Virus record (IMG/VR): IMGVR_UViG_3300045988_138996 | Location: 64,001 to 128,000 of that record | Length of the DNA stretch: 64,000 nt | Strand: one strand, 5' to 3' | DNA from: a virus | Part shown: one piece after another, positions 1 through 64,000 of the stretch | How positions within the stretch are numbered: the stretch's first letter is position 1 | Layout: each line of letters begins with the position of its first letter | Translations under genes and position numbers: made by a program | The notes under the pieces: model-generated | What the model was told of the DNA's origin: nothing | Seen by the model: only the letters and a program-made list of their open reading frames with translations | The model's database searches: none

Positions 1-180
1 CTTAATAAGTCTGAACAGGAAATTGTCGATCAATTTTGTTCTGACTTAACGTATGATCATTACAAAGCATATGCATTACTAGCTAAACATGGAATTATTT
101 CTAAAGAATTTGCATGTTTAAAACTAGCAAATGTTGTCGGCGAACTTAATAAAGATTTAAATGAATTGATGGGTGAATAG
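1..180 (+). CDS. 3' end of an upstream ORF (partial, hypothetical protein)
   Basis: Frame 1 is open from base 1 to TAG at 178-180 (...GELNKDLNELMGE*). No motif recognised. Overlaps the next gene's possible GTG start. Confidence 0.5.
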   Translation, partial: LNKSEQEIVDQFCSDLTYDHYKAYALLAKHGIISKEFACLKLANVVGELNKDLNELMGE

Positions 181-622
181 TATGAGAAAATTTGAAGTAG
201 TATCACATTGTAAAAATATCGAAGTAAAACTTCCTAAACGTAAGACTAAAAAATCTGCAGGGTATGATTTTTTTGCTATCGAAGACGTCGATTTATACCC
301 TAATAAATTATACGTATTGCCAACTGGTATTAAAGTGCAAATGGAAGAAGACGAAGTATTATATCTTCATATTCGATCTTCAGCTGCATTTAAGCGCGGC
401 GTACGTATGATTAATAGTATCGGTGTCATCGATAGTGACTTCTATAACAACGAATCTAATGAAGGTGAAATTTCTTTAGGTTTATTATCTCATAATGATG
501 ATGTCGTTCATATTAGAAAAGGCGAATGCGTTGCCCAAGGCGTATTTCATAAATTTTTAATTACAGACGATGATGATGCCGACGGTGAAAGAACTGGCGG
601 TATCGGTAGTACAGGTAAATAA
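173..622 (+). CDS. dut: dUTP pyrophosphatase (trimeric dUTPase)
   Basis: Classic dUTPase motifs in order: SAGYDFF, IRSSAAF, GVIDSDFYN, and C-terminal RTGGIGSTG. The real start may be ATG at 182 rather than GTG at 173. Confidence 0.85.
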   Translation: MNSMRKFEVVSHCKNIEVKLPKRKTKKSAGYDFFAIEDVDLYPNKLYVLPTGIKVQMEEDEVLYLHIRSSAAFKRGVRMINSIGVIDSDFYNNESNEGEISLGLLSHNDDVVHIRKGECVAQGVFHKFLITDDDDADGERTGGIGSTGK

Positions 623-633
623 TATATTATGTT

Positions 634-666
634 AAGACAGTATGAATGAATACTGTCTTTTCTGTT
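634..666 (+). terminator. rho-independent terminator candidate after dut
   Basis: Inverted repeat aagacagta (634-642) / tactgtctt (651-659), followed by a T-rich tract. Confidence 0.55.
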
Positions 667-676
667 AAGGTGAATA

Positions 677-1351
677 ATGATTACGAAATTAAAAAAAGTT
701 TGTAAACGATGTGTCGAAGATTATAAAGATCTTAATATGTATAAGTTAAATATTATCTTATATTTTATGGACCGACTTCATCGTTTTAAATTAAGTGAAC
801 CATTTTTCGATGAAGAATTTATTCTTGATAGCGAAATGGGCCCGTATTTAGAATCTGTCAAAGATGCTTATGGTCAATATAATTTATATAATATCCCGAC
901 ATTTGGTGCGAATAATATCTTTGATGACGACGAAGTATTAACGTTAAATGATAGAGATGAAATTGCCAACGATGACGACGACATTAAGGATACACATGAA
1001 GTCGTTATTACTTCTTACTATGAAGAAGATGGCATTCCTCATTGGGACGAAGCCGATATGTCTTTAGATAATCAAACTGAAGAAGATATTTATGAATTCA
1101 TGAAGGCTGCTTTCGAAGCTATCGATACGACTGGCTTGATTTACTTCTATGAAACATCTAAAGATCCTGAACGCAATGTCGATGTGTTTTTATCAGATAA
1201 ATTAGCAGCATATTTAGATGTTAAGGCAAAAGGATTCCCTGAACCAGATAAATCTAAACCGTTGCCACAAGTCGAAGAAGAACATAAAGACGACGAAATC
1301 ACGGAAGAGGAAATTCTTGAACGGCTTAATAGAGCTCGTAAACCTTTGTAA
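677..1351 (+). CDS. Panacea/DUF4065-like domain protein with acidic C-terminal half
   Basis: The N-terminus (MYKLNIILYFMDRLHRFKLSEPFFDEEFILDSEMGPYLESV) fits my recollection of the DUF4065 (Panacea, SocA/GepA-like) pattern kLqKLLYy...g.plf.e.f.a...GPV...vy. The C-terminal half is D/E rich. Assigned from motif memory, not a search. Confidence 0.4.
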   Translation: MITKLKKVCKRCVEDYKDLNMYKLNIILYFMDRLHRFKLSEPFFDEEFILDSEMGPYLESVKDAYGQYNLYNIPTFGANNIFDDDEVLTLNDRDEIANDDDDIKDTHEVVITSYYEEDGIPHWDEADMSLDNQTEEDIYEFMKAAFEAIDTTGLIYFYETSKDPERNVDVFLSDKLAAYLDVKAKGFPEPDKSKPLPQVEEEHKDDEITEEEILERLNRARKPL

Positions 1352-1360
1352 TATATAAGG

Positions 1361-2053
1361 TTGAAGGAGGCTTATATGTCTGAAAAAGAATTATCAAAAA
1401 AAGAAGCCGAACTCACAAAACTGCTAGATCAATATGTCGATCGTTATAATTCTTGGGGTTATACCGAAGAAGGAAAAATGATTTACAATAAAGCCATGCA
1501 TATGTTAGCTACAGATCATGCTATCTATGCACGTATGCCAATTATATGTAAAGGCGAAAATTGTATTTATAAAAACGATCCGTTACATAAAGCAGGTGTT
1601 GTTAAGGTAGGCGAACCGTGTATTTGTGAAACTACGTTAATAGCTTCCAAATTTGCACAGTATCAACAAGAATTTAATCTTGAATCTGCGTCATATACTG
1701 ATAATGTATTAGTTCACGAATTAATTACGCTCGACCTACTTATTTCTAGAGCAATGCAATATATCAACAATCGTGATTACGAACCAGTTATCGATGTCGT
1801 TACTAATGTGACAGAGACAGGTCAAGAAATTACTCAACCTATGGTTTCTAAAGGTATCGAATTATATACGACACTTTCTAAGAAACGTGACGAAGTATTT
1901 AGTTTATTAGCTGCGACACGCAAAGATAAAATTCGTAATAATATCGACGATGTTGATCATGATGCATCGCTCCTTGCGTCGCTTAACGATCCTGACTTCT
2001 TTATTACACAAGACCAGATCGAAGCGGAGAAAGAGTCGAGGTTAAATGAATAA
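1361..2053 (+). CDS. hypothetical protein (Cys-cluster; small-terminase role possible only by position)
   Basis: Intact 230-aa ORF with the CKGENCIY...GEPCICE cysteine cluster. Coding-like composition. No confident family. Confidence 0.5.
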   Translation: MKEAYMSEKELSKKEAELTKLLDQYVDRYNSWGYTEEGKMIYNKAMHMLATDHAIYARMPIICKGENCIYKNDPLHKAGVVKVGEPCICETTLIASKFAQYQQEFNLESASYTDNVLVHELITLDLLISRAMQYINNRDYEPVIDVVTNVTETGQEITQPMVSKGIELYTTLSKKRDEVFSLLAATRKDKIRNNIDDVDHDASLLASLNDPDFFITQDQIEAEKESRLNE

Positions 2054-2562
2054 TGGGTGCAGCTGAAAAAATTATTGAAGCTACTGGAAATGCAGCTAGT
2101 AAAGCATTAAAAGGTGGAGCAGCTAACGAGTTATTACCTAATGGCGCTGTTAAAGGCTCATCTATTTTTAAAACAATTGAAAATTTTATTACTAATCCTC
2201 AAGGATCTATTCAACAAGCAGCTAATCCATTATACACTCTAGGACTAGGTGCTGCTGGTCATCAAAGCGGCATGGGTGTTGGTAATTCATTACGTTTTGC
2301 TGCAATGAATGAAACAAGTCGTAAAGCTTTTGTTGACAAATTCGGAGAAAGAAATTTTGTAGAAGAATTTGCTGATCATGAAAAAGCTGGTGCACTGCAA
2401 AAAGAATTAGATTCATTTTTTGACGAAGCTAAATACGATCATGTTCGTACAGGTATTGCTGCCGTAACATTAGGTTCGACAGCTTATCGTGTAGCATCTG
2501 GTGGCGGATTGTATCGAGATTCTGACGGCAACTTTAATATTATCGGTATTCCAGGTATTTAA
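2053..2562 (+). CDS. hypothetical Gly/Ala-rich protein
   Basis: ORF abuts the previous stop (taATG). Gly/Ala-rich and small. First of three consecutive similar-flavoured genes. Confidence 0.5.
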   Translation: MGAAEKIIEATGNAASKALKGGAANELLPNGAVKGSSIFKTIENFITNPQGSIQQAANPLYTLGLGAAGHQSGMGVGNSLRFAAMNETSRKAFVDKFGERNFVEEFADHEKAGALQKELDSFFDEAKYDHVRTGIAAVTLGSTAYRVASGGGLYRDSDGNFNIIGIPGI

Positions 2563-2565
2563 TAA

Positions 2566-3321
2566 ATGGCTGTTCCAGTATCAAGAATAACTAGAGCTCT
2601 TGGCAAAGCTAAGAAAATGGTAGCAGAAGCCAATAGCCCGACATTAGAATTAAATAGAGTAGCTGAAAATTATAAGACGGCTCTTAAAGAAGCTGATATT
2701 GAAACTTCAGCTGTTACTAATAAAATTAAAGAAAAGCCAAAAAGTACTTTTGCTGAAGAACGTAAAGTTGCTCGAGCTAAAGATGCTACTGAAAAAGCAG
2801 CTAAAGAAGCTAAAGCTGTTAATCCTAGCGAAACAAATGTCGCTAAACAAACAGATAATACTCAGCAAATAGCACAAAATCAAGTTCAAAAAAATCAAGT
2901 AGAAGTAGCCAAAGCTAATGAAGAAGTAACATCTCAAATTGATGAGACTGCTGGTTTTAATAAATATCGTCCATTTAATAGCACGATTGGTGCACTAAAG
3001 GATATGCGTCAGGATTTAATTAGAGTAAAAAATCCTAATGCTTATGAAACATATAATCGTTATGGTTTTACAGTAAAAGGCGGAGCATTAGCCGGTGGTT
3101 TATTTGTAGCTGGTGCTGTAGACAATACGATAACAGCCGGTATCGATCAAACGTCAACAAATCATATGGCGTCGTTAGGTACACTTAATCCAGTAGTAAA
3201 TCCTGTACCATCTTCTAGTATTGGTAATACACCCAATAATGCATTTGATAATATGGGCGCATCTGGCGATATTAATTTTGCTTTGAGAAAAAATAATACA
3301 TTAACTCCGGGGACACTTTAA
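2566..3321 (+). CDS. hypothetical protein (Lys/Glu-rich N-terminal half, Gly/Ala-rich C-terminal half)
   Basis: Tightly packed 251-aa ORF. Charged, coiled-coil-like N-terminal half, then a GGALAGGLFVAGAV hydrophobic segment. Confidence 0.5.
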   Translation: MAVPVSRITRALGKAKKMVAEANSPTLELNRVAENYKTALKEADIETSAVTNKIKEKPKSTFAEERKVARAKDATEKAAKEAKAVNPSETNVAKQTDNTQQIAQNQVQKNQVEVAKANEEVTSQIDETAGFNKYRPFNSTIGALKDMRQDLIRVKNPNAYETYNRYGFTVKGGALAGGLFVAGAVDNTITAGIDQTSTNHMASLGTLNPVVNPVPSSSIGNTPNNAFDNMGASGDINFALRKNNTLTPGTL

Positions 3322-3324
3322 TAG

Positions 3325-3780
3325 ATGATTAATCCAATTAAGTATGCAGGATCAATGATTAAAGGTAAAGGATCGACTGCAAGTAAAATGCTTTGGGAAA
3401 ATAAAGGTAATGCTGTAGCTACTGGTATTTTTTCAACGATGACATATAATAGTGCTCTTGACGAAGGAAAATCTAAAGGCGAAGCTTTTGGTGAAGCAGC
3501 GTTTGATGCTGCATTAAATTTAGGCTTTGGTTTTGTTCCTGGTATGTTATTACAGGGAGCTTATTATGGTGGTCCTGCGTTAGTAGGACTTGCTAATGAT
3601 TTAGCTGCTCAAGGTCGTCAAGAAGCACAACAGTCATATCGACCATTTGCTTGGACTAATCCAGTAAATTCCCAACAGTATGCAACAATGAGACAGGCAG
3701 GAATGGCCATCGCTCAGCAATCTCAATATAGTTTACAAACAACTATGATGGGTAATGAAGGTAAAGCATTCCATAAATAA
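3325..3780 (+). CDS. hypothetical small protein with hydrophobic Gly-rich core
   Basis: 151-aa ORF. The GFGFVPGMLLQGAYYGGPALVGLA segment suggests membrane or virion-internal behaviour. Confidence 0.5.
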   Translation: MINPIKYAGSMIKGKGSTASKMLWENKGNAVATGIFSTMTYNSALDEGKSKGEAFGEAAFDAALNLGFGFVPGMLLQGAYYGGPALVGLANDLAAQGRQEAQQSYRPFAWTNPVNSQQYATMRQAGMAIAQQSQYSLQTTMMGNEGKAFHK

Positions 3781-3782
3781 TT

Positions 3783-5303
3783 ATGAAATTAGAACAAGAT
3801 TATTCTGTAAAAGAACTAATGGAAATGCCGTTAGATGACCTAGTTAAATTAGATTATCCTAAGTTATCTAAAGAAGGCAAGTTAGTCGTTATTAAACGAG
3901 ATCCAGTCATGTGGGCAAAGTCGTTTGTTCAGATTTATAATATCGATTTAGACAAATATGCTCCATGGACACCACGGTGGTATCAAGCCGAGATGCTTCG
4001 TGACAGAAGTCTTCGTAAAGTATTCCGATGTGGTCGTCGTTGTGTGACTGGTAATCTCGAAATTCAAATGCCATCGACTGGTAAAATTAAAACAGTACAA
4101 GAATTATATAATTCCCAAGAAGAATTTGAAGTTCTTGCACTCGACGATAATTACCAAGTCGAAATAGCACAACATGCTAAAGTCTATGATAATGGTATTA
4201 AACCAGTATATAGGCTTATGACATCGTCTGGTCGAACTATTGACGCCACTGATAATCACCCGTTCTTAACAGAGTTAGGATGGGCAGAACTTTCTAAATT
4301 ATCTGTCGGTGAAAATATAGCTATACCAGTTAAATTAAATTATTTTGGTGATAATAGTATAGAAGAAACTGAATTAAAAATTCTAGCACGTAAACTTAAT
4401 AAAGATAAATCTACTATTAAGGAAATACCAGAAGAAGTATTTACGTTAAATCGTGAAGCCTTATCTGTGTTTGTATCAGAATTAATTCAAGATTCTTTTA
4501 ATGAAAAAGAAAAGCGCCCTGTTAATATGCTTTATATTTCTAAAAGTAAAAAGCTTGTTAAACAGTTAGCACATTTATTGTTAAGATATGGTATCGTAAC
4601 AACATTCCGACAAGAAAACGACAAGTATTCTTTAGGATTCGTTAATAGTAAAACGCATCGACGTCTAAAGAAAAAATCTCATACTTCAATGTTCGCACTA
4701 TATCATTCTTATAAATATCAACCGGTAAATGATAAACTTAATAAAGTTTTCTTATCATATTTACCAGTTAAAGAATTATCGCCATCAGATTTTAAAAAAG
4801 TAAAATTCGATAAATTATCTGTCGAAGAATACTTAAAATCTAAAACTCTAAATAAAAACGAAGCTCGTGAATTTGCCGAGCTTTTAGGATTCGAAACAAT
4901 TTCCGATATATTATATGGTGATATATATTGGGATAAAATCGTATCGATTGAATATTTAGGTGAGCAACAAACATATGATGTTTCGGTACCACACTATCGT
5001 AACTTTATTGCTAACGATATTATTTCACATAATACTGGCAAAACAGAAACGATGGTGGTCGAAGCACTCTTTAATGTGTTTACACGTAAGAATTTTATTC
5101 ATATGTTCGTAACACCATATCAATCACAAATTCGAATGATATTCGATAATATCCGTCAAAAAATTGATAGCTCTGCACTTATTAAACGAGAAGTAACACG
5201 ATCGACTACTAATCCTCATTTATTAGAATTCTCTAATGGTTCTAAGATCGTTGGATTTACTTCTGGTGCCGGATCTGGTATGAGTGCCGCATCAATTCGG
5301 GGT
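3783..5303 (+). CDS. terL: terminase large subunit, exon 1 (includes an in-frame intein at 4041..5033)
   Basis: Removing residues CVTGNLE...IISHN joins FRCGRR to TGKTETM, a Walker A loop (GRRTGKT). The exon ends ...GMSAASIRG at ggt|aac. The ORF-track tail NIASPICSVMSIC* is read-through into the intron. Confidence 0.8.
4041..5033 (+). mobile_element. intein (331 aa) in the TerL P-loop, with a degenerate DOD/LAGLIDADG-type endonuclease region
   Basis: Starts with Cys (CVTGNLEIQM, block A). Has TDNHPF (block B TxxH). Ends TYDVSVPHYRNFIANDIISHN followed by Thr+1. The middle has LAGLIDADG-like remnants (VFVSELIQDSF; SKKLVKQLAHLLLRYGI). In frame, 993 nt. Confidence 0.85.
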
Positions 5304-5709
5304 AACATTGCCAGCCCCATATGTTCAGTAATGAGCATATGCTAAACAGGAGTTAAACCGGGGAAGAACTTTAAGAGCTCGTTAAACTACAACGTAATTA
5401 GAAATGATAAGCGTGAATGTTGCGAAAGCTGAAAAAATTAACGAGATGATAATATGGTTAAATCCTAAGTTATCGTAAACAAGAGTTTGTTCCGGTAGGA
5501 ATGTCCGTATAGGACAACCTCTAACGACTATCCGATTGCGTCGGAGTACCTTTTATAATAAAGGGAAAAATACCTGGTCCCACTATGTGGGATTAACATA
5601 TAGTCTGTTCACGTTCTGTAATGGAAGTGCTATGAATTAACATAGGTTATTTAAATGATAAACATTATTAAAAAAATGCTGGCGGGCTGATTCTGGTTGG
5701 AGTGTATAT

Positions 5710-5738
5710 TTGACATTTTAAATGTAATATAGTATTAT
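5710..5738 (+). promoter_or_regulatory. sigma70-like promoter for the intron 1 endonuclease gene
   Basis: TTGACA (5710-5715), 17-nt spacer, TATTAT (5733-5738). About 40 nt upstream of ATG 5776. Confidence 0.55.
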
Positions 5739-5775
5739 AATAATATAAATATTTTATAATACGAGGTACTTTAAA

Positions 5776-6726
5776 ATGGAAGAAAAACTTCAACGAATAT
5801 TAAATCTTTTATCTGAAGGAAAAAATTCAGAACAAATTTCATTAATTGTTTTTAAGACAAAAAATTGTGTTCAATTTAATCGATTTTGTTCTGAAAATAA
5901 TATTGATTTAAAACAATATAAAGCATTCAAATATATGGATAAAGAATGGCTTTCAGAACAATTAAAAAAATATAATAACAGTCCTACTATTTTGGCTAGA
6001 GAACTTAACTTATCATTAACTTCTGTAAATCGATATGCAATAGAATTTGGATTAAGAAAACCTAAAAAATCTATTGCATCAGTAAATCCTATAAATGAAA
6101 AATATTTTGATGAAGTGGATAATTTTAAAAAAGCCTATTGGCTTGGTTTTATTATGGCTGATGGTTATACTTATAAAACTCCTAATCGTGAAAAATATGA
6201 ATTAGCGATTAAAATTAAGTCTACAGATATTGATCATTTAAAAGAATTTGCTAAGGATGTTGAATTTCCAGAAGAAAAAATTGCTATAGGCTCTGGCAAA
6301 AGAAATGGCAATATTAATTATTATTGCCAATTAAGAACATATAATACACATTTAGTGACAACTGTTATGCATAAGCATAAAATTGTTCAAAATAAAACTT
6401 ATGTGCAATGTTTACCAGACAGTATTCCAAAAGAATATATCTCTGATTTTATTAGAGGATATTGGGATGGTAATGGCACTCTTAAAAAAGCCGGTTGGTC
6501 TGCATGTACAATGTCTTATCAATTAATAGAATCTTTTGTTAAATATTTTGATGAAAATAATATTGAATATACTTTAAGAAAAGAATTATGTAAAAGTGGG
6601 AACTATTTACATCTAATAAGAATAAGAAGTAAATCACATGATACTTTTGTTAAATTAATTTATCCTCCAGAAAAATATGCTTTAAAAAGAAAATATGATT
6701 TAATATATACGAGTCCACAGAATTAA
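5776..6726 (+). CDS. LAGLIDADG homing endonuclease with N-terminal tandem HTH modules (intron-encoded)
   Basis: Two LAGLIDADG motifs (YWLGFIMADGY; DFIRGYWDGNGT). Two N-terminal HTH-like repeats (NSEQISLIVFKTKNCV...; SPTILARELNLSLTSVNRYAIEFGL). Visibly more AT-rich than the flanking exons. Confidence 0.85.
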   Translation: MEEKLQRILNLLSEGKNSEQISLIVFKTKNCVQFNRFCSENNIDLKQYKAFKYMDKEWLSEQLKKYNNSPTILARELNLSLTSVNRYAIEFGLRKPKKSIASVNPINEKYFDEVDNFKKAYWLGFIMADGYTYKTPNREKYELAIKIKSTDIDHLKEFAKDVEFPEEKIAIGSGKRNGNINYYCQLRTYNTHLVTTVMHKHKIVQNKTYVQCLPDSIPKEYISDFIRGYWDGNGTLKKAGWSACTMSYQLIESFVKYFDENNIEYTLRKELCKSGNYLHLIRIRSKSHDTFVKLIYPPEKYALKRKYDLIYTSPQN

Positions 6727-7024
6727 TTTCTGTGAATATAACTTAATTGCTGGGAACCCCTTAGAGCTTTTGATACCGAAGTGTAACAATTCAAAAGATT
6801 GGGCAATCAGCAGCGAAATCTTATTTTTTTAAATAAGATACGTTCAACGACTATCCCTTGGCTACCGCGTTAAAAATTAGCAATAGGAGTACGGCCTAAG
6901 TAGGCGGGTGAAATTCCCTTAATTGGAAATGGTTATCTTTAATTTAATTAAAGAAGATATAGTCTGGCCTAGTATGAAAATACTAGAAGGATTTAACGGT
7001 AACGGTTAAATTCATAACAAAGCG

Positions 7025-7184
7025 TGGATCTCTCTCGATGAAATGGATTATCTCGGCGAAGGTGACTTCGATACGATTTATGCGTTGTGTATGGAACGTG
7101 ATACGATCGGTATGACATGTTCTTCTACACCGACTGGTCGTAGATCGAAATTTTTCGATATATGTACCAAGAAGGAACTCGGGT
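7025..7184 (+). CDS. terL: terminase large subunit, exon 2
   Basis: Encodes WISLDEMDYLGEGDFDTIYALCMERDTIGMTCSSTPTGRRSKFFDICTKKELG, i.e. Walker B (LDE) and an SST coupling-motif-like segment. No start codon or RBS of its own. The 3' boundary is uncertain (7179-7190). Confidence 0.7.
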
Positions 7185-7209
7185 TAAAATAAATAAATTA
7201 GGTTTTTTA

Positions 7210-7238
7210 TAGCAATTCCATCCAATATATGGTAATAT
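7210..7238 (+). promoter_or_regulatory. extended -10 promoter candidate for the intron 2 endonuclease gene
   Basis: TAGCAA (7210-7215), then TGgTAATAT (TG at 7230-7231, -10 hexamer at 7233-7238). About 45 nt upstream of ATG 7284. Confidence 0.4.
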
Positions 7239-7283
7239 ATAATTGTAGTTATTTTACATATATTAATAAAAGGAATTGTTACT

Positions 7284-8387
7284 ATGATTAATGAAGATGA
7301 ATTGAGAAGTAAATTAGAAGAAAAATCTGTAGCTCAAATAGCTAAAGATTATAATTGTTCAGAAAATACGATTAGAAGAGCAATGAAGAAGTTTGGATTA
7401 ATAAAAACTTCAAAGAAACCATATCAAAATAAAGAAATATTATTAGATATGTTGCAGACAAAAACAGTTCAAGAAATTGCAGATTATTTTAATGTTGATA
7501 ATCATACTATTTCTAGATGGATCAATAAAAATAATATATCTTTTAATGATAAAAAACTTTATAGAAATAAAGCTTGGCTTGAACAAAAATTAAAAGAATT
7601 TAATGGTTCTTTATCTGCTATATCTAAAGAAACAGGATATAAAAAAGACACAATGCTTGAATGGTGTTATAAGTTTAATTTAAAACACACACCTGATTTT
7701 AATAAAAAATATAATTTAAATATTGATTATTTTAAAAATATTGATTCTGAAATAAAAGCATATTATCTTGGTTTTGGTATGGCTGACTTTGGAATTAGCA
7801 AAGATTGTTATTCTTTTGAATTTAGATTAAAAAAAGATGATAAATATATTATTGAAAAATTAGCAAAAGAATTAAATTATACTGCTGATTTGTATCATTT
7901 TAAAGACAGTATTCGAGAAGGATATTCATTAAGAATTTCTTCAAAAGAAATATGTAAAGATTTAATTTATCATGGAATTGTTCCAAATAAGTCAGGAAAA
8001 GAAGTTTTGCCAAATACTGTTTCAAAAGAATTAATAAAACACTTTATTCGAGGTTTTATTGATGGAGATGGATATATTGGTGGTATAAAAGATAAAACTC
8101 TTGCTATTTGTAGTATGTCTTATAATATATTGTTATCAATTAAATTATTTTTAGAAAAAGAATTAAATATAAAAAAATATAAAATTAAACCAACATTAAA
8201 AGAAAGTGGAAATATTCTATATTATTATAATATATATGGTGATTCTTTTATTAAAGTTCTTGATTATTTATATAAAGATTCAACAATATATTTAATTAGA
8301 AAACATGATAATTATTTAATTCATTTGAATAAAGATATTAATCGTAAAAATAAAAAACTTAACAAGGCTCCATTATTAAGTAATTAA
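7284..8387 (+). CDS. LAGLIDADG homing endonuclease with three N-terminal HTH repeats (intron-encoded)
   Basis: LAGLIDADG motifs YYLGFGMADFG and HFIRGFIDGDGY. Three HTH-like repeats (SVAQIAKDYNCSENTIRRAMKKFGL; TVQEIADYFNVDNHTISRWINKNNI; SLSAISKETGYKKDTMLEWCYKFNL). Confidence 0.85.
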   Translation: MINEDELRSKLEEKSVAQIAKDYNCSENTIRRAMKKFGLIKTSKKPYQNKEILLDMLQTKTVQEIADYFNVDNHTISRWINKNNISFNDKKLYRNKAWLEQKLKEFNGSLSAISKETGYKKDTMLEWCYKFNLKHTPDFNKKYNLNIDYFKNIDSEIKAYYLGFGMADFGISKDCYSFEFRLKKDDKYIIEKLAKELNYTADLYHFKDSIREGYSLRISSKEICKDLIYHGIVPNKSGKEVLPNTVSKELIKHFIRGFIDGDGYIGGIKDKTLAICSMSYNILLSIKLFLEKELNIKKYKIKPTLKESGNILYYYNIYGDSFIKVLDYLYKDSTIYLIRKHDNYLIHLNKDINRKNKKLNKAPLLSN

Positions 8388-8606
8388 TAATTGCAAATCT
8401 TTTGAACTGCTGGAACGTCCGTTAGGAAGATCAGCAGCGAAATCTTTAATTTTTTAAAGAAACGTTCAACGACTATCCTCGTGGTGAGGAGTAGGGTCAA
8501 GCGACTCGAAGCGGAAGATATCCTTTTAATAGGATAAAGATATAGTCTGAGCTATGTAGCAATACATAGAAGGTTGTAAGTAGCGATTACAATCGTAACA
8601 AAACTG

Positions 8607-8928
8607 TCCAAGAGCATTATCACCCGACTCAACATAACCCCATGTGGTCGGATGCGATGGAAGAAGAATTTAGAAATACATACGATAAAAACGCATATGA
8701 TCACGAAGTATTGGCAGAGTTTGGTGTCGAAGAAGCCGGCGTATTCGATAAAGATAAAGTCGAAGAAGCGACACAAATCGACAACTATGCTTATTTCGAT
8801 CGAGATAAATATAAACCTGTTCGTTCTATGATGGATGATAGTAATGTAAAAGAAATACATATACTACCAGAAGGACGAACTACATATTATCCTAATGTAT
8901 TTAGATGTATGGGTGTGGATTGGGATTT
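8607..8928 (+). CDS. terL: terminase large subunit, exon 3
   Basis: Encodes ...FQEHYHPTQHNPMWSDAMEEEFRNTYDKNAYDHEVLAEFGVEEAGVF...RCMGVDWD, the start of the nuclease domain (GVD). The ATG at 8642 is internal. Both boundaries are approximate (start 8581-8607, end 8926-8929). Confidence 0.65.
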
Positions 8929-8958
8929 TAGGATCATTGGAGTTGATCGGAAAGTTTT

Positions 8959-8987
8959 TTGACAGATCTTTATTTTTGTTGTAATAT
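8959..8987 (+). promoter_or_regulatory. sigma70-like promoter for the intron 3 endonuclease gene
   Basis: TTGACA (8959-8964), 17-nt spacer, TAATAT (8982-8987). ATG at 9035. Confidence 0.55.
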
Positions 8988-9034
8988 AATAGTATAATAA
9001 ATTAATATTTTATTTTTAAATAATAGGAATTATT

Positions 9035-10009
9035 ATGCTATATAAAAATGAACAATATTTAAAAGAAGCTGTTAAAACAAAAACCAATAGTCAAATTGCA
9101 AAAGAGAATAATATTAGCGCAGATACAGTAACATATTGGCTGAGAAAATATAATATAAAAAAATATGAAGAAAAAGCTCCTTATATGGACAAAGCATATA
9201 TGGCTGAATTATACAATAAGTATAAAAGTGGAAATAAAATTTCTAAATTATTAAATTGCAATGAAAAAACAATATATGCTTGGTTGGAAAAACACGGAAT
9301 AGATACTTCAGAAACTGGTAGCCAAGGAGCTAGAAAACATTTTTATAATGAAAATTATTTTAAAAAAATAGACACTGAAAGAAAAGCTTATTTTTTAGGT
9401 TTTATACTTGCTGATGGATGTGTTTATTTTGGAACAAATAAAAATTCATATAGATTTCAAATGAATTTACAGGCACAAGATAGATATATATTAGAAGAAC
9501 TTCAAAAAGATATTGAATCTGATTATAAAATTCAAGATAAACAATTTGGATATAGTAAAAATGGTGATCCAATTTTAATTTCTTTATTAAAAATTAATTC
9601 ATCTAAATTATGTGAAGATCTAATGAATCTTGGAGTTGTTCCTAGAAAATCTATGAGACAAGAAATGAAAAAAGATTTAATTCCTGATAAGTTGATTAAA
9701 CATTTTATTCGTGGTTACTTTGATGGAAACGGATCTTGTTCTATAAGAAAAAATTCAATCTCTTTAGATTTTTTAGGTAACAAAACAATATGTTTGCAAA
9801 TTGATGAGTATTTAAAATCAAATAAAATAAATAAAAATGTTCTATATGGGAACAAAAAAAATGAATTATATGGTTTAAGAATAAATAATACAGATAATAA
9901 AATTTTATTATATTATTATTTATATAAAGATGCTACTATTTACTTAAAGCGTAAAAAAGAAAAATTTGACAAATTTCTCCAATGTAAAAAAAGTCCTCTT
10001 ATTAAGTAA
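9035..10009 (+). CDS. LAGLIDADG homing endonuclease with two N-terminal HTH repeats (intron-encoded)
   Basis: LAGLIDADG motifs YFLGFILADGC and HFIRGYFDGNGS. HTH repeats TNSQIAKENNISADTVTYWLRKYNI and GNKISKLLNCNEKTIYAWLEKHGI. Confidence 0.85.
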   Translation: MLYKNEQYLKEAVKTKTNSQIAKENNISADTVTYWLRKYNIKKYEEKAPYMDKAYMAELYNKYKSGNKISKLLNCNEKTIYAWLEKHGIDTSETGSQGARKHFYNENYFKKIDTERKAYFLGFILADGCVYFGTNKNSYRFQMNLQAQDRYILEELQKDIESDYKIQDKQFGYSKNGDPILISLLKINSSKLCEDLMNLGVVPRKSMRQEMKKDLIPDKLIKHFIRGYFDGNGSCSIRKNSISLDFLGNKTICLQIDEYLKSNKINKNVLYGNKKNELYGLRINNTDNKILLYYYLYKDATIYLKRKKEKFDKFLQCKKSPLIK

Positions 10010-10228
10010 TTAATAAGTAATAAACTGGTTGAATTGCTGGAATATCCTAAATGGACAATCAGCAGCCAAGTCTCTAGTAGAGAAAGGTTCAACGACTATC
10101 CTTGTATAAGGAGTAGGATCAAGCGATCCGAAGTGGCCAGCAACCTAGTAATAGGTCGAAGATATAGTCTAATCTATATAGTAATATATAGCAGCTTAAA
10201 AGCGTATTAAGTTTAGCGAACTTAATAG

Positions 10229-10421
10229 AATATACATGAAATCACAAGCCCCAACATCTATACTTATACTTGAATACGATCAAGTATTTAATAAATTTAG
10301 AGTTATTAATAGAACAGAAATCGAATCGTCTGAATTTACATTCGATAAAGCTGTTAAAAAGATAATTGATTTAAATGCTATTTATAACCCTAGCTATATT
10401 TATATAGACAGAGGATCTGGT
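10229..10421 (+). CDS. terL: terminase large subunit, exon 4
   Basis: Encodes ...KSQAPTSILILEYDQVFNKFRVINRTEIESSEFTFDKAVKKIIDLNAIYNPSYIYIDRGSG (RNase H-like nuclease strand pattern). It ends at ggt|aaa. The start is approximate (10203-10229). The track tail KYLPYIL* is intron read-through. Confidence 0.65.
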
Positions 10422-10685
10422 AAATATTTGCCCTATATATTATAAGTGAATTATATAATATATATGCAGTGTGGTATTAAGCGAGAAGCCTAAGTTAATT
10501 AATTAATATGGTAACTCGAACCGAAGACTTAATTAAATTAAGTCAGGGGCAGAGCATAGTAAGTGAAAAGATATAATCTTGCCAAGAGACCGCACCATAC
10601 ATTCACAATACGTATGAAAAAGTATGCCGACCTTATAGGAAACTATAAGAACTAGGAGATAAAAAGCTCCTAGGATAACAACGTG
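10422..10685 (+). ncRNA. ORF-less intron 4 of terL (264 nt, probably a compact group I intron)
   Basis: The contiguous guide atatttgcc (10424-10432) pairs with the exon 5 start gaatat (10686-10691) and the exon 4 end ggt (10419-10421, G-U at the splice site). The intron follows U and ends in G (10685). The junction restores ...IDRGSG|EYQMESL... in frame. It has an S-like aagatataatct but no clear canonical P/Q/R. Confidence 0.65.
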
Positions 10686-11264
10686 GAATATCAGATGGAA
10701 TCTTTAAAGATTTACGGTAAACAACATCCTGAAACCGGACTCGATAAAAAAGTTAAAGGTTGGATGTTCTCCGAAAAAATCGATGTACAAGATCCTGTCA
10801 CTGGTACTTTAGAAAAGAAACATTTAAAACCATTTATGGTGAATCAATTATCGATATTAATTGAACGCGGTAATCTTATATTGAGTCCTTGGGACGCACA
10901 TATATATAAACAATTAATTGATTATCGTGTCGAAAAAATTACGGCGGCAGGTGTTCCTGTTTATAACAGTGATAACGAGCACTTTGTCGATGCTTTGGGT
11001 TTAGCTTATTTAGCGTTCGTTGAACATTTTCCAGAACTTACTAAGTTAGTTAAAAAAGCATCGTATGAAGCCGTCTATTCATTTAATAGTGGTAATTCTC
11101 TACCACTATATGAAAAACGAGATCTTGAAAATCCATGGTCTAATGAAAAGAAACAATATGAATCAGTAGACGAAGCATGGGAAAAAGTTCCGCTTAACGA
11201 TTCGTTTAATAGACGTACGTCTAGAAAACCTTTAGGCGGAATGTTTAAAAGGACATTATTTTAA
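10686..11264 (+). CDS. terL: terminase large subunit, exon 5 (C-terminal nuclease domain)
   Basis: EYQMESLKIYGKQHPETGL...NSDNEHFVDALGLAYLAF has the typical TerL C-terminal acidic D..D..al pattern. The GTG at 10683 in the track is not a real start. Confidence 0.75.
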   Translation, partial: EYQMESLKIYGKQHPETGLDKKVKGWMFSEKIDVQDPVTGTLEKKHLKPFMVNQLSILIERGNLILSPWDAHIYKQLIDYRVEKITAAGVPVYNSDNEHFVDALGLAYLAFVEHFPELTKLVKKASYEAVYSFNSGNSLPLYEKRDLENPWSNEKKQYESVDEAWEKVPLNDSFNRRTSRKPLGGMFKRTLF

Positions 11265-12919
11265 TGGCTGAAGATAAAAAGATATTATATAGACCATCAA
11301 TAGAACCACAACGACACTATGAAAGTGATGGTCAGTTTAAAAAGAAAATAACTTCGGTTCCGGATCCGATACCATATTATCCAAAACCTGAAGAGAAAAA
11401 ATCTGAAACGGACGAATTGTTGGCAGATTTAAAGATGGTCTATGATCTTTTACCATTCATGCCAATACCGATTCGACCTATTATCGAAACTATGATCGTA
11501 ACGATTACAACCGATACGATTATACGAATCGATCCTCCTGATCCTGAGACACCATTACCTCCAGAACCAGAGGATCCTAATAAATTTATTCCGGTGCCAA
11601 CACCAGAATCAGATTTACCTGAACCTAAAGTTAATCCTGAACCACTACCTAAAGACGATTCAGATTTAGATTTTCCTGATGTACCAATTGTCGATGTACC
11701 TCAAGAAAAATCACAAGAACTAGATCGATTAGTATATCGATGGACAAAGCGTAATTTAGTTCGTGTTAAAAAGCATTGGATTGAAAAACTTAAAGATTAT
11801 CTTCAAGACTATCTTTCGAAGATGTTTAATGCCGTACAGTTATGTGGTGCTGAAGACATTACTATTTTATTATTAGCTTTCGATGCGTTAGCCGTTAAGA
11901 CTACGTCTGGTAAAAAATGTAAAGTAGCTCATGATAGTATCGTACGTAACGATTTATTAATAAGAGAAAAAGCAAAGTTAATGGCTAAGTTATATTCAGC
12001 CGACGAACTTATTCGTTTTATGAGAGCTATCGAGGCGGCAGCACAAACTCGTCAAGAATATTATAATCATGATTTTTTATCGTATTGCCCGACTATGTTA
12101 AGTCAATATGAAAACGATATGTTAAGAAGTTATCGTGGTAAATATGACGAAAAATATGTGAACGCCGTTTATCAGTATAATAAATTATTAGTATCTTCTG
12201 CAGAATTATCTAAAGAAGTATTTAATTTAACAGCTGAAAATGCCATGTCTAAAGGTGTATTAATCAATAATGGTATTAATCCATTTGAAAAAACTCCGAC
12301 ACCTGACCCTATATTCTATTTAAATACATTAGCTCCTGAAGCTGGTAAGATTGGCGCTAATGGTTTATCATCGACTGGTAATTATGGTAACCTTAAACCC
12401 GGTGCTGGATCTACTTCTAGTAGCGGTGGAGATGGTACTGTCGATGCTGTTAATCTTAAAGGTAATGACAAGATTCAGAAGATGTGGAACTTCTTTAAAG
12501 ATATGGGCTACGATAATAATGCGATTGCCGGTATTATGGGTAATATTCAACAAGAGTCTCAATTTAGTTTAGGTATTATTGAAGATGGTTCTGGTTCTAT
12601 GACTCCTGGCGTTGGTTATGGTTTAGTTCAATGGACTGATGCAGAACGTCAAGGATTATTGTCACGTATTGCTTCTCAACTTGGTAAACAACCTAGTGAT
12701 CTTGAAGCGCAATTAGCAACGATTAAATATGAGATCATGAATACACATACTGGTGCTAAACCAGAACATATGAATGGTAAGAGTATTGAACAAGCAGTAA
12801 GTTGCTTTACTGGTAACTTCGAATACCAAGATAGTGATGGTCGTGAAAATATTCCGGTAGTAGCTCATAGTACTCGTGTCGGATATGCTCAAAATATTTA
12901 TAATAATTTTGCAAAGTAA
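11264..12919 (+). CDS. virion-associated peptidoglycan hydrolase candidate (Pro-rich N-terminus, C-terminal phage tail-lysozyme-like domain)
   Basis: The C-terminal IAGIMGNIQQESQFS...GVGYGLVQWTDAERQGLL matches my recollection of the phage tail lysozyme family (GN..qES...GiGl.QWT). The N-terminus has PPDPETPLPPEPEDP repeats. Confidence 0.6.
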   Translation: MAEDKKILYRPSIEPQRHYESDGQFKKKITSVPDPIPYYPKPEEKKSETDELLADLKMVYDLLPFMPIPIRPIIETMIVTITTDTIIRIDPPDPETPLPPEPEDPNKFIPVPTPESDLPEPKVNPEPLPKDDSDLDFPDVPIVDVPQEKSQELDRLVYRWTKRNLVRVKKHWIEKLKDYLQDYLSKMFNAVQLCGAEDITILLLAFDALAVKTTSGKKCKVAHDSIVRNDLLIREKAKLMAKLYSADELIRFMRAIEAAAQTRQEYYNHDFLSYCPTMLSQYENDMLRSYRGKYDEKYVNAVYQYNKLLVSSAELSKEVFNLTAENAMSKGVLINNGINPFEKTPTPDPIFYLNTLAPEAGKIGANGLSSTGNYGNLKPGAGSTSSSGGDGTVDAVNLKGNDKIQKMWNFFKDMGYDNNAIAGIMGNIQQESQFSLGIIEDGSGSMTPGVGYGLVQWTDAERQGLLSRIASQLGKQPSDLEAQLATIKYEIMNTHTGAKPEHMNGKSIEQAVSCFTGNFEYQDSDGRENIPVVAHSTRVGYAQNIYNNFAK

Positions 12920-12936
12920 TATTAGTATGGTATAAT
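12909..12936 (+). promoter_or_regulatory. extended -10 promoter candidate upstream of portal
   Basis: TTGCAA (12909-12914), 16-nt spacer, TGgTATAAT (TG at 12928-12929, TATAAT at 12931-12936). Overlaps the stop of the preceding gene. Confidence 0.45.
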
Positions 12937-12972
12937 AAATTCATATTGATATATTTTGTACAAGGAAAATAA

Positions 12973-14721
12973 ATGGGTCTAACTAATTTTTTCGAAAAAG
13001 TAACGACAAAAAAGCTAGATACTAATAAGAAAGTGACCGGAGATTTTCAGTCGGCATTAAAAGCTAAGCCAGTAACACTTGGCGAATATCGAAATGCCAA
13101 CGCGCAAAATCCCGGTGCGCGCTCTTATGATTTAGCTCAAATAAAGAATGCTGTCTTAACAGATTCTTATTTAGCTGTAGCCGTTAGAAAATTTTCTCAA
13201 CTTATTACTAAAGCTGGGTATCAAATTAAATCTAAAAACGAAGATGCAGCTAATTATGTTAATGACAGAATTAAGGTTATTGAATTTAGAACTAAGATTC
13301 CGTTCTATACGTTAATAACTTCTATCGCTAGAGACTTGTATACTTACTCAAATTCGTATATAATAAAAACTAGAGATAATAATACTGAGAAATTTGGTCT
13401 TAAAGCTGAAAAGATTTTCAGTGGTGGAGCAATTTCAGGATTGTTTTTAGCTGATCCTGCATCCGTAACGATTCGTCGTAACGATGCCGGGGCTATCGAT
13501 GCATATGTAATTAATCAGGAAGAGTATTCTCCGAACGATGTAATTCATTTGTATATCGACAAAATGAATAATGCGGACTATGGTACATCCCGAATTTATT
13601 CGGCATTAGAAGATGTAACTATGCTCCGAAAAGCTGAAGGGCTGGTAATGACGATATTATATCGCTTTGCCATCCCTGTTTTGCATATAAAAGTAGGTAA
13701 TACGGCTGAAGGTCAATATGCTACGCAAAAAGAAATTAACGATGCTCGTGATGCATTTCAAGAAATGCCAAACGACGGGTTTATCGTTACGAATGAACGT
13801 ACAGCGATCGAAGCGATTACACCAAATATGCAAGCTAATCAGCTATTAAAATTTTTAGAGTATTTAGAACTTCGAGTATTCTCTGCATTAAATGCATCTA
13901 AATCTTCGATGGGTCGCGGCGGCGGTCAATCCTCTGCTGATAATACTGAAGCATTAATGCATGATGAAGTAAGAGCATTCCAAAACGTAATTACTAATTT
14001 TATCGAAAAATATCTATTTACAGAATTATTATTAGAAGGTGGCTTTAATCCTTTATTGAATAAAGACGATTATGTGTCGTTTGCATTTAACGAAGTATCG
14101 ATCGATACTAAAATTAAGCTCGAATCTAATACAATTCAAAAATATCAAGGGAATGTTATCGACTTGGACGAAGCTCGTCGTGAACTTGGCCTTAGTAATG
14201 AATTATCTGAAGAAGATATGTATGCCTTTAAAATTACTCAAAAAGGTAAACTCGATCTTGTCGATGCTCAAGCTAATGCTGCTATTAAGACGGCAAAAGC
14301 TACGGCTGCATTAAATATGCAACAAGCTCAATCTTCTAATGACGATGGATTAGATAATCGTAAGTTTAACGGTAAACAAGTATCCTCTGGTCCTAACGAT
14401 TACTTCTCTAACGATGCTAATCCGACAAATCAGAATACAGATAAGTATAGTATTAAAGCTAAAGAATCTTTAAATACTCAACAAAATTTAGACGATTATT
14501 CAAAAAACTTTAGTAAAGTTGATAAACTCTACAAAGACCTCAGTAATATACTCACAGATGGCGACGCTATTGAAGATGATAAATTTAGAGAAGCTCTTCA
14601 TGAGTATGCTTTAGATTTTGCTAAACAAGGTGTCGACCATTCTAAAGCGAACAACAAAACTAATAAAGACAAGATCACTCCGAACATCGATGTGATTGAC
14701 GATTATTCGTCAAAAAAATAA
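12973..14721 (+). CDS. portal protein
   Basis: 582 aa. Lies downstream of TerL and upstream of the protease-scaffold and capsid genes. Size and position are typical of a portal. No exact motif recalled. Confidence 0.6.
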   Translation: MGLTNFFEKVTTKKLDTNKKVTGDFQSALKAKPVTLGEYRNANAQNPGARSYDLAQIKNAVLTDSYLAVAVRKFSQLITKAGYQIKSKNEDAANYVNDRIKVIEFRTKIPFYTLITSIARDLYTYSNSYIIKTRDNNTEKFGLKAEKIFSGGAISGLFLADPASVTIRRNDAGAIDAYVINQEEYSPNDVIHLYIDKMNNADYGTSRIYSALEDVTMLRKAEGLVMTILYRFAIPVLHIKVGNTAEGQYATQKEINDARDAFQEMPNDGFIVTNERTAIEAITPNMQANQLLKFLEYLELRVFSALNASKSSMGRGGGQSSADNTEALMHDEVRAFQNVITNFIEKYLFTELLLEGGFNPLLNKDDYVSFAFNEVSIDTKIKLESNTIQKYQGNVIDLDEARRELGLSNELSEEDMYAFKITQKGKLDLVDAQANAAIKTAKATAALNMQQAQSSNDDGLDNRKFNGKQVSSGPNDYFSNDANPTNQNTDKYSIKAKESLNTQQNLDDYSKNFSKVDKLYKDLSNILTDGDAIEDDKFREALHEYALDFAKQGVDHSKANNKTNKDKITPNIDVIDDYSSKK

Positions 14722-14729
14722 GTAAGATA

Positions 14730-15032
14730 ATGCAGGATATTCAATCTGCGGTCAAAAATAATAAAGATAAAATATACATCGATAGCATTCTAAGTAAAAA
14801 TGAATATCGCCTTCGTTTTTTATGTGATTATATCTCTCGTAAAGCATATTGGTACGGATACGTACAACAATGCAAACAAGATGGTATAAAAGCAATCGAT
14901 ATTCAATTTAACGACAGTGAACATCAAAATGGACGCATGACCCATTTTAACATTGATAGAATCTCTATCGAAGATATTCCAGCTTATAGCCCGTACTGTA
15001 CGTGCGGCATAAAACCAATCATGAAAGGATAA
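14730..15032 (+). CDS. small head-morphogenesis-like protein (SPP1 gp7/Mu F-type C-terminal motif)
   Basis: Position immediately after the portal. The C-terminal H...PAYSPYCTCG resembles the hp.CrC ending of Mu F/SPP1 gp7-family minor head proteins. Confidence 0.35.
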   Translation: MQDIQSAVKNNKDKIYIDSILSKNEYRLRFLCDYISRKAYWYGYVQQCKQDGIKAIDIQFNDSEHQNGRMTHFNIDRISIEDIPAYSPYCTCGIKPIMKG

Positions 15033-15035
15033 ATA

Positions 15036-16286
15036 ATGGACTTCCGTGAATATATTGGTTTTTCTCCTACAAGTGAAAACGTCACGATAAAAGAGTCTGT
15101 TATCAGACCTATTGGGCAGTCGAGTTATTCTGATGATTCCGATAATAAATTAATTGTCGAAATCGAAGCTGTTCATGCATATCCTTATGTCACTCGAAAC
15201 AGTACTCGATACGCGTATCAAGGTCTAGAAGATTCCTTATCTGAGTGGACACATCCTTATAATATTCCAATCATTATGCATCATAATGATCAAGACGGCC
15301 AAATTATTGGTCGTGCGATCGATGCAAGACTTGGTGATAGCGAACGACTCGTCGGCTCTAAAGCTTTATTTATTACGGCTGAAATCCTCGACGAAAAAGC
15401 TCAAAAAGATATCAAGTCTGGATTATTATCGACTGTAAGCATTGGTATGACTGGACACGACGTTCGTTGTTCTATTTGTGGACAAGATCTCAACGAGGGT
15501 CCGTGTGAACATGTCAGAGGAGAGAGTTATGACGGACAAACATGTTGTTGGGATTTCTTTTCAATGAGCCCAATTGAATTGTCTTACGTTATAGTTCCTT
15601 CTGATAAATATGCAAAGAATATTAAAGTATATGATGACGGGGAGTACGAACAACAAAGTAGTACTCCTTCTAATTTAAGTATTCCGCAACAAGGAGAAAC
15701 CGGTACGAATATTCGTGCTAACGAATCTATGGATAAAGAAAAATTAAAAGTTCAAGAACCTGAAACTGAAGTTAAAACTGAAGCCGAAGGTAAAGAAACT
15801 GCTACAGAAGTTGAAGTTCCTGAAACTAAAACTCCTGAAGTTGAAAAAACTCCAGAGATTAAAGGTGAAGAAAAAACAGAGATCGAAGAATTAAAAGGTC
15901 AGATCGCTGAACTTATTAAATCTAACGAAGCTCTTACTGCAAAAGTTTCTAATCTTGCCGACGATTTATTAGCTTATAAATCTGAAGCTCGTAAAGAAAC
16001 TGCTTCCTTAATCGAAGGTAAAGAAAAATTAGAAGAAGCTCTTAAATCTGTTCAAGAAGTTAAAGCAGGCTTCGATACATTTAAAACTGAAAGCGAAGAA
16101 AAAGTTAAGTCTGAAATTGCTTCCGTTAAAGAATCTTTCGAAGATAAAATCAAAACATTAGATTTAGCAAACTCTACGGTTACAGATCCTAATGCTAAGA
16201 ATAATAAATCTACTGAAGTTCAAGTAAAAGAAGCTGCTCAACAACTTAAATCTATTACTGACGTATTTAACGCTTTCTATAAATAA
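15036..16286 (+). CDS. prohead protease-scaffold fusion candidate
   Basis: N-terminal globular half (…IIMHHNDQDGQIIGRAID…LLSTVSIGMTGH…) resembles prohead protease/XkdF-like families. The C-terminal half is E/K-rich and coiled-coil-like (scaffold-like). Lies between portal and capsid genes. Confidence 0.5.
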   Translation: MDFREYIGFSPTSENVTIKESVIRPIGQSSYSDDSDNKLIVEIEAVHAYPYVTRNSTRYAYQGLEDSLSEWTHPYNIPIIMHHNDQDGQIIGRAIDARLGDSERLVGSKALFITAEILDEKAQKDIKSGLLSTVSIGMTGHDVRCSICGQDLNEGPCEHVRGESYDGQTCCWDFFSMSPIELSYVIVPSDKYAKNIKVYDDGEYEQQSSTPSNLSIPQQGETGTNIRANESMDKEKLKVQEPETEVKTEAEGKETATEVEVPETKTPEVEKTPEIKGEEKTEIEELKGQIAELIKSNEALTAKVSNLADDLLAYKSEARKETASLIEGKEKLEEALKSVQEVKAGFDTFKTESEEKVKSEIASVKESFEDKIKTLDLANSTVTDPNAKNNKSTEVQVKEAAQQLKSITDVFNAFYK

Positions 16287-16303
16287 TAGGAGATAAATTT
16301 TAA

Positions 16304-17887
16304 ATGGCAAATTACAATCCTGGTAAAGGTGCTAATTATTTCACTGGCGGTGCTGATGGCAAAGTATTCAAAGGCATGGGCTTCAAACAGTTCAACAACG
16401 ATGACCGCCGTGTAACTCGTACACAAGTACGTTTGAATACTACTAATCATGATACTTCCAATATTGCTTACTGGTTGGACTCCCGTCTTCCTGTAGCATT
16501 CCGTTACAACTATGCAGAAATGTATAACCAAGTTGTAATTCCAAAAGGTCGTATCGTAGCTGTTGACCCTGATGTTAAAGCTGCTAAAGAAAACCCAGAA
16601 AAATTCTTGAACGTATTGACACTTGCTAACGGTGGTTGCCCTGTACGTTTGCGTACAGCTACTGACGTTTATGGTGCTGCTGGTATCGTATCTGGTAAAG
16701 CTTCTGGTAAACCTATGATGAATGCTGATGTTGAATGGACTCCAGTCGATGCAGCTGCTTATACTGCCGATCATTATAAACCATTTGCTAATGGCGGTGC
16801 CAAAGCAATCGCTACTGCTGCTGGTCTTGACAAAGACAAAACTTCTGGTCTTTTGACTAAAGGCGGCAAAAAACTTATGGATCATCGTAACGGTAACATT
16901 CCTGTAGGTATTTTGATGCGTAACGAATATACTCGTGACGAAAATGCTTGGAATGGTATGACTCCTGGTGCTATTAAAACTGACGTAATGGTAGAATTGC
17001 CTCATTTCTTGTTCAAAGATGAAGCTGAGCAAAATCCTTGGGGTTCTGCTTATGGTACATTCTTGCCTGGCGATTTTGTAAAATCTGACGAAAATGGTCG
17101 TATTGTAAAATCCCCATTATCTGACGAAGCTGCTTTGGCAACTATGCAAGCTCCTGAAATCGAATTTGAACGTCAACAAATTATCGGTCAAGTACACGAA
17201 GTAAACCCTAATTTGGTTCCTGAAGGCTCTACTAAATGGATGAAATGGGCTATCGAAGATCAAGAACAATTGGCTCAATATGCTGAAGATGGTTATGGCC
17301 GTACATATCGTCGTGGTGAAGATTTAGTTGATGATTCCGCTTACTTCCGTGGTATCGAAAACTATGAATTCAATTCCTTGTATTCTGATCACGACTTGAA
17401 CATGACTGCTTCCAATAATAAATTGGACGTATACGATTCCCGTTTGGGCGCTCGTTATGAATACATTGGTATTCCTGGTTTAACAGATGGTCGCAATGTA
17501 GCTACTACTGCTATTAAAGACGTTAAAGTTGGCGTAATGCATCCAGCTGCTCCTACTCAAGAATATCTTGATTTCAACTATCAAATTCCAGAACGTTTCA
17601 TCGAACAAGGTTCTGTACAAATTTCTATTAATAACTCTGCTTATACTCCAGTAGTAAAAGGTGCTGTTATTGCTAATGCATTTGAAGTAGTATACTTCAA
17701 CGAAGTTAATGGTTTGATCCGCTTGCGTGTTATCGACCGTACACAAGCTGATGCAATTATTAAAGCTGCTCCTAAAGAAGAAGCGGAAGTAAAAGTATCT
17801 TATTCCCGTCAAGGTCTTGCTGGCGTGCCTACATTCATGGATTGGGCAGGCTGTGTAGGTTCTGTTAAAGTATTGTTACAAAAATAA
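16304..17887 (+). CDS. abundant head-region structural protein (second capsid or decoration protein candidate)
   Basis: 527 aa with a strong RBS (taggagataaat). Codon usage is of the same biased type as the capsid, sheath and tube genes (cgt, ggt, gct, tcc, ttc, aac). No family recognised. Confidence 0.5.
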   Translation: MANYNPGKGANYFTGGADGKVFKGMGFKQFNNDDRRVTRTQVRLNTTNHDTSNIAYWLDSRLPVAFRYNYAEMYNQVVIPKGRIVAVDPDVKAAKENPEKFLNVLTLANGGCPVRLRTATDVYGAAGIVSGKASGKPMMNADVEWTPVDAAAYTADHYKPFANGGAKAIATAAGLDKDKTSGLLTKGGKKLMDHRNGNIPVGILMRNEYTRDENAWNGMTPGAIKTDVMVELPHFLFKDEAEQNPWGSAYGTFLPGDFVKSDENGRIVKSPLSDEAALATMQAPEIEFERQQIIGQVHEVNPNLVPEGSTKWMKWAIEDQEQLAQYAEDGYGRTYRRGEDLVDDSAYFRGIENYEFNSLYSDHDLNMTASNNKLDVYDSRLGARYEYIGIPGLTDGRNVATTAIKDVKVGVMHPAAPTQEYLDFNYQIPERFIEQGSVQISINNSAYTPVVKGAVIANAFEVVYFNEVNGLIRLRVIDRTQADAIIKAAPKEEAEVKVSYSRQGLAGVPTFMDWAGCVGSVKVLLQK

Positions 17888-17905
17888 TAGGAGCTTTAAA
17901 ATATA

Positions 17906-19126
17906 ATGAAAATCGAAATGAAAGAATTTGTTAATTCTCTTAAAGAACAACGTGCTGAAGTGACTAAAGCCGGTCAAGAAGCTGGTTGGTCCCCTGAAAA
18001 AATGCAAGAATCTTTGAGAAAATATGATATTCTCGAAGACGTTGTTGCTCGTATGAACAAACAACCTAGCAATAAATCTTTCAGCATTAAAGAAACAATT
18101 ATGACAACTGATGTTGTCGATTTGGTTCCTCGTATCATCGAAACTCGTATGATCGAAGCTGAAGACACTCAATCTGTTATCTCTCCATTCTTCACAAAAA
18201 TTCAATCCGACAAAACTAGTGGTACCGTTGTAGTACCTATTATCGGTGAATTGCAAGCACACGAAGTTTCCGAAGCTGGTGCTTACAACGATGAAGCAGT
18301 AGAAATCAACACTCTTCAATACAACTCCATCGAAATTCGTCCTAAGAAAATCGGTCTTAAAGTTACGTTATCTGAAGAAGTTATCATGGATTCCTACTGG
18401 GATATCATGGAAGCTAACTTGTCCCGTATCGGCGGTGCAATGGCTCGTTACAAAGACGAATGGTGTGCTCGTGAGTTCTCTGAACATGGTCACGTAGTAT
18501 TTGATAACTCTTTAGGTGCTCAAAATCCTGACGCTATGACAAGTGGTCTTGGTGAAGATTCTCTTCCTAACGGTACTCTTTCCGTTGAAGACTTCATGTC
18601 TATGTGCTTGGCATTGATGGCAAATGATAAGACACCAACAGACGTTATCATGCATCCACTTTGCTGGTTAGTATTCGCTCGTAACGCAATGGTAGGTCAA
18701 GGCTTAACTTTCGGTGCTATGGGTGCTATGAATGTTAATCCATTCGGCACAACTCAAGGTACTCCTGGTTTCGCTGGCTTGTCTAACAACATGGGTCCTC
18801 AAAAATTCATCTTGAATGAATCTCAAGCAATGTTTAACTTGCCTATGCCAGTTAACATTATCTTGAGCCCTCGTGTTAAATTTGATAAACAAAACAAAAC
18901 ATTTGATATGTACGCTATCGATCGCAACAACATTGGTGCTATCGTACAACGTGAAGATTTGTCTATTGAAAAATGGACTAACCCAGAAACTGATGTACGT
19001 ATCATCAAAGCAAAAGAACGCTATGGCGTTGGTATCATGGATAATGGTAAAGGTATCGCAGTGGCTAAAAACATTTCCGCTATGCCTTCCTTCCCTCGTC
19101 CAACTGCAATTCGTATTCAAGAATAA
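17906..19126 (+). CDS. major capsid protein (HK97-fold type)
   Basis: 406 aa. N-terminal coiled delta-like segment (KEFVNSLKEQRAEVTKAG...). Right size and position after the protease-scaffold. Biased codon usage. Followed by a strong terminator. Confidence 0.65.
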   Translation: MKIEMKEFVNSLKEQRAEVTKAGQEAGWSPEKMQESLRKYDILEDVVARMNKQPSNKSFSIKETIMTTDVVDLVPRIIETRMIEAEDTQSVISPFFTKIQSDKTSGTVVVPIIGELQAHEVSEAGAYNDEAVEINTLQYNSIEIRPKKIGLKVTLSEEVIMDSYWDIMEANLSRIGGAMARYKDEWCAREFSEHGHVVFDNSLGAQNPDAMTSGLGEDSLPNGTLSVEDFMSMCLALMANDKTPTDVIMHPLCWLVFARNAMVGQGLTFGAMGAMNVNPFGTTQGTPGFAGLSNNMGPQKFILNESQAMFNLPMPVNIILSPRVKFDKQNKTFDMYAIDRNNIGAIVQREDLSIEKWTNPETDVRIIKAKERYGVGIMDNGKGIAVAKNISAMPSFPRPTAIRIQE

Positions 19127-19160
19127 TATTCTTAACGATTTGTTAATTGAATGAGTAATT

Positions 19161-19190
19161 AAGGGGAGCTTTCGGGCTCCCCTTTTTTTA
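19161..19190 (+). terminator. rho-independent terminator after capsid gene
   Basis: Stem ggggagc (19163-19169) / gctcccc (19176-19182), followed by seven T (19183-19189). Confidence 0.8.
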
Positions 19191-19209
19191 ATATACAAGA
19201 GGTATTTTA

Positions 19210-19830
19210 ATGACTAAATTAAAAGAACCGATCGCTATCGTGAAATTAGGTCATGGCGAAATTGGTTATTTTGACAAATTGACTCGTCTACGTTTAACAC
19301 GTAAAGCGCCATATGGTCGAATTTATGACGATATGGATCTTAAAAATATTCGTCGTTCTGTTAAAGTAGGCCGTTTGATTTTAGTTAACGGCATGCTTCC
19401 TGCAGAAAATGCTAACTATTCTAAAGCGACTAAACGTTTTATTCCGTCTTCAAATTATGATATGGTAGCATCTGGTTTAATTCGTCCTGAAGACGTTGCT
19501 GAAAAAACTGCTACTCGTTCTAAAGAATTAGAATTTGATTTAGACGCAGCATTAGCTGAAGCTAAAGAAAACTTAGAAAAAGTTAACAAGGAGAATACAA
19601 ATGGTCTGCAAGAAAAAGGGCAAGAAGGGTTGCAAGTAGCACCTGAAACTAAAACTGAAGAAGTAAAACCTGAAGAAACACCTAAAGCTGAAGTAGTTCC
19701 TGAAGAAACAGAGGCGAAGGACGTTGCAGAAGAAACTGTGGAAGAAGAATCTACAGAAGAAGTGGAAGATGAAGCCACAACTGAAGATAAACCTAAAAAA
19801 ACTCGTGGTCGTAAAAAAACTAGCAAATAA
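19210..19830 (+). CDS. hypothetical protein (globular N-terminus, acidic then basic C-terminal tail)
   Basis: 206-aa ORF with an RBS (aagaggt). C-terminal PETKTEEVKPEETPKAE repeats end in KKTRGRKKTSK. Confidence 0.5.
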   Translation: MTKLKEPIAIVKLGHGEIGYFDKLTRLRLTRKAPYGRIYDDMDLKNIRRSVKVGRLILVNGMLPAENANYSKATKRFIPSSNYDMVASGLIRPEDVAEKTATRSKELEFDLDAALAEAKENLEKVNKENTNGLQEKGQEGLQVAPETKTEEVKPEETPKAEVVPEETEAKDVAEETVEEESTEEVEDEATTEDKPKKTRGRKKTSK

Positions 19831-19841
19831 GAAGGAAGATT

Positions 19842-20969
19842 ATGTTTAAAGAATTTGCTTTGGTCGACATGGCCATAAATCCTATTGAAAAGCAAATTAA
19901 ACTTTTCTTTACTAGTAATGTTGATCCCGATACAGTCGATAGCGATACAATCGCAATGGTTCATGCAGAATCTCAAAAGATTTATCGATTAAAATATCGT
20001 ACGTCTAAGAAGACTGTTGTTATTACAGTATTAGACGATGTAGAACCTAATGAAGAATATCGTCTCGACATTAATAAAACTATTAAAGATATTGTTGGCA
20101 CTCCATTACAATCTAGTTTAATTCGCCACGTATATTTCAATAGTAACATATATTCTAATGTCCGCATTATTAGTCCGGCAAATCATGAGCTTATCGATGG
20201 ATCTTTTATATGTGAGTGGCAAGAAATCTTACGAGATAAAAGACGTAAACCTGTATTAGAATATCGATTGCAAATTTCTGAAAATAAAAATTTTGATCCT
20301 TGTGAAATCGATACTGTAATATTAAATAAACAACGTATCAGTTTCCCTCAATTAAAAGATGCCAAACAATATTATATCCGTATTCGTGTCGAAAAAGATG
20401 GCGAATTTGGAGCATGGTCTGATATAGCTACTTTTACTTACGATGGAAAAAATCGTGTTCTTGATCGTTTAGAAAAATCAGAAAAAGATCCTCATAAAAT
20501 AAATCCAGTATCTATTTGGGCTCCGTATAATTACAAACGGAACATGCACAATAATAAAGTCAATCTGGATACGAATCCAACTTCTCCGGGAACAATGTCG
20601 ACCGAAGAAGTTAATCATGCTACGGGATTAGGATTATCTCCTGAAGTAACGGCTAGTAATAATACAGCTACGTCATTATCTGAAGCAGCCATCGAACGAA
20701 TTATGAAAGATGGCAATGGTAATTCTGCGACAACTATTAAATTAGCTGACGGTACCATTATTACTAGAGCTAATGACAGTGGAACGCCAGGTGTCGTAGT
20801 CGATGAAACTCCAGCCGGTACTAATATTGCTCCTGTTATTATTAGTGCACTCGAAGTAACAAGACGTCCGCAACAAGGGACTAACGATGCTTTCGTATTT
20901 GAATTTAATGCTGAGATTAAAGATGAAGGTATTTTACAGAATATCGAAATCATCAGAAAGGATTTCTAA
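19842..20969 (+). CDS. hypothetical head/neck protein with an FN3/Ig-like segment
   Basis: The segment YRLQISENKNFDPCEIDTVILNKQRISFPQLKDAKQYYIRIRVEKDGEFGAWSDIATFTY looks like a fibronectin type III repeat. Confidence 0.4.
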   Translation: MFKEFALVDMAINPIEKQIKLFFTSNVDPDTVDSDTIAMVHAESQKIYRLKYRTSKKTVVITVLDDVEPNEEYRLDINKTIKDIVGTPLQSSLIRHVYFNSNIYSNVRIISPANHELIDGSFICEWQEILRDKRRKPVLEYRLQISENKNFDPCEIDTVILNKQRISFPQLKDAKQYYIRIRVEKDGEFGAWSDIATFTYDGKNRVLDRLEKSEKDPHKINPVSIWAPYNYKRNMHNNKVNLDTNPTSPGTMSTEEVNHATGLGLSPEVTASNNTATSLSEAAIERIMKDGNGNSATTIKLADGTIITRANDSGTPGVVVDETPAGTNIAPVIISALEVTRRPQQGTNDAFVFEFNAEIKDEGILQNIEIIRKDF

Positions 20970-21664
20970 TGGCAGAACCTTTTGAGTATACGATATTTGG
21001 TAATCGTTTAGAACTAAGACCAGTCGGCGGTGTTAAACCTGATTCTCTATATGAAATCAGAATTAAAAAACTTGAATCTGTCGATGGTAAAAAAGTATTA
21101 AAGTATAAAGTCTATACGGTAGCATCAGAACAAATTAGTAATTTTTATACGCTCGGCGATGTAAATTATCTAATCGATGTATTTGATGCTAGTGATACAG
21201 AAGTATTATACGCATTAAAAGAAGCAAGTCGGTTTGCACAGTTTCTATTGGATCAAATTCCAGGTTATGAAAATAGAGCCGATTTGCCATATCTTTTACA
21301 ACAGTTCTGTAAATTAAGAGCAACGTTAAGTCTTGTAAGTAAGCATGCTGTTACGACTTCTACATCTGGTAAGATATCGGGTCATATCGGTAATATTAGT
21401 TTTGGTTCGACAGAATCTGGTGGATCTAGTTCGTCTAGTTCTAGTGGCAGTGGCGCGCCTTCCTTATCAGATCTTATCAAAATGATTAAAGCTGAAATGG
21501 AAATTTTTGAAAAACTAATTGTCGATCCTACGTATCTTACTATGGGTAGAGCTGAACCAAGAACAGGTAAACGCTCCTATACAGAAAAACAAAAATTACA
21601 TACATATCCTACGACATTGTTTGATGATTTGTCACGTTCATTAAAATCCTTGAGGAAAACTTAA
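20969..21664 (+). CDS. hypothetical protein (head-tail joining candidate by position)
   Basis: Start overlaps the previous stop (taATG). Has a poly-Ser tract GGSSSSSSSGSG. Confidence 0.4.
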   Translation: MAEPFEYTIFGNRLELRPVGGVKPDSLYEIRIKKLESVDGKKVLKYKVYTVASEQISNFYTLGDVNYLIDVFDASDTEVLYALKEASRFAQFLLDQIPGYENRADLPYLLQQFCKLRATLSLVSKHAVTTSTSGKISGHIGNISFGSTESGGSSSSSSSGSGAPSLSDLIKMIKAEMEIFEKLIVDPTYLTMGRAEPRTGKRSYTEKQKLHTYPTTLFDDLSRSLKSLRKT

Positions 21665-22107
21665 TGAAAAATTTAGATGAACGAATTAATGGTTTAATAC
21701 AATTAATGGAAGTTCCAGTATGGCTGGTACAACCATATAAAAATATAGATTGCACTTGTAAAGACGTGACAGCAAAAGAAGGCGATCCTCTTTGTAAGAA
21801 TTGTTTAGGCTTTGGTCAAAAAATTCTAATAAGAGAAGCCCGTGCTCATGTTCAACCAATATATTCTACAGATAGTGCGGATAATAAATTATTTCTAATG
21901 CAAGGGTATGATGTATATCTTCGCAATGAATTTCCGGTTTTTGCTGGAGATATTATAGTCTTTAAAGATAAGATAATTAACGTAGGATATGTATTAGAAT
22001 GGTATTCTAATACAATGGACTGTGTTTATTATCAAGCTAATGGAGTTAATTATAAAAGAAATCCAGAAGCATTTATGAAAAACTTTAAAGCATTGATCGG
22101 AGGTTAA
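21664..22107 (+). CDS. hypothetical protein with CxC...CxxC cluster (head-tail joining candidate by position)
   Basis: IDCTCKDVTAKEGDPLCKNCLGFG cluster. Translationally coupled start. Confidence 0.4.
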   Translation: MKNLDERINGLIQLMEVPVWLVQPYKNIDCTCKDVTAKEGDPLCKNCLGFGQKILIREARAHVQPIYSTDSADNKLFLMQGYDVYLRNEFPVFAGDIIVFKDKIINVGYVLEWYSNTMDCVYYQANGVNYKRNPEAFMKNFKALIGG

Positions 22108-22108
22108 T

Positions 22109-23101
22109 ATGACTGCCGACGATAAACACACGAGTCTATTAATTATTGGTAATTCTGAATCGACAAATAAAACATGTAAAATTGAAAAATTTAATACGTT
22201 ATATAATGTCGAAAAAGAATATGGAAAAGATTCTGATTTGTATTTGGCTTATAAATTAGCTAAAAATTATCATGCTCCAGATGTTTATTTGGTAAATATG
22301 CGTACGTTATCAGATTTTATAAACATAACAAAACAATTAATAGATTGTGACTTTGCATATATATGTCCAACAAAAATAATGTTTTCCGATCGTTTTACAG
22401 ATCGTTATAATAAAGATTTAACTGATTATTATTTAAATGTATTATCTAGTAATTGTTATAAAAATCGTAGTATGATTATCGTTACTGATAAACATAGTTC
22501 TTTATTTGAAGACATCGATGAGTTTAATAATTACTATGATGCTATCGTACAAAAGTTTACTTCTGTGCATAATAAGAATAAATTTTTAGATAATATAATT
22601 TTAGTAGGCAATAATTTAAAATATATTCAGTATAGTAATATAGTTGTAGCGGCAAAATTAGCCGCCACGCCTATCAACGAGTACCCACTTTTATCAAATG
22701 AGGATACCGACTTTATATTAGATTATAAAGATATGCTTCCTAATGTCGTCTATTACAGAAATAGTTCATTAGTCGGTACAACAGTTGAAAATTTAGTTAA
22801 CCTATCTAGCGAAAATCCTAATAAATCTGTTATGGTAATGCGTATTATTTATTACCTAGTCAGAGAAATGGACTTCGATGAATATATAGGAAAAAATTAT
22901 CGGAAGTTTTATCTGTTAAAGATAAGAGACCGATTAGAATCCTTATTAAAACAAAATGTAGGATTTGTTCTATACGACTATCATATCGATAGCGTTGAAG
23001 AACAATTAAGAGAAAATGGATTAGGGGTCGACATTATACTTCGGTATACGTTGTATCCTTTATTCACGACAGAGTCATATACTGCGGAACAGAGGTTATA
23101 A
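22109..23101 (+). CDS. hypothetical protein (neck/tail-completion position)
   Basis: 330-aa ORF, tightly packed upstream of the sheath. Confidence 0.4.
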   Translation: MTADDKHTSLLIIGNSESTNKTCKIEKFNTLYNVEKEYGKDSDLYLAYKLAKNYHAPDVYLVNMRTLSDFINITKQLIDCDFAYICPTKIMFSDRFTDRYNKDLTDYYLNVLSSNCYKNRSMIIVTDKHSSLFEDIDEFNNYYDAIVQKFTSVHNKNKFLDNIILVGNNLKYIQYSNIVVAAKLAATPINEYPLLSNEDTDFILDYKDMLPNVVYYRNSSLVGTTVENLVNLSSENPNKSVMVMRIIYYLVREMDFDEYIGKNYRKFYLLKIRDRLESLLKQNVGFVLYDYHIDSVEEQLRENGLGVDIILRYTLYPLFTTESYTAEQRL

Positions 23102-23814
23102 TGACAGACGAACTTACTCATGATGAACGATTTATAATCGATCAGATAAAAGCAAAAAAAAATAGCCTGTCAGTAGTCAATGCTCCCGGTAGGCTAATGA
23201 ATAATCGACGCAGAGTCGATCGATTAAGGGCTGAACAGTCCATTAGTTTTGATGAATTTATCGAGCTGCTCGTTAAATTAGTCGAAAAAGCGTTATATGA
23301 AGATCAAGTTAAAATGAGCCCAGACGAAGGGGCTACGATTAACGATCGCGACAGACCAATTAATAATCCCTATATTTTCTTTAAAATTATATCTGGCAAA
23401 ACTATTAATAGTATTAAACCGAGATTAATGGAGAATATTATCAGACGTGCTCCAGGTCATCCTGAATATCGTCCAGATAATAAATATCCTGTTAAAGAAA
23501 ATATTGAAGAAGAAGGTGTTGAAGTATATTGTCATGCATTCGAATATGTACTTCAATTTGATATCTTCGCTAGCAGTTATGCAACGGCTAATAAAGTCTT
23601 AAAAGATTTTGAAGAACTTATGTATGACTATACGGGTTATGTTAAAAGTCGTGGTGTAAATGAACTTTTATATGATCAACGCTTAACAGACGAATCTAAC
23701 GTTCAATATCGAGAAAAATATTCAGTTAGAAGTGTTCGCTACATTTTAAGAATAGACAAGATATTTGTTGTTACTCGCAAACTTATCGAACGTCTATTAA
23801 ATCTTGATAAATAA
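23101..23814 (+). CDS. hypothetical protein (tail terminator/completion position)
   Basis: 237-aa ORF immediately upstream of the sheath. Confidence 0.4.
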   Translation: MTDELTHDERFIIDQIKAKKNSLSVVNAPGRLMNNRRRVDRLRAEQSISFDEFIELLVKLVEKALYEDQVKMSPDEGATINDRDRPINNPYIFFKIISGKTINSIKPRLMENIIRRAPGHPEYRPDNKYPVKENIEEEGVEVYCHAFEYVLQFDIFASSYATANKVLKDFEELMYDYTGYVKSRGVNELLYDQRLTDESNVQYREKYSVRSVRYILRIDKIFVVTRKLIERLLNLDK

Positions 23815-23837
23815 TTATTAATCTAAGAGGTTGAATA

Positions 23838-26800
23838 ATGGCGTACTCTTTCAAAGAGGAAATCCTCCGCGATCTTCCTGGTGTGTTTGTCGAAGTCAAT
23901 TCTGTAAAGAAAAAACTTTATGACGACAGCCAATTCGGTACAACTGACGCAGTGCTTTGTATCGGTACTGCATTCGATGGTCCTAACGGTGTTCCTGTGC
24001 CTATTTATGATCCATCTTATGCAACATATACTTATGGCGATACTTATAATCGCGAAACTAAACGTGAAGTAGACTTAACAGCTACATTGGCTGATGCATA
24101 TAATTCCGGTTGCCGTACTTTGTATGGTTTCCGTATCGGTGGTTCTGAAGCTCAAAAAGATTTTAAATTGCGTTCTGACGATACTCTTCGTTTCCGTGTA
24201 AAATCTCGCTTCCCATCTAACAAAGCTAAACAAGTATACTTTACTTTCGATAATACTCCAGGTCAAGAAGTTCTTACTATCTATAAACCTGTATCTAAAG
24301 CGACAACTTACGAACGTTACAATGCTATGATTGATAACGAAGAAGAAATGATTAAAGTTGAAATTCCTTTGGGCCTTATGGGTGCTGGCTTTACTGCCGA
24401 TACTCCTATCTCCGAAGTAATTCGTCATATCAATAACTTTCCTCGTAACAATGTTGTTACTTTGTCTATCGTAAATAAAAAAGGTCAAGATGTTACACTT
24501 CGTAAAGATTCTTACGAATTAGCTCTTGGTTCTATTTTCCCTGGTACATACTTCTTAGGTCGTAAACGCTCCTTAGTACCTTGCCGTACAGAAGTTCGTA
24601 CTCATGTAATCAAATCTAAAAAATCTCCAAAACCTTTCGGTTCCTTTACTGGTAAATATTTCCATACTCTTCGTATTAATACAGACGTTAATGCTGAATA
24701 TCCTATTTACTCTGTAAGTGATAAAGATTTGAACGAAGCCTTCACTACTGTAGGCTTGAAAATGTATACTCATAATGATTATCTTCGTACTCCTGGTGCA
24801 TCTGCATTAGCATTCGAAGAAGATGATAACGATTATGAAGATACTAATATGACTAACTTCCAAAAATACATGAAGTTAGGTTCTGGCTTTGCTATTACAG
24901 CAACAGCTTATCCTCGTACAAATTCTACTGGTCAATATTTGACTCCTCGTGTAAAAGAATCTGACGTTAAAGATAAACAATACGTAGTATCTATTGGTGA
25001 AGGTGCATACTCTGTATTGCAAAACGCTGATATGCCTTATCGTGTATTGGGCGCTCAAATTTGTGCCGATACTGTAATTGGCGGTCGCCTTCCTAAACCA
25101 AAAGATTTCTTAAAAGCATTCCCTATCGATGCTGTTATGGTTAATACTGTAGCAGGTGGTGCTCCTGTAGTCGATACCGAAATGTTTAAAATAACTCCTG
25201 TAGTTAATGTTAAAGATACTAAACATTCTCCACGTTCTTATAAATTTAGCTTTGCTAAAGTAGATAATGCTGCAGAAATTACTGACGAAAACATTTATCA
25301 AAACGAAGTATTTACAGTTATCCCTTCTGTAGCTAATGAAGCTGCTTTGGATTTAGATCATAAAACTTATGAAGCTGGTCAAACATTCTACTTTGAAGAC
25401 ACTAAAGAAGTGAAATCTATTACGTTCGATGGTAAGCTTCAAAATGCTGTTTCTCCACATCAAAAATTCAAACACTTCGTTACGAAAGATAAAATTATCG
25501 AAGCAGAACCAGCAACTGGTAATACTGTAACATTTAAAGAAATCGCATCTCTTGCTGATCTTCAATATGATACAGCTATGAATGGTTTGTTGACAGATGC
25601 TGATGCAACGACTGCTGCATACTATGCAACGACTGCTGCTGCTGCTACTGCAACTGCTGCTAATGCTAAATACGTATTACTTTCTGTTAATGACGTATTA
25701 TGTGTTGGCAAATATGATGCTGGCGCTGTAACTCCTATCGGTGAATATGACATCTTAACAGATAAAGATTCTCGTGACGATAAAGTCGTTACTTATATTG
25801 AAAACTTCGATTGCGTAGACAACCGTGTTATCATTTCCGTAACAGACTTCAACTATCGTACTGTAGCAGAATTTATTTCTGACTTAAAAGATAACGTTAA
25901 CTTCACTGATAACTTTACTGTGGAATTGACTGATAATGGTATCGTTGAAAAAGATGCTCTTATCGAAGAAGTGTTAGAACCTGTATTGGTTGGCGGCAAA
26001 GTTGCGTTAGCTACTTTGGCTAAAGACCGTACTATCGATTACGATTATACTATGCGTATTCCTTATCGTACTCCTGATAACTTCGCTCGTCAATTGGCAC
26101 AACATTGCTTGTATACAGAATTAAAAACTGCTCATACTCATGGTTTGATCGGTGTTGAACGTATCTCTGACTACACATTGTCTGGCGTCGAACAAAAATT
26201 CCAAGATTTGAATAGTTTAAATCTTAACCTAGAATTGAAACGTGGTAACGGTCGTTCTGTAATCGATGACGACGGTGCTCCTGTCGATATCGGCCGTTCT
26301 ATTTCTTGTACATTCTTCCAAAACAATGTACCAGTTTATAATTCTACTTACGCATATGTAGGTAACGGTGCTGCAGCTTATGCTGGTATGGTTTCCGCAT
26401 TGCCTGTAGAACAATCTCCTACGAACCAAAAAATCGGCATTTCTCCATTGTTTGAATTAACAGCTTCTCAATTATCTAACTTAACTTCTAAAGGTATTGT
26501 TACAGTTAAGAATACATTTACTCGTGGTTATGTAATTACAGATGGCTGTACAATGGCAGATCCAACTGATGCATTGTCTCGTCTTAATAGTGTTCGTATC
26601 ATCGACGCTGTTGAACGTGCTATTCGCCGTGTTTGTGAACCATTTATCGGTAAACAAAATACAATCTCCGTTCGTAACTCTATCCAAACAGGTTTGACAT
26701 CTGAGTTGAATAAACTTAAAGGTGTATTGTTATATGACTACTTATTCGAAATTGCTAATGACGTAACTGCTCTTCAATATACTTATATTGATATCAATTA

Positions 26801-26870
26801 CACTATTATGCCATTTAACGAAATTCGTCAAATCAATAACTACATTCAAATTCGTCAACCTGGTACCTAG
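23838..26870 (+). CDS. tail sheath protein (unusually large, 1010 aa)
   Basis: The N-terminal LPGVFVEVNS...TDAVLCIGTAFDGPNG fits the sheath N-terminal pattern (pGVyvee...a.vG.a..Gp). The C-terminal KGIVTVKNTFTRGYVITDGCTMA...LNSVRIIDAVERAIRRVCEPFIGKQN fits the sheath C-terminal domain pattern. Biased codon usage. Confidence 0.75.
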   Translation: MAYSFKEEILRDLPGVFVEVNSVKKKLYDDSQFGTTDAVLCIGTAFDGPNGVPVPIYDPSYATYTYGDTYNRETKREVDLTATLADAYNSGCRTLYGFRIGGSEAQKDFKLRSDDTLRFRVKSRFPSNKAKQVYFTFDNTPGQEVLTIYKPVSKATTYERYNAMIDNEEEMIKVEIPLGLMGAGFTADTPISEVIRHINNFPRNNVVTLSIVNKKGQDVTLRKDSYELALGSIFPGTYFLGRKRSLVPCRTEVRTHVIKSKKSPKPFGSFTGKYFHTLRINTDVNAEYPIYSVSDKDLNEAFTTVGLKMYTHNDYLRTPGASALAFEEDDNDYEDTNMTNFQKYMKLGSGFAITATAYPRTNSTGQYLTPRVKESDVKDKQYVVSIGEGAYSVLQNADMPYRVLGAQICADTVIGGRLPKPKDFLKAFPIDAVMVNTVAGGAPVVDTEMFKITPVVNVKDTKHSPRSYKFSFAKVDNAAEITDENIYQNEVFTVIPSVANEAALDLDHKTYEAGQTFYFEDTKEVKSITFDGKLQNAVSPHQKFKHFVTKDKIIEAEPATGNTVTFKEIASLADLQYDTAMNGLLTDADATTAAYYATTAAAATATAANAKYVLLSVNDVLCVGKYDAGAVTPIGEYDILTDKDSRDDKVVTYIENFDCVDNRVIISVTDFNYRTVAEFISDLKDNVNFTDNFTVELTDNGIVEKDALIEEVLEPVLVGGKVALATLAKDRTIDYDYTMRIPYRTPDNFARQLAQHCLYTELKTAHTHGLIGVERISDYTLSGVEQKFQDLNSLNLNLELKRGNGRSVIDDDGAPVDIGRSISCTFFQNNVPVYNSTYAYVGNGAAAYAGMVSALPVEQSPTNQKIGISPLFELTASQLSNLTSKGIVTVKNTFTRGYVITDGCTMADPTDALSRLNSVRIIDAVERAIRRVCEPFIGKQNTISVRNSIQTGLTSELNKLKGVLLYDYLFEIANDVTALQYTYIDINYTIMPFNEIRQINNYIQIRQPGT

Positions 26871-26892
26871 TAGTTTTTAATTAAAGAAGGAG

Positions 26893-26913
26893 GGGGCGGA
26901 TAACCTCCGCCCC
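26893..26913 (+). terminator. GC-rich hairpin after sheath (terminator or attenuator)
   Basis: ggggcgga (26893-26900) / tccgcccc (26906-26913). The trailing tract attattt is only weakly T-rich. Overlaps an aaggagg sequence. Confidence 0.4.
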
Positions 26914-26925
26914 ATTATTTAACAC

Positions 26926-27126
26926 ATGGCTTACTCTAATAACTCTGGTGTAACTACAGCGTCTGAATACACTCGTAGTTATACTACTTTTTCCGGCTGT
27001 GATATCGTAGCTACATTCGGTTCCGAAGTAGTAGCTGAAATTCAAGGTATTACAGTTTCTATTAATCGTGAAAAGGCTCCAGTGTACACCTTCGGGAGTG
27101 CAGAGCCTCGTTCTATCTCGAGAGGT
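26926..27126 (+). CDS. tail tube protein, exon 1
   Basis: Immediately follows the sheath. Homologous to the N-terminus of the intact paralogue at 30429 (YTRSYTTFSGCDIVA... versus YTRTYTSYSGCDIVA...; REKAPVYTFG versus QEKAPVRTLG). Ends ...SISRG at ggt|aaa. The track tail NSAFASPLQ* is intron read-through. Confidence 0.75.
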
Positions 27127-28063
27127 AAAAATTCCGCGTTTGCTTCTCCTTTGCAGTAATGCAATGTATAATTAAACTCTGTGATATGCTGGAAACCCCT
27201 TAGAGCCTTTAGTACCAAAGTGTGACAATCTAAAGGATTGGGCAATCAGCAGGCAGCGTAAGCGCCTCAACGACTATCCGTAAGGAGTACATCATAACAG
27301 CTGATGGAAGTGCAGAGCTCCCTTTTTCGTGTCATATGTGGCATTGCAAATAATTTTTCTATGTAATATAATAATAGAAAAGGAGATGATCACATATGAA
27401 GTATAAATATAATTTAGATTTTTTTAAAAATGATTCACCTGAAAAATATTATTTCTATGGTTTTTTAGCGTCAGATGGTTATATTTCAGATGATAAAATT
27501 AGCATTGGAATAAATGTTAAAGATAGAGAAATATTAGAAAAATTTCAAAAATTAATTTGTCCAGAAAAACCAATTTATGAAAAGACACAAACAAATTCTT
27601 TAAAATTTGAAATAACAAATAAGGATTTGTCAAAAAAATTAAAAAAATATTTTTCTATGATAACCAATAAAAAATATGAAGAAATCAGGTTTCCAAATGT
27701 TCCAGAAAAATATCTTAAAGATTTTATCCGTGGTGTAATTGATGGAGATGGAAATATCGATACAACAAAAGGATATCAAAAAGACAAAATTTATATTGGA
27801 GCAAGATTAAGAATATTAGGAAATAAGGAATTCTTAATAGAATTAAATGAAAAAACTAAATTATTATATCCACATAATACCAATGCAGTAAATAAAAAAG
27901 GAAAAGAAAATGTTTATGTGATAACATATAATTTTAAAACTGCTAGAGAATTATTAAGAATAATATATTATGATGGATGTTTATCGTTAACAAGAAAATT
28001 TAATCGATCTAGGGATGAAGATATAGTCTCAACAATTACGAAAGTTATTGATAAGAAAAAATG
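27127..28063 (+). mobile_element. group I intron 1 of the tube gene (937 nt), with a LAGLIDADG ORF between R and S
   Basis: The guide cgcgtttgcttctc (27135-27148) pairs with the exon 2 start aaacgcg (28064-28070, 7 bp) and the exon 1 end gagaggt (27120-27126, 7 bp including G-U at the splice site). P atatgctggaaacc 27184-27197, Q caatcagcagg 27243-27253, R cctcaacgactatcc 27265-27279, S aagatatagtct 28018-28029. The last base is G (28063). Confidence 0.85.
27344..27372 (+). promoter_or_regulatory. sigma70-like promoter for the tube-intron endonuclease gene
   Basis: TTGCAA (27344-27349), 17-nt spacer, TATAAT (27367-27372). Then aaaggag and ATG 27396. Confidence 0.55.
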
Positions 28064-28064
28064 A
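27396..28064 (+). CDS. LAGLIDADG homing endonuclease (short form without HTH repeats, intron-encoded)
   Basis: Motifs YYFYGFLASDGY and DFIRGVIDGDGN. The last ~16 codons overlap the ribozyme S element, and the TGA stop (28062-28064) straddles the 3' splice site. Confidence 0.8.
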   Translation: MKYKYNLDFFKNDSPEKYYFYGFLASDGYISDDKISIGINVKDREILEKFQKLICPEKPIYEKTQTNSLKFEITNKDLSKKLKKYFSMITNKKYEEIRFPNVPEKYLKDFIRGVIDGDGNIDTTKGYQKDKIYIGARLRILGNKEFLIELNEKTKLLYPHNTNAVNKKGKENVYVITYNFKTARELLRIIYYDGCLSLTRKFNRSRDEDIVSTITKVIDKKK

Positions 28065-28177
28065 AACGCGGTATTGCTGGTACTATTGTATTCACATTGT
28101 TCGACCGTGATGCCCTTGTAGATGCTCTTGCTGTTCGTGCAGCTAAAGCAGCTTATTTCCAACGTATCGGCGGTGAT
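28064..28177 (+). CDS. tail tube protein, exon 2
   Basis: KRGIAGTIVFTLFDRDALVDALAVRAAKAAYFQRIGGD aligns to the paralogue segment GPRTIAGSMVFAVLDKHVIYEII. The 5' end is fixed by guide pairing. The 3' end is approximate (28174-28185). Confidence 0.7.
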
Positions 28178-28531
28178 TTGGCGGTAGCCTAGTCGGCATA
28201 TAAAGTAATTTGTATGTCTGCAAATATATGATAGTTTGTATTTGCACCGATTGGATCGAATTGCTGGGAAATCCTAAAGCTTAAAATACCTTAATGGTTG
28301 TGAAAACAGAAATAAATTTTAAGATGATATATGGTTAAAACCTAAGTATTATAATAATGGACAATCAGCAGCGAAGTCGCAATATTGCGAAACGTTCAAC
28401 GACTATCTCGTGAAGAGAGTAGGATAAAATGCTTTCCGAAGTGGTCCATCCCATACAGTGGGAAATGATATAGTCTATGCTTATATGAAAGTATAAGAAA
28501 AACAAATTTAGCAAATTTGTGTATAAAATAT

Positions 28532-28560
28532 TTGACAATAATTAATATCACCATTATAAT
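28532..28560 (+). promoter_or_regulatory. consensus sigma70 promoter for tnpB
   Basis: TTGACA (28532-28537), exactly 17 nt, TATAAT (28555-28560). Then gaaagga and ATG 28590. Confidence 0.65.
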
Positions 28561-28589
28561 ATTCTTATAAACAAGAAAGGATATTATAT

Positions 28590-29678
28590 ATGGAAAAAAG
28601 ATTTTTATTACAAATATATCCAACAAAAGAACAAGAAAAATTAATACAAAGAACATTTGGATGCGCAAGATTCGTTTATAATTATTTTTTAGATTATAGA
28701 ATAAAAAAATATAATGAAGAAAATATTTCTTTAACTGCTAATGATTGTAGTAAAATATTAACTTCATTAAAAAAAGAAAAAGAATTTTTGCAAATTCCAG
28801 ATAAATATGCATTACAAAATGTATTAAAAGATTTAGATATGGCTTATAAAAGATTTCAAAAAGGAATTGCGAATTACCCAAAGTTTAAATCTAGAAGTAA
28901 TTATAAGACATATAGAACAAATCGATCTGGTAATAAAATTAGATTTGTTTCTGATAATATAATTATTCTTCCTAAGTTAAGAGAAGTTAAGTTTAGGAAC
29001 AATATTGTTCCAGATGGCGAAATTGTGAATGTTGCAATTATACAAAAACCTTCTGGTAAATATTATGCGTCTGTTCTTTGTAGAAATTGCAAAGTAAAAA
29101 ATATTGAAAAAACTGGCAAAAGTGTTGGTATAGATTTAGGAATAAAAGATTATATTGTTACATCTGATGGACAAAAAATTCCAAATAATCATTTTCTAAA
29201 AAAGACAATATCTAAAATAAAGAAAATGCAAAAAGAATTTGATAGAAAAAAAGATGGTAGCAATAATAAAGAAAAATTAAGAATTAAAATAGCTAAACAA
29301 TATGAAAAACTAACAAATGCAAGAAAAGATTATATTCATAAACTTTCTATGAAATTAATAGAAGAATATGATGATATTTGCATTGAAGATTTAAAGATAA
29401 AAGATATGGTTAAAAATAAACTTTTGTCTTTTGATATAATGGATTGTTCATGGTATGAATTACGAAGACAGCTTGAATATAAAGCAAAATTCTATAATAA
29501 AAGAATTCATATTGTTGATAGATATTTTCCATCGAGTAAAAAATGTTCAGTTTGTGGTTATAAAAAAGAAGATCTTTCGCTTGATGATCGATTTTGGACT
29601 TGTCCAGATTGTAATACCACTCATGATAGAGATATAAATGCAGCTAAAAATATTCTTAAAGAAGGAATGAAAAATTAA
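28590..29678 (+). CDS. tnpB: TnpB (IS200/IS605-family OrfB, RuvC-type RNA-guided nuclease), intron-encoded
   Basis: 362 aa. OrfB N-terminal pattern (LLQIYPTKEQEKLIQRTFGCARFVYNYFL). RuvC I GIDLGIKDY (D at 29133-29135). RuvC II ICIEDLKIKDM (E at 29385-29387). Zinc ribbon CSVCGY...CPDCN. RuvC III HDRDINAAKNI (D at 29631-29633). No tnpA anywhere in the window. Confidence 0.9.
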   Translation: MEKRFLLQIYPTKEQEKLIQRTFGCARFVYNYFLDYRIKKYNEENISLTANDCSKILTSLKKEKEFLQIPDKYALQNVLKDLDMAYKRFQKGIANYPKFKSRSNYKTYRTNRSGNKIRFVSDNIIILPKLREVKFRNNIVPDGEIVNVAIIQKPSGKYYASVLCRNCKVKNIEKTGKSVGIDLGIKDYIVTSDGQKIPNNHFLKKTISKIKKMQKEFDRKKDGSNNKEKLRIKIAKQYEKLTNARKDYIHKLSMKLIEEYDDICIEDLKIKDMVKNKLLSFDIMDCSWYELRRQLEYKAKFYNKRIHIVDRYFPSSKKCSVCGYKKEDLSLDDRFWTCPDCNTTHDRDINAAKNILKEGMKN

Positions 29679-29774
29679 TTATTGTTGAACCGCAGGAATT
29701 GCGGAGATTGTCTTGAGACGTTTATCGTCAATAGAAATTTTATTTTATAAAAAATTCAGATTAACTATCAACCG
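29600..29774 (+). ncRNA. candidate omega-RNA (reRNA) scaffold overlapping the tnpB 3' end and the intron 3' end
   Basis: By analogy with IS200/605 elements, where the guide RNA scaffold spans the tnpB 3' end to the element right end. Local hairpins: ccgca (29690-29694) / tgcgg (29700-29704) and gacg (29717-29720) / cgtc (29726-29729). The extent is a guess. Confidence 0.35.
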
Positions 29775-30131
29775 TACACAATTACTGAATGGGACACAAA
29801 ATTAACTAACATGGTTGTTAATTCCTTGGGCGCTAACAACAGCAATAGCCAAGTAGCTTCCACTAACCCATTCAAAGTTACACAAAATGTAGCTATTCAA
29901 TCTACTCCAAAATATTCTGACGAAATTCCTCCATTCGACATTACATTGTCCTTTGCGAACGAATATGGTCAATCTGCAGTTATGGTTATCTATGGCTGTG
30001 AAATTTTGAACGAAGCTTCTAGCTTCTCTGTAGATTCTACTACTACTGATAAAGCTTGTACTTACATTGCTCGCTCTGTCGATTACTTGCAACCAGTAGA
30101 AAACAAATACTTGCTTGATAACAAGTACTAA
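29775..30131 (+). CDS. tail tube protein, exon 3
   Basis: YTITEWDTKLTNMVVNSLG...IPPFDITLSFANEYGQSAVMVIYGCEILNEASSF aligns to the paralogue LPNFDVTLSFANEYGRQSTISVYNCTIIDEGQIM. The frame is open from 29751. The ATG at 29811 is internal. The start is approximate (29775-29793). Confidence 0.7.
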   Translation, partial: YTITEWDTKLTNMVVNSLGANNSNSQVASTNPFKVTQNVAIQSTPKYSDEIPPFDITLSFANEYGQSAVMVIYGCEILNEASSFSVDSTTTDKACTYIARSVDYLQPVENKYLLDNKY

Positions 30132-30138
30132 TAAATTC

Positions 30139-30177
30139 GGCGAGGAAATTTTTTCCTCGCCTTTTATTTTTTTCTTA
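30139..30177 (+). terminator. rho-independent terminator after the tube gene
   Basis: ggcgaggaaa (30139-30148) / tttcctcgcc (30152-30161), followed by ttttattttttt. Confidence 0.8.
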
Positions 30178-30190
30178 GGAGACAATAGGC

Positions 30191-30439
30191 GTGAAAAAAT
30201 CTCAAGAAAATACTAATCAAATATTTCTGTATCTAAATCGTGGTTTACAAGATTACATTAATAGTTCTTTATTATCTGGTGAACATTCTAGTAATGTTAA
30301 GAAAGATATGGAAGAAATATGCTATAATATTATTAGTGAGCGTAATATTGAACTTAAAACGAACATTATTACGTTGATCAATAATAGAGTTCAACAATAT
30401 ATGAAATTATATAATTTAAAGGTGAAATATGCCAAATGA
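30191..30439 (+). CDS. hypothetical small protein
   Basis: 82-aa ORF with a GTG start after aggagac. Overlaps the next gene by 11 nt. Confidence 0.4.
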   Translation: MKKSQENTNQIFLYLNRGLQDYINSSLLSGEHSSNVKKDMEEICYNIISERNIELKTNIITLINNRVQQYMKLYNLKVKYAK

Positions 30440-31679
30440 TTTGTCTTTAGGTAATAAAGACGTGGTTCAAACCTCAAAGTATACGAGAACGTATACTTCT
30501 TATAGCGGGTGTGATATTGTAGCTTCTATTAATATTACGATTCCAGGTCAAGAAACAATTTCGAAAGTATTTGGGAGCCTACAAACATTCTCCTATAGTA
30601 TACATCAAGAAAAAGCTCCGGTAAGGACATTGGGCGATGTTAATGCTATCACGTATGTCGATGGCCCAAGAACAATTGCCGGCTCTATGGTATTTGCCGT
30701 ATTAGATAAACATGTTATCTATGAGATTATAGACGATGTATATAAAAAAGGCAATTATCAAAATAAACATTTTTTAATGGATGAATTACCTAACTTTGAC
30801 GTTACATTATCGTTCGCTAATGAATATGGACGTCAGTCTACTATTAGTGTGTATAATTGTACGATAATCGATGAAGGTCAGATTATGTCGATTAACGATA
30901 TCTTAACAGAAAATACATATCATTATTATGCGACCGATATCGATTATATGACAGAGTCTCAGAACTATTATACTCTTAATGAAAAAAGTATAATTGATTC
31001 TAATCCATGGTTAACAACTAATAATGCTAAGATTAAAACGCAAAATATTAAAGTACAATATGGCATCCCTGTATTAACATTATCTAAAGAAGGATATTAT
31101 TCTTTTAAGACATATATGGATGCTCTTAATAGAAAATATAAAAAGTTAGCCGATCAGTTTATGGGCGAAAAAGAATCTGAAAAGATGGCTCAGCTTAAAA
31201 AAGATTATTATAATCTTAGAACTGAAGCCGAACAATATTATCCTTCTCAAGCATTATTATCTAAGACACAAAAGAAAGTTCGTTTCTTAGAACGTAAACG
31301 TTTAAAAGTTAATAAAGAATACGATAATTTTAGAACATCATTATACACATCAAGACGTGACGTTCCTGATTATTCTAAGTTTAGAGTTAATGGTAAAGTT
31401 AAAAACGAATCTGAAATTCCGGACTATTCTAAATATAGATTAGATCCTAAAAAAGATAATTCTAACCTTCCTTCATATGATGACTTTAGAAAGAAAGAAA
31501 ATGATCGTCATGAGAAAAAAGATGATATTCCTGATTACTCTAACTTTAGAAAAAATCGTAATAAAACTGTTAAGGAAGAAGAAGCAACTCATTATAAATT
31601 AGATGAAAATGGTAACGTGGTTATTATAGATACACATATAGACAATAAAGGAGGCGACGATAATATTGAACACATCTAG
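30429..31679 (+). CDS. tube-like paralogue with a C-terminal repeat extension
   Basis: The N-terminal ~190 aa are colinear with the spliced tube gene (shared SGCDIVA, EKAPV, R.IAG..VF, FD(I/V)TLSFANEYG). The C-terminus carries four copies of [IVL]P(D/S)Y(S/D)(K/N/D)(F/Y)R at 31362-31550. Confidence 0.65.
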   Translation: MPNDLSLGNKDVVQTSKYTRTYTSYSGCDIVASINITIPGQETISKVFGSLQTFSYSIHQEKAPVRTLGDVNAITYVDGPRTIAGSMVFAVLDKHVIYEIIDDVYKKGNYQNKHFLMDELPNFDVTLSFANEYGRQSTISVYNCTIIDEGQIMSINDILTENTYHYYATDIDYMTESQNYYTLNEKSIIDSNPWLTTNNAKIKTQNIKVQYGIPVLTLSKEGYYSFKTYMDALNRKYKKLADQFMGEKESEKMAQLKKDYYNLRTEAEQYYPSQALLSKTQKKVRFLERKRLKVNKEYDNFRTSLYTSRRDVPDYSKFRVNGKVKNESEIPDYSKYRLDPKKDNSNLPSYDDFRKKENDRHEKKDDIPDYSNFRKNRNKTVKEEEATHYKLDENGNVVIIDTHIDNKGGDDNIEHI

Positions 31680-33384
31680 TATTACATTTTTGTGGCAATT
31701 TGAAGATTTCGTCTCTTTGTATTGTAACGATTATTTTAATGGTCATACTACGTTACATGTTGATGACGGATCTAAAGTAAGAGATTTTGCATTAGACGAT
31801 GCTAATATTATTATCGATGATTTAGAAAATAATATGTATCGTTTATGGACATCTGGTCCTGATGGAAAATCTGAAGAAAAATACATCGAGATTTTTTCAG
31901 AAACGATGACCGATCAAATTGAATATCTTAACGATATATCTATTCAAGTTAAAGACATTCAAACAATTGTTGATTATGCCGAAAACATTTCGAATGAAAG
32001 AGGTTTAAATTTAGTCGAATCTTTGTACTATGCCTATTTAGCTACAAATGATAAGAAGCAAAAATTGAATTTCTTTTATTTGTTAATGGGCGCTATTAAA
32101 TTAAATAATAATAATAATTTTAATAACAATATCGATAATAATAGTAGCTTATATATTTATGATTCACAGCGAGCATTAATGAATCCTGAATTGGCTAATG
32201 CATTTTTATCAGGATCTATTAAGTTATATAAATTTACCGGCAAGTTTTATGAATATCAAGATACCGTATTCTTTGATAAAGAAGACGTCGATTTATCTTT
32301 CTTAGATCGAGATTATTTATATCGATTAGATATCATTGTCGACAATCAATTAATTAATAGTTATTATACATTAAATCCTACAATTGATACGACTAAGCAA
32401 GTATGGGATAGATTGTATAAAATAGTAGAGTCTATTAATAGTCGATTAAATGGACTTAGATATTTACCATTGGCTTATCATAAATTCGACGAGGAAACAC
32501 AACTTGCTATTAGTTTACTAATGGATAAGAATGTCGATGCTCATTATTTACAACAACCAAGAATTGGTGTCGACGAAGAATATATCACGGCACATATCGA
32601 AGGCGCTAATAAATATTCTGATTTAGACGGTGTATATTTCTGTATCACTGATGTCGAAGGCTTAGCATCTGATCAAATTTTATTTAAGAAGAAAGTCGAT
32701 AATTTAATTGTCGATTTACCAATACAAGGTAATTCTATCTATGACGGCTGTTATTATTCTTTTTTAACAGACTCTAATAAAAGAATTATCTCGCCAGTAA
32801 CATTGTTTAATATTAATGAAGATATTGAACATGATTATATAGAGGCAACGTTAAAAATATCTCAAAAACAATTATTAAATTTCTTATACGAAGAATTTGA
32901 AGAAGAAGACGTTAATAAATATTATTATTTATTTACTGATTGTATTGGCAATAATGAAGTAACATTGTCTAATTATCTTGATAGAGTTATCGATCGATTC
33001 GTACAATCTAACTTTAACGAAGACTTCTTCGATTTAATTCATTATATTAATGTATATAGATTTAGTAATCAAACATATTCTAATCAAAATTTATTAGCTT
33101 ATAATGATGAACCTGCTCATAGAATTATAATGCCTAACGATGCTAACAAAGAATATATTATGCAAGCCGTTAAGTTTAAACGTGGCGAAAATTATAAGTA
33201 TGATTATAAATTAGTTAATGATAATGCTGATTATATAACATATGACGATGCAGATTATACAGTAATTTCTATATTCGAAAAAGATACGGCAATGCATTGT
33301 GGATTAATTACGATTAATCGAATTGGTTTTGATTATCGTATTAATACATGGAATATATCTGTATCTAATAAATTAGACATTTAA
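31666..33384 (+). CDS. hypothetical protein (Asn-rich low-complexity tract)
   Basis: 572-aa ORF with KLNNNNNFNNNIDNNSS around 32100-32150. No family recognised. Confidence 0.45.
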   Translation: MNTSSITFLWQFEDFVSLYCNDYFNGHTTLHVDDGSKVRDFALDDANIIIDDLENNMYRLWTSGPDGKSEEKYIEIFSETMTDQIEYLNDISIQVKDIQTIVDYAENISNERGLNLVESLYYAYLATNDKKQKLNFFYLLMGAIKLNNNNNFNNNIDNNSSLYIYDSQRALMNPELANAFLSGSIKLYKFTGKFYEYQDTVFFDKEDVDLSFLDRDYLYRLDIIVDNQLINSYYTLNPTIDTTKQVWDRLYKIVESINSRLNGLRYLPLAYHKFDEETQLAISLLMDKNVDAHYLQQPRIGVDEEYITAHIEGANKYSDLDGVYFCITDVEGLASDQILFKKKVDNLIVDLPIQGNSIYDGCYYSFLTDSNKRIISPVTLFNINEDIEHDYIEATLKISQKQLLNFLYEEFEEEDVNKYYYLFTDCIGNNEVTLSNYLDRVIDRFVQSNFNEDFFDLIHYINVYRFSNQTYSNQNLLAYNDEPAHRIIMPNDANKEYIMQAVKFKRGENYKYDYKLVNDNADYITYDDADYTVISIFEKDTAMHCGLITINRIGFDYRINTWNISVSNKLDI

Positions 33385-33405
33385 TGAAAGGTTTGTTATA
33401 ATAAT

Positions 33406-34044
33406 ATGAGACGTAAACGATATGATAATCACCTTTCTAGTCAATTATCTTATACGAATAAAGTTGTCGAACAAGATATAACAAGAACGTCGTCTGGATA
33501 TATTAAAAAGAATCCAGTATATAAACGTTATTTTTCTCAGATCGATGCAAACGTTTGGTTCGGTGATAAACTTGTAACCGATATACAAAATATATCGTAT
33601 GGATTACAGCAACACGATATGCCTTTATTCGGATATAATTCTTACATTTACGATGAATTAGCAATAGGTAATCGACTAGTACAAGGAACGTTTACTATTA
33701 ATTTTACGGCTCCGTTATATATTGAAACTATTATAGATAGTTATCAGAATATGACAACTAATGTTACTGATAAGACAACTGAAGACGATTATAATAAAGT
33801 CATAGCTCCGCATTATGCAGGAAATGTCGTTACGACGAATCCAGAGCATAATGCTATTTGGCGTAAAGGATTTGAAATCGATATTCTATATGGACAGGAC
33901 GATGATATCATTGGTCAACCTCTTCATGTTATCTTATTAGATTGTCATATTATGTCAGTACAAACAATACATGATTCATCTGGTCATCCTATACTAGAAC
34001 AATATACATTTATATCGAGAGACCGAAAAGTAATTAATAAATAG
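33406..34044 (+). CDS. second tube-like paralogue (distant)
   Basis: The pattern ...NVWFGDKLVTDIQNISYGLQQHDMPLFGYNSYIYDELAIGNRLVQGTFTINF mirrors ...AEIQGITVSINREKAPVYTFGSAEPRSISRGKRGIAGTIVFTLF in the tube gene. The similarity is weak. Confidence 0.35.
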   Translation: MRRKRYDNHLSSQLSYTNKVVEQDITRTSSGYIKKNPVYKRYFSQIDANVWFGDKLVTDIQNISYGLQQHDMPLFGYNSYIYDELAIGNRLVQGTFTINFTAPLYIETIIDSYQNMTTNVTDKTTEDDYNKVIAPHYAGNVVTTNPEHNAIWRKGFEIDILYGQDDDIIGQPLHVILLDCHIMSVQTIHDSSGHPILEQYTFISRDRKVINK

Positions 34045-34053
34045 GCGGTTAAT

Positions 34054-34632
34054 ATGCAAAATAAAAAGAAACATAAATTCCAACAACAACGTGAAAAAAT
34101 TCAAATGCATGAAACAATCACGACACAAGATACTCCAGAAGTAACTGTTAAAGAAACGACTGAAGCCGATATAAAAGAAACGGTAAAAAAAAACGAAATT
34201 TCGGAAGAATCTACAAATTCTGTGAGTCAAGATTCTAATCTTGAATATGAATACGATCCAGCTGATGTTGAATATTTAACAATCGATAAAGCTAACGAAA
34301 TTCGTGAAGCATATCCTGGTCAATGTCGTCGATTTGCTTTTGATGGTGAACAAATGATTATCATTCGTAAAGTACAACGTGAAGAAGTACCATTGATGAT
34401 GAACTTAACACCGGATCAACAAGCATATATTAATTCTTTAGAAGATGAATATGAACAACGACGTGCTATCGAAGATGCTCGTAATTATAATTTAGTTAAA
34501 TATTTTATTCCGTTCCCATCTGCTGATCGTATTAATTATTTAATCGATAATTATGTTGGTTTTGTACCATTAGTATCTGATAGAATTTTACAAATTTCTG
34601 GTTTTACTGCATCTCCGATGGTGGAATTATAA
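34054..34632 (+). CDS. hypothetical protein (tail assembly chaperone position)
   Basis: 192-aa acidic protein upstream of the giant ORFs. Assigned by position only. Confidence 0.35.
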   Translation: MQNKKKHKFQQQREKIQMHETITTQDTPEVTVKETTEADIKETVKKNEISEESTNSVSQDSNLEYEYDPADVEYLTIDKANEIREAYPGQCRRFAFDGEQMIIIRKVQREEVPLMMNLTPDQQAYINSLEDEYEQRRAIEDARNYNLVKYFIPFPSADRINYLIDNYVGFVPLVSDRILQISGFTASPMVEL

Positions 34633-35435
34633 TGGAAGAACGTTTTGATGTTATATATGATCAGTTAAAAAATTACTATAAACATATCTTTACTTATTCT
34701 TCTTATGAGTTTCCTATTATTTATATTCCGTTAACTAGGGCTCAATATTATGATTTGTTCGAGGATCCTAATATGATGGATATGGAACGTGAAGATATTA
34801 TATGTAAAACTTGTATCGTATATCCTGAAAATATTAATATAGAAAAAATGCCAGCAGGTGTTGTTTCTGATATTGCTGATAAGATTTTGGAAGCTTCTTT
34901 TATGAGCGAAAAAGGACGCAAGATGTTATTTGCAGCAGCTGCTAAAAAAATGCAAAACGTCGATCGTCAAATTTCTTGTATTATTCACGAAGCATTTCCA
35001 GAATATGATATCGAAGATATCGATAATTGGAATATGTTACGCACAACAGACTTCCTTATTAGAAGTGAATGGATTCTTCGTACGATTCAAGGTAAGCCAC
35101 CGCTCGATATCGAAAAGATATTAACACAAGGCAGTGATATTACTTTAAAACCAGAAGATCCTCGATTCTATAACGAAGAAAAAGCAGAGTTTGATCGTTT
35201 ACGAGAAATCAATACTCCGGCTGAAAATAATAAACCTGTTCCTAAAAAGAAAACGACATTAAAACGTCCTCAACGTCGACGCAATCAAGTATCTGAAGAA
35301 CAACTTGCAAGTATGTTCCCAGAAGCATTTGAAAATGCTGGCGATGAAAAATCTTTTAAAGATATGGCTATGGGTTCTAAAAATCCTAACGATATGACGT
35401 TAGCAGAACTTGCAGAATTAAGAAATAATAATTAA
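34632..35435 (+). CDS. hypothetical protein (tail assembly chaperone position)
   Basis: 267-aa ORF whose ATG overlaps the previous stop (taATGg). Assigned by position only. Confidence 0.35.
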   Translation: MEERFDVIYDQLKNYYKHIFTYSSYEFPIIYIPLTRAQYYDLFEDPNMMDMEREDIICKTCIVYPENINIEKMPAGVVSDIADKILEASFMSEKGRKMLFAAAAKKMQNVDRQISCIIHEAFPEYDIEDIDNWNMLRTTDFLIRSEWILRTIQGKPPLDIEKILTQGSDITLKPEDPRFYNEEKAEFDRLREINTPAENNKPVPKKKTTLKRPQRRRNQVSEEQLASMFPEAFENAGDEKSFKDMAMGSKNPNDMTLAELAELRNNN

Positions 35436-35446
35436 AAGGACAACAT

Positions 35447-38400
35447 ATGGTAGATTACTTAAAAAATGGCAGTGATAATGATTCTGCCTTCGAAGGTATA
35501 TCTAATCTAGTTGATGCAGCAGCGGTCGCCGGCACTATTGTCGGCACCGCTTTTTTGCTATCTAGAACAAAACAAGGTGCAAAATTTTTATCGGAAGTCG
35601 ATCCGATTATCGGTAAGATGTCTGATCGTATTGCTAGTATTAGCGCAGACGGTAGTAATCGTTTATCGATTAGCGAATCTATTCGTGGCATATCTCATAT
35701 CGATCAGTTTAGAAAAATAGACGAAGCATTTGCTATTAATAATACGAGCAACGTAGGTTTATTTCGTAATCTTGCCGATGCAGCTTACGATGCTGCCGAT
35801 TGGGAAGAGCGTGAACTAGGTCGACAATATCAAGCTAAAATATTTGGAGATATTGGCGACGCATTAAAAACACAAGGTATTCAAGACGGACAAGTGCAAT
35901 CTCTTATGGAGTTTGTTAGTAGTCGTTCTACATCGACAGTCATCGATAAAAATTCTGGTAAATTACAAGAAAGTTTTATTGCCGACGTTGAAAATCATTG
36001 GCATGATTTCTTAGAAGAAAAAGATGCTAAATTTAATGAGACAGTCGATCAGTCTATTCAAGCCTTACAAAATATTTCTAATCAGACATTCGACACGTTT
36101 AGTGATTTTAAATCATTAGATGAAAATATTATAAGAGCTCGTGAAGCACGTCAAGATTTTATTCAAGAAATTAATAGAAGTGCTCAAGAGGCATTAAAAA
36201 AACAAAAGAATGATATTACGTATCATACGATTGGTGACGTATTAGATAAAGATGAACTAAATCCAGAATTCGATTTTATTGTTCATGAAAAAGGTCAGAT
36301 GGCTCCTCTTGACGGGAGGACTGTATCCGATCGTTTATATGCACAAAATGACGATATCGTTACGCAAACTCTTGATACGATTAGACAATTAAGCGCTACA
36401 AAAGATGGTTATTATGTTGAAGGTCAAAAATTAAATACGCCTAATATTAATAAAATAATAGGTGGAGCTAAAGATTTATGGCACGAGACATTACCATACG
36501 CATTATCACATGCTGCAGATTTTAAAAATGTCGACAACTTAAAAGTCGAATATTTAAATAAATATGACTTTAAAGGCGTATTGGGCGACATCGTCGGCAA
36601 AGATAGTATCGTTCAAAGAATTGGCAATCGATTGTTTGAATTAAAATCTGACGGTACTCGTAATGAATTAGATACGAGTGATATGCGTTTTGTTCATGAA
36701 GATTCGTATGTCATTAAAACATCTAAAGACTTTTCTAATTATGGAAAAGTTAATTTTGATAATGGCAAGCAAAGAATCTTTGGAGAGACAAGTCGTAAAC
36801 GTACGTCTGATGTTTGGGGTAATAACTATCATACATATCTAAATAAAGATATAAACGAAATTGCAAATCATCCTGAAGAAAAAGCGATGATGGGTATTCG
36901 TAATCATAGTTTTAAACGTAGTATCGATTCATTAGATATTAAAGTAAAGCTAGACGATAAACTTCGATCTGAATTACTAAAGGCATCTGAAGATAATCCT
37001 GAATTAAGATATAAAATAGAAAGTATGCTCGATGTTATCGACGCTAAAACAGAGTCAGAAAAACGTAGAGTATTAAGGGATATCTCGACAGAAGGTACTA
37101 AATCATCTGAATTTCAACGGTTACAATCAGCAGCTATTCGTGGCCGTTCTATTAAACCTAAACTAATCGATGATTCTACATCTATTACACAAAAAACATT
37201 ATATGCTAAATTAAATAAATCACAGTCTATTGATGAAGCAGCTATTAATGAAATAATGGCATCACTTCCTGCTGATAGAGATAAAGCATTAGCATTTATT
37301 AATAAATTAAATGTACCAGAAACTGTTAAGTTAAATTTAAGAGATCGATATAATGTCGAACAGTTAAAAATTAGAACTAACTTAAATGAAATTACTGGCG
37401 AAAATCATGTCGATGCAACTGGTAAAGATTTAAGTATTGAAGACGCCAAGAGGATTCAGAATGAAATCGTAAGCAATCCTGAATTACAAAGAACATTAAA
37501 TCGTTATTTAGGATCAGGTAAAGATTATAAAGCTCGTTATGAATCTAAAAAAAGTTCATCTCGCTTAATAGCAATTAATAAAGGATTTGACTTAAAAGGT
37601 ATTATGTCAGACCTAAATAAGATGAACTATAATGGCATTAATAATCGTATAGGTCAAGGTCTTCGAGGTATGTTTTCCAATACAAACCTCGATCATTTTG
37701 CGTTTAGTTCTATCTTTGATAATAATGTAAACTTGCCGACAGCAAAACATCATGGACGTGATTTATCGATTGGTGGCAGCTTATTATATAAGATGCCAGA
37801 ACGTCTTAATGAAGGCTTAAATAATGGCTTCATAGACCAAGCTCTTGGTTTTGTTCATCCAATATTTGGCGAACGATTATCAGCTTATTTTAAAACCGGA
37901 TTAAGTCTTGGTTTTCATGAAGGCGATACGAGAAGTTTTGCGCAATTAAGTTATAACTTATTATTTAAACGTGTATTACCAGCATCAATTGCGTTAACTC
38001 AATTAGATTGGGCTAACGATACATTCGGAATTAATAAAAACTTCCAAATTGGCTTAGCTAATATGGATTTAGGTTTTAGAAAATTCACGGATGCTACCGG
38101 CTTAACAGATGTATTTAAGTTAGCTAAAATGGCTAACCCTGCCGCTCAATATATTAGTGGTGATTATCGTCCTTATCAGTCTTATGAAGAACGTTTAGAT
38201 TATTATCAAAACGGTAAGGATCCTATTAGATCTGGACGTTATTGGGTATGGGGTTCTTCAAATGAATTTCGTGGTTCTAGTATTTCATATTGGGAAGATA
38301 ATAGTTTAAAATTAGCACAATCTGATTATTATAATAAATCAGTATATGGTGGCTATTGGTCTAAATGGGCACATAGTCCTATTCCGACATTAACAAATCC

Positions 38401-41400
38401 TTTCTCTCCATTAGTATATGCTTTTAACCCATACTGGTTAGAAGAAAAACATATGGAGGATCGCCCATATCCATTATCAGCTCCTTTATTTGAACAAGGT
38501 ACATTACAAAGTTTAGTATTAAATCCAACGCTTGGCGAAATTATTAAACCACAACGTCGTTATCATGAAGATCGTATGTGGTTTGGTAAAGACGTTAAAG
38601 CTATTATGTACCAAATGAATCAGAAAATTCAACAAACTGCCGATGAAGATAGTCGTTATATTATTTTCCAAAATGGTCGTTTGGGCGTATATGATTTTAG
38701 AGCATTTGGTCATCCGACAGATACAGAATATGTACAAGGTCAAGAACAAGAATATACTGGACAAGCTCCGGCGTTTGCATCGGCTAGAGATTATTCTAAT
38801 TATATTAATAGTGATGGTACGATAGATGCATCGGCATATGCTAGTTTGCAACCAATTTCTCCTGGTGCAGGTGCTGCCGTATCAGCAATGAATAGTGCTA
38901 TTCAATCAGGTAGTTCTCCTTATACGAATGCTTCGGGTATGTATATTCAACAACGTATACGTCGTACACGAAGCAATAAAGGCACTGTTCAAGAGATGCT
39001 CGATAATGCCGACATGTATAATAACTTGATGAATTCGAGTGGTGGTCGTAGTTATCTCGATGAATTAATGACGACATCTCGTTTGTTAACTGGTATTTAT
39101 GGTTATGCAGCATCATCAGTATTTGGTCGAGATGAATCTAAGTTTATTGCCGATGCTGGCGATATTAATTCGTTTACTCGGAGATTCTGGGATTCTGGTA
39201 TCGGCGGTGTCGGCGGTGAACAAATGGAAATTATTCGTCGTTTCTTGCCAGAATATTCAAGACGACGTCGTATTAATCCATTAATGAATAAAATGGCTGA
39301 AGACCATCCATGGCTTCCAGAAAAATTCTATACAGGTGATCCTTTTAGTTCCTTACCTATGGGTGAAGCTCGTTTACCTGGTGAAGGTTATGAAGCTATT
39401 AATCAATTACATCCAGATCAGTTTGCTTCCGATGGATATGGTGCTATCGATCGTTATAAAATATTAGCCGATATTGCTCCGAATAGTGCTGAGTATAAAT
39501 ACTGGAAACAAATCGTCAAGATGATGAATAATGACGAGGCGAAGAAAGTATTAAAAGATACCGAAGAAATGGTTAAACATCAAGGAAAGAAACATGATTT
39601 CTTTGATTATAAATTCTTAGGCAAAACTACGACAGCTCTCGATGGACATATCGAACAAATATTATCGAACGGTAAATTTAAGTTAGCAGGCGACGATAAT
39701 TTATATCAAATTGCCGGCATTAAATTTAAAGATAATGGTTATATGTCTAAGAATCAGTTAAAACAAGTATTAACTGAAGGTTCTCATGTAACGTTACGTA
39801 TTGACGATGAAGAGCATAATCCAGATATTAATGCACCGCAAGCTCCTAGAAAAGCTGCCGTATTTTTAGATGGTGAAAATATTTCAGATACATTACGGCA
39901 AGTTGGTTTAGCTGATTATGATATGGAAGATACTTCAGCAGCAGGTGCTTATGCGAACTATGGATTAGTCGGAAGATTATTTGGTACGGCTGCCGAAATC
40001 ATAGCGCATGCTCCAATTCCGATTATTCACTCACAATTGATGCGTGTTAATAGCCCATTAGAAGAATATCGCTCCGATCAATTATATGGTACAGGATTTC
40101 AATCTTGGGATAGTATGTTAGCTTCATTTATATATCCGACATTCGAACAAGCTAAAACAGATTTTATGCGAGATGTAATATCTGATTCATTGTGGCGATT
40201 CTATAAAGGATATGAATCTGGCGCTTTAACAGAAAATATTAGTAAGCGTTCGACAACGATATTAAAAACTATTGCGACGTATAGTAATGGCACTGCCTTA
40301 GCAGGGGAAATTGCTGGACGTTTTACATTTACTGGCGCTAATTCATCGACTCGTCGTGATCAACTTGCTAATGCAGGTCGACATATCGGTAATATCTATT
40401 CGATGGTAACTTCACTTCAAGATCCTATGTATGCTGCTTATGCATGGGGACGAATGGGCTGGGATTCTTCTAAAGTATATGATTTATGGAAAGATGTCGG
40501 AAATGTAAATTTCGATTCTGTTCTCGATTATGCTGAGCATATGAATATACTTAAACCAGCAAAACTATTAAGTGAAGAATCAGGTGTAGCAGTCGATGTA
40601 ATTCAAGCTGCTCGTAAATTTAAATTAGGACGTATTTCTCAGGCAATAGCATTTGCTGCTGCCGGTACGGCTTTAGCTGTCGGTGAAGATAATCCGCTTA
40701 CTCGATTATTCGGTAAAGAATCTCATGTATATACTCCTGACACAGTAAAAGAACGTTGGGATACTGAAGATTATTTCGATAGATTACGTTATATTAAATA
40801 TATGGCATTATACGAAGCAGCTAAAGAAAAAGCCAAATCAGAAGAAGGCGTCGATGTCGATAAATTATATAAACATCAAGAAACTCTTCGTGCCGAGATG
40901 AATGGTGATGTAAGCATAACCGATATGATGTCGGCAATTCTTACATCTGGTAAACCTGCCGATGATCCGATAGCTCAATGGGTTCAAAAAACATTCGGTC
41001 GTTTAAGCGACGATATGACGACATTAGTAGCTGGCAAATATACTGAACAAGCGATTATGTTCCATCAAGTTGCAGAGTCAACTGTATATGCTTTAAATAA
41101 AGATAGCGAATATTCTGATATTATTCGTGCTTTACCAAATACGGAAAAAGAATATTTCGTAGAATTTGCTAAAGTTACAGACGAACGTCGTCGTAGAGAA
41201 ATTCTTAGAAACGTATCGCCATCATTAGCAAAAGCTTTAAAGCTTGTTTGGTATCAAGAAGATACAGATACAGAATCGAACGAATCATTCTTTGAACGTC
41301 ATAATTTGCCAGATCCATTATGGGCTGGTTGGGATGCGTCTACTAATTTAGATAATATTAAAGCAAAAGTTATTTATAACGAAGGTATGCAATATGCCGA

Positions 41401-41650
41401 CTACGGTATTTATTCTTCTTCATACGAAGATCCTGAAGTTATAAATGCTCCGAATATAGATAATATTCATGACGGTAGTAATCCGTTATCAGTTCGTGTA
41501 AATTTAAATACTGTATTAAGTGGTATTGGTTTAACAGATAAACGTATTCAAGTTAATCCAACACAAGATGAAGGTGTCATCGATGTTGTATCTAATGTCA
41601 CTGCAGTATTAGGATATAAAATAGAAAAAGCACTTTCAATTTTTAGTTAA
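35447..41650 (+). CDS. giant tail-module protein 1 (2067 aa; tape-measure candidate by position)
   Basis: An uninterrupted 6.2-kb ORF directly after the chaperone-position genes. N-terminal hydrophobic segment AAAVAGTIVGTAFLL and a later AIAFAAAGTALAVG. No enzymatic motif recognised. Confidence 0.45.
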   Translation: MVDYLKNGSDNDSAFEGISNLVDAAAVAGTIVGTAFLLSRTKQGAKFLSEVDPIIGKMSDRIASISADGSNRLSISESIRGISHIDQFRKIDEAFAINNTSNVGLFRNLADAAYDAADWEERELGRQYQAKIFGDIGDALKTQGIQDGQVQSLMEFVSSRSTSTVIDKNSGKLQESFIADVENHWHDFLEEKDAKFNETVDQSIQALQNISNQTFDTFSDFKSLDENIIRAREARQDFIQEINRSAQEALKKQKNDITYHTIGDVLDKDELNPEFDFIVHEKGQMAPLDGRTVSDRLYAQNDDIVTQTLDTIRQLSATKDGYYVEGQKLNTPNINKIIGGAKDLWHETLPYALSHAADFKNVDNLKVEYLNKYDFKGVLGDIVGKDSIVQRIGNRLFELKSDGTRNELDTSDMRFVHEDSYVIKTSKDFSNYGKVNFDNGKQRIFGETSRKRTSDVWGNNYHTYLNKDINEIANHPEEKAMMGIRNHSFKRSIDSLDIKVKLDDKLRSELLKASEDNPELRYKIESMLDVIDAKTESEKRRVLRDISTEGTKSSEFQRLQSAAIRGRSIKPKLIDDSTSITQKTLYAKLNKSQSIDEAAINEIMASLPADRDKALAFINKLNVPETVKLNLRDRYNVEQLKIRTNLNEITGENHVDATGKDLSIEDAKRIQNEIVSNPELQRTLNRYLGSGKDYKARYESKKSSSRLIAINKGFDLKGIMSDLNKMNYNGINNRIGQGLRGMFSNTNLDHFAFSSIFDNNVNLPTAKHHGRDLSIGGSLLYKMPERLNEGLNNGFIDQALGFVHPIFGERLSAYFKTGLSLGFHEGDTRSFAQLSYNLLFKRVLPASIALTQLDWANDTFGINKNFQIGLANMDLGFRKFTDATGLTDVFKLAKMANPAAQYISGDYRPYQSYEERLDYYQNGKDPIRSGRYWVWGSSNEFRGSSISYWEDNSLKLAQSDYYNKSVYGGYWSKWAHSPIPTLTNPFSPLVYAFNPYWLEEKHMEDRPYPLSAPLFEQGTLQSLVLNPTLGEIIKPQRRYHEDRMWFGKDVKAIMYQMNQKIQQTADEDSRYIIFQNGRLGVYDFRAFGHPTDTEYVQGQEQEYTGQAPAFASARDYSNYINSDGTIDASAYASLQPISPGAGAAVSAMNSAIQSGSSPYTNASGMYIQQRIRRTRSNKGTVQEMLDNADMYNNLMNSSGGRSYLDELMTTSRLLTGIYGYAASSVFGRDESKFIADAGDINSFTRRFWDSGIGGVGGEQMEIIRRFLPEYSRRRRINPLMNKMAEDHPWLPEKFYTGDPFSSLPMGEARLPGEGYEAINQLHPDQFASDGYGAIDRYKILADIAPNSAEYKYWKQIVKMMNNDEAKKVLKDTEEMVKHQGKKHDFFDYKFLGKTTTALDGHIEQILSNGKFKLAGDDNLYQIAGIKFKDNGYMSKNQLKQVLTEGSHVTLRIDDEEHNPDINAPQAPRKAAVFLDGENISDTLRQVGLADYDMEDTSAAGAYANYGLVGRLFGTAAEIIAHAPIPIIHSQLMRVNSPLEEYRSDQLYGTGFQSWDSMLASFIYPTFEQAKTDFMRDVISDSLWRFYKGYESGALTENISKRSTTILKTIATYSNGTALAGEIAGRFTFTGANSSTRRDQLANAGRHIGNIYSMVTSLQDPMYAAYAWGRMGWDSSKVYDLWKDVGNVNFDSVLDYAEHMNILKPAKLLSEESGVAVDVIQAARKFKLGRISQAIAFAAAGTALAVGEDNPLTRLFGKESHVYTPDTVKERWDTEDYFDRLRYIKYMALYEAAKEKAKSEEGVDVDKLYKHQETLRAEMNGDVSITDMMSAILTSGKPADDPIAQWVQKTFGRLSDDMTTLVAGKYTEQAIMFHQVAESTVYALNKDSEYSDIIRALPNTEKEYFVEFAKVTDERRRREILRNVSPSLAKALKLVWYQEDTDTESNESFFERHNLPDPLWAGWDASTNLDNIKAKVIYNEGMQYADYGIYSSSYEDPEVINAPNIDNIHDGSNPLSVRVNLNTVLSGIGLTDKRIQVNPTQDEGVIDVVSNVTAVLGYKIEKALSIFS

Positions 41651-41667
41651 TAAGTTAAGAGGTAACA

Positions 41668-44600
41668 ATGGCTTACGATAGTTTTATTATAAATTCGGCA
41701 TATAAACAAAGATCGTTTACGATGGCTGGATTTGATACGCTTTCTTCGTTAAATACGATGTTAAGCAACGTTCGTCTCGAAAGACGAAAGCATACCGAAT
41801 TACTTTTAAACACTACGACAACTATGCCAGTTGCCCTTAACGGTATGGCTAATAAAGAATATGTATTAGACGACAAAGCATATATTTTTGATATCGAAAC
41901 ATTGCCATCTATTAAAGTAGGCAATGAACAAATACCTGATATTATGTGGCAGTATACGGCTCGCCGTGAAGGTGAAACATATAATATGTTCTCTGGTATC
42001 GATGAAAAAGCAGAAACGGCTTATCGTAATTTATTTTTAAAACCAGATTTTAAATATGAAGAATTAAGCCGAAGTGAAAAGGTAGTTGCCGATACGTTAG
42101 CTCGTATCGGTAAAAACTACCGTGAAGGTTCCGGTAGTATTCCTGAAGCATTATCTCCATTAGGATATAAAGATTATGCCGACATGAAAAAATATCAAGA
42201 GCTAATCGAAAACGGTATTAATGCATTATCTAAAGAAGGCGATGCTACTCATTTAATAGCTAAAGAAATTGTCGATCATATTCATAAAGATACGACTCTC
42301 GTTACTTACAACGGTAAAGCATTTGACGTTAATATGACATCGCAACAAATAGCTCGTGATACCGGCATCGATAAAAAAGTTCGTGGTCTTGCTATTAATA
42401 AACTAAGTAAGGCTAATCATTATGATCCGTATCGAGAAATTCGTACGGCATATCAATTAAATCCACAATCAATGAAAGAAGCATATCGAGAACATATTCT
42501 TGGTAGCGATATTGCTAAAGAACGATTAATCGGCGAATTTACTGGTTGGTCTAACAAACAAACAAGCTTTGGTTTGGCAGTTGGTCTTGATGTTAATGCT
42601 GCGCATAGTGCTATCGAGGATACTGGCGTATTCGAAAATTTAATGAAAAATGCTGGCTTTAGAGCATTTATGGCTAAAGCTATCGAGATTAATAATTCAC
42701 CAAAGAATAAAGTTCAGTATAAAGTAAGTGCTGGTGCCACAATATTCAATACATCTTCATTGTGGAATCGTGATCGCGGCATTTTAATGTTTCAACAATC
42801 AGAAGATGGCGGTTATGAATTTCCACAATTTTCTGCTCGTGCTAATGATAACGGTGTTTTTACTGCTTATAATAATGCTCCGATTGTAACTAATTCTGCA
42901 TATAATGTAAAATTTGTCGGTCAACTTGATCGTAATGATTCTTCTCTCGGAGCTTTTGCTTATGAGCATGCAAATGAACTAGGCTTAAAAGGTAATGATG
43001 ATATTCATTATATTGCATTAGAAGAAGCAAGCGGACGTGGTCCTGTTCGTTATATTATGGGTTCTAAAAAAGTATTAGAAGATACGTTAACCGACAGCTT
43101 TAGAGTATTAAGCAACACCTCAGCAAATGGTGAAACGACATATAACTTTGAGCAAATTGTATCGGCTGCCAATTCTTTAGGCATCCCGATGGGACGACCT
43201 GACAATACGATGGATAAAGTTATAGCTGCATCAGCTAAACGTCAATCGTCTGCTAATGCTTGGGACAAAATTGAATCTGGAGCTTTTAATCGTGAAGCAT
43301 ATGTAACTGGCCCGTTAATTAAAAACTTTGCAGAAAATGAACGAGGCATGGCCCTTAATATTTTAGGCGATGCATTAGAACTTGGTACCGACGTAGCGAC
43401 TGCAGCTTCAGCTCGTAAAGCTGGAGATACTGGCGGTATTATTACCGACGACTTTATGAAACGTACCGAACAATTGTTCGGTATTGCTAAACAACATTAT
43501 GGTATCGATTCTAATGATCCTAAGAGTAAGATGTTCTCTGTTGCCGGCGTTCAAAAAATTATTGAAAATATTAATAATGAAGATGTATTATCTATGGTTA
43601 ATATGGTACAGACAGAAGCAGCTGCTCTTCCTGGCGTAAAAGATTATCACAAAACTGTAGCTATGAATTTATTAGCCAAAGAATATCATAAAGTATATGA
43701 TGAATTGCATCCAGAATATGGATACCGTGCATCGATATCTGATAAGATGTTAGATGGTATATCTAAAGATATGCATTTATCTGGTGGCGCTTTTTCATTT
43801 GATGTTCGACAAGAAAATGCTGAGAAGTCTATCGGTTCTATTAAGAATACGATGAAAAGATTACTCACACGACCTGGTCGTGAATCTGTTTCTCGCTCTG
43901 ATTATGTTAAAGGTTATTCTGTATTAGTTAAAAATATTTTCGGAGCGAAGAGTAGACAAGCTCAAGGCTTCGAAAATTTAGTCGAACGTCAAGGTTCTGA
44001 TATGACAGATTTTGCAGAATACATTTTTAGAAATGTACAGCAATTGCGAATCGATACATATCGAGACGGCAAGAAACATCATGAGATGTTTAGAACAAGT
44101 TCGACACCAAGCAAAGATGTTTCTTTGTTTAAAGATGACGACGAATTAGTTAATCGTTTACGTGCCAGCGTTATAAAGAATCTAAAAGCACTGTCTTCGA
44201 CGCCAGAAGATTCTGTTAATAGTATATATAACTATTTAATGGGTAATATTACTCGTAAAGATTTCGATATCTTTTCTAATCGTAATAATTATGCTGGTGC
44301 ATTATATGATCAAGTTTCTGATCATATGAAATCATTTGCTAATCAATTAGAATTCTTGGCTCATCAAAATCAACAAGATATTTTAATTAAAGATGGCAGA
44401 CTTATGATGGGCAAGGGGAATACATTCCGTGATATCACAGGAAATATTCCTTTACTAAAAAGATTAGATAGTGTTCCAGTTCTTGCCTTTGGCAATACTA
44501 ATATTGCTATTAATCCGATATTAAATGTTGTTGAGGGCGCTAAACCAAATGAAAAATTTGTGCAAATTGGTATCAAAGGCTTATCTACATATGATCATTT

Positions 44601-47600
44601 AGAAAATAGTGTTAAGTATACACTAGAAAATAATAAAAATCTTGGACAAATGTCACCTGTCGAAGCACTATTCGAAACATTAAGTCGATTAAAAAAAGAT
44701 TTAAATATTACATACTCTAAAGAACCAATCGAAGGAAAAACTCCGGCATTATTGCAAGGGTATGGCGGCGTATTAGATTCTTCATTCCAATTAGACACGT
44801 CTGGTATAAAAGAAGATTTTAAATTTTTATATCAATCTGGTTATTTAACAGATGAACATATAAAAGCTTCTGGCATTGCTAGTGATTGGAATCATATTAA
44901 TTTCCAAGATAACGAATCTCTTCAAAATGAATTTATTAAAAAATACATTTATAAAGATTATAGCGGAAAAGGTTCTGTATTTAATGTCGAAAAAGGCGAA
45001 GCATATCGTGGTATCGAATCACGAAGAGCTTTAGAAAGTTTAATCTTTGCTAAAGACTCTAGTGGTATGACACCAATTGAAAATGCATTACAAAATGTTA
45101 ATAGTGCTGGTAAATTTCATGAATTACAACGTATCGGTAAAGACGAATACAAATTAAGACGTATTGATCGTAGCGGTACAGAATTTGCACAAAGTATTGA
45201 ATTAATTCCAGAAGTGGCAACACAAAAAAATGCTGTTCATAATACAATGCCAATAGCTGGTATAAAAGATAATGCATCGGGACCAAATATAAATTTTAGA
45301 GCTCGTAACGATACAGCTCGTTCTTATAATAAGTCTATGGCTAATGCTACGATGCTTACACCTGAAGATGTTAAAGATGTATTACGACAAGCAGATTTGC
45401 CAGATAATTATGAAGAAAATCATAATATATTGAATTATAAATATAATGAAACTGGCGGCAAATATGTTTTTAATGGTACTAATGTTGTAATTAATGGACG
45501 TCTCGAAGAAGGTCAAACTGTTGCTGGTGAAAAAGAAAAAATCTTCAATATAATGAAGAAGAAAATTGAAAAGACGTATAATCGTAAAATGACGCAAGAA
45601 GAAATTGATCATTTAAAATCAATGATTGATTTGAATACATTCGATTCTTTAAACGAAGGTTCTGCTCTTATTAGAACAGGCGTAATGGATGCTCTTGCTA
45701 CAAGTAATACATCACCTGGAGGTACATCATTTAATTTAACAGAACAATCTTTAAATAAAGAATTCCTCGAAGAAAATATGCCAATATATCGAGATGTTGA
45801 TGGAACGTTACGATATAAAGATTCGCAAAAGATGACAAGTATTGGTCGGAATAAAAAGTTTAATGTATTTGCTGAATCAAATGCATATGGTGATTTACCT
45901 AAAATATCTCGAACAGAAATGTTTGGTAAAATAAACTTTTATTCTGATCATGGTACTCGTAAATTAACTAAAGAAGAAGTACAAGATATTCTCGATAAAA
46001 TTGGCACAGTCGATGCTAGTTATGATTATGAAACGTTAGTTAGAACGTTAAAAACTAATGGTGTCACTGTCATGATGGATTATAAACCTGTCGGCAGTCA
46101 AGCAACTAAGTTATTTGCCGAAAGTGATAAATTAACAGCTGCTAGTCTTAATACTAGAGTTGGTCAATATGATAAAAAACTAGCTTCGATATTTAAAAAA
46201 GCTGGCTTTGGAAAAGCCATGGAAAAACAATTAAATTGGGAATTTTTATCTAATATGATTTTATGGCATGATAAGTTAGCCGACGTATTTGAAACAAAAG
46301 ATAATAAACCTGATATCGTAAAACTTCGTGGAGAATTATCAAGACATTATGGCTCATTAGAAGCTGGTGTAAAAGCTATTCGCAAAGAGCGTGATCTTAT
46401 GGATAAGGCATTAGGCGAATATCTTGGTGTTGAACATTGGTCGACAGCTACTGGTGCTACTGAAGCAGCTAAACGTAAAGACGTATTCCGACTAACTAAT
46501 CGTGTATTAAATGACTTAATAGAAGGTCTCGATGAATCTAATCGAGGCGAAGTATTATCGAGAGTTGCTAAGACATTAAAAGAAAAAGGTACGTTTAAAT
46601 TTATCGACGATAGTAATCTTGAATATAATTTAAAAAATGGTAAAGTTGAATTTTCCGACTATTTAAAAGATATTGGCACATATGAAAATGAAACTGGCAA
46701 AATTGTAAGTAAAAACTGGGATCATGTTATTAATGATATTAAGTCTGCATTAAAAGAAGACGAAATTAAAAAAATCGATAAAGATTATCTTAACGAAAAA
46801 AATAAGTACGAAGAAAGAATAAGTTATTTACAATTTAGTAAAAACTATGTTCACCAAGCACAAGTTGCGACATTAGATTCTGTAAGTGCTGAGCAGTTAA
46901 AACGTCTTATGTTAAATAGTAAAAGTGTAGAAGACGCTGCTTTGCTATTTGATAAGAATAGTAAATATTATACTCATATTGCTGAGCGTGGCGGCATGAT
47001 TACTGTCGGTGACGATATTTTAGATGCATTTACTCATACGCGATATTCTCGACTAAAACGAAAAGAAGAACAAAAATTAGCTCATAGTAATTCGTTCGAA
47101 CCAGGATCTCTCGAAGACATTATTAATAAAGAATATGCTAGTAAGAATATTATAGCTTCTGAAGACCATATAAAAGAAGTTGCTTCTTATGAACAACAAT
47201 TAGCATTAGCTAAACGAAATGGTGTAAGTAATTCTGGCAGTCAAGCAACAGCTATGGATGAATTTGATCGAATATTAAAATCTAAAGATGGTAACGTCCA
47301 AAAAGCTGCTCTTAATGAATTAAATAACAAGATTAATATTGCCGACATTAAATTCGATGATAAAGGTAACATTATTAATGTCGGACATTTGCGTGGCAAT
47401 ATTTCTGTCGAAGATGGCAAATATCATTTTAATTATGATCTCCATTTAGGTAGAACATATGGCAACCAACAATTGAGTGATGCGCAAACAGCTTATGTAA
47501 ATCAAACAGAAGAAATGCTTCATTATATTAATGCTGGCGATTATGAAAAAGCTAGATTGGCTCAGAATAAATTAGCTGATGCTAAACAACGAGTTAACGA

Positions 47601-49377
47601 TGCAACTTCCGACGCATTAAAACTTAATAGTGATTTGACTAAATCTGTAAAAGCAATAACAGCTGGTTATCGTATTAGTTCTGAATCGATGCGTGTCGAC
47701 GATGCTTCTGATTTTATTCAGTCAAGAAAATATATTAATGGCATGACCGTAGCAGATTTACAAAAAAGAGATTATACACCTGCTGTTGCTATTGTCGGAC
47801 AAGAACGATTAGAACAATTAGGCTTATTAGATAGTTCGTTATCTGAAGCAGAAAAGGCCACACGGTTAAAACAAATTCGTGAAGAAGGCGTTACAATTAT
47901 GTTAGACCGTCAACCACATAATTATGCTAAATCTATGGCGTTTGCTAAAGTATATTATGATCCTTCAATTGCTGACAATGCTATACGAACTAATACGGCA
48001 TTTAATATGTTAGCGAAAGCTGACCATGATGGTGATAAAGTATATTTAACAAAAGTTCTCGAAAACAAAATGAGTAATGGTACACCTATTACAGCTAACG
48101 ATATGTTAGCAGCCGATATGCAATATCGTCGAGACGTCTTAGATGTTACGCCTAAAAATATAGCTAATGAAGCTGCTGATCGTTTAAAAACATATATGCC
48201 TAAAGACGTTGAATTTGAACAAGGTACAATTGCTGATAATATTGTTCGTAACAGATTAACAACTGCTGCCGGTGAACCTTATAATGCTATTAAAGGTTTA
48301 GAACGAATGGTCGGTGATTTAAAAATCAACGAAGAAGTAACATTAAGTGGTGGTAAAGGTATATCTAAAACTACAAATGCTAAACAATTAGTTGCCGAAG
48401 TTGCATCTGGTATGCATGAAACATTCTTGTCTCCTAAGAACTTTAGTCAAGAATTCGTATCGAAAATTACATCGCTTCCATCTGCTATTCAAGATGCGTT
48501 GCAATATCAAAAAGGGGACACTGCCGGATCTATTATTCGTCGAGTATCTGATACATTAACTAGCGACGATGAAATCTGGAACGAATCTTTTGGATCTATG
48601 AAGAAGAACACGACATTGTATAAGAACATGGTTTCTGATATAATAGAGAATGAGGGTTTAACAAGCGACGCAGCTGAAGCTAAAGCCGCTGGAATAGTTC
48701 GTGAACAGTTCCAAAAAACAATGGAAAACGTGGCACAAGCTGCCGACGAAAAAGGTTGGACATCTGGGCAAGCTGTTCGCGAGCTTAGAATGTTCGACGC
48801 TAGAGCATTAAGAAGTGATAGTGATGTTCAAATTAAACAAGTACAAGAACAGCAAAAAGCTATGGAAGCTGCACAAGAAGCAACTAAAAATGCTCCGATG
48901 AACCAAGTCGAACAAAAAGTTACCGATATGCAAACGAATGAAGCTGTTATGAATAAAGGTTTAGAAGAACGTGTTTCTAAATTAAGAAATAGTGCGTTTA
49001 AAAAACTCGATAAAGTTAAATCAAATCGTTCTAAAGCCGTTCTCGGTGCTCTTGCCGTTGCCGCAGGTTCTGTATTAGTTGCAGGTTATGGTTCACAATC
49101 TCCGGTACCAGATGTTGATAATACAGCATCTCAAAATATGGGACAAGCTAATACATCAGCTCGATTAGTAATACCACAAAAAGGACAAGCTAACGGCGGT
49201 TATATAATTAATGTAGCAACTTCTACAAATCAAGATCCTCAAGCTGCTATTGCAGCTTTAAATAATGCTCCTGCTTTTGCTGGCGGTGGCAGTGCTACCG
49301 TTACGACAAGAGTAACGAGTCAATATGAAGATATGAATGCTAACGATATTGCTAATTATCTTGATAGCGTATTTTAA
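41668..49377 (+). CDS. giant protein 2 (2569 aa): N-terminal DEDDh exonuclease-like domain plus C-terminal beta-prime-like DPBB with DxDGD (single-chain RNA polymerase candidate)
   Basis: Exo I FDIET (D at 41890-41892). Exo II YNGKAFDVNM (D at 42325-42327). Exo III HSAIED (42604-42621). The segment IMLDRQPHNYAKSMAFAKVYYDP...FNMLAKADHDGDKVYL (DHDGD at 48022-48036) parallels the beta-prime NRxPsLH..s...//NADFDGD. Hydrophobic AVLGALAVAAGSVLVAGYG near the C-terminus. Confidence 0.6.
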   Translation: MAYDSFIINSAYKQRSFTMAGFDTLSSLNTMLSNVRLERRKHTELLLNTTTTMPVALNGMANKEYVLDDKAYIFDIETLPSIKVGNEQIPDIMWQYTARREGETYNMFSGIDEKAETAYRNLFLKPDFKYEELSRSEKVVADTLARIGKNYREGSGSIPEALSPLGYKDYADMKKYQELIENGINALSKEGDATHLIAKEIVDHIHKDTTLVTYNGKAFDVNMTSQQIARDTGIDKKVRGLAINKLSKANHYDPYREIRTAYQLNPQSMKEAYREHILGSDIAKERLIGEFTGWSNKQTSFGLAVGLDVNAAHSAIEDTGVFENLMKNAGFRAFMAKAIEINNSPKNKVQYKVSAGATIFNTSSLWNRDRGILMFQQSEDGGYEFPQFSARANDNGVFTAYNNAPIVTNSAYNVKFVGQLDRNDSSLGAFAYEHANELGLKGNDDIHYIALEEASGRGPVRYIMGSKKVLEDTLTDSFRVLSNTSANGETTYNFEQIVSAANSLGIPMGRPDNTMDKVIAASAKRQSSANAWDKIESGAFNREAYVTGPLIKNFAENERGMALNILGDALELGTDVATAASARKAGDTGGIITDDFMKRTEQLFGIAKQHYGIDSNDPKSKMFSVAGVQKIIENINNEDVLSMVNMVQTEAAALPGVKDYHKTVAMNLLAKEYHKVYDELHPEYGYRASISDKMLDGISKDMHLSGGAFSFDVRQENAEKSIGSIKNTMKRLLTRPGRESVSRSDYVKGYSVLVKNIFGAKSRQAQGFENLVERQGSDMTDFAEYIFRNVQQLRIDTYRDGKKHHEMFRTSSTPSKDVSLFKDDDELVNRLRASVIKNLKALSSTPEDSVNSIYNYLMGNITRKDFDIFSNRNNYAGALYDQVSDHMKSFANQLEFLAHQNQQDILIKDGRLMMGKGNTFRDITGNIPLLKRLDSVPVLAFGNTNIAINPILNVVEGAKPNEKFVQIGIKGLSTYDHLENSVKYTLENNKNLGQMSPVEALFETLSRLKKDLNITYSKEPIEGKTPALLQGYGGVLDSSFQLDTSGIKEDFKFLYQSGYLTDEHIKASGIASDWNHINFQDNESLQNEFIKKYIYKDYSGKGSVFNVEKGEAYRGIESRRALESLIFAKDSSGMTPIENALQNVNSAGKFHELQRIGKDEYKLRRIDRSGTEFAQSIELIPEVATQKNAVHNTMPIAGIKDNASGPNINFRARNDTARSYNKSMANATMLTPEDVKDVLRQADLPDNYEENHNILNYKYNETGGKYVFNGTNVVINGRLEEGQTVAGEKEKIFNIMKKKIEKTYNRKMTQEEIDHLKSMIDLNTFDSLNEGSALIRTGVMDALATSNTSPGGTSFNLTEQSLNKEFLEENMPIYRDVDGTLRYKDSQKMTSIGRNKKFNVFAESNAYGDLPKISRTEMFGKINFYSDHGTRKLTKEEVQDILDKIGTVDASYDYETLVRTLKTNGVTVMMDYKPVGSQATKLFAESDKLTAASLNTRVGQYDKKLASIFKKAGFGKAMEKQLNWEFLSNMILWHDKLADVFETKDNKPDIVKLRGELSRHYGSLEAGVKAIRKERDLMDKALGEYLGVEHWSTATGATEAAKRKDVFRLTNRVLNDLIEGLDESNRGEVLSRVAKTLKEKGTFKFIDDSNLEYNLKNGKVEFSDYLKDIGTYENETGKIVSKNWDHVINDIKSALKEDEIKKIDKDYLNEKNKYEERISYLQFSKNYVHQAQVATLDSVSAEQLKRLMLNSKSVEDAALLFDKNSKYYTHIAERGGMITVGDDILDAFTHTRYSRLKRKEEQKLAHSNSFEPGSLEDIINKEYASKNIIASEDHIKEVASYEQQLALAKRNGVSNSGSQATAMDEFDRILKSKDGNVQKAALNELNNKINIADIKFDDKGNIINVGHLRGNISVEDGKYHFNYDLHLGRTYGNQQLSDAQTAYVNQTEEMLHYINAGDYEKARLAQNKLADAKQRVNDATSDALKLNSDLTKSVKAITAGYRISSESMRVDDASDFIQSRKYINGMTVADLQKRDYTPAVAIVGQERLEQLGLLDSSLSEAEKATRLKQIREEGVTIMLDRQPHNYAKSMAFAKVYYDPSIADNAIRTNTAFNMLAKADHDGDKVYLTKVLENKMSNGTPITANDMLAADMQYRRDVLDVTPKNIANEAADRLKTYMPKDVEFEQGTIADNIVRNRLTTAAGEPYNAIKGLERMVGDLKINEEVTLSGGKGISKTTNAKQLVAEVASGMHETFLSPKNFSQEFVSKITSLPSAIQDALQYQKGDTAGSIIRRVSDTLTSDDEIWNESFGSMKKNTTLYKNMVSDIIENEGLTSDAAEAKAAGIVREQFQKTMENVAQAADEKGWTSGQAVRELRMFDARALRSDSDVQIKQVQEQQKAMEAAQEATKNAPMNQVEQKVTDMQTNEAVMNKGLEERVSKLRNSAFKKLDKVKSNRSKAVLGALAVAAGSVLVAGYGSQSPVPDVDNTASQNMGQANTSARLVIPQKGQANGGYIINVATSTNQDPQAAIAALNNAPAFAGGGSATVTTRVTSQYEDMNANDIANYLDSVF

Positions 49378-49402
49378 TTATATTTAATAAAGGAATTATC
49401 TA

Positions 49403-52400
49403 ATGGCGGAAGAACAAAAAAAGACTGAAGAACAAAAACCAGCTTCAACAAAAGAAGTCATGGATGATGCTAAGAAACCTAAAGAACCTAAAAAAGGTTC
49501 GATCGAACATTTGAACGATATCATTAAAGATACTCAAATGAGTCTTCCAGAAATTTCTGATTTTGAAGCAGGTGCTATCGATACACGCATATATGAAGAA
49601 CTTGCTAAACAAATGGGAAGTGATTTAGATGCGGCAGTTTTCTATCGTGAAGATCCGCCGTTAGAACATGTTGGTGTCGATAAAGTGAGAGGGCTGGCTA
49701 TGGTCAGCCTTCCTCCTTCTGCTTTCAGAATTAAGGAAGAGGATTTGCATGCTGGCTTTGTCGATGGCGATACATTATATGCTGATCTGCGAAAAGCCAA
49801 TGTAAAAGATCCAGAATTATTAGCCTTTTTAACTAAAGGTCAACAAAATATGAGAGCTTGGCTCGCTCAAGAAAAAACTAATTCTGAAGATGTATATGAT
49901 ATTAATAATGTAAAAGATGAAAACTATAGTCTCGATTATGACATGGGTTTTCGTTTTTTATTTTATGACGCACCTGAAGTATATCACTGGTCTGTTATTT
50001 ATGCGACCGATGTTATTAAAACTACATATGGCGAAGCTGTTAATAAATATAATGCATTCGTTACGAAGGCACATGATGTTAGTACAGTTGGCTTTGGTAA
50101 CAAATGGGCTCGGAATTTAGATTCTGACGAATGTACAATTGCTCAAGTAGCAGAATTTGATAATCGTTGGATTGAAGTAAATGAAAAACTAACGACAAAA
50201 CGATTCGGCGGATTATATCCATACGATAATTCTAAGAAGATAAATGGACGTGTTCCTGTATTTGGTTTATCAGCTGATGGTACAGAATATTCTTTATTAG
50301 AAACAGCATATGCTGCAGCTAATGAAGTTGTACATATGATTAAAACAGCTAAAGAAGTTCGTGCTGTTATCGATATTAATGGCTCATCTAAACAAGATCA
50401 GACTACGTCTTATCCTAAAAACTTTATGAGTTTTCCTGGTGATTCTTTATTAGCTAACTATGTTAATACTATTAATCAACGATTATTGAGTTTCCAAGAT
50501 CCGACAATTTTTAAAGAGACTGGTATTAATATGTATGGTCTCGAACATTATCGTCGTAATCTTGCTGTTATTTATGTTAAACAAGGCGAAAGTTGGATTA
50601 ACTTAAATAAATATATTATTTCCAAGAATCATCATGTTTCAATTTTAAAATATTCTGATTTTACAAATCCTAATTTGAAACCATGGTCTTATGAGTTCGA
50701 TAGAAAAGTATGGGCCGATGCTGTATGGAATATAACAAATCAATTAGATAAACGTCATGAAATACAAAATAAAGCATTCGGTACACAAAACATTACATCG
50801 GGATTAACATCGATTGCTGATTGGACATGTACATTAGGTGACGTAACATTATTTGTACCACCTATTTCGATTAGTACAGTTACACAAGCGAACTCTCAAA
50901 ATATTCCGTTAATGCGTGCTAAAGGTTCAGCTAATATAGAAAATGCTAAGCCAGATCGATTACTTCAATTAGAATTGTATTTTAATGAAGATCGTGGTAT
51001 CAATGGACAACCTGTTACGGTTGACACAAATTCTTCGGACAAAAAGAAACAGATAACATATTATATGAATGGTTTTAGATCGTTGTTGTCTGAATTTCAT
51101 TTCGTTCCGTATATGCCTATTGAAAATAAGTATATTAATGAAACGTTAGATATCGATGCTGTATGTTTTGAAGCTATATCGGTAGCAACAGTACCAAATT
51201 ATCCTAAGCTATTAAAAGTAACGTTACTATTAAGAGAATTTGATTATCAAGCTTTTATGCCTCAAGTTCCTAAACACAGAGAAATTGAAGGCGGCGAAGT
51301 CGTAAAATATCGTAATTATTTTTCTAAGACAATTAATTATGATTTATTGCGCTGGTATTATCAACGCCCATTATTATTGGGCAATGAATTGCATGATAAA
51401 CAGTATCCAATATTCTCGAAGGATTTTATGAAGCGGACATTGTTCGCTAATCGATCTGCATTGATGCCAGTCGATACATTAAATCCGAGAATTGATTTTT
51501 ATGTGCCAGACGAAGCTAAGTTAATTAAATTAGAAAAGATTCGTCAAACATATACTAAGACTAATAAAAAAACACCAAATGCTTATCGCCCATCTCCTGC
51601 CGATAAAGCATTGTTTAGTGAAGCTAATAGAGTATTTACAACATTAAAAGGTAAATACTTTGCAAATGAAATTAAAAATTTCTCTTCTAATAAAACTTCG
51701 CAATACGAATTCTTATCAGACGCTGGCAATAAGCTTACTAAATATTTAAATCAATTTAATATTCAGGCGTATTATGATATCGTAGAACCAAATATCGATG
51801 TTATAAATAAACTAAAAGATGCTGGTAGTTTTATATTAACAGGTGGCGATGCAAAACCAACTGTCGATTTTAATAATCCTAAGAGTACTCGTTTAATTCT
51901 TCATATTAAACCAACGACACAATATAATTCATTAGAAGATTCATTATTATTACGTCAACAATTTGCTTCGACGTTAACAAATGCTGGTTCTTCTAATATG
52001 GCAGAAAATGCTCAGAATTTAGATAATGGGCATCCTGTCGATACAGATGTATATAATAGTATTTTTAAAAACGAAGAATTTTCATTAAGTCTTATTGTTA
52101 AAGAAAATGACGGAAAATTATCTTTAGATTATTATCCATATGATACGGATTCTAAATTCTTAGAATATTGTGCATCTCAATTTAGTCGACTCGGTACTAA
52201 TGATGATACATATAATGCATTGTCTGGTAATGAACAGCAGTATGAAGAATATGAAGATTCTGAATTCGAACGATTAACGTCTATCGATTATCGATTATAT
52301 TTAAAAGATGTATTAGTGCAAGGCTTAACAGCTAACTTCTCTAATACATATGCTAATATGTCTGTCGACACTCATCGAGGGCAAGCACCTCAATATATGG

Positions 52401-55400
52401 GCGGTCAAGATGCAACATTAACATTCTCTGTTATGACATATGACCAAGCTACTGTCGATGCATTCGATAAGATTCCTAAGATTATTGCATATTTTAAAAA
52501 GAAATATCCAAATGCATTACCTTCGTACCCATTCAGAATTGAATCTGAATTTACTAAATTAATTGGTGTGTACGAAGTTATTGTCGATCAAGTAGCTATT
52601 TCAACTGTTCCTAATTATCCTGGATTGTTCCAAATTAAAGTATCGTTACGCCAAACAGATAGAACGTTGCGCAATCGATTTGCTGTATATAAACAATTCT
52701 CTGTCGAAAATTATGCATCTAATTTAGCAACAGCACAAAAAGCTGCACAAGCTGCTCTTGGATATTTCGATATCGATGCTAATTTATCTAAAGCTGAATT
52801 ATATCCAGATTTACAATTACCAACAATTAAAGAACTCGGTGAAATGGGTTTTGAATTTATTCGCTATAAAAACCCAGGTAATCAAGTATTTGTCGATCCT
52901 GATTTTTATTTCTGCTATCATGAAACACTATTCTCTGAACTATTAAGAGATATAGTTCTTATGGATAGTAAAATGTTACAGTTGTATAAAGAAGCAGATG
53001 AAAAAGGTAAGCCTTTAGATAAAACTGTCGAAATGACAGCTTTCGATGATACTGGACGTGGTGTCGAGTATTCTCGATCAGGTGGTATGAATATAGCATC
53101 TAATGGCGGATTAGCATTAGCGCTTGACAAAAAAGAATGGGATTTAACAACTCAAAAAATTAACGATCTTAAAAAAGAAGAAAATGATATGCGATTAAGA
53201 CTCGTTAAACATGGCGTCAATACTGGTCAATGGAAAATCGGTAAAAATGCTTCAGTATCATTCATGGAACCATATTATTCCTGGATGTATTATCATTTAA
53301 AAGATGATGTCGATTGGAATAACACAGGTAAAAAAGAAGCTGAAAAATCTGTTAAAGATGCAAAAAGAATTGATCAGACAAAAAAAGATTTAGAAGCTGT
53401 TGGTGGTTTTGCTCCGACATCTGGCATGGACGATAAACAAAAGAAAGATTATCAGGATCGAAAAGATAAAGGAACAGAAAATGCATTAAAATCTGTTCTT
53501 GTTGATTCTGTCGATACGTTTATGAACATTGCTGACGATGCTTTAAAATTCTTAAGCACGATTGCTATCGAAGAAGAAAATCAAGATAAAGTATTACTTC
53601 AACATTTTTACAACTTAATTGTCGAAACTAAGTCAGTTCAACAAAGTACATTCTCTGATTGGCAAGATAAAATTAATAGTACATTAAATAAATTCGTAGC
53701 CGCTGCAGTTTTGTCTGGTGTCGATAGTGATTTAAGTACTGAAAAACAACAAGAACTTGGCAAACAGTTTATAGCATTTACAGCCACAAAAAAATCTGCT
53801 AACGATTCAGTATTAGATCAAGCTGCTAAAAATCAACAAGCTTATAGTATGATGTTGGCTGGAGTAGATCCTAACGGGAGCCCTTCTAATAATGATGCTT
53901 TGTCTAAAAATAAATTTAATTTACGTTCGACAAAATATTTATATGAACAAGCTAAATTAAGTTATGACTTTGACAAAGATAAAGATTTCTGGCGTTACGG
54001 CTCTATTGTTGAGATGGGCGTCTTTGGTATTCCATGTTTTACTGAAGAAGAATTTAAATCTAATCCATTATTAAATTTAATGAATGTAGACTTTGCGGCT
54101 CGTAAGAAAAAATTTACCGATAAAAAATATACATTCTTAGATTCTGATCATTATTACTTTATCGATCCATATTATCAAACTTCTGATTATAGCGAAACAA
54201 TGGCATATATGAAAGGTTGTATGACCGATTATTATTATGCTAAAAATGCATTCCTTCGTAATATGTTATTCTGGATGTGTACATTAATTAAGAATAATAT
54301 TATGCCAAATTACATGACAGATATTTTATTTAATAATGCTGATGGCGAAGTGTCTGCATATGAATATATGAAGGATATGGATTTATCTAAAGACATTCAA
54401 GAAAAGAATGTTAATACGATGAAAAACTTCGTTAAAGATAATCAAGAAAAGTTTGTAAATGGTAAATTATTTGTATGCTATTCTTTAACAGCTCTTGCTA
54501 AAGATAATGATTTCATCAAGAAAATTACGACTCGCAATTATAATTCTTTAAATGCTACGACACATAAAGTATTAACACCAGCATTAAGTGTAACAGCGCC
54601 ATTAGAAGATAGTGATATGATTCTTCGTCGCTTATTATTTGCATTAGTGCCTGCCGGTATTATTGAGAAAGTCGAAGAGCTTGGTGTCGATATTAGTAAT
54701 AATAACCCGATTAGTCAAATTGAACGTGATTATTCTCAAAAATTAGAGCTTGAAGCAAACTCTAAAGCAAACTTGCCAAGACGTGTTCGTGATTCATTCC
54801 TCGATATGATTCAAACAGATGTTCGAGGCAGAATGCTTAGAGGCTTCCCAACATTCCAAGTTATGTTTATCGACGAAGGATTAACATCTGGATTCTGGAA
54901 AATGCACGATAGTTTTTATAGTACGAATGCTATTAGTTCTATACAAGTTGTTAAATCTAAAAATATTGCGGCTGATACAGCCACAATTCAGATTAATAAC
55001 GCATTCCAAAATATTCTTGCCGAATACGATTCAGATGGCGATAATGATAACTACGTACAACAATTACAAAATGGCTTAGCAGCATTAAATAACTGGTATG
55101 ATAGTATATTTAACCCTAGAACATTTGTTCGTAACGCACAACAAAAACAAGATATGATTCCAGAACGAGCATCTATTAAATTAGTAGCCGGTGCTAGAAT
55201 TCATATTCGTATGGGTTATTCAGCTGATGCGGCAAAGTTACCTCCGATGTTTAACGGTATGATTACCGAGATTATTGGTGGCGATGTTGTTAATATAACA
55301 GCGCAAAGTGATGGTATTGAATTATCAAATCCTATCCGTGAAGATAACTATGGCGATCGTATTAAAAACAGAGGCGTACATTATTTCCAAGATAGTCCAT

Positions 55401-58400
55401 ATGGTAAATCATTTGGCGGCGTTTCTCCTCGAGTATTAATTAGCTCATTCTTAACTTCTCAAGATCAAAATTCATTTAGTAAGGTATTTAGAGAAAATAA
55501 TTGGAATGTTCTATCTAGAGTATTCTCTAAAAATCCATTTGGTATTTATCATTTTGGCGATGCATATTATCGAGATATATTTGCAAATGGTGAACCAGTT
55601 CAAAACATTTATGAGGTAACTAATGATGGTTCCGCTCATTATTATAATAGTCGTATTAATAATGGTATCTTAGATAGCTTGAATCCTTTATCAGATGGTA
55701 ATCGTATCATTACTGAACAAGGACAAGAACGACAAGAAGATACATGGACTATTAATCAATTAGCCAATACGTTTGGATTAGGTACACAATCTGGTCATCA
55801 ATATATCGATATTAAAACACAAGGTCGTACTGTTTGGGATATTCTTCAGTTCTCAGCAAGTGCAGAACCTACTTATATTGGTGCCGTTACTAATTTTGGT
55901 TTTAGAAGTACAGCATTCTTAGGCAAGCCAGATTGGTATTATGCTTATAAATATGTTAAACAAGGCAAGGATCATAATATAACAGAAAAACGTAAGCCAT
56001 ATTCTCAATTCCATATGTATTGGTCTGATCATGATATTATGTCTAATCAAATTCAGACTAATATTAATAAAGTAGCAATAGTTGCTAAAGGCTTATATAA
56101 TTTTGAAGACGTTAAAAAATCAACACCTGATGTATATCTAGATCGTGATATTTATCCTGAATACCAACGCTCTATCGTTGTCGATACATGGTTACATGCT
56201 CGTACTCAAATTAATACATCGTCTGATAATACATTTACGATTGATAGTGAAATTGGTTCGCTCGATAATTATGCTACAACTACTGGTTTAGTTATGAGTA
56301 TTCCAGGTGCAGCCTTGGGTTCTGAAGGTGGTTTCCTTGGTATGGCTGCTGGCGGTGCTGCTGGGTTTGGTATCGGTACGCTTATTGAAAAAGGCATTAA
56401 ATCTTTAGCCTCTTGGGCCGTTACAAATTGGTTCCCTCCAGAATTCGGTGGCAGTGAACATAATCATGAAAAAACAGCTCGTAATATGACAATTAGCCGA
56501 TTAAAGCGTTCGGTCGAACAAATTTATTCTGGTAATTTAGTCGTATATGGTGATCCATCTGTTAAACCACATGATAGAATTGCTATCATCGATGAACCAA
56601 ATAGCATGACTGGTCAAGCTAAGGTTCGTGATGTTGTTCATATGATGTCGGTAACGACTGGTTTCGTTACGACAATTACACCCGATGCGATTGTCGATCC
56701 TTTAAATGATATGACAACAAAAGAAGTTAATATGTCATTTATGTCGACAGCTACTCGTTATACAACATATGCAATGGGCTTATATAATTTATCGCGTTCT
56801 TTATTAGTTCAGGCTTTATACGATGACTTTGTCGGAGCAGTCGTTCGATCTGAAGGTTGGTTTGCTGAACGTTATGCTAGTAAAGTGCAAGGATTAATGG
56901 AACATAATAAAAATCCATTCTATAAACTTGAATCCTATAAAGTTCGCAAACAATTGGCTCTCGATAAAATCGACGAACAAATTTTAAGTCTTCAAAATAA
57001 AAAAGTTGCTGGCACATTAACTCATGCAGAAAATGAAAAAATCACGATGCAGCTACGTAATTTATTAGCTCGTCGAGAAAAGATATCTTCTATTTCTACT
57101 GCAGGTAAAGTACAATCAGCATTAGGAAATGCTCATAAAACATCTCGTGAGTATATTTTGCAACATCTTAATGATTGGATTAAAACTAATACTGAGTTTG
57201 AATTAGCTAAAAAACAAACGGCTGAAAAATTTGCATCGTTAATGAGCGAAGATATAAAAAAAGCTAAAGATGATTACTACAAAGCAGCATCTCAAAAAGG
57301 ACGTGAAAAATATGTTCGTGACCAAACAAATACATTATTTGAATCCTTAAACAAAGGCGATGCTAAAAAAGCAAAAAGCATAGAAGTAGATGCCCCTGTA
57401 TTTGATGAAAATGGCAATGCTGTTTTAGATGAAAACGGCAAGCAAAAAACTGCGAAGAAAACTATTAAGCTTAACAAAGGTAAGAAAAATGCCAGCAAAG
57501 AATTACAGAAGCTTTATGAAAAGCAATTCAATAAAGAGTATGATATAATTCTTCGCAATAAAGAAATGGCGTTAAGAAAATCTGTTCAAAAAGTCGAAGC
57601 AGTTACGAATCGAATTTCTTTAGTTAATAATACTGAAAAAGGTACTAAGGTCTTAGATGAAATAAAAGAAGTGTTATCTACATCTAAAACAATTACGCCT
57701 GATAAGATTACAGAAATTACTAACGATGTTCTCAAGACTGGTGGTCTTGGTTCTAAGGTCGAAGCATTTGCTTCTAGTTTCTTAGGTAAGAAAATCGTAG
57801 GCTTTGTTAGTAAAGGTTTGCGTATGGCAGGTAATCCTCTCGTTATTTTAGGCTCCTTTGTATTAGGACGTTGGGGCGACATGATTAAAAACTTTATAGA
57901 AAACTATAAAGTATTATGTGTAACGCCACTATTAAAACGCGGTATGCCATTTATTCCAGCTTGGGGCGGTAATTCTGGTACGATATTTATGAGTCCGACA
58001 TGGGGCCAACGTGGACCAATGTTAGATCTTATGGATAATTTATTTAATTATCGCATTACTAAAACAAATAATGGCGCAGCCGATACATGGGAATATGCTA
58101 AAATGAGTGGCAGTTGGTTATTAAATGCATTACTTGGCGGCGGCCCTGGTGAAGCTATGGAAAAATATGCTTTACAAACTGATAATATGATGAAAGCTAA
58201 TGATCAAGGTGGTCAGGTTACTTATACGATGACTGATAACTATGTATCGTCATTATTCCAATATGGTGATATTCGTACGATGTCTCAAATCGTAAATGTA
58301 AACGATAAAACTATTAAAGCCGAGAAAGAATTATCACGCGCCAATGCTAAGATGTTTATGCATCCTTTCGATATGACAATCTTTAATGATACGACATTGT

Positions 58401-64000: not shown

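Follow-up and report, generated by a model that had tools for sequence, protein, structure and literature searches.

A phage terminase large-subunit gene colonised by one intein and five group I introns, with a predicted 12-nt coding exon

Gene architecture and predicted product

The locus at positions 3783..11264 (+) of the window, the whole 64-kb stretch of DNA that was analysed, raises the question of whether its scattered reading frames belong to a single gene for the terminase large subunit (TerL). Gene callers and database records split the pieces into entries such as "replicative DNA helicase," "HNH endonuclease," and "transposase," which would agree with separate genes or a decaying pseudogene rather than one expressed TerL. 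The initial annotation had proposed one colinear TerL with an intein in the P-loop and four group I introns. Alignment with uninterrupted homologues supported this proposal: the pieces form one colinear TerL, and the Walker A, Walker B, and SST motifs and the nuclease acidic residues follow each other in the same order as in the homologues. The gene is indeed interrupted by introns, but their number had been underestimated, as a 12-nt mini-exon was missed; one intein and five introns leave six RNA exons. Of the 7482 nt, 1782 (23.8%) are exonic, 993 belong to the intein, and 4707 to the introns.

The first exon, on the plus strand like all features described below, consists of an N-extein part (3783..4040; residues 1–86, ending in RCGRR), which lies in an ORF and aligns with the N-termini of uninterrupted TerLs, and a C-extein part (5034..5303; residues 87–176, TGKT...SAASIRG). 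The C-extein part and the three exons downstream of the mini-exon were placed by homologue alignment. These three are located at 7025..7184 (residues 181–235, partial, with the Walker B motif WISLDE and the coupling motif SSTP), 8607..8926 (residues 236–340, ending in CMGVDWD), and 10239..10421 (residues 341–403, KSQAPTS...IYIDRGSG). The last exon (10686..11264), identified from its ORF and homologue alignment, encodes residues 404–593 and the stop codon (EYQMESL...FVDALGLAYLAF...).

Hundreds of uninterrupted TerLs of 580–600 aa share about 50% identity with the conceptual product of 593 aa. The homology search returned 854 matching proteins, the best of which were such uninterrupted TerLs with 47–53% identity, and the length is typical of the family (572–612 aa in intein-free homologues). 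With the mini-exon and a corrected third junction included, the homologue alignment had no gaps at the junctions, and no frameshifts or stops were found in any exon. The motifs GRRTGKT, WISLDE, and SSTP of the processed protein fall in invariant columns of the uninterrupted-homologue alignment, and the nuclease acidic residues D338 and D340 (GVDWD), D397 (IDRGSG), and D503 (FVDALG) were invariant across 32 sequences. The processed sequence also matched the Pfam family PF03237 (Terminase_6N; 9.9e-08, exceeding its cut-off) and the TerL ATPase in PDB 4zni (7.7e-05). These features are those expected of a T4-type TerL, with a predicted N-terminal ATPase in which Walker A is accompanied by a Walker B of the form hhhhDE and by a coupling motif, and a C-terminal RNase H-like nuclease recognisable by its conserved acidic residues.

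Intron content of related phages

The comparison covered metagenomic relatives whose exon-1/intein ORF is at least 90% identical at the amino-acid level. Introns 1a, 2, and 3 are missing in L005; introns 1a, 1b, and 3 in L003; introns 1a, 1b, 3, and 4 in L012; and intron 4 in L022 and L023. Because close relatives lack individual introns, every junction could be fixed at the DNA level. In total, the terL of this lineage has eight intron sites and one intein site, and L008 also carries five introns.

The exons remained 89–100% identical among the relatives despite the changing intron content, and several samples yielded one and the same interrupted allele. Together with the intact catalytic residues, the open exons, and the finding that the 64-kb window contains no second terL, this makes decay into a pseudogene, or a group of separate genes, an extremely improbable explanation of the locus. 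Pattern scans of IMG/VR and JGI metagenomes for spliced junctions returned nothing relevant. Overall, the locus very probably represents one functional terL gene, colonised by six selfish elements, in an uncultured tailed phage with a genome of about 230 kb, for which no close relative was found in GenBank.

The intein in the Walker A loop

The ORF at 3783..5345 contains an in-frame insertion of 331 aa (4041..5033), at exactly the position assigned to an intein in the initial annotation. It matched PF14890 (Intein_splicing; 5.7e-26, 91.6 bits, cut-off 35.8) and, through an embedded endonuclease domain, PF14528 (LAGLIDADG_3; 5.1e-05). The junctions read GRR|C...SHN|TGKT, and the insertion has Cys1 (CVTGN), a TxxH-like ATDNH sequence, a C-terminal ..ISHN, and Thr at position +1. 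The insertion thereby has the sequence hallmarks of a HINT-domain intein: nucleophiles at positions 1 and +1, a TxxH block, and a C-terminal His-Asn pair. Its removal restores GRRTGKT, and the homologues and the P-loop region of 4zni align across the junction. The homologues P0056 and P0083 (1003 aa), which belong to the same TerL family, also bear a P-loop intein; however, the insertion in P0056-type proteins follows the pattern GRRIGK|C..., in contrast to GRR|C...HN|TGKT here. The two inteins seem to have invaded independently, at points separated by two residues.

Introns 2, 3, and 4

All five introns share a splice-site pattern in which the 5' exon ends in U facing a G of the guide sequence. 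In four of them the last base is G, preceded by two bases that pair with J7/9. A search with the Rfam group I model (RF00028, gathering score 50) recognised introns 1b, 2, and 3 above this score but not introns 1a and 4. The three matches each lie directly 3' of a LAGLIDADG ORF.

Intron 2 (7185..8606; 1422 nt) scored 92.2 bits at 8350–8569 and carries an ORF for a LAGLIDADG/HTH endonuclease (7284..8387), assigned with Pfam, in the P1 loop. It is absent in L005, which reads GGC TTC and confirms the junction 7184|8607 exactly as first drawn; ORF-less versions of 238–317 nt are present in L012, L003, and L008. Intron 3 scored 113.1 bits at 9976–10191 and likewise bears, in the P1 loop, an ORF for a LAGLIDADG/HTH endonuclease (9035..10009), which stops within the GUAA loop of P2; its P1 is GGGAU/GUCCU. 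This intron had been placed at 8929..10228, but both the protein alignment and the intron-less alleles L005 and L003 (GAT AAA AGT CAG) put it at 8927..10238 (1312 nt). The former boundaries had inserted four spurious residues, LIYM. In introns 1b, 2, and 3, the U/G pairing is GAU|/GAGUC, GGGU|/GCUC, and GGGAU|/GUCCU, and the introns terminate in ..GCG|, ..CUG|, and ..AUG|, respectively. By the P3–P9 core and these splice sites, the three introns belong to group I.

Intron 4 (10422..10685; 264 nt) has no ORF and was delimited by intron-less alleles. Its RF00028 score was only 14.5 bits, below the threshold of 50. The alleles L012, L022, and L023 read GG[C/T] GAG TAT CAG, and the junction 10421|10686 therefore proved exact. 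The intron has P1 (GGU/GCC), a 6-bp P10 (GAAUAU/AUAUUU), U at position −1, and the 3' end ACGUG|; a P3/P7 pseudoknot, an 11-nt receptor (CCUAAG..UAUGG) in P5, and a GAAA loop on P9 are predicted. Over 95 sequences (94 further distinct relatives), the structure was 94.3% paired vs. 28–43% in slid controls, compensatory changes occurred at 42 of the 56 pairs, and the covariation score was 0.476 vs. 0.05–0.11 in the slid controls. The MFE z-score was −4.35. Intron 4 is thus a real group I intron that is missed by Rfam, with a P3–P9 fold and strong covariation.

The mini-exon between introns 1a and 1b

The segment 5304..7024 had been regarded as a single insertion. Its outer limits were correct, but it consists of two introns separated by a mini-exon of 12 nt (5680..5691), TGGCGGGCTGAT, which reads TGG CGG GCT GAT and encodes Trp-Arg-Ala-Asp (residues 177–180). 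The mini-exon was recognised from the ORFs and DNA of relatives that lack intron 1a and/or 1b, in which this region reads IRGWRADWISLD. In 120 of the 120 homologues listed, exactly four residues separate RG from the Walker B strand; they were absent in the product predicted earlier. Since the loss of WRAD and the addition of LIYM (−4 and +4 residues) cancel, the length of 593 aa had been correct by coincidence.

Intron 1b (5692..7024; 1333 nt) scored 76.6 bits against RF00028 at 6692–6986 and contains a double-motif LAGLIDADG ORF (5776..6726; Pfam LAGLIDADG_3, 9.7e-12) in the P1 loop. Its guide GAGUC lies immediately upstream of P2 (6716..), with a U.G pair at GAU|UC, and its 3' end is AAAGCG|. 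The site is occupied by an ORF-less version of 346 nt in L014 and is empty in L003 and L012. Introns 1b and 4 have P1 helices of only 3–5 bp, which counts against the proposed architecture.

Removal of 5304..7024 as one unit, by constitutive exon skipping or as a composite intron, would give a TerL without WRAD. Skipping of an exon flanked by tandem group I introns has been described for the Twort orf142 and Coxiella 23S rRNA genes (PMC10136302) and was observed in vitro for the SIOphi TerL (PMC11878797), and the resulting frame of 593 aa is open. Nevertheless, this outcome is very unlikely for the present gene: WRAD or QRAD is present in all homologues and intron-less alleles, the mini-exon alleles vary only synonymously (CGG/CGC/CGT and GCT/GCC), intron 1b has a P1 of its own, whose U.G pair falls precisely at GAU|, and introns 1a and 1b are found separately in relatives.

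Intron 1a and its 3' end

Intron 1a (5304..5679; 376 nt) has no ORF and was defined by intron-less alleles and a manual fold. As RF00028 gave no match, its assignment to group I rests on the manual structure and on little variation. In P1, the exon end GGGGU pairs with the guide GCCCC at 5314–5318, and P10 is UGGCGG/UUGCCA. The modelled fold includes P1, P2 with a GUAA loop, and P3–P9.1 with a P3/P7 pseudoknot, as well as a long P5 extension with a predicted 11-nt tetraloop receptor and GAAA loops. The structure was 98.8% paired over 10 alleles, with two compensatory pairs, in P8 and in the P5b hairpin; the MFE z-score was −3.5, and the MFE prediction recovered most of the helices. In addition, the AACGACUA and AUAUAGUC strands (J6/7-P7 and J8/7-P7') are common to the other introns. 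The P5 extension is 77–87% identical to intron segments in Herelleviridae phages, and one of these introns, in the portal gene of Brochothrix phage A9 (L001), reached 38.5 bits with RF00028 vs. the gathering cut-off of 50 (E 4.5e-07). These features are consistent with a P1–P9 group I fold containing a P3/P7 pseudoknot.

The 3' end may lie at 5679 (or the intron may span 5303..5678) or, with a canonical terminal G, at 5682. Intron 1a is absent in L003, L005, L012, and L013–15, where the exon reads GG[A/C]TGG. These alleles, P10, and P9.0 suggest a 3' end at GGN|TGG. With this boundary, three of the four tail haplotypes have no terminal G (..AAAAAT|TGG, ..ACAAAT|TGG, and ..ATAAAT|TGG), and for the haplotype of the window (..AAATGC|TGG) to have one, the 5' cut would need to lie a base ahead of the U.G pair. 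Across the haplotypes, the intron then ends in C or U; a cut shifted by one makes this G or A.

A terminal G in all haplotypes is obtained only by splicing out Trp177. Use of the G of TGG (5682) would leave a 9-nt mini-exon, CGGGCTGAT, and a TerL reading IRG-RAD-WISLDE. This is the sole in-frame placement that combines U at −1 (U5303.G5314) with a terminal G in every haplotype, and the terminal G is the leaving group of the second group I splicing step (PMC3984707). Moreover, P7 of intron 1a (GACUA/UAGUC) is identical in introns 1b, 2, and 3, all of which end in G. We nonetheless consider the 5682 site doubtful. The intron-less alleles contain GGN TGG CGN, and the invariant four-residue spacing described above would be broken, the mature TerL being one residue shorter than its counterparts in phages that lack intron 1a. 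The guide UUGCCA, beside the P1 part, pairs with UGGCG(G), so that the proposed terminal G would be enclosed within a helix. The P9.0 rule of the other four introns calls for AA before the last base, which fits ..AAA[U]|UGG but not ..UG|G, and the constraint on the sequence shifts exactly at the |TGG boundary.

On balance, we see about an even chance that intron 1a is functional and splices accurately beside a 12-nt coding exon without the canonical terminal guanosine. Its last base would in that case be U or C or, if the 5' cut precedes the U.G pair by one base, A or G. If true, this would be, as far as we know, the second natural case of an intron without a terminal G after Coxiella Cbu.L1917, and the first in a protein-coding gene, in which an exact junction is obligatory; the natural haplotype variation at this site would be open to study.

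Endonucleases and proposed processing

The three intron ORFs contain two motifs each: YWLGFIMADG and FIRGYWDGNG (5776..6726), YYLGFGMADF and FIRGFIDGDG (7284..8387), and YFLGFILADG and FIRGYFDGNG (9035..10009). All exceed the PF14528 cut-off. They are therefore predicted to be intron-located LAGLIDADG homing endonucleases with two motifs per chain. The ORFs run through the internal guide sequence into P2, and promoter-like sites upstream of them were no commoner than in shuffled sequence. A fourth endonuclease domain is supplied by the intein. Identities among the endonucleases are 28–33%, and most of the ribozyme cores show no relationship in their DNA, a divergence that suggests independent origins of the selfish elements.

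In the proposed pathway, the five introns would excise themselves by two-step, guanosine-initiated transesterification and join the six exons, after which the intein would splice itself from the Walker A loop to release the TerL of 593 aa. Since only 12 nt separate introns 1a and 1b, intron 1a probably spreads by co-conversion upon cutting by the endonuclease of its neighbour.

Comparison with known systems

The initial annotation considered this gene exceptional. Two to three group I introns have been published for the terL of Bastillevirinae (PMC11878797), and terL of the gut Jug phages occurs in two to three fragments (PMC12880540). Therefore, the kind of phenomenon was already known, and another allele with five introns exists (L008); what stands is that five introns plus an intein is a very dense instance, denser than the published reports.

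In the Bastillevirinae/Twort-like (Herelleviridae) phages, group I introns similarly occupy conserved motifs of terL and DNA polymerase genes, often with homing endonucleases, and both a short internal exon and the skipping of exons are on record there (PMC11878797). In contrast to the present gene, these phages have two to three introns per gene, and HNH endonucleases are listed for the terL introns of Bastillevirinae rather than LAGLIDADG (PMC11878797); the metagenomic phage studied here is unrelated to them. Jug (jumbo gut) and crAss-like phages are also large uncultured metagenomic phages in which group I introns and inteins break up genes; inteins and stand-alone endonucleases are common in them, and splicing of Jug terL was confirmed by metatranscriptome reads (PMC12880540). 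However, the two to three terL fragments of Jug phages compare with six RNA exons and an intein here, and their genomes are larger (360–402 kb vs. about 230 kb; PMC12880540).

Tandem group I introns around a very short exon are likewise found in Twort orf142 (three introns, a 23-nt exon) and in the Coxiella burnetii 23S rRNA gene, where two introns flank an exon of 34 nt (PMC10136302). One of these two Coxiella introns lacks the canonical terminal G, a natural precedent attributed to Raghavan et al. (2007, J Bacteriol 189:6572), as cited in PMC3428280. The present mini-exon differs in being 12 nt long and protein-coding, so that splicing must be exact to the base, and the lack of a terminal G is deduced here from the sequence. 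Among the relatives, L228, L276, and L277 carry three tandem introns with exons of 12 and 15 nt.

Identity of the terL locus

A listing of open reading frames between positions 2500 and 12500 revealed a 520-aa frame at 3783..5345 (+), three frames of 316–367 aa, and short frames with motifs resembling those of the terminase large subunit (TerL), all of them on the plus strand. Pfam searches placed an intein splicing domain (5.7e-26) together with a LAGLIDADG domain within the 3783..5345 frame. The three middle frames also had LAGLIDADG domains, with helix-turn-helix repeats at the N terminus. Above the gathering score, the Rfam group I intron model (RF00028) matched positions 6692-6986, 8350-8569, and 9976-10191, each match beginning within the 3' end of one of the middle frames. 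The G+C content of the window was 33%, and a megablast search of GenBank phages matched solely 80-90-nt intron-core segments of the locus, with no wider resemblance.

The conceptual product of 593 aa assembled in the initial annotation yielded 854 protein matches in a homology search. The best of these were uninterrupted proteins of ~580-600 aa with 47-53% identity, most of which contained Pfam Terminase_6N; the conceptual product itself also passed this model, and the ATPase domain of TerL from PDB 4zni aligned to it straight through the intein excision site. On the evidence of the sequence, the locus at 3783..11264 (+) is one TerL gene, of which the predicted exons occupy ~24% of the length.

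Junction map

Alignment of the conceptual product with 13 homologues was colinear, as had been proposed, but two of the initially drawn junctions proved defective. At the first, the product lacked four residues (consensus QRAD) after IRG, a position with exactly four residues in all 120 of the 120 listed homologues; at junction 3, four surplus residues (LIYM) followed GVDWD. What had been taken for a single first intron turned out to be two, introns 1a and 1b, with a 12-nt mini-exon encoding Trp-Arg-Ala-Asp between them.

Comparison with the DNA of relatives showed that every intron was precisely absent from some relative's genome. Among the related metagenomic loci, L005 lacked introns 1a, 2, and 3, L003 lacked introns 1a, 1b, and 3, L012 lacked introns 1a, 1b, 3, and 4, and both L022 and L023 lacked intron 4. 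These intron-less alleles determined the final map, with intron 1a at 5304..5679, the mini-exon at 5680..5691, and introns 1b, 2, 3, and 4 at 5692..7024, 7185..8606, 8927..10238, and 10422..10685, respectively, all on the plus strand; the intein occupies 4041..5033 (+). With the corrected map the exons total 1782 nt and encode 593 aa without an internal stop. Three other frames across intron 1, namely IRG-NIAS-W (exon 1 extended), LAGS, and RADS (shifted mini-exon), were rejected, since the relatives read WRAD and the intron 1b U.G pair involves the final U of GAU. Searches of the IMG/VR and JGI metagenomes for specific spliced or intron-less junction patterns gave no match, and the 14 matches of the final junction-pattern scan were all due to chance.

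Intron 1a and its 3' splice site

The 470 nt that separate the initially annotated first 5' splice site from the first endonuclease ORF contained group I features of their own. They include a P1 formed by exon GGGGU and the guide GCCCC at 5314-5318, a P2 of 9 bp with a GUAA loop, and P4, P5, P6, P8, P9, and P9.1, as well as the strands AACGACUA and AUAUAGUC, which the other introns also have. The mini-exon, TGG CGG GCT GAT, comes after intron 1a, ~85 nt upstream of the endonuclease ORF. When intron 1a was searched by itself at permissive settings, RF00028 did not match it. The proposed structure was 98.8% paired in ten alleles, with compensatory change at two pairs and several substitutions preserving G.U pairs, and the MFE z-score was -3.5. 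The long P5 extension showed 77-87% identity to unannotated gaps in Herelleviridae phages. In one of these phages, Brochothrix A9, the portal gene gave a group I match in Rfam that was below threshold (38.5 bits, E 4.5e-07); the module in common with intron 1a falls in the P5 insertion of that match. Variation in the mini-exon was solely synonymous among the alleles (Arg CGG/CGC/CGT, Ala GCT/GCC), and the exon-1 ORFs of relatives terminated in ...IRGWRADWISLD, ...IRGWRADWISLDEMDIA, and ...IRGWRADKNGVHI.

The 3' junction of intron 1a was placed before TGG because intron-less alleles read GG[A/C] TGG CGN, the guide UUGCCA, which adjoins the P1 portion, is complementary to UGGCG(G), and the sequence constraint among alleles shifts exactly at the boundary preceding TGG. 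With this junction the intron tails end in AAATGC, AAAAAT, ACAAAT, or ATAAAT, and intron 1a would thus have no terminal G; the exception is the haplotype of the window, in which a terminal G would be obtained if the 5' cut lay one base before the U.G pair. We lean slightly toward an intron that keeps Trp177 in the exon and has a non-canonical 3' end without a terminal G, in which case the ligated junction would read CGGGG(T/C)TGGCG. Splicing after TGG would give the intron a fully canonical end and a junction reading CGGGGTCG(G/C/T)GC, but the accompanying loss of Trp177 would shorten a spacing that is invariant in the 120 listed homologues, and we regard this outcome as rather unlikely. The remaining probability belongs to skipping of the mini-exon, with a junction reading CGGGGTTGGATC, or to other outcomes. 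As regards the G-less end, a natural intron without a terminal G was reportedly described in Coxiella by Raghavan et al. in 2007.

Three related loci, L228 (reverse strand, about 8725..7789), L276, and L277, contained three tandem group I introns (1a, ORF-less 1b, and 1c), with two intervening mini-exons, one of 12 nt (TGGCGTGCCGAT) and one of 15 nt (TGGATATCACTGGAT). Coding exons of 12 and 15 nt between tandem ribozymes, together with the apparently G-less intron 1a, offer an easily cloned system for testing 3'-splice-site choice.

Intron 4 family

Visual inspection of intron 4 revealed P1, P3/P7, a 6-bp P10, a P5 containing an 11-nt tetraloop receptor, and a P9 capped by a GAAA loop; its RF00028 score was just 14.5 bits. 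Its 19-nt core motif, AGTCAGGGGCAGAGCATAG, was shared by more than 119 IMG/VR contigs, and the family was represented by window positions 10422..10685 and loci L158-L272; RF00028 missed it in 12 of the 12 loci tested. In 95 aligned sequences, the structure with the P3/P7 pseudoknot was 94.3% paired, versus 28-43% in slid controls, and compensatory changes were found in 42 of 56 pairs; the MFE z-score was -4.35. The family alignment supported P7.1 as GUAAG/CUUGC with a conserved 14-nt loop, UGAAAAGAUAUAAU, and ruled out AAGAU/AUCUU for this helix. Intron 4 belongs to an intron family that is widespread and covaries strongly.

The flanks of the intron 4 site (window 10398..10421 and 10686..10700) read TCT GGT before and GAA after the intron where it is present, and AGT GG[C/T] GAG in L012, L022, and L023, which lack it. 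Synonymous differences on either side of an insertion site are what co-conversion tracts, or a fit to the guide sequence, would be expected to leave.

Proposed splicing and intron endonucleases

The following scheme draws on the established chemistry of group I introns (PMC3984707) and of inteins. The primary transcript would fold into five ribozymes, in each of which the last U of the 5' exon would pair with G of the internal guide. Guanosine would attack the 5' splice site, and the freed exon would then attack the bond after the last base of the intron, joining the exons. Translation would produce a 924-aa precursor, in which intein excision would restore GRR-TGKT.

The endonuclease ORFs of introns 1b, 2, and 3 are each embedded in the P1 loop and continue through the guide sequence into P2 (6700..6726, 8360..8387, and 9985..10009, respectively); the ORF in intron 3 has its stop codon in the P2 GUAA loop. 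Because of this overlap, translation and ribozyme folding should compete in these introns. In the four introns ending in G, the two bases before the terminal G pair with the last two of a 4-nt J7/9. The endonucleases were mutually just 28-33% identical and most ribozyme cores were unrelated, so the insertions are independent of one another. Upstream of two of the intron endonuclease ORFs were the promoter-like sites TTGACA-17-TATTAT (5710..5738) and TTGACA-17-TAATAT (8959..8987); sites of this kind upstream of the endonuclease ORFs were not enriched over shuffled sequence.

Polymorphism of terL among relatives

Exact look-ups showed that the proteins of the window are those of a ~230-kb phage found in many metagenomes, with a cluster size of 897 for exon 1 plus the intein; the three endonucleases have cluster sizes of 325, 155, and 28. 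The ORF of one relative spans exons 2-4 uninterrupted, and introns 1b and 2 are also found in ORF-less form. Relatives contained extra intron sites after WISLD, EMD, and GVD, and terL of this lineage has eight intron sites and one intein site in total. Eight sites with presence/absence and ORF-plus/ORF-less forms constitute a natural experiment on homing, co-conversion, and intron loss.

In L014, and also in L013 and L015, the 5' exon preceding an ORF-less intron 1b of 346 nt has C as its last base (GCA GAC before and AAACTT after the boundary between L014 positions 4580 and 4581); since this C is opposite the guide GUC, the cleavage site has a C-G pair and not the usual U.G wobble. An IS200/IS605 element (Y1 transposase and OrfB/TnpB) was inserted at L013 1281..2817, in the module upstream of terL, and was missing from the window and other relatives. 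The distant TerL homologues P0056 and P0083 (1003 aa; ~52% identity) had a P-loop intein between GRRIGK and C, whereas that of the window lies two residues upstream, between GRR and C. More than one independent invasion of the Walker A loop seems to have taken place.

Comparison with known split terminases

Terminases are recognised intron targets (PMC3984707). Bastillevirinae have 2-3 introns per terL, with a small internal exon and reported exon skipping (PMC11878797), the terL of Jug phages is in 2-3 fragments whose splicing was confirmed by RNA reads (PMC12880540), and short exons (23 and 34 nt) separating tandem introns have been described (PMC10136302). Multi-intron terL is therefore a kind already known; however, in contrast to the 2-3 introns or fragments of Bastillevirinae and Jug phages, terL of the window has five introns and an intein, with exons making up 24%. 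The novelty lies in the density, in a coding exon of 12 nt, in the polymorphism across the population, and perhaps in an intron that lacks a terminal G. Selfish DNA can make up ~76% of an essential gene.

After splitting by gene callers, pieces of the locus appear in public records as "replicative DNA helicase," "HNH endonuclease," and "transposase." Since TerL is the standard phage marker gene, such split and misnamed loci are missed or mis-placed in phylogenies.

A second split gene

Another split gene was found at window positions 26926..30131 (+), downstream of a 1010-aa ORF; it is a paralogue of the ORF at 30429..31679. The exon segments of this gene span roughly 26926-27128, 28065-28235, and 29900-30131 (+). 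RF00028 at E<=1 found neither of the two introns, and this single Rfam group I model detected three of the seven group I introns seen in the window. With four of the seven missed, together with the tested members of the intron 4 family, intron counts in phage metagenomes are likely underestimates.

Besides a group I-like core, the first gap contained a LAGLIDADG ORF (27396..28064). In the second, a group I-like core (GATATAGTC at 28467, GAAA loop) was followed by a TnpB ORF (28590..29678) with the Pfam domains OrfB_IS605, Cas12f1-like TNB, and HTH_OrfB_IS605, and this second-gap element looks like an IStron.

Follow-up and report, generated by a model that had tools for sequence, protein, structure and literature searches.

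Two adjacent group I ribozymes and a putative coding mini-exon in a phage terminase gene

Group I ribozymes can occur in close company within a single gene. In twintrons, of which the twin-ribozyme intron of Didymium is an example, one intron lies within another. Some phage group I introns, including examples from T-even and Twort-like phages, carry a free-standing LAGLIDADG open reading frame (ORF) in a peripheral loop. Tandem group I introns that flank a short exon, and that are subject to exon skipping, have been documented in orf142 of phage Twort, where both introns belong to subgroup IA2 and the exon measures 23 nt, and in the 23S rRNA of Coxiella, where the exon measures 34 nt (PMC10136302); a tandem arrangement is therefore of a kind already known. 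A further reference point is provided by the group B IStrons, which include ORF-less derivatives: RT-PCR of one of them, BcISt1, shows that splicing takes place after G, and that the U of the U.G pair is the first base of the intron (Tourasse et al. 2014, PMC4227781).

The locus described here belongs to the large-terminase gene (TerL) in a 64,000-nt stretch of an IMG/VR virus record (the window). By its sequence, the region 5303-7024 very probably consists of two independent group I introns, which we call intron 1a and intron 1b, with insertion sites 12 nt apart (G|W for intron 1a, D|W for intron 1b) and a coding mini-exon of 12-13 nt between them. Like the Twort and Coxiella loci, it has two complete group I introns in one gene, each with its own guide and core, on either side of a very short exon, and exon skipping is possible. 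It differs from both in that the exon is only 12-13 nt long and would encode part of the ATPase active-site region; in that the two ribozymes come from different lineages (and so are not near-identical copies), one of them accompanied by a LAGLIDADG gene; and in that a third intron is inserted another 15 nt downstream in relatives. With twintrons it shares the presence of two ribozyme cores between two large exons, but here the cores stand side by side rather than nested, and a translated exon appears to separate them. Three things seem unusual: how small the exon is and what it would encode, the presence of an IStron-type ribozyme beside an endonuclease intron, and a non-canonical splice register.

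The TerL interruption and its short exon

TerL is encoded on the plus strand. Its exon 1 (3783..5302), delimited by translation, homolog alignment and extein tblastn, ends in ...att cgg gg (I R G) and contains an intein at 4041-5033 that interrupts the Walker A motif. The exon 3' of intron 1b (7025..7184, plus strand), placed by translation and homolog alignment, opens with tgg atc tct ctc gat gaa (WISLDEMDY..., including Walker B) and extends to the 5' splice site of the next intron, a position at which locus L001 reads KELGFQEHYHP uninterrupted. Seen as an interruption of 5304-7024, the region is thus flanked by ...ASIRG (ggt, 5301-5303) upstream and by WISLDEMDY... (tgg at 7025) downstream. 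No GenBank phage matched 5200-7100 in a search at near identity.

When exon 1, with the intein removed, is joined directly to the exon at 7025, alignment with 18 homologs leaves a gap of four residues exactly at the junction: the homologs read IRG-QRAD-WIxLDE, and the directly joined protein of the window reads IRG----WISLDE. A stretch that would fill this gap, tgg cgg gct gat (W-R-A-D), is found at 5680-5691, between the upstream ribozyme and the promoter candidate of the endonuclease gene. Two close relatives recovered from assemblies (L001 and L002) carry ASIRG-WRAD-WISLD without interruption, close relatives have IRGWRADWISLD at this position, and about 16 intron-less relatives follow the pattern cgN ggN tgg cgN (gc/ag)N gaY tgg at... 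(IRG-WR(A/S)D-WI). Because every close relative has the residues W-R-A-D at this point, we take 5680-5691 as a mini-exon; in the register preferred below it would span 5679..5691 on the plus strand (c tgg cgg gct gat), supplying the third base of the Gly codon before W R A D, and in the alternative register it would be the 12 nt of 5680-5691. The spliced translation that includes it was checked, and WRAD is restored.

Protein conservation further suggests that the mini-exon is retained in the mature RNA. Across 12 variants that bear intron 1a, it changes at synonymous third positions only (cgg/cgc/cgt; gct/gcc/gcg), and its tgg is in frame in every one of them; this synonymous variation could partly come by recombination from alleles with intron 1b only, and not from selection in place. 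Eight residues separate RG from the DE of Walker B in every one of the 18 aligned homologs, the most distant of which has 38% identity, and also in P0001, P0029, P0039 and P0040. From reading frames, homolog alignments and base-pairing, we infer that introns 1a and 1b are each spliced: they would be removed separately, with the mini-exon kept, to give the TerL motif IRG-WRAD-WISLDE, which runs from the arginine finger to Walker B.

Structure, kinship and splice register of intron 1a

Intron 1a would be a group I intron of 376 nt on the plus strand (5303..5678; alternative register 5304-5679), with no ORF of at least 60 aa in 5303-5678. A sequence-only reading of this region had listed several core-like features there, and all were recovered where it had placed them: an R-like element cctctaacgactatcc at 5518-5533, within which the exact R element AACGACTATCC occupies 5523-5533; ggagtac at 5543-5549; a hairpin tcccac/gtggga (5578-5583 / 5587-5592); an S-like element aacatatagtct at 5595-5606, with the exact S element ATATAGTCT at 5598-5606; and hairpins at 5610-5659. 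Elsewhere in the window the exact R and S elements occur only in its other introns, and the pattern of AACGACTATCC, 55-85 nt, and ATATAGTCT has three matches in the window (intron 1a and TerL introns 2 and 3) against 0.00 in shuffled sequence, so the observation is real and not due to chance. The same reading took the segment for a core and overlooked a P-type element (AAACCGGGGAA, 5355-5365) and a Q-type element (UUCCGGUAGGAAU, 5490-5502), both of which resemble what we take to be the form found in the T4 td intron. With these two elements, P3, P5abc, P6, P7.1 and P7.2 all present, the upstream segment amounts to a whole intron and not merely to the R/S core. Its proposed likeness to the core of tube-gene intron 1 did not hold: that intron resembles the downstream core instead (6748-6813 versus 27187-27252, 86%), and the upstream segment is similar only to tube-gene intron 2, in the P5 extension (5419-5470 versus 28297-28347, 79%).

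The helices from P1 to P9.2 were placed by hand, with a minimum free energy (MFE) fold as a guide; the fold itself recovers most of them (z = -3.4). P1 (5299-5303 / 5314-5318, GGGGU / GCCCC) pairs the end of the 5' exon with an internal guide, GCCAGCCCC at 5310-5318, and places a U.G wobble (U5303.G5314) at the splice site in 12 of 12 variants. P2 (5319-5340) has a GUAA loop. P3 (5347-5350 / 5573-5576), P4 (5357-5363 / 5490-5496), P5 (5366-5372 / 5482-5488) and P6/P6a (5497-5520) follow, together with a P5abc extension (5373-5481) that carries two GAAA loops (5401-5404 and 5424-5427) and, at 5453-5457 / 5464-5469, an 11-nt receptor, UAUGG/CCUAAG. P7 (5524-5530 / 5601-5606) contains an invariant guanosine-binding pair of the ordinary type, G5526-C5605, and is accompanied by P7.1 (5531-5545, invariant), P7.2 (5549-5565, covarying) and P8 (5578-5592); P9 (5610-5629) is extended by P9.1 (5630-5645) and P9.2 (5646-5659), after which an A-rich tail runs to an AUG whose last base is 5678. 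The segment thus has the P3-P8 and P4-P6 helices, the P3/P7 pseudoknot and the P, Q, R and S elements of a group I core, and its P7.1, P7.2 and extended P9 are those of subgroup IA2, a layout common to introns 1a, 1b, 2 and 3. The Rfam model RF00028, at E <= 10, found no match on intron 1a in searches of the whole window and of its segments 5200-7100 and 5290-5700, 1.9 kb and 411 nt in length; it also misses the tube-gene introns, though these have exact R and S elements.

That the upstream segment is able to form a group I core, as had been proposed, is borne out by a comparison of 12 natural variants from metagenomic TerL loci, closely related sequences included. On these variants 98.0% of cells are paired, and there are 12 compensatory pairs, against 5.4 +/- 1.5 in shuffles (none of 500 reaches 12) and 0-4 with a slid partner; the covariation score of 0.109 exceeds the 0.069 of shuffles. 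The compensatory changes fall in P2, P5a-c, P6a, P7.2, P8 and P9.1, and the catalytic helices P1, P3, P4, P7 and P7.1 are invariant. In three distant homologs (L029, L030 and L205), P3 is CAAA/UUUG instead of CAGG/CCUG, and an A-U pair replaces one G-C pair of P4. The compensatory changes and those in P3 and P4 together indicate that the RNA of intron 1a is under selection for the group I fold.

These three homologs also bear on the kinship of the ribozyme. Each has a TnpB gene downstream (Pfam OrfB_IS605 and a Cas12f1-like TNB domain), and each element is inserted after AGGG or GGGG, begins with U and ends in ACGG, which are hallmarks of group B IStrons. The element of L205 is in frame only if splicing follows G and the intron ends in the terminal G (atg acg att ata aaa gca ggg | U...ACGG | ttg gat att ggt), and its spliced product contains an actin-like ALP_N domain; for the junction of L030, no matching protein homolog was found among GenBank phages. 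By sequence homology, the ribozyme of intron 1a is thus related to those of TnpB-carrying elements that resemble group B IStrons. It resembles group B IStrons themselves (PMC4227781) in its IA2 architecture, in a GG-ending insertion site (cgggg|u), in having U as its first base, and in a U.G pair directly before the loop, here of 10 nt (AACAUUGCCA); BcISt1 was compared by its described features. It differs from them in having no IS607-type ORF A or TnpB, in ending ...AAAAAAAUG in the window (an AUG end) or ...AAAU in sister variants instead of in CGG, and in residing in a phage terminase gene beside a homing-endonuclease intron. Contigs were also scanned for ribozymes of this type: a first pattern had no match, and a 14-base pattern had at least 120 loci, with no R/S pair nearby among the matches listed.

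The guide of intron 1a had been said to pair with both flanking exons. Its pairing with the 5' exon stands, in the form of P1; on the 3' side, however, the best partner is (C)UGGC at 5679-5683, and only the three bases UGG are available at 7025. If the 5' exon ends at G5302 and the intron at G5678, GCCAGCCCC is perfectly complementary over 9 bases to the ligated exons GGGG|CUGGC, and its reverse complement, GGGGCTGGC, equals the ligated junction 5299-5302 plus 5679-5683 exactly. The mRNA would read ...cgg ggc tgg cgg gct gat tgg atc..., and its junction, cggggctggcg, is identical base for base to the intron-less allele of L006 and L009. On balance, we favor this register by a modest degree: the U of the U.G pair would be the first base of the intron, as in BcISt1, giving the junction cgg gg|c tgg cgg gct gat. 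No in-frame product results if both canonical rules are applied, as a 5' exon ending at U5303 combined with an intron ending at G5678 produces a frameshift and a stop; some non-canonical feature of intron 1a is therefore required. The terminal G5678 fits only a 5' exon that ends at G5302, and cleavage after U5303 would make C5679 the last base of the intron.

This last arrangement, with an intron that ends in a non-G base and a mini-exon of 12 nt (5680-5691), draws on the wobble at the end of P1, U5303.G5314, which is unchanged in all 12 variants; on canonical P10 geometry, which sets U5680 opposite A5313; on two intron-less relatives (L005 and L038) that naturally read ggt tgg; and on nine sister variants in which the base 5' of tgg is U. 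We consider it rather unlikely, since the P7 guanosine-binding pair is invariant and of the ordinary type, and the window has a G at 5678, exactly where splicing after G needs one. To our knowledge, the natural group I introns described so far include none that ends in C or U, and searching the literature for natural introns that lack a terminal G yielded nothing useful. Also against it, IStron-type ribozymes splice after G, as seen in the frame of L205 and in BcISt1 (PMC4227781).

The sister variants bear on the 3' end in another way. Nine of the 12 variants of intron 1a lack the 'gc' of the window (5678-5679) and read ...AAAU|UGG CGN, with no G for at least 8 nt upstream, so that no register gives them both a terminal G and the Trp codon, although their P7 guanosine-binding pair is unchanged. 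By parsimony AAAU|UGG is the older state, as it is common to the most divergent variants (L066 and L069). Either the G is borrowed from tgg in these variants, leaving TerL one residue shorter, or the exons are ligated without a terminal G. If the former applied to the window as well, the mini-exon would be cgg gct gat or g cgg gct gat and the protein would read IRG-RAD-WISLDE, without Trp. Only by borrowing do the nine sister variants acquire a terminal G, and this reading is in frame under either rule for the 5' end; but the shorter protein conflicts with the eight-residue spacing invariant in all homologs sampled, tgg is in frame throughout the variants, the guide complements a junction with UGGC and not with CGG, and in the window G5678 is encountered first. 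We therefore give borrowing in the window little weight. Equally doubtful is the converse proposal for the sister variants, namely that they keep the Trp and that a ribozyme with an ordinary P7 ligates exons without a 3'-terminal G, ending instead in A or U. Under the alternative of a borrowed exon G and a shortened TerL, the 'gc' of the window would be a natural repair that restored both the terminal G and the Trp.

Intron 1b and its endonuclease

Intron 1b, a group I intron with a homing endonuclease ORF, would occupy 5692..7024 (1333 nt, plus strand). The claim of a second complete core downstream of the ORF proved correct, as Rfam finds a full-length Intron_gpI match at 6692-6986 (76.6 bits) and two further group I introns in the next TerL introns; the distance of 472 nt from 5304 to the ATG at 5776 was likewise accurate. 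The ORF (5776..6726, plus strand, 316 aa, taken from the ORF list) matches Pfam LAGLIDADG_3 (PF14528) with 45.4 bits against a cut-off of 22.5 (E = 9.7e-12), and by domain content it encodes a LAGLIDADG homing endonuclease. A candidate sigma-70-like promoter for this gene, proposed from its consensus match (11 of 12 positions), lies at 5710..5738 on the plus strand (TTGACA, 17 nt, TATTAT).

The 5' end of intron 1b can be read from relatives that have it alone. In L006, ...cgg ggc tgg cgg gca gac| is followed by an ORF-less intron of 346 nt and then by |tgg atc tct...; the insertion is at the same D|W site, and the core is 98.7-99% identical to 6727-7024 of the window. L009 has a similar ORF-less copy, and L039 and L041 have the endonuclease-bearing form. 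In these four loci and in L064, intron 1b is found alone at D|W, without the upstream ribozyme, and this indicates that it has a 5' splice site of its own (5691|5692) and that the intron of the window starts at 5692. Minimal ORF-less variants have only 11 nt between the splice site and GUCC, and the partner of the base at +1 covaries (A-U, G.U, U-A; mismatched in two variants, L039 and L066). These two features suggest a P1 formed by GAU|UC (5689-5693) with GAGUC (6711-6715), which has only three exon base pairs; its guide GUC (6713-6715) lies just 5' of the P2 hairpin (6716-6734), whose loop holds the stop codon of the ORF, and is followed by the core from P3 to P9 (6745-6990) and the terminal G (7024). 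With the guide at 6713-6715, both the endonuclease ORF and its candidate promoter would lie inside the P1 loop. A local P1 (CUGAU 5687-5691 with GUUGG 5696-5700) was rejected, as the 11-nt minimal variants and the covarying +1 partner speak against it; MFE folds of intron 1b with the ORF deleted did not settle P1. Intron 1b is like other phage LAGLIDADG introns in having an IA2-like core with P7.1 and P7.2, an ORF with a promoter of its own, and an essential gene as its host, and it differs from them in that the ORF is in the P1 loop, with about 1 kb from the 5' splice site to the guide, and in that P1 has only three exon base pairs.

On sequence evidence, then, the locus comprises two complete ribozymes, a coding mini-exon and separate insertion sites, with one of the introns also occurring alone. 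Of the earlier suggestion that one intron had invaded another, or that two introns with the same target site now splice as one unit, the idea of tandem invasion stands; the twintron, the shared target site and one-unit splicing do not, as there is a coding exon in between and the sites are 12 nt apart. Splicing as one unit, by which the guide and core of intron 1a cut at 5303 and the downstream core supplies 7024, would remove 5304-7024 in a single step. The CCA of the guide can indeed pair with UGG at 7025-7027, and both Twort orf142 and Coxiella 23S rRNA provide examples of tandem group I introns whose intervening exon can be skipped (PMC10136302). The TerL product would then, however, lack WRAD, or be frameshifted in the register with splicing after G, losing four residues beside the arginine finger and Walker B that are conserved as protein in a stretch of invariant length; intron 1b, moreover, has its own guide and occurs alone. 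Since it would delete or frameshift a conserved motif, we regard this as very improbable, and as a side reaction at most. A true twintron, in which an inner intron must leave before the outer one can fold, would accommodate two cores within one apparent gene interruption. It is all but excluded by the translated exon between the ribozymes (5679-5691): the 5' end of intron 1b is at gaY| in genomes with intron 1b only, intron 1a lies entirely upstream, in what is exon sequence in those genomes (cgg gg|N tgg), and P1-P9 are present in both introns, neither of which interrupts an element of the other.

Distribution among relatives and implications

In a survey of introns at about 40 related TerL loci, whose counts are not independent because the loci are related, about 16 have no intron at the site, 6-7 have only a different intron at LD|E, four have intron 1b only, one has intron 1b and the LD|E intron, nine have introns 1a and 1b, and three have introns 1a and 1b and the LD|E intron. 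The comparison with phages carrying only one of the two parts had been proposed as a check: intron 1b without intron 1a is present in the five loci named above, and intron 1a alone in none of the roughly 40. In the three-intron loci (L051, L059 and L062), the third intron follows 15 nt beyond, which gives internal exons of 12 and 15 nt. For an intron without an ORF, situated 12-13 nt from the insertion site of intron 1b, the simplest inference is that it would be carried along by co-conversion when the endonuclease of intron 1b cuts intron-less alleles; that intron 1a was never found among these loci without its endonuclease-bearing neighbor fits such a process.

For the annotation of TerL, the consequence is that a gene assembled from exon 1 and the exon at 7025, whether automatically or by eye, would miss four conserved residues, as an exon of 12-13 nt is invisible to gene callers. 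The segment from the arginine finger to Walker B in this TerL family is a hot spot of intron insertion: in relatives, as many as three group I introns fall within 27 coding bases. The exons between them, 12 and 15 nt long, are shorter than the 23 nt (Twort orf142) and 34 nt (Coxiella) given in PMC10136302. Introns 1a and 1b offer a natural setting in which to study how neighboring ribozymes escape exon skipping, and they also put to the test the unusual rule of splicing after G and the need for a terminal G.

Terminase introns at and near intron 1a

In nine sister variants of intron 1a, the ORF-less group I intron of the large-terminase gene TerL (~5303-5678), the intron tail reads ...AAAU immediately 5' of tgg, the codon for the W of the WRAD mini-exon, and at least 8 nt upstream of tgg are free of G (loci L050, L051, L055, L059, L062, L066, L067, L069 and L070). 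In none of these nine variants can a single register, meaning one choice of splice-site positions, provide a terminal G and at the same time keep the conserved Trp; an extra 'gc' at the 3' end of the intron resolves this conflict in the window, L012 and L040.

Introns are closely stacked around the arginine finger and Walker B of the terminase. The TerL genes of L051, L059 and L062 hold three group I introns within 27 coding bases, arranged as G/WRAD/WISLD/E (slashes mark insertion points) and separated by two short exons, 12 and 15 nt long. Related locus L009 carries a counterpart of the LAGLIDADG-bearing intron 1b (5692-7024 in the window) paired with the LD/E intron, and the intervening exon is 15 nt long (tggatatcactggat). 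In L006, gac precedes an ORF-less 1b intron (L006 6280-6283), so that the last exon base is C and forms a C-G pair with the guide in place of U.G; the corresponding codon is gat in both L009 and the window.

The intein and other intervening sequences of TerL

Upstream, the Walker A motif of TerL is split by an intein of about 331 aa (4041-5033; C...SHN/T), inserted as CGRR/intein/TGKTE, and inteins also lie at this site in the relatives L001 and L002, whose products match Pfam Intein_splicing. TerL introns 2 (7185-8606) and 3 (8927-10238) each contain a LAGLIDADG ORF, which lies downstream of the 5' splice site and ahead of the core and whose product has HTH domains at its N terminus; the sites of these introns are ORF-less or empty in relatives (L001, L007 and L008). 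A further intervening sequence of ~262 nt (~10422-10685), inserted after ...IDRGSG, contains CCUAAG/UAUGG receptor-like and GAAA motifs, and scores only 14.5 bits against Rfam Intron_gpI (E = 0.21). Many homologs are truncated at this same DRGxG point, so the site is widely occupied.

Introns of the tail-tube gene and possible exchange of peripheral domains

The tail-tube gene contains two group I introns, neither of which (27129-28060 and 28190-29700) has an Rfam report. In the first, the core elements R (27269) and S (28021) lie 750 nt apart with an ORF between them (ATG at 27396), and the P4-P6 regions of this intron and TerL intron 1b share 86% identity. The second has a near-exact R (one mismatch, 28398) and an exact S (28468), and downstream of its core come a promoter-like site and a TnpB ORF of 362 aa (28590-29678) with the Pfam domains OrfB_IS605, Cas12f1-like TNB and HTH_OrfB_IS605. 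This intron together with TnpB is an IStron-like element within a phage structural gene.

The P5 extension of intron 1a (5367-5469) shows up to 87% identity to unannotated stretches in GenBank records of Staphylococcus phages (e.g. vB_SpsM-DH2, PMBT8 and Romulus/Remus) and Brochothrix phage A9, and these P5-like stretches presumably belong to group I introns. Such identity suggests that peripheral domains are swapped as modules.

Follow-up and report, generated by a model that had tools for sequence, protein, structure and literature searches.

How does a phage make a structural protein from a gene whose coding sequence lies in three separated pieces? This question is raised by positions 26,926 to 30,131 of the window, the 64,000-nucleotide stretch of viral DNA (positions 64,001 to 128,000 of IMG/VR record IMGVR_UViG_3300045988_138996) that we analysed, and on whose + strand the exons, the inserts and the flanking hairpins lie. 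A sheath gene encoding 1010 amino acids (aa) is followed by three in-frame pieces, which an earlier note had read as the exons of a tail tube gene split by two different mobile elements. Uninterrupted alleles and matches to ribozyme and nuclease families bear out that reading, and the gene that follows the sheath gene is very probably the major tail tube gene, of 228 codons, in three exons, with two independent, selfish insertions that would both have to be removed as RNA.

The first exon (26926..27126; codons 1-67, ending in SISRG) and the second (28064..28177; codons 68-105, KRGIAG...RIGGD) have exactly the boundaries first proposed, and the final base of each is U. Reading through exon 1 meets a stop codon 11 codons into the first insert. 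The third exon had been placed at about 29775, 15 nt too far downstream: homologues all read RIGGD-INYQP-YTITEW, and the INYQP codons (att aac tat caa ccg) are present at 29760-29774, so exon 3 must be 29760..30131 (codons 106-228 and the stop codon, INYQPYTITEW...). In a blastn comparison with a related contig, L002, window positions 28064-28177 and 29760 onward are contiguous (6079-6192 and 6193 onward there), and insert 2 is therefore exactly 28178-29759. These shifts bring the joined product from about 223 to 228 aa and the coding sequence from about 670 to 687 of the 3206 nt. Alignment to uninterrupted tube homologues had been suggested as a check on the junctions, and more than 3000 of these, of ~210 aa, agree with the first, SISRG-KRGIAG; the second moves to 29760, so that the proposed peptide IGGD-YTITEW is replaced by IGGD-INYQPYTITEW. 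Both inserts are preceded by U and have G as their terminal base, as splice-site rules demand, and both are AT-rich, with GC fractions of 0.27 and 0.26 versus 0.40 in the exons.

The joined 228-aa product has uninterrupted counterparts, single open reading frames (ORFs) in six IMG/VR contigs (L016-L021) that are 98-100% identical to it over residues 1-228, which argues that the three-piece pattern is not a product of chance; in the sister phages L016 and L017 the identity is 100%. Across ~60 related contigs, the 684-nt tube gene has four insertion sites, and the number of inserts it carries ranges from 0 to 3. Such a highly polymorphic locus is one where assemblers can err, and the base composition of the inserts differs from that of the exons, so a metagenome assembly artefact, chimeric between intron-plus and intron-minus variants or between phage and host reads, has to be considered. 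However, an independent 228.8-kb IMG/VR contig, L014, has both inserts at the same sites at 93% nucleotide identity, with the 7% divergence spread across exons and inserts alike, and a third contig, L015, has insert 2 at the same site and shows the right-hand part of the architecture. The boundaries also follow group I rules exactly, and no free-standing copy of insert 2 turned up elsewhere in scans for exact patterns. We regard an artefact as extremely unlikely.

Several observations support the identification of the product as the tail tube protein. The gene directly upstream matches the PHROG tail sheath family (E 6.6e-54). An AlphaFold model of the 228-aa product (pLDDT 82.9) has a tube fold: the 50 Foldseek PDB matches listed all come from structures of phage tails, necks or baseplates, of contractile injection systems or of Hcp. 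Many of these matches are tube proteins, and they include phage 812, HFTV1, PVC/AFP, T4, lambda gpV and Hcp (best E 8.7e-6; the top six have a TM by target of 0.53-0.69). The match to Pfam Phage_tube_2 is weak (E 0.007). PHROG labels the family "major head protein", a label that looks wrong because of the tube-fold matches, the adjacent sheath gene and a separate capsid-like gene at 17906-19126. Codon usage is biased, as noted earlier, to a degree (ENC 35.9) similar to that of the sheath (32.5) and capsid (34.9) genes. The flanking terminators described before are also recognizable, as a terminator-like GC-rich hairpin between the sheath and tube genes (26893..26913; 7 of its 8 pairs are G-C, and its T tail is weak) and an intrinsic-terminator-like hairpin 3' of the tube gene (30139..30161, followed by TTTTATTTTT).

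Immediately downstream lies a paralogue (30429-31679) that is colinear with the joined product, as had been claimed, at 38% identity, and all four blocks named in that claim (SGCDIVA, EKAPV, R.IAG..VF and FD(I/V)TLSFANEYG) occur in both proteins. A neighbouring paralogue that shares the N- and C-terminal blocks invites the idea that the split gene is a dead, insertion-disrupted pseudogene whose pieces are never joined, and that the paralogue or another gene builds the tube; insert 2, which does not have the typical ends of its class, could be taken the same way. However, the paralogue, which does not have the ~55-aa middle region of the tube protein, is conserved as a gene of its own in all relatives, also in those whose tube gene is intact. 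The three exons are all in frame, the protein they encode is identical to that of intact alleles, and their dN/dS versus L014 is 0.035 (dS 0.27), which indicates strong purifying selection; the values for the two insert-borne ORFs are 0.043 (LAGLIDADG) and 0.094 (TnpB), with dS of about 0.27-0.35 throughout. The ribozyme cores and guide sequences of the inserts are conserved as well, with compensatory changes. A pseudogene is thus very improbable, and we continue with a presumably functional, split tube gene.

Insert 1 (27127..28063; 937 nt, final base G in ...AAUG), at what we call site B, has the features of a group I intron bearing a LAGLIDADG endonuclease ORF in P8, and so fits the mobile intron expected here. 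Rfam RF00028 matches it in two parts (27131-27401, 32.0 bits, E 3.8e-6; 28016-28048, 21.0 bits), each below the gathering score because the ORF splits the model; contig L035 has a 253-nt orthologue with no ORF, which shares 96% identity with insert 1 across the 5' 220 nt and reaches 67.3 bits, where the gathering score is 50. L002 and L016-L021 have this site empty, and removal of the insert restores the reading frame. Read from the sequence, an internal guide sequence, CGCGUUU-GCUUCUC (27135..27148), is complementary to both exon ends: GCUUCUC pairs with GAGAGGU of the 5' exon to give P1, with a G.U at the splice site, and CGCGUUU pairs with AAACGCG of the 3' exon to give P10. The guide would in this way align the two exon ends for splicing. 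The predicted P1 hairpin has an energy of -9.9 kcal/mol (z -2.8), the P2 hairpin has compensatory changes relative to L014, and guide and 3' exon covary across relatives, introns with CACUUUU accompanying the exon sequence AAAAGAG.

The endonuclease ORF (27396..28064; 222 aa, motifs GFLASDGYI and GVIDGDGNI) begins in the P8 loop, as placed by comparison with the ORF-less L035 intron, spans P8', P7' and P9, and ends in a TGA stop that straddles the 3' splice site. It matches Pfam PF14528 (29 bits, cut-off 22.5) and PHROG 4645, an endonuclease family (E 1.1e-34), and is preceded by a promoter-like site with a 10/12 match (27344-27372). Megablast of the insert 1 sequence gave no match to isolated phages. 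Among relatives, the site B intron measures 931-946 nt with the ORF and 249-269 nt without it, and intron-less alleles vary at synonymous flanking positions (TCTCGTGGT versus TCGAGAGGT). The intron probably spreads when its predicted endonuclease cuts tube alleles that have no intron, in sister phages infecting the same cell; these alleles would then be repaired from the intron-bearing copy.

Insert 2 had been called a second mobile intron, and its nature is more specific: the evidence supports an IStron of the CdISt1 type (group A), in which a group I ribozyme is joined to a tnpB of the IS200/IS605 type, rather than a plain intron. The element (28178..29759; 1582 nt) consists of ribozyme, tnpB and right-end tail, and no ORF lies between the first two. 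The ribozyme core (P2-P9; 28192..28497) matches the full RF00028 model (positions 1-253) with 56.3 bits and E 8.1e-14, above the gathering score of 50. The left end abuts a GTGAT pentanucleotide (28173..28177), which resembles a target or target-adjacent motif (TAM), with one mismatch to TTGAT. UGAU of this target pairs with GUCG at 28192-28195, so that P1 at the ribozyme-bearing left end would be built with target sequence; a P10 pairing was looked for in the IStron and none was found. The empty site is exact in L002 (between 6192 and 6193) and in intronless alleles, and the boundaries are unique. The 3' end reads ...AAAATTCAG, followed by ATTAAC; it terminates in TCAG, there is no target duplication, and the transposon ends coincide with the splice sites, such that splicing would restore GGD-INY exactly.

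Some IStron features differ or are missing. Subterminal palindromes of the CdISt1 type are absent from the window and L014 and present in L005, L072 and L078; shorter hairpins occur at 28180-28189, 29690-29704 and 29717-29729, two of the three kept by compensatory changes. Ten ORFs of 100-251 aa were scanned for a tnpA, with no Y1 transposase Pfam match. This does not exclude IStron membership, since tnpB-only IStron copies are published among group A IStrons, which have TTGAT, ATTAT or TTTAT targets and a TCAG 3' end (PMC4227781). With neither the palindromes nor tnpA found, however, the transposon-type mobility of this copy, and possibly its omega-RNA function, is uncertain.

Because the 3' splice site lies ~1260 nt from the ribozyme core, splicing of the IStron may be inefficient or alternative. 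A related reading is that insert 2 is a tnpB-only IS200/IS605 insertion beside or within a distinct short group I intron, and that splicing removes just a part of 28178-29759, for instance up to a proximal 3' site near 28497, where the complete Rfam model ends; the mRNA would stay disrupted and the gene be restored only by DNA excision. The tnpB gene having its own consensus promoter is compatible with this, as is the published balance between splicing and omega-RNA production in IStrons (bioRxiv 10.1101/2023.11.20.567912). However, the empty site shows that ribozyme, tnpB and tail were gained or are lost together, as a 1582-nt unit that leaves no remnant behind; this unit starts right after U and ends in the G of TCAG as group A IStrons do (PMC4227781), and no tnpA that could carry out DNA excision was found among the ORFs scanned. 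The order ribozyme-tnpB-tail also recurs at unrelated sites in L005, L072 and the Clostridioides phage ES-S-0173-01. The L005 and L072 copies are nested inside the first intron, belong to a second IStron lineage (TnpB 44% identical), follow CTCTGTGAT and end in GTCAG; they too stand after GTGAT, and the Clostridioides phage copy stands after TTGAT. Partial splicing is thus unlikely, and we keep to the IStron as a single unit.

The tnpB gene (28590..29678; 362 aa) lies 30 nt downstream of a sigma-70-type promoter (28532..28560; TTGACA-17-TATAAT, 12/12, a consensus match only), and its predicted product is a member of the ISDra2-like RNA-guided nuclease family. It matches Pfam PF07282, PF01385 and PF12323, scores 303 bits with NCBIfam guided_TnpB (NF040570, cut-off 100) and 423.1 bits with IS200_TnpB (NF038281), just below the cut-off of 425, and aligns over residues 3-359 with ISDra2 TnpB in the PDB (8exa/8h1j, E 1.2e-77). 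The RuvC D/E/D motifs (GIDLG, IEDL, HDRD) and the zinc ribbon are intact; the nearest IStron TnpBs among those compared are 44-49% identical. The right-end tail (29679..29759), presumed to be an omega-RNA scaffold, carries two of the hairpins named above (29690-29704 and 29717-29729) and the terminal TCAG, whose final G doubles as the terminal G of the intron. Both hairpins show compensatory changes in L014 (CCGCA/TGCGG to CCGTA/TACGG; GACG/CGTC to GACAC/GTGTC), and a GAACCGYAGG...YRCGGRGAT motif after the tnpB stop is common to the IStrons of the window, L005, L072 and the Clostridioides phage. The first 16-20 nt of exon 3 would be both the omega-RNA guide and its target. This IStron copy probably persists by splicing; if the omega RNA is functional, TnpB cutting of the empty site with subsequent recombination may be a second means of persistence.

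If the tube gene is spliced as its sequence predicts, the mature RNA should contain the junctions GAGAGGT-AAACGCGG and GGCGGTGAT-ATTAACTATC, and the expected tube protein would be of ~25 kDa and carry the peptide IGGDINYQPYTITEWDTK.

The closest known parallels to insert 2 are the CdISt1 IStrons found in Clostridioides difficile and its relatives (Tourasse et al. 2014, PMC4227781; Zedaveinyte et al.), which likewise have a 5' group I ribozyme with tnpB downstream on the same strand, boundaries that are also splice sites, no target duplication and a TCAG 3' end; their target pentanucleotide, which also forms P1, resembles the one seen here. Unlike the CdISt1-type elements, for which TTGAT is the target rule (PMC4227781; Zedaveinyte et al., bioRxiv 10.1101/2023.11.20.567912), the IStron in the window follows GTGAT and lacks ~41 nt on the left and 45 nt on the right, terminal stretches that include the subterminal palindromes, and it interrupts the major tail tube gene of a ~229-kb phage. 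ISDra2 TnpB with its omega RNA (PDB 8exa, 8h1j, 8bf8) shares the RuvC and zinc-ribbon motifs and a similar TTGAT-type target-adjacent motif, whereas the TnpB here has no tnpA partner among the ORFs scanned, is embedded in a predicted self-splicing intron, and is followed after its stop by a right-end tail of only 81 nt.

Group I introns of phage structural genes resemble these inserts in having a stop codon soon after the 5' splice site, in varying in presence among related phages and in that several may occupy one gene. Landthaler and Shub reportedly described three introns in orf142 of phage Twort in 1999. In a prophage of B. weihenstephanensis KBAB4 and B. cereus B4264, an intron lies in the tail tube gene (Tourasse and Kolsto 2008, PMC2504315). 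Unlike in those structural-gene introns, the LAGLIDADG ORF here is located in P8 and overlaps the 3' ribozyme core, and the population has four insertion sites in the same 684-nt gene. In phage PhiPA3, the intron-encoded endonuclease gp210 interferes with a second phage during co-infection (Birkholz et al. 2024, PMC11620839). There, as here, the intron-borne nuclease lies within a gene essential to a jumbo phage, and intron-less sister alleles could be cut; gp210, however, is a protein-only enzyme encoded inside an RNA polymerase gene, and PhiPA3 a nucleus-forming Pseudomonas phage, whereas the present locus pairs a predicted LAGLIDADG endonuclease with a putative RNA-guided TnpB, both inside a tail tube gene. 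Examples of group I introns in the tail tube genes of phages, and of phage IStrons, have both been published already; with the same gene uninterrupted in sister phages, this locus offers a clear natural example of a gene split by an intron and an IStron.

Downstream of the tail sheath ORF (1010 aa, 23838-26870; PHROG 16991 tail sheath match, E 6.6e-54) lie three short in-frame coding pieces, separated by two AT-rich stretches that each contain one ORF. Joined, the pieces encode a 228-aa tail tube protein, and a search with this product returned 3235 proteins, typically about 210 aa long and uninterrupted; among the matches listed, the best are 52-61% identical over 91-98% of the query. An earlier note, made from the sequence alone, had proposed both joins. 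Alignment to uninterrupted homologues bears out the first, SISRG|KRGIAG, and contradicts the second, which had exon 3 begin at about 29775 and gave a product of about 223 aa: all homologues have five extra residues (RIGGD-INYQP-YTITEW), and INYQP is encoded at 29760-29774, directly 5' of exon 3 as first proposed. The decisive comparison is with L002, a related contig with both sites empty, in which blastn aligns 6079-6192 with window 28064-28177 and 6193 onward with 29760 onward. Because this alignment is contiguous, we place the exons at 26926-27126, 28064-28177 and 29760-30131, and the inserts at 27127-28063 (insert 1, 937 nt) and 28178-29759 (insert 2, 1582 nt). The ends of insert 2 have no sliding ambiguity; the 3-nt AAA ambiguity at those of insert 1 is settled by group I rules (a U before the 5' splice site, a terminal intron G, and P1 and P10 pairings). 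Ligated exons would read ATCTCGAGAGGT|AAACGCGGTATTGC at junction 1, where intron-less DNA alleles read TCTCGTGGTAAACGC, and ATCGGCGGTGAT|ATTAACTATCAACC at junction 2, which in the joined product is spanned by the tryptic peptide IGGDINYQPYTITEWDTK. The strongly biased codon usage and flanking terminators that the earlier note described also hold: the joined pieces have an ENC of 35.9, near the 32.5 of the sheath gene and the 34.9 of the capsid-like gene, and terminator-like hairpins lie on both sides of the locus at 26893-26913 and 30139-30161. GC content is 0.40 in the joined coding pieces and 0.22-0.24 in the inserted ORFs, with GC3 of about 0.10.

Inteins are excluded as the insert type by in-frame stop codons in the inserts, and group II introns by the lack of any Rfam match or reverse transcriptase ORF. 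Both inserts contain group I ribozymes, which were missed by Rfam at the gathering threshold over the whole window and at E<=1 over 3.5 kb, and were detected by narrow Rfam searches only. In insert 1, such a search gave RF00028 matches at 27131-27401 (32.0 bits, E 3.8e-6) and 28016-28048 (21.0 bits), the latter covering P7' GAAGAUAUAGUC and P9. ORF-less versions of this intron in relatives are 249-269 nt long, and one of them (L035; 67.3 bits in Rfam) is 96% identical to window 27103-27322. Comparison with the L035 copy puts the 222-aa LAGLIDADG ORF (27396-28064) in the P8 loop (CUCCC[...]GGGAU), from where it extends through P8', P7' and P9, with its TGA stop spanning the 3' splice site. Two LAGLIDADG motifs are present in the ORF product, which also matches Pfam PF14528 and an endonuclease family of PHROG. 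The internal guide sequence CGCGUUU-GCUUCUC (27135-27148) can base-pair with the joined exon ends GAGAGGU|AAACGCG, and the P1 hairpin, in which the G at 27142 is the partner of the splice-site U, has a predicted fold of -9.9 kcal/mol. A second variant of the intron at this site has the guide CACUUUU with exon AAAAGAG, and this guide-exon covariation supports P10. The flanking codons differ synonymously, TCT CGT GGT in intron-less alleles versus TCG AGA GGT in the window, a difference that co-conversion, target-site escape or selection for P1 pairing could explain. Many introns of the second variant (in contigs L026, L029, L037, L040 and others) seemingly end in A, not G, if exon 2 starts AAA AGA GGT; their apparent 3' ends are ..GGTCCA|AAAAGAGG and ..TTTTCA|AAAAGAGG.

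Insert 2 is an IStron. Its group I ribozyme (28192-28497) is complete and scores 56.3 bits, above the Rfam gathering score of 50; it is followed at 28590-29678 by tnpB, whose 362-aa product has HTH_OrfB, OrfB_IS605 and Cas12f1-like TNB domains. This product can be aligned over its whole length with ISDra2 TnpB structures (E 1.2e-77), its RuvC and zinc-ribbon motifs are intact, and in NCBIfam it scores 303 bits for guided_TnpB (cut-off 100) and just misses IS200_TnpB (423.1, cut-off 425). Tourasse et al. (PMC4227781) give TTGAT, ATTAT or TTTAT as the insertion target of group A IStrons and TCAG as their 3' end; the TTGAT TAM adjoins the left end, and the transposon ends coincide with the splice sites (Zedaveinyte et al., bioRxiv 10.1101/2023.11.20.567912). 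Insert 2 is preceded by GGCGGTGAT and ends ...TTCAG. P1 is built from UGAU and GUCG (28192-28195), the G at 28192 facing the splice-site U in a G.U pair; no P10 pairing was apparent when the 3' splice site was inspected visually. The 81-nt tail after tnpB folds into two hairpins, whose pairing is kept by compensatory substitutions in L014, a contig with the same element at the same site, and the tail motif GAACCGYAGG..YRCGGRGAT is common to this and other IStrons. Between ribozyme and tnpB, a TTGACA-17-TATAAT site at 28532-28560 matches the sigma-70-type consensus at 12/12 positions, which suggests that tnpB and a putative omega RNA may be transcribed independently of the tube mRNA.

When IMG/VR was scanned with the corrected 228-aa product, 59 loci were returned, and their exons were then mapped by tblastn. 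Six contigs (L016-L021) have the gene as a single uninterrupted ORF; its product shares 98-100% identity with the joined one, and 100% in L016 and L017. In other loci the gene is interrupted behind codon 53 (site A), behind codon 67 (site B, that of insert 1) or at both places, and L072 additionally carries a group I intron near codons 156-160 (site D; Rfam 73.9 bits). Among the mapped loci, only the window, L014 and L015 have the insert that follows codon 105 (site C, that of insert 2). The site A insert is seen in more than 30 related contigs (L023 about 5158-5481; L002 4992-6036); a 381-nt search gave no Rfam match to it even at E<=1, and its ends are compatible with group I rules if read CCGGU|C...G|C. 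A megablast of 26800-30250 found no match in 50,697 phage records. The whole 3.46-kb arrangement recurs in L014 (a 228.8-kb contig) at 93% nucleotide identity, and dN/dS against the window is 0.035 in the three exons together, 0.043 in the LAGLIDADG ORF and 0.094 in tnpB (dS 0.27-0.35). These low ratios indicate purifying selection on the tube gene and both passenger ORFs.

Such selection, a joined product identical to intact alleles, insert boundaries that fall exactly as group I rules demand, and the same arrangement in independent assemblies together disfavour three rival readings: that the tube gene is a pseudogene, that splicing is only partial, and that the split gene is an assembly artefact. 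The best-supported reading of the sequence is that the tube mRNA would be a late transcript matured by two independent group I self-splicing reactions. The LAGLIDADG enzyme would drive homing of the site-B intron, and the IStron would be maintained via splicing, possibly also via TnpB-guided cutting of empty sites.

In two relatives, the site-B intron itself holds a nested IStron of about 1.75 kb (L005 about 3331-5077; L072 about 2354-4110), in which a group I ribozyme scoring 85.7 and 82.6 bits in Rfam is combined with a 362-aa TnpB. Within the outer intron it separates the P3 strand from P4; it follows CTCTGTGAT (CUCUGUGAU) and ends GTCAG. This arrangement is likely a group I twintron that would need ordered splicing. 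Its TnpB is only 44% identical to that of the window, so two IStron lineages occur in the tube gene. A similar, unannotated IStron in an isolated Clostridioides phage (CP067352) follows TTGAT and ends GGTTCAG. Compared with these copies, the element of the window and L014 is without about 41 nt at its left end and about 45 nt at its right end, including the subterminal palindromes found in the others. A scan of ten window ORFs, 100-251 aa long, found none that resembles tnpA. Exact-pattern scans with the left end revealed no further copies, the only viral match being the L014 contig and the metagenome scan giving two chance matches. Together, the missing palindromes, tnpA-like ORF and other copies make TnpA-type transposition of the window IStron doubtful. 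A scan of genome contigs yielded only TnpBs in Ruminococcus and Clostridia MAGs; as these are merely 38-40% identical, no host is assigned.

A tentative further reading, which we consider possible but rather improbable, is that the site-C IStron, having neither tnpA nor end palindromes of the CdISt1 type, has lost transposon-type mobility and now persists as a group I intron whose RNA-guided TnpB acts as a homing endonuclease against IStron-free tube alleles of sister phages. The putative omega RNA would read into exon 3 (ATTAACTATCAACCGT...) and guide TnpB to such alleles in co-infecting phages. The first 16 nt of the would-be guide are matched perfectly in 17 of the 44 IStron-free alleles at site C (loci L001-L072); the pentanucleotide upstream is GCGAT in 14 of these 17, GGGAT in two and GTGAT in only one. 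This pattern could be TAM-escape variation, and may be relevant to susceptibility. If the reading were true, TnpB cutting would amount to RNA-guided intron homing or to interference between phages; an end-trimmed, tnpB-only IStron acting as an RNA-guided homing intron is speculative.

For the tube protein, a shallow alignment of 40 close homologues gave a poor AlphaFold model (pLDDT 48), and a diverse 93-sequence alignment, drawn from a representative search with 3114 matches at E<=0.001, gave a pLDDT of 82.9. All 50 listed Foldseek PDB matches are structures from phage tails, necks or baseplates, from contractile injection systems, or of Hcp; many of these are tube proteins (phage 812, HFTV1, PVC/AFP, T4, lambda gpV). 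A profile search against PDB sequences gave no match, and Pfam gave only a sub-threshold Phage_tube_2 match. In PHROG (family 9206) and in RefSeq (the 0305phi8-36 and ME3 homologues), the family is labelled 'major head protein'. The predicted fold contradicts a capsid role, as does the presence of a distinct capsid gene; upstream lie portal, protease-like and capsid-like genes, and the label is probably wrong. Annotation is misleading here: gene callers yield only fragments of the locus, and the family label points elsewhere. The BFVD entry A0A8S5RL34 (virus sp. ctEQ64, 109 aa, 'uncharacterized protein'), for example, is the exon-3 fragment only, at 99% identity. A tube paralogue (30429-31679, 416 aa, 38% identical) is missing the middle region of about 55 aa, has a C-terminal extension that is long, charged and repeat-like (PDYSKFR, PDYSKYR, PSYDDFR, PDYSNFR), and is kept as a separate gene in all relatives examined. 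Further downstream of the tail genes, 35447-58933 holds three consecutive giant ORFs of 2067, 2569 and 3176 aa.

The terminase large subunit gene (3783-11264, + strand) also appears, from sequence matches, to be broken up, by an intein and three group I introns. An intein-type ORF (3783-5345; Pfam Intein_splicing, E 5.7e-26, and LAGLIDADG_3) has terminase matches on both sides. The introns (6692-6986, 8350-8569 and 9976-10191; Rfam 76.6-113.1 bits) are each preceded by a LAGLIDADG ORF (5776-6726, 7284-8387 and 9035-10009), two of which have HTH domains.

In the tube locus, a 684-nt essential late gene of one phage lineage has four insertion sites and carries from 0 to 3 inserts per genome, among them IStrons of two unrelated lineages. 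Its filled and empty alleles form a natural set for testing how IStrons balance splicing against guide-RNA production. The same set could test whether TnpB or LAGLIDADG enzymes skew inheritance or let co-infecting phages interfere with one another, as already demonstrated for the intron endonuclease of PhiPA3 (PMC11620839). Published precedents exist for group I introns in tail tube genes of phages (PMC2504315) and for phage IStrons, in Clostridium phages c-st and D-1873 (PMC4227781). The interesting extras beyond these known kinds are the population-level insertion hot spot, the nested IStron in relatives and the end-trimmed, tnpB-only IStron.

Follow-up and report, generated by a model that had tools for sequence, protein, structure and literature searches.

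Can an RNA-guided nuclease take over the part of a homing endonuclease in a phage group I intron? The question arises from the tail tube gene on a 64,000-nucleotide stretch of viral DNA (IMG/VR record IMGVR_UViG_3300045988_138996, positions 64,001 to 128,000; hereafter the window, to which the coordinates refer), which is interrupted by two introns, the first with a LAGLIDADG open reading frame and the second with a tnpB gene. The features on which the following argument is based are:

26926-27126, + strand: tail tube exon 1 (67 codons)
27127-28063, + strand: intron 1, group I with a LAGLIDADG ORF (27396-28064)
28064-28177, + strand: tube exon 2 (38 codons), with a final GTGAT at 28173-28177
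28178-29759, + strand: whole IStron (1582 bp), ends from the empty-site junction, terminus TTCAG
28178-28497, + strand: group I (IA2-like) ribozyme, comprising P1, the internal guide and the core through P9
28532-28560, + strand: sigma70-like tnpB promoter, TTGACA-17-TATAAT (12/12 match)
28590-29678, + strand: tnpB (362 aa), predicted RNA-guided RuvC nuclease from Pfam and the ISDra2 alignment
29679-29759, + strand: right-end tail (81 nt), presumed omegaRNA scaffold and intron 3' end
29760-29775, + strand: predicted 16-nt guide, the first bases of exon 3, ATTAACTATCAACCGT
29760-30131, + strand: tube exon 3 (123 codons plus stop)

Boundaries of the element in the tube gene

Homologues of the interrupted gene carry a tail tube protein annotation in Bacillus phage vB_BauM_KLEB27-3, and comparison with intron-less homologous proteins joins exons 1 and 2 as ...SISRGK RGIAGT..., which is contiguous in those homologues. 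Intron 1 possesses Q, R and S core motifs at 27244, 27267 and 28020, and its ORF matches LAGLIDADG_3 of Pfam (E 1.3e-6); in the locus comparison it was missing in the related loci L002, L177 and L178.

For the second intron, intron-less relatives read RIGGD-INYQP-YTITEWD in the protein comparison, which fixes its 3' end at G29759, and exon 3 then starts with INYQPYTITEWD, matching the relatives P0001, P0002 and P0004. The empty site, which an earlier note on this sequence proposed to look for in related phage genomes, is indeed found: window position 28177 directly adjoins 29760 in L002 (6192/6193), L005 (6090/6091) and L006. From these junctions and the intron-less proteins it follows that the element comprises 28178-29759, and its removal restores the host ORF in frame, with a predicted spliced tube protein of 228 aa. 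The 3' splice site had previously been placed at 29774, which is 15 nt off, and with the corrected end the tail after the stop codon, first described as about 100 nt, shrinks to 81 nt. A 223-aa tube protein, as derived from a junction at 29774, is excluded by the five extra residues (INYQP) in close relatives. Similarly excluded is an intron ending at G28497, where the Rfam model stops, and followed by an independent insertion sequence that carries TnpB, since no tube coding follows 28497 and the empty sites lack 28178-29759 as one unit.

Judged by its sequence and position, the GTGAT at 28173-28177 is a TAM-like target motif, which gives the U at the predicted 5' splice site. The same motif flanks the IStron insertions in L005 and L098, with GAGAT in L177 and ATGAT, TCGAT and ACTAT at other IStron insertions. 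GTGAT/ATGCTGG inside intron 1 of the window (27181-27185/27186) represents the empty site of an IStron that is nested in L005. The 3' terminus reads ...AAAATTCAG/ATTAAC and, consequently, has the TCAG of group A IStrons (TCCAG in L177).

If the insertion did not splice, the tube gene would be a pseudogene and its function would have to come from the paralogue at 30429. Such a tube-like paralogue does lie directly downstream and P1 of the ribozyme is short, but all three tube exons are under strong purifying selection (dN/dS 0-0.14 across the four IStron-bearing phages), the in-frame junction gives back the invariant RIGG...W motif, compensatory changes accompany the conservation of the ribozyme core, and at least five assemblies contain the arrangement. 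We consider this explanation hardly tenable.

The group I ribozyme

The complete group I core that had been noticed in the 5' part of the element was retrieved with Rfam model RF00028, which matches 28192-28497 over its full length (model positions 1-253) with 56.3 bits, above the gathering score of 50 (E 7e-14). The match came from a narrow 351-nt scan alone; the whole-window scan at the gathering threshold and a 3.7-kb scan by E-value both missed the two tube-gene introns, so that introns may be present where such wide scans find none. P1 comprises 3-4 bp and an extension; its trimmed tip hairpin (GGC-GGTA-GCC) lies at 28180-28189 and the internal guide GUC at 28192-28194. The ribozyme shares a P7.1/P7.2-type insert and Q/R/S motifs with other IStrons. 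A P10 pairing with exon 3 was looked for and not found; its conservation is not expected since the 3' exons of IStrons are arbitrary.

The ribozymes of the window and L008 are 96.6% identical despite a synonymous divergence of 0.35. Conservation is thus far above neutral expectation and includes compensatory stem changes, which affect nine stem pairs and come nearly all from L177. RNAalifold, applied to the four clade members (see below), recovered the peripheral helices, whereas the canonical P3/P7 core was missing from its result.

The tnpB gene and its promoter

The perfect promoter reported earlier stands at 28532-28560. It is the single 12/12 site within 26800-30300, where about 0.01 would be expected by chance according to our base-composition estimate, and ten other IStrons match at least 11 of the 12 bases at the same position. 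A ribosome-binding site (GAAAGGA) follows at 28575-28581, and the 92-nt promoter spacer has zero substitutions in L008 (one inserted base) or L178.

The profile search proposed for the ORF detected the Pfam domains HTH_OrfB_IS605, OrfB_IS605 and Cas12f1-like_TNB, and the protein aligns end to end with the TnpB of ISDra2 (8bf8/8exa; E 1.2e-77). Residues D182, E266 and D348 line up with the catalytic D191, E278 and D361 of the latter and the zinc-ribbon cysteines C319, C322, C338 and C341 are invariant, in agreement with the original description of an intact TnpB with RuvC triad and zinc ribbon. Identity with the Clostridioides difficile copies amounts to 48-50%. In the four phages of the clade (window, L008, L177 and L178) tnpB shows dN/dS values of 0.09-0.24 at dS 0.15-0.64 and is without frameshift in all four lineages. 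The gene is under purifying selection, a new observation for this clade.

The right-end tail and the predicted guide RNA

The tail contains a nexus hairpin (29690-29704; loop GGAAT), a second stem-loop with its apex at 29717-29729 and, at 29754-29757, the strand ATTC, which pairs with GAAT of the nexus loop and precedes the terminal AG (last G at 29759). Both hairpins show compensatory changes in L008, L178 and L177. For the nexus stem and the loop-to-3'-end pseudoknot, 97.8% of cells are paired (20 distinct sequences), a value reached by none of 500 shuffles, with slid controls at 26-41%. Nexus stem and pseudoknot covary across 37 IStrons, the pseudoknot as GAAC:GTTC, GACA:TGTC and, in the window, GAAT:ATTC. 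In the IS607 IStron that has been studied, the pseudoknot is required for cleavage and dispensable for splicing (PMC13521648). The tail also has a weak resemblance to the Enterococcus sRNA Ref70 in Rfam (22 bits, below the threshold of 115).

Based on the biology of IS605 TnpBs (PMC10690162; PMC13565253), we infer that the first 16 nt of exon 3 act as the guide. Its predicted target would be present beside the TAM only in IStron-less alleles; in the empty-site relatives GCGAT, GGGAT or GTGAT is followed by a sequence with 1-5 mismatches in the 16 guide nt, and these mismatches, like the motifs GCGAT and GGGAT, would be expected to make such alleles partly resistant.

The window tail is short (81 nt versus 101-147 nt in other IStrons), the last (third) stem-loop being absent, and both the element and its tail are the shortest among the 37 IStrons. 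This may suggest that selection for efficient splicing of a strongly expressed virion gene inactivated the guide RNA, i.e., that loss of the competing 3' stem-loop left a TnpB that does not cleave and is decaying or repurposed. For CboIStron it has indeed been demonstrated that most disruptions of the guide RNA increase splicing and abolish cleavage (PMC10690162). However, the low tnpB dN/dS over dS values up to 0.64 without a frameshift in four lineages, the unsubstituted promoter spacer, and the compensatory substitutions in nexus, second stem-loop and pseudoknot all argue against decay, and inactivation of the guide seems, therefore, unlikely.

Loss of the transposon ends

IS200/IS605 TnpA requires subterminal hairpins at both ends of the element. 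In the window only 12 nt with a 3-bp stem separate the left end from the internal guide, versus 39-56 nt in other IStrons, most of which have two-tier left-end hairpins of 50-56 nt. At the right end the terminal 42 nt have a folding energy of -0.7 kcal/mol, versus -5.9 to -17.5 in 21 other IStrons. The TnpA-type hairpins are missing at both ends in the window, L008, L177 and L178, whereas the right-end one is kept in all 33 other IStrons examined. This loss, with retention of the nexus hairpin and the covarying pseudoknot, is new and confined to the clade. The earlier statement that TnpA is absent holds for the entire window: five TnpA proteins of IStrons, used as tblastn queries, revealed none in the element or elsewhere in the 64 kb (best E 0.76), and there is no ORF between ribozyme and tnpB. 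With both TnpA-binding hairpins gone and TnpA lacking, classical peel-and-paste transposition appears closed to the clade.

An ordinary non-autonomous IStron could still be moved in trans by a TnpA of the host or of another element. Related IStrons with a full TnpA do exist (in viral contigs L098, L126 and L146, and in C. difficile), and a TCAG end after an xTGAT-like motif is the footprint of a TnpA-type insertion. Nevertheless, the left hairpin is cut down to a 3-bp stem and the right one is absent in all four clade members, and no second copy of the element at another site was found in the window, IMG/VR or a scan of JGI metagenomes, which renders mobilization in trans very improbable. Exact-pattern scans for the trimmed left end returned only the contig of L008 in IMG/VR and zero matches in JGI metagenomes, and the relatives with a TnpB identity of at least 78% all occupy the same tube-gene site.

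Horizontal spread among related phages

The element of the window occupies the identical site in L008, L177 and L178. The IStrons of L008 and L178 are 97.3% identical and have a tnpB dS of 0.15, while the adjacent tube2 gene has a dS of 1.19; window and L178, with a closer backbone (dS 0.17), have a more diverged tnpB (dS 0.28). The IStron phylogeny conflicts with that of the phage backbone, which is new for this clade. L177, which carries the IStron, and L002, which does not, are approximately 97% identical in flanking DNA and diverge only in a patch around the intron sites. The element is thus present or absent at one homologous site among close relatives and has spread horizontally, the pattern by which mobile group I introns are recognized. 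Ordinary module exchange, or co-conversion with the LAGLIDADG intron 114 nt upstream, could also produce this horizontal-transfer signal.

This brings up the explanation of a resident IStron that splices but has lost its mobility and is inherited vertically or by ordinary phage recombination, its TnpB being kept for another benefit, such as the cutting of competitor phages without copying or a regulatory role. The single site, the eroded transposon ends and the truncated guide-RNA scaffold are in line with it, phage genomes are mosaic, and the neighboring LAGLIDADG intron could drive co-conversion. However, L178 possesses an L008-like IStron without that intron, the pseudoknot, which in the model system is a requirement of cleavage only, has been kept by a double change, and the catalytic triad is intact at low dN/dS. 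Furthermore, cutting of IStron-less alleles would be expected to yield homing by recombinational repair anyway. We regard a resident element as rather unlikely.

A model for TnpB-guided homing

The reading that we favor, and that we consider probable on the basis of the sequence comparisons above, is that of a TnpA-independent IStron that splices from the tube mRNA and spreads or persists via homing guided by TnpB. The element would be transcribed as part of the late tube mRNA, from which the 5' ribozyme would cut after U28177 and ligate exon 2 to A29760 via the terminal G29759. The expected exon junction is GGTGAT/ATTAAC, i.e., GGCGGTGAT/ATTAACTAT, and since splicing would restore the 228-aa tail tube protein, the insertion would be silent. 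TnpB would be produced from the intron-internal promoter, and transcripts that remain unspliced across the 3' junction would supply the guide RNA, predicted to consist of the nexus hairpin, the second stem-loop, the pseudoknot of nexus loop and ATTC, and approximately 16 nt of exon 3. Together they would cut tube alleles without the IStron and no others (GTGAT plus ATTAACTATCAACCGT), such as those of a co-infecting relative, and repair off the IStron-carrying genome would copy the element in, which amounts to homing; uncut alleles would also lose out to the carrier. The homing and retention role that the earlier note had suggested for TnpB fits the purifying selection, the compensated pseudoknot, the lost TnpA hairpins and the phylogenetic conflict. 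More tentatively, and with slightly less than even confidence, we propose that an IStron clade devoid of tnpA and of both end hairpins now passes between jumbo phages solely as an intron whose homing is RNA-guided, at one site in the tail tube gene.

Comparison with known systems

By its sequence organization the element is a group A (IS200/IS605, CdISt1-like) IStron, an already described class; the 5' IA2 ribozyme, the 3' IS200/IS605 TnpB, the ends at the exon junction and the TCAG terminus bear out its initial identification as such. It shares ribozyme and TnpB with CdISt1 of C. difficile (Tourasse, 2014; PMC4227781) and the CdiIStrons (PMC10690162), as well as insertion after a pentanucleotide ending in GAT, the frequent absence of TnpA and, as predicted for the window, splice sites that coincide with the element ends and a guide RNA in the tnpB 3' UTR that overlaps the 3' splice site. 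Group A IStrons insert 3' of TTGAT, ATTAT or TTTAT, whereas the flank in the window is GTGAT, not the canonical TTGAT. The window element further differs by deletion of both TnpA-type subterminal hairpins, a smaller size (1582 bp versus 1756-2205 bp), a tail of 81 nt versus about 117 nt, a strong dedicated tnpB promoter, and residence at one fixed site in a phage of approximately 230 kb versus many scattered copies.

CboIStron and CbISt3/CbISt4 represent the IStrons of group B (IS607-type), which include those of the C. botulinum phages c-st and D-1873 and form the published precedent for IStrons in phages. As is predicted for the window element, they unite a group I intron, TnpB and a guide RNA on a single RNA. 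Their transcripts are either spliced or give rise to guide RNA, and the pseudoknot uses nucleotides of the 3' splice site. Group B IStrons rely on a serine recombinase as TnpA, target GG/TGGG, end in CGG and have a G in place of a U before the 5' splice site, whereas the window element belongs to the IS605 lineage. The TnpB-omegaRNA system of ISDra2 (IS200/IS605) has in common with the window the full-length TnpB match including triad and zinc ribbon, a TTGAT-like TAM at the left end and a guide (predicted for the window) derived from the right-end flank, but ISDra2 lacks a ribozyme and has TnpA and intact end hairpins, and the known role of its TnpB is donor-site restoration after excision, not invasion of a homologous genome. 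With homing-endonuclease group I introns of phages, such as the LAGLIDADG intron upstream, the element shares the ribozyme type, an essential phage host gene, a variable presence among relatives and divergent exon patches beside the site. In contrast to these, its predicted nuclease is RNA-guided, with specificity from the flanking exon instead of protein-DNA recognition, and the nuclease gene follows P9 under its own promoter, whereas in homing introns it lies in a ribozyme loop.

A 2026 review of OMEGA systems states that the spread of TnpB-only IStrons by intron homing awaits experimental validation (PMC13565253). The clade offers a clean natural test of TnpB-driven homing, with the transposase route structurally closed, a single site and an essential gene; phages with and without the IStron and approximately 97% identical flanking DNA are available as material, and the sequence record already reveals movement between diverged phage backbones. 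It also represents a naturally minimized IStron of 1582 bp, with a tail of 81 nt and a compact TnpB (362 aa) whose scaffold is short, and thereby sets bounds on what ribozyme and guide RNA each need. Under the more tentative proposal above, the clade would present a natural example in which a group I intron owes its mobility to TnpB and guide RNA alone, in the role that protein homing endonucleases play in the neighboring introns.

Distribution of viral IStrons

A megablast search of the region against GenBank phages gave no match. Ribozyme motifs were not found upstream of TnpB in the phages Geobacillus E3, Brochothrix A9, SPG24, iF6 and KKP_4049; these five genes indicate that phage TnpBs are not all part of IStrons. 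The layout itself is less novel than had been supposed, as the arrangement, TnpB-only IStrons, the exclusivity of splicing and guide-RNA formation, and phage IStrons have all been published (PMC4227781; PMC10690162; PMC13521648; PMC13565253). One GenBank Clostridioides phage has the same layout, as do 19 out of 80 IMG/VR loci encoding TnpB relatives, with the elements placed in frame within genes of the phages. Intron mobility by RNA-guided nucleases may, therefore, be widespread in phages and too seldom annotated.

Host phage and tail tube gene

The window consists of low-GC (33%) phage DNA, in which the tail tube gene comes after a sheath-like gene encoding 1010 aa. Homologues of the latter occur in the Bacillus phages 0305phi8-36, vB_BceM_WH1, and vB_BauM_KLEB27-3 (myophages of ~220-235 kb), one of them annotated as "tail tube protein." Two interruptions split the tube gene into three pieces, the second being an IStron, i.e., a group I ribozyme combined with tnpB:

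26926-27126, tube exon 1, which joins exon 2 across intron 1
27127-28063, intron 1, group I, 937 nt, carrying a LAGLIDADG ORF
28064-28177, tube exon 2, joined to exon 1 across intron 1
28178-29759, IStron of 1582 bp, following ...GGTGAT and ending in ...AAAATTCAG
28532-28560, tnpB promoter TTGACA-17-TATAAT (12/12 match)
29690-29704, nexus hairpin, retained in the IStron tail

Directly downstream lies a paralogue of 416 aa (tube2; 30429-31679), which is tube-like in its N-terminal ~190 aa and continues into a long, charged C-terminal extension where IPDYS(K/N)FR motifs are repeated. With a dS of about 1.2 between phages, it diverges far faster than the intron-bearing tube gene.

Anatomy and boundaries of the IStron

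An earlier note, made from the sequence alone, described an IStron with a group I ribozyme in its 5' part, a perfect promoter, an intact 362-aa TnpB, and a tail of ~100 nt reaching a 3' splice site at 29774. The IStron is real and this reading is essentially correct; what needs amending is the boundary, misplaced by 15 nt, and the degree of novelty, which was overestimated. The full Rfam group I model matches 28192-28497 (56.3 bits, E 7e-14; gathering score 50), a score reached only when a stretch of 351 nt was scanned; two wider scans, one of all 64 kb at the gathering threshold and one of 3.7 kb by E-value, missed this ribozyme and likewise did not report intron 1. The number of introns in AT-rich phage DNA will be underestimated when wide scans are used. 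In ten other IStrons, a promoter with at least 11/12 matches occupies the equivalent position. Between ribozyme P9 and the promoter is a perfect 8-bp hairpin (28502-28520; ACAAATTT-AGC-AAATTTGT), identical in the related IStron L008, that might extend P9 or mark the boundary of a transcript. All three TnpB Pfam domains were identified in the ORF, which can be aligned over its full length with ISDra2 TnpB, a protein of solved structure (E 1.2e-77); D182, E266, and D348 lie opposite the catalytic D191, E278, and D361, and all four zinc-ribbon cysteines are present.

Close relatives of the tube protein (88-96% identity) read RIGGD-INYQP-YTITEWD, the five residues INYQP being encoded by 29760-29774. 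A 3' end at 29774 was rejected because the spliced protein would be five residues short. The suggested survey of related phages revealed three insertion-free contigs (L002, 6192|6193; L005, 6090|6091; and L006), in which the homologue of 28177 abuts that of 29760. Protein relatives and empty-site junctions thus agree on 28178-29759, and the tail 3' of the tnpB stop codon is indeed present but measures 81 nt. Group I splicing requires a U as the final base of the 5' exon and a G as the final base of the intron; both are found here, and the predicted spliced product has 228 aa. A weak Rfam match of 29684-29773 to the Enterococcus sRNA Ref70 (22 bits vs. a threshold of 115) was also noted; it is conceivable that the Ref70 family represents a guide RNA of IS605 type.

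Class membership and distribution

Group A IStrons combine a 5'-terminal IA2 ribozyme with 3'-terminal IS200/IS605 ORFs, are inserted after TTGAT, ATTAT, or TTTAT, and terminate in TCAG (Tourasse, 2014; PMC4227781). The window element fits this definition except for its motif, GTGAT. We fetched 160 loci with TnpB relatives, and group I core motifs immediately precede tnpB in 14 of the 80 loci from genomes (C. difficile, Pectinatus, and metagenome-assembled genomes) and in 19 of the 80 IMG/VR viral loci (L096-L175). Most viral IStrons examined restore a long in-frame ORF across the junction, in genes resembling those for tail fibre, ClpP, and terminase. In most cases the motif preceding the insertion is TTGAT; GTGAT (L005, L098), ATGAT, TCGAT, TTTAT, and ACTAT also occur, and GTGAT is therefore within the range of the family. 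In the unannotated Clostridioides phage ES-S-0173-01 (GenBank) a canonical IStron (CTTGAT|...GGTTCAG|) splits the large terminase gene, and a 208-kb contig, IMGVR_UViG_3300008742_000004, carries two IStrons (L134 and L168).

The novelty claimed in the note has to be reduced, as the class, TnpB-only copies, the conflict at the common 3' end, where splicing competes with the formation of the guide RNA, and two IStrons of C. botulinum phages have already been published (PMC4227781, PMC10690162, PMC13521648, PMC13565253). Phage-borne group A IStrons seem to be common; no description of them was found in the literature searched.

Loss of the end hairpins

Full-length Y1 TnpA genes accompany some relatives (L019, L026, L098, L126, L146); none was found in the window, in line with the note. 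In canonical IStrons the left end comprises 50-56 nt up to the internal guide sequence, with a two-tier hairpin at the tip of P1, the inner tier of which (ACTCGTGACTTTAGTCGTGAGT-like) is the IS605 left-end palindrome; the window IStron has 12 nt instead (TT-GGC-GGTA-GCC). At the right end, all 33 other IStrons examined outside its clade carry a CCYGYGACTTTAGTCRTGGGAGG-like hairpin immediately preceding (GG)TTCAG or GATGTCAG, where the window has A/T-rich sequence only; the last 42 nt fold with -5.9 to -17.5 kcal/mol in 21 of them vs. -0.7 in the window. Both deletions are common to the three closest relatives, L008 and L178 (TnpB 94-95% identical to that of the window) and L177 (78%), all at the same tube-gene site. 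As the deletions are shared and the protein database holds no other TnpB above 54% identity, these four form a small, distinct clade, whose members are the shortest of 37 IStrons (1574-1583 vs. 1756-2205 bp). IS200/IS605 TnpA acts on the left- and right-end hairpins, and the clade, having lost them, should no longer be a TnpA substrate. The window element can be described as a group A IStron that is minimised and TnpA-independent and sits in a virion gene of a jumbo phage.

Selection on the putative guide RNA, ribozyme, and TnpB

In the 37 IStrons, four nexus-loop bases pair with the tetranucleotide that precedes the terminal AG. The resulting pseudoknot has three covarying variants: GAAC:GTTC in most copies, GACA:TGTC, and, in the window, GAAT:ATTC. 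Over 20 distinct sequences, 97.8% of cells in the nexus stem and pseudoknot are paired, a value equalled by none of 500 shuffles (slid controls, 26-41%); since the sequences are related and the covarying classes few, this is support rather than proof. In a studied IS607 IStron the pseudoknot is essential for DNA cleavage and not for splicing (PMC13521648), so its maintenance through a double change points to selection on a putative guide RNA. Within the clade, compensatory changes affect the nexus stem (CCGCA/TGCGG to CCGTA/TACGG) and a second stem-loop (GACG/CGTC, GACAC/GTGTC, GATAT/ATATC). The main doubt is whether the predicted guide RNA is active without the last stem-loop.

Among the four phages, tnpB has a dN/dS of 0.09-0.24 at a dS of 0.15-0.64. 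The ribozyme and promoter spacer of the window and L008 are 96.6 and 97.8% identical, respectively, at a synonymous divergence of 0.35, and nine pairs in the ribozyme stems show compensatory changes, nearly all of them owing to L177.

Horizontal spread at one site

Divergence of the phage backbone and of the IStron.
Pair; tube2 dS (backbone); sheath identity; tnpB dS; IStron identity
Window - L178; 0.17; 97%; 0.28; 94.5%
Window - L008; 1.19; 85%; 0.35; 93.4%
L008 - L178; 1.19; 84%; 0.15; 97.3%

Backbone divergence makes the window and L178 sister phages and places L008 far from them, yet L008 and L178 are the closest IStron pair, so that the history of the IStron disagrees with that of its host phages. 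L177, which carries the IStron, and L002, which does not, have flanks ~97% identical over 3.4 and 3.9 kb, with only 83.7% identity across the 141 nt separating both intron sites, a pattern that would be expected from co-conversion. L177 and L178 possess the IStron and lack the LAGLIDADG intron, L005 has this intron and lacks the window-type IStron, and the two elements, each occurring without the other, thus move independently. These comparisons provide evidence at the sequence level that the IStron has spread horizontally in a site-specific way. The main rival explanation is that the horizontal signal stems from general recombination and not from TnpB activity.

The likely mechanism is TnpB-driven homing, in which the ribozyme would splice the IStron out of the tube mRNA and TnpB would be made from the element's own promoter. 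Unspliced transcripts would yield a guide RNA, with the first ~16 nt of exon 3 as guide, and the complex would cut IStron-less alleles at the TAM plus ATTAACTATCAACCGT, after which repair could copy the IStron in. The empty-site relatives have GCGAT, GGGAT, or GTGAT plus 1-5 mostly synonymous target mismatches, which could, speculatively, reflect resistance. The data establish the anatomy, boundaries, selection, and horizontal spread at one site; the main value of the element is that it makes the open question of TnpB-driven intron homing directly testable.

Other introns and selfish elements

A very dense cluster of selfish elements occupies 3783-10191 of the window:

3783-5345, ORF containing an intein with a LAGLIDADG domain
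6692-6986, Rfam group I intron adjoining LAGLIDADG ORF 5776-6726
8350-8569, Rfam group I intron adjoining LAGLIDADG ORF 7284-8387, also with an HTH domain
9976-10191, Rfam group I intron adjoining LAGLIDADG ORF 9035-10009, also with an HTH domain

In L005, from a related 227-kb phage, a second, divergent group A IStron (3331-5084; TnpB 44% identical, Rfam group I 85.7 bits, end hairpins intact, terminus GATGTCAG) is nested in the tube gene's LAGLIDADG group I intron, flanked by CTCTGTGAT on one side and ATGCTGG on the other. By analogy, we judge the insertion point to be the J3/4-P4 region; in this IStron-in-intron twintron the nested element would have to splice first. By eye, intron 1 of the window has the matching empty site at 27185|27186 (GTGAT plus 15/16 guide positions). 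A third intron site of the tube gene (homologous to window ~27083) is occupied in L002 (4991-6051) and L005 (2386-3244), with ORFs of 265 aa (weak LAGLIDADG match) and 204 aa (no Pfam match); the Q/R/S core motifs of the other introns were not found in the L002 intron. Counting the one nested in intron 1, at least four sites for introns or IStrons exist in the tube gene across the phage clade.
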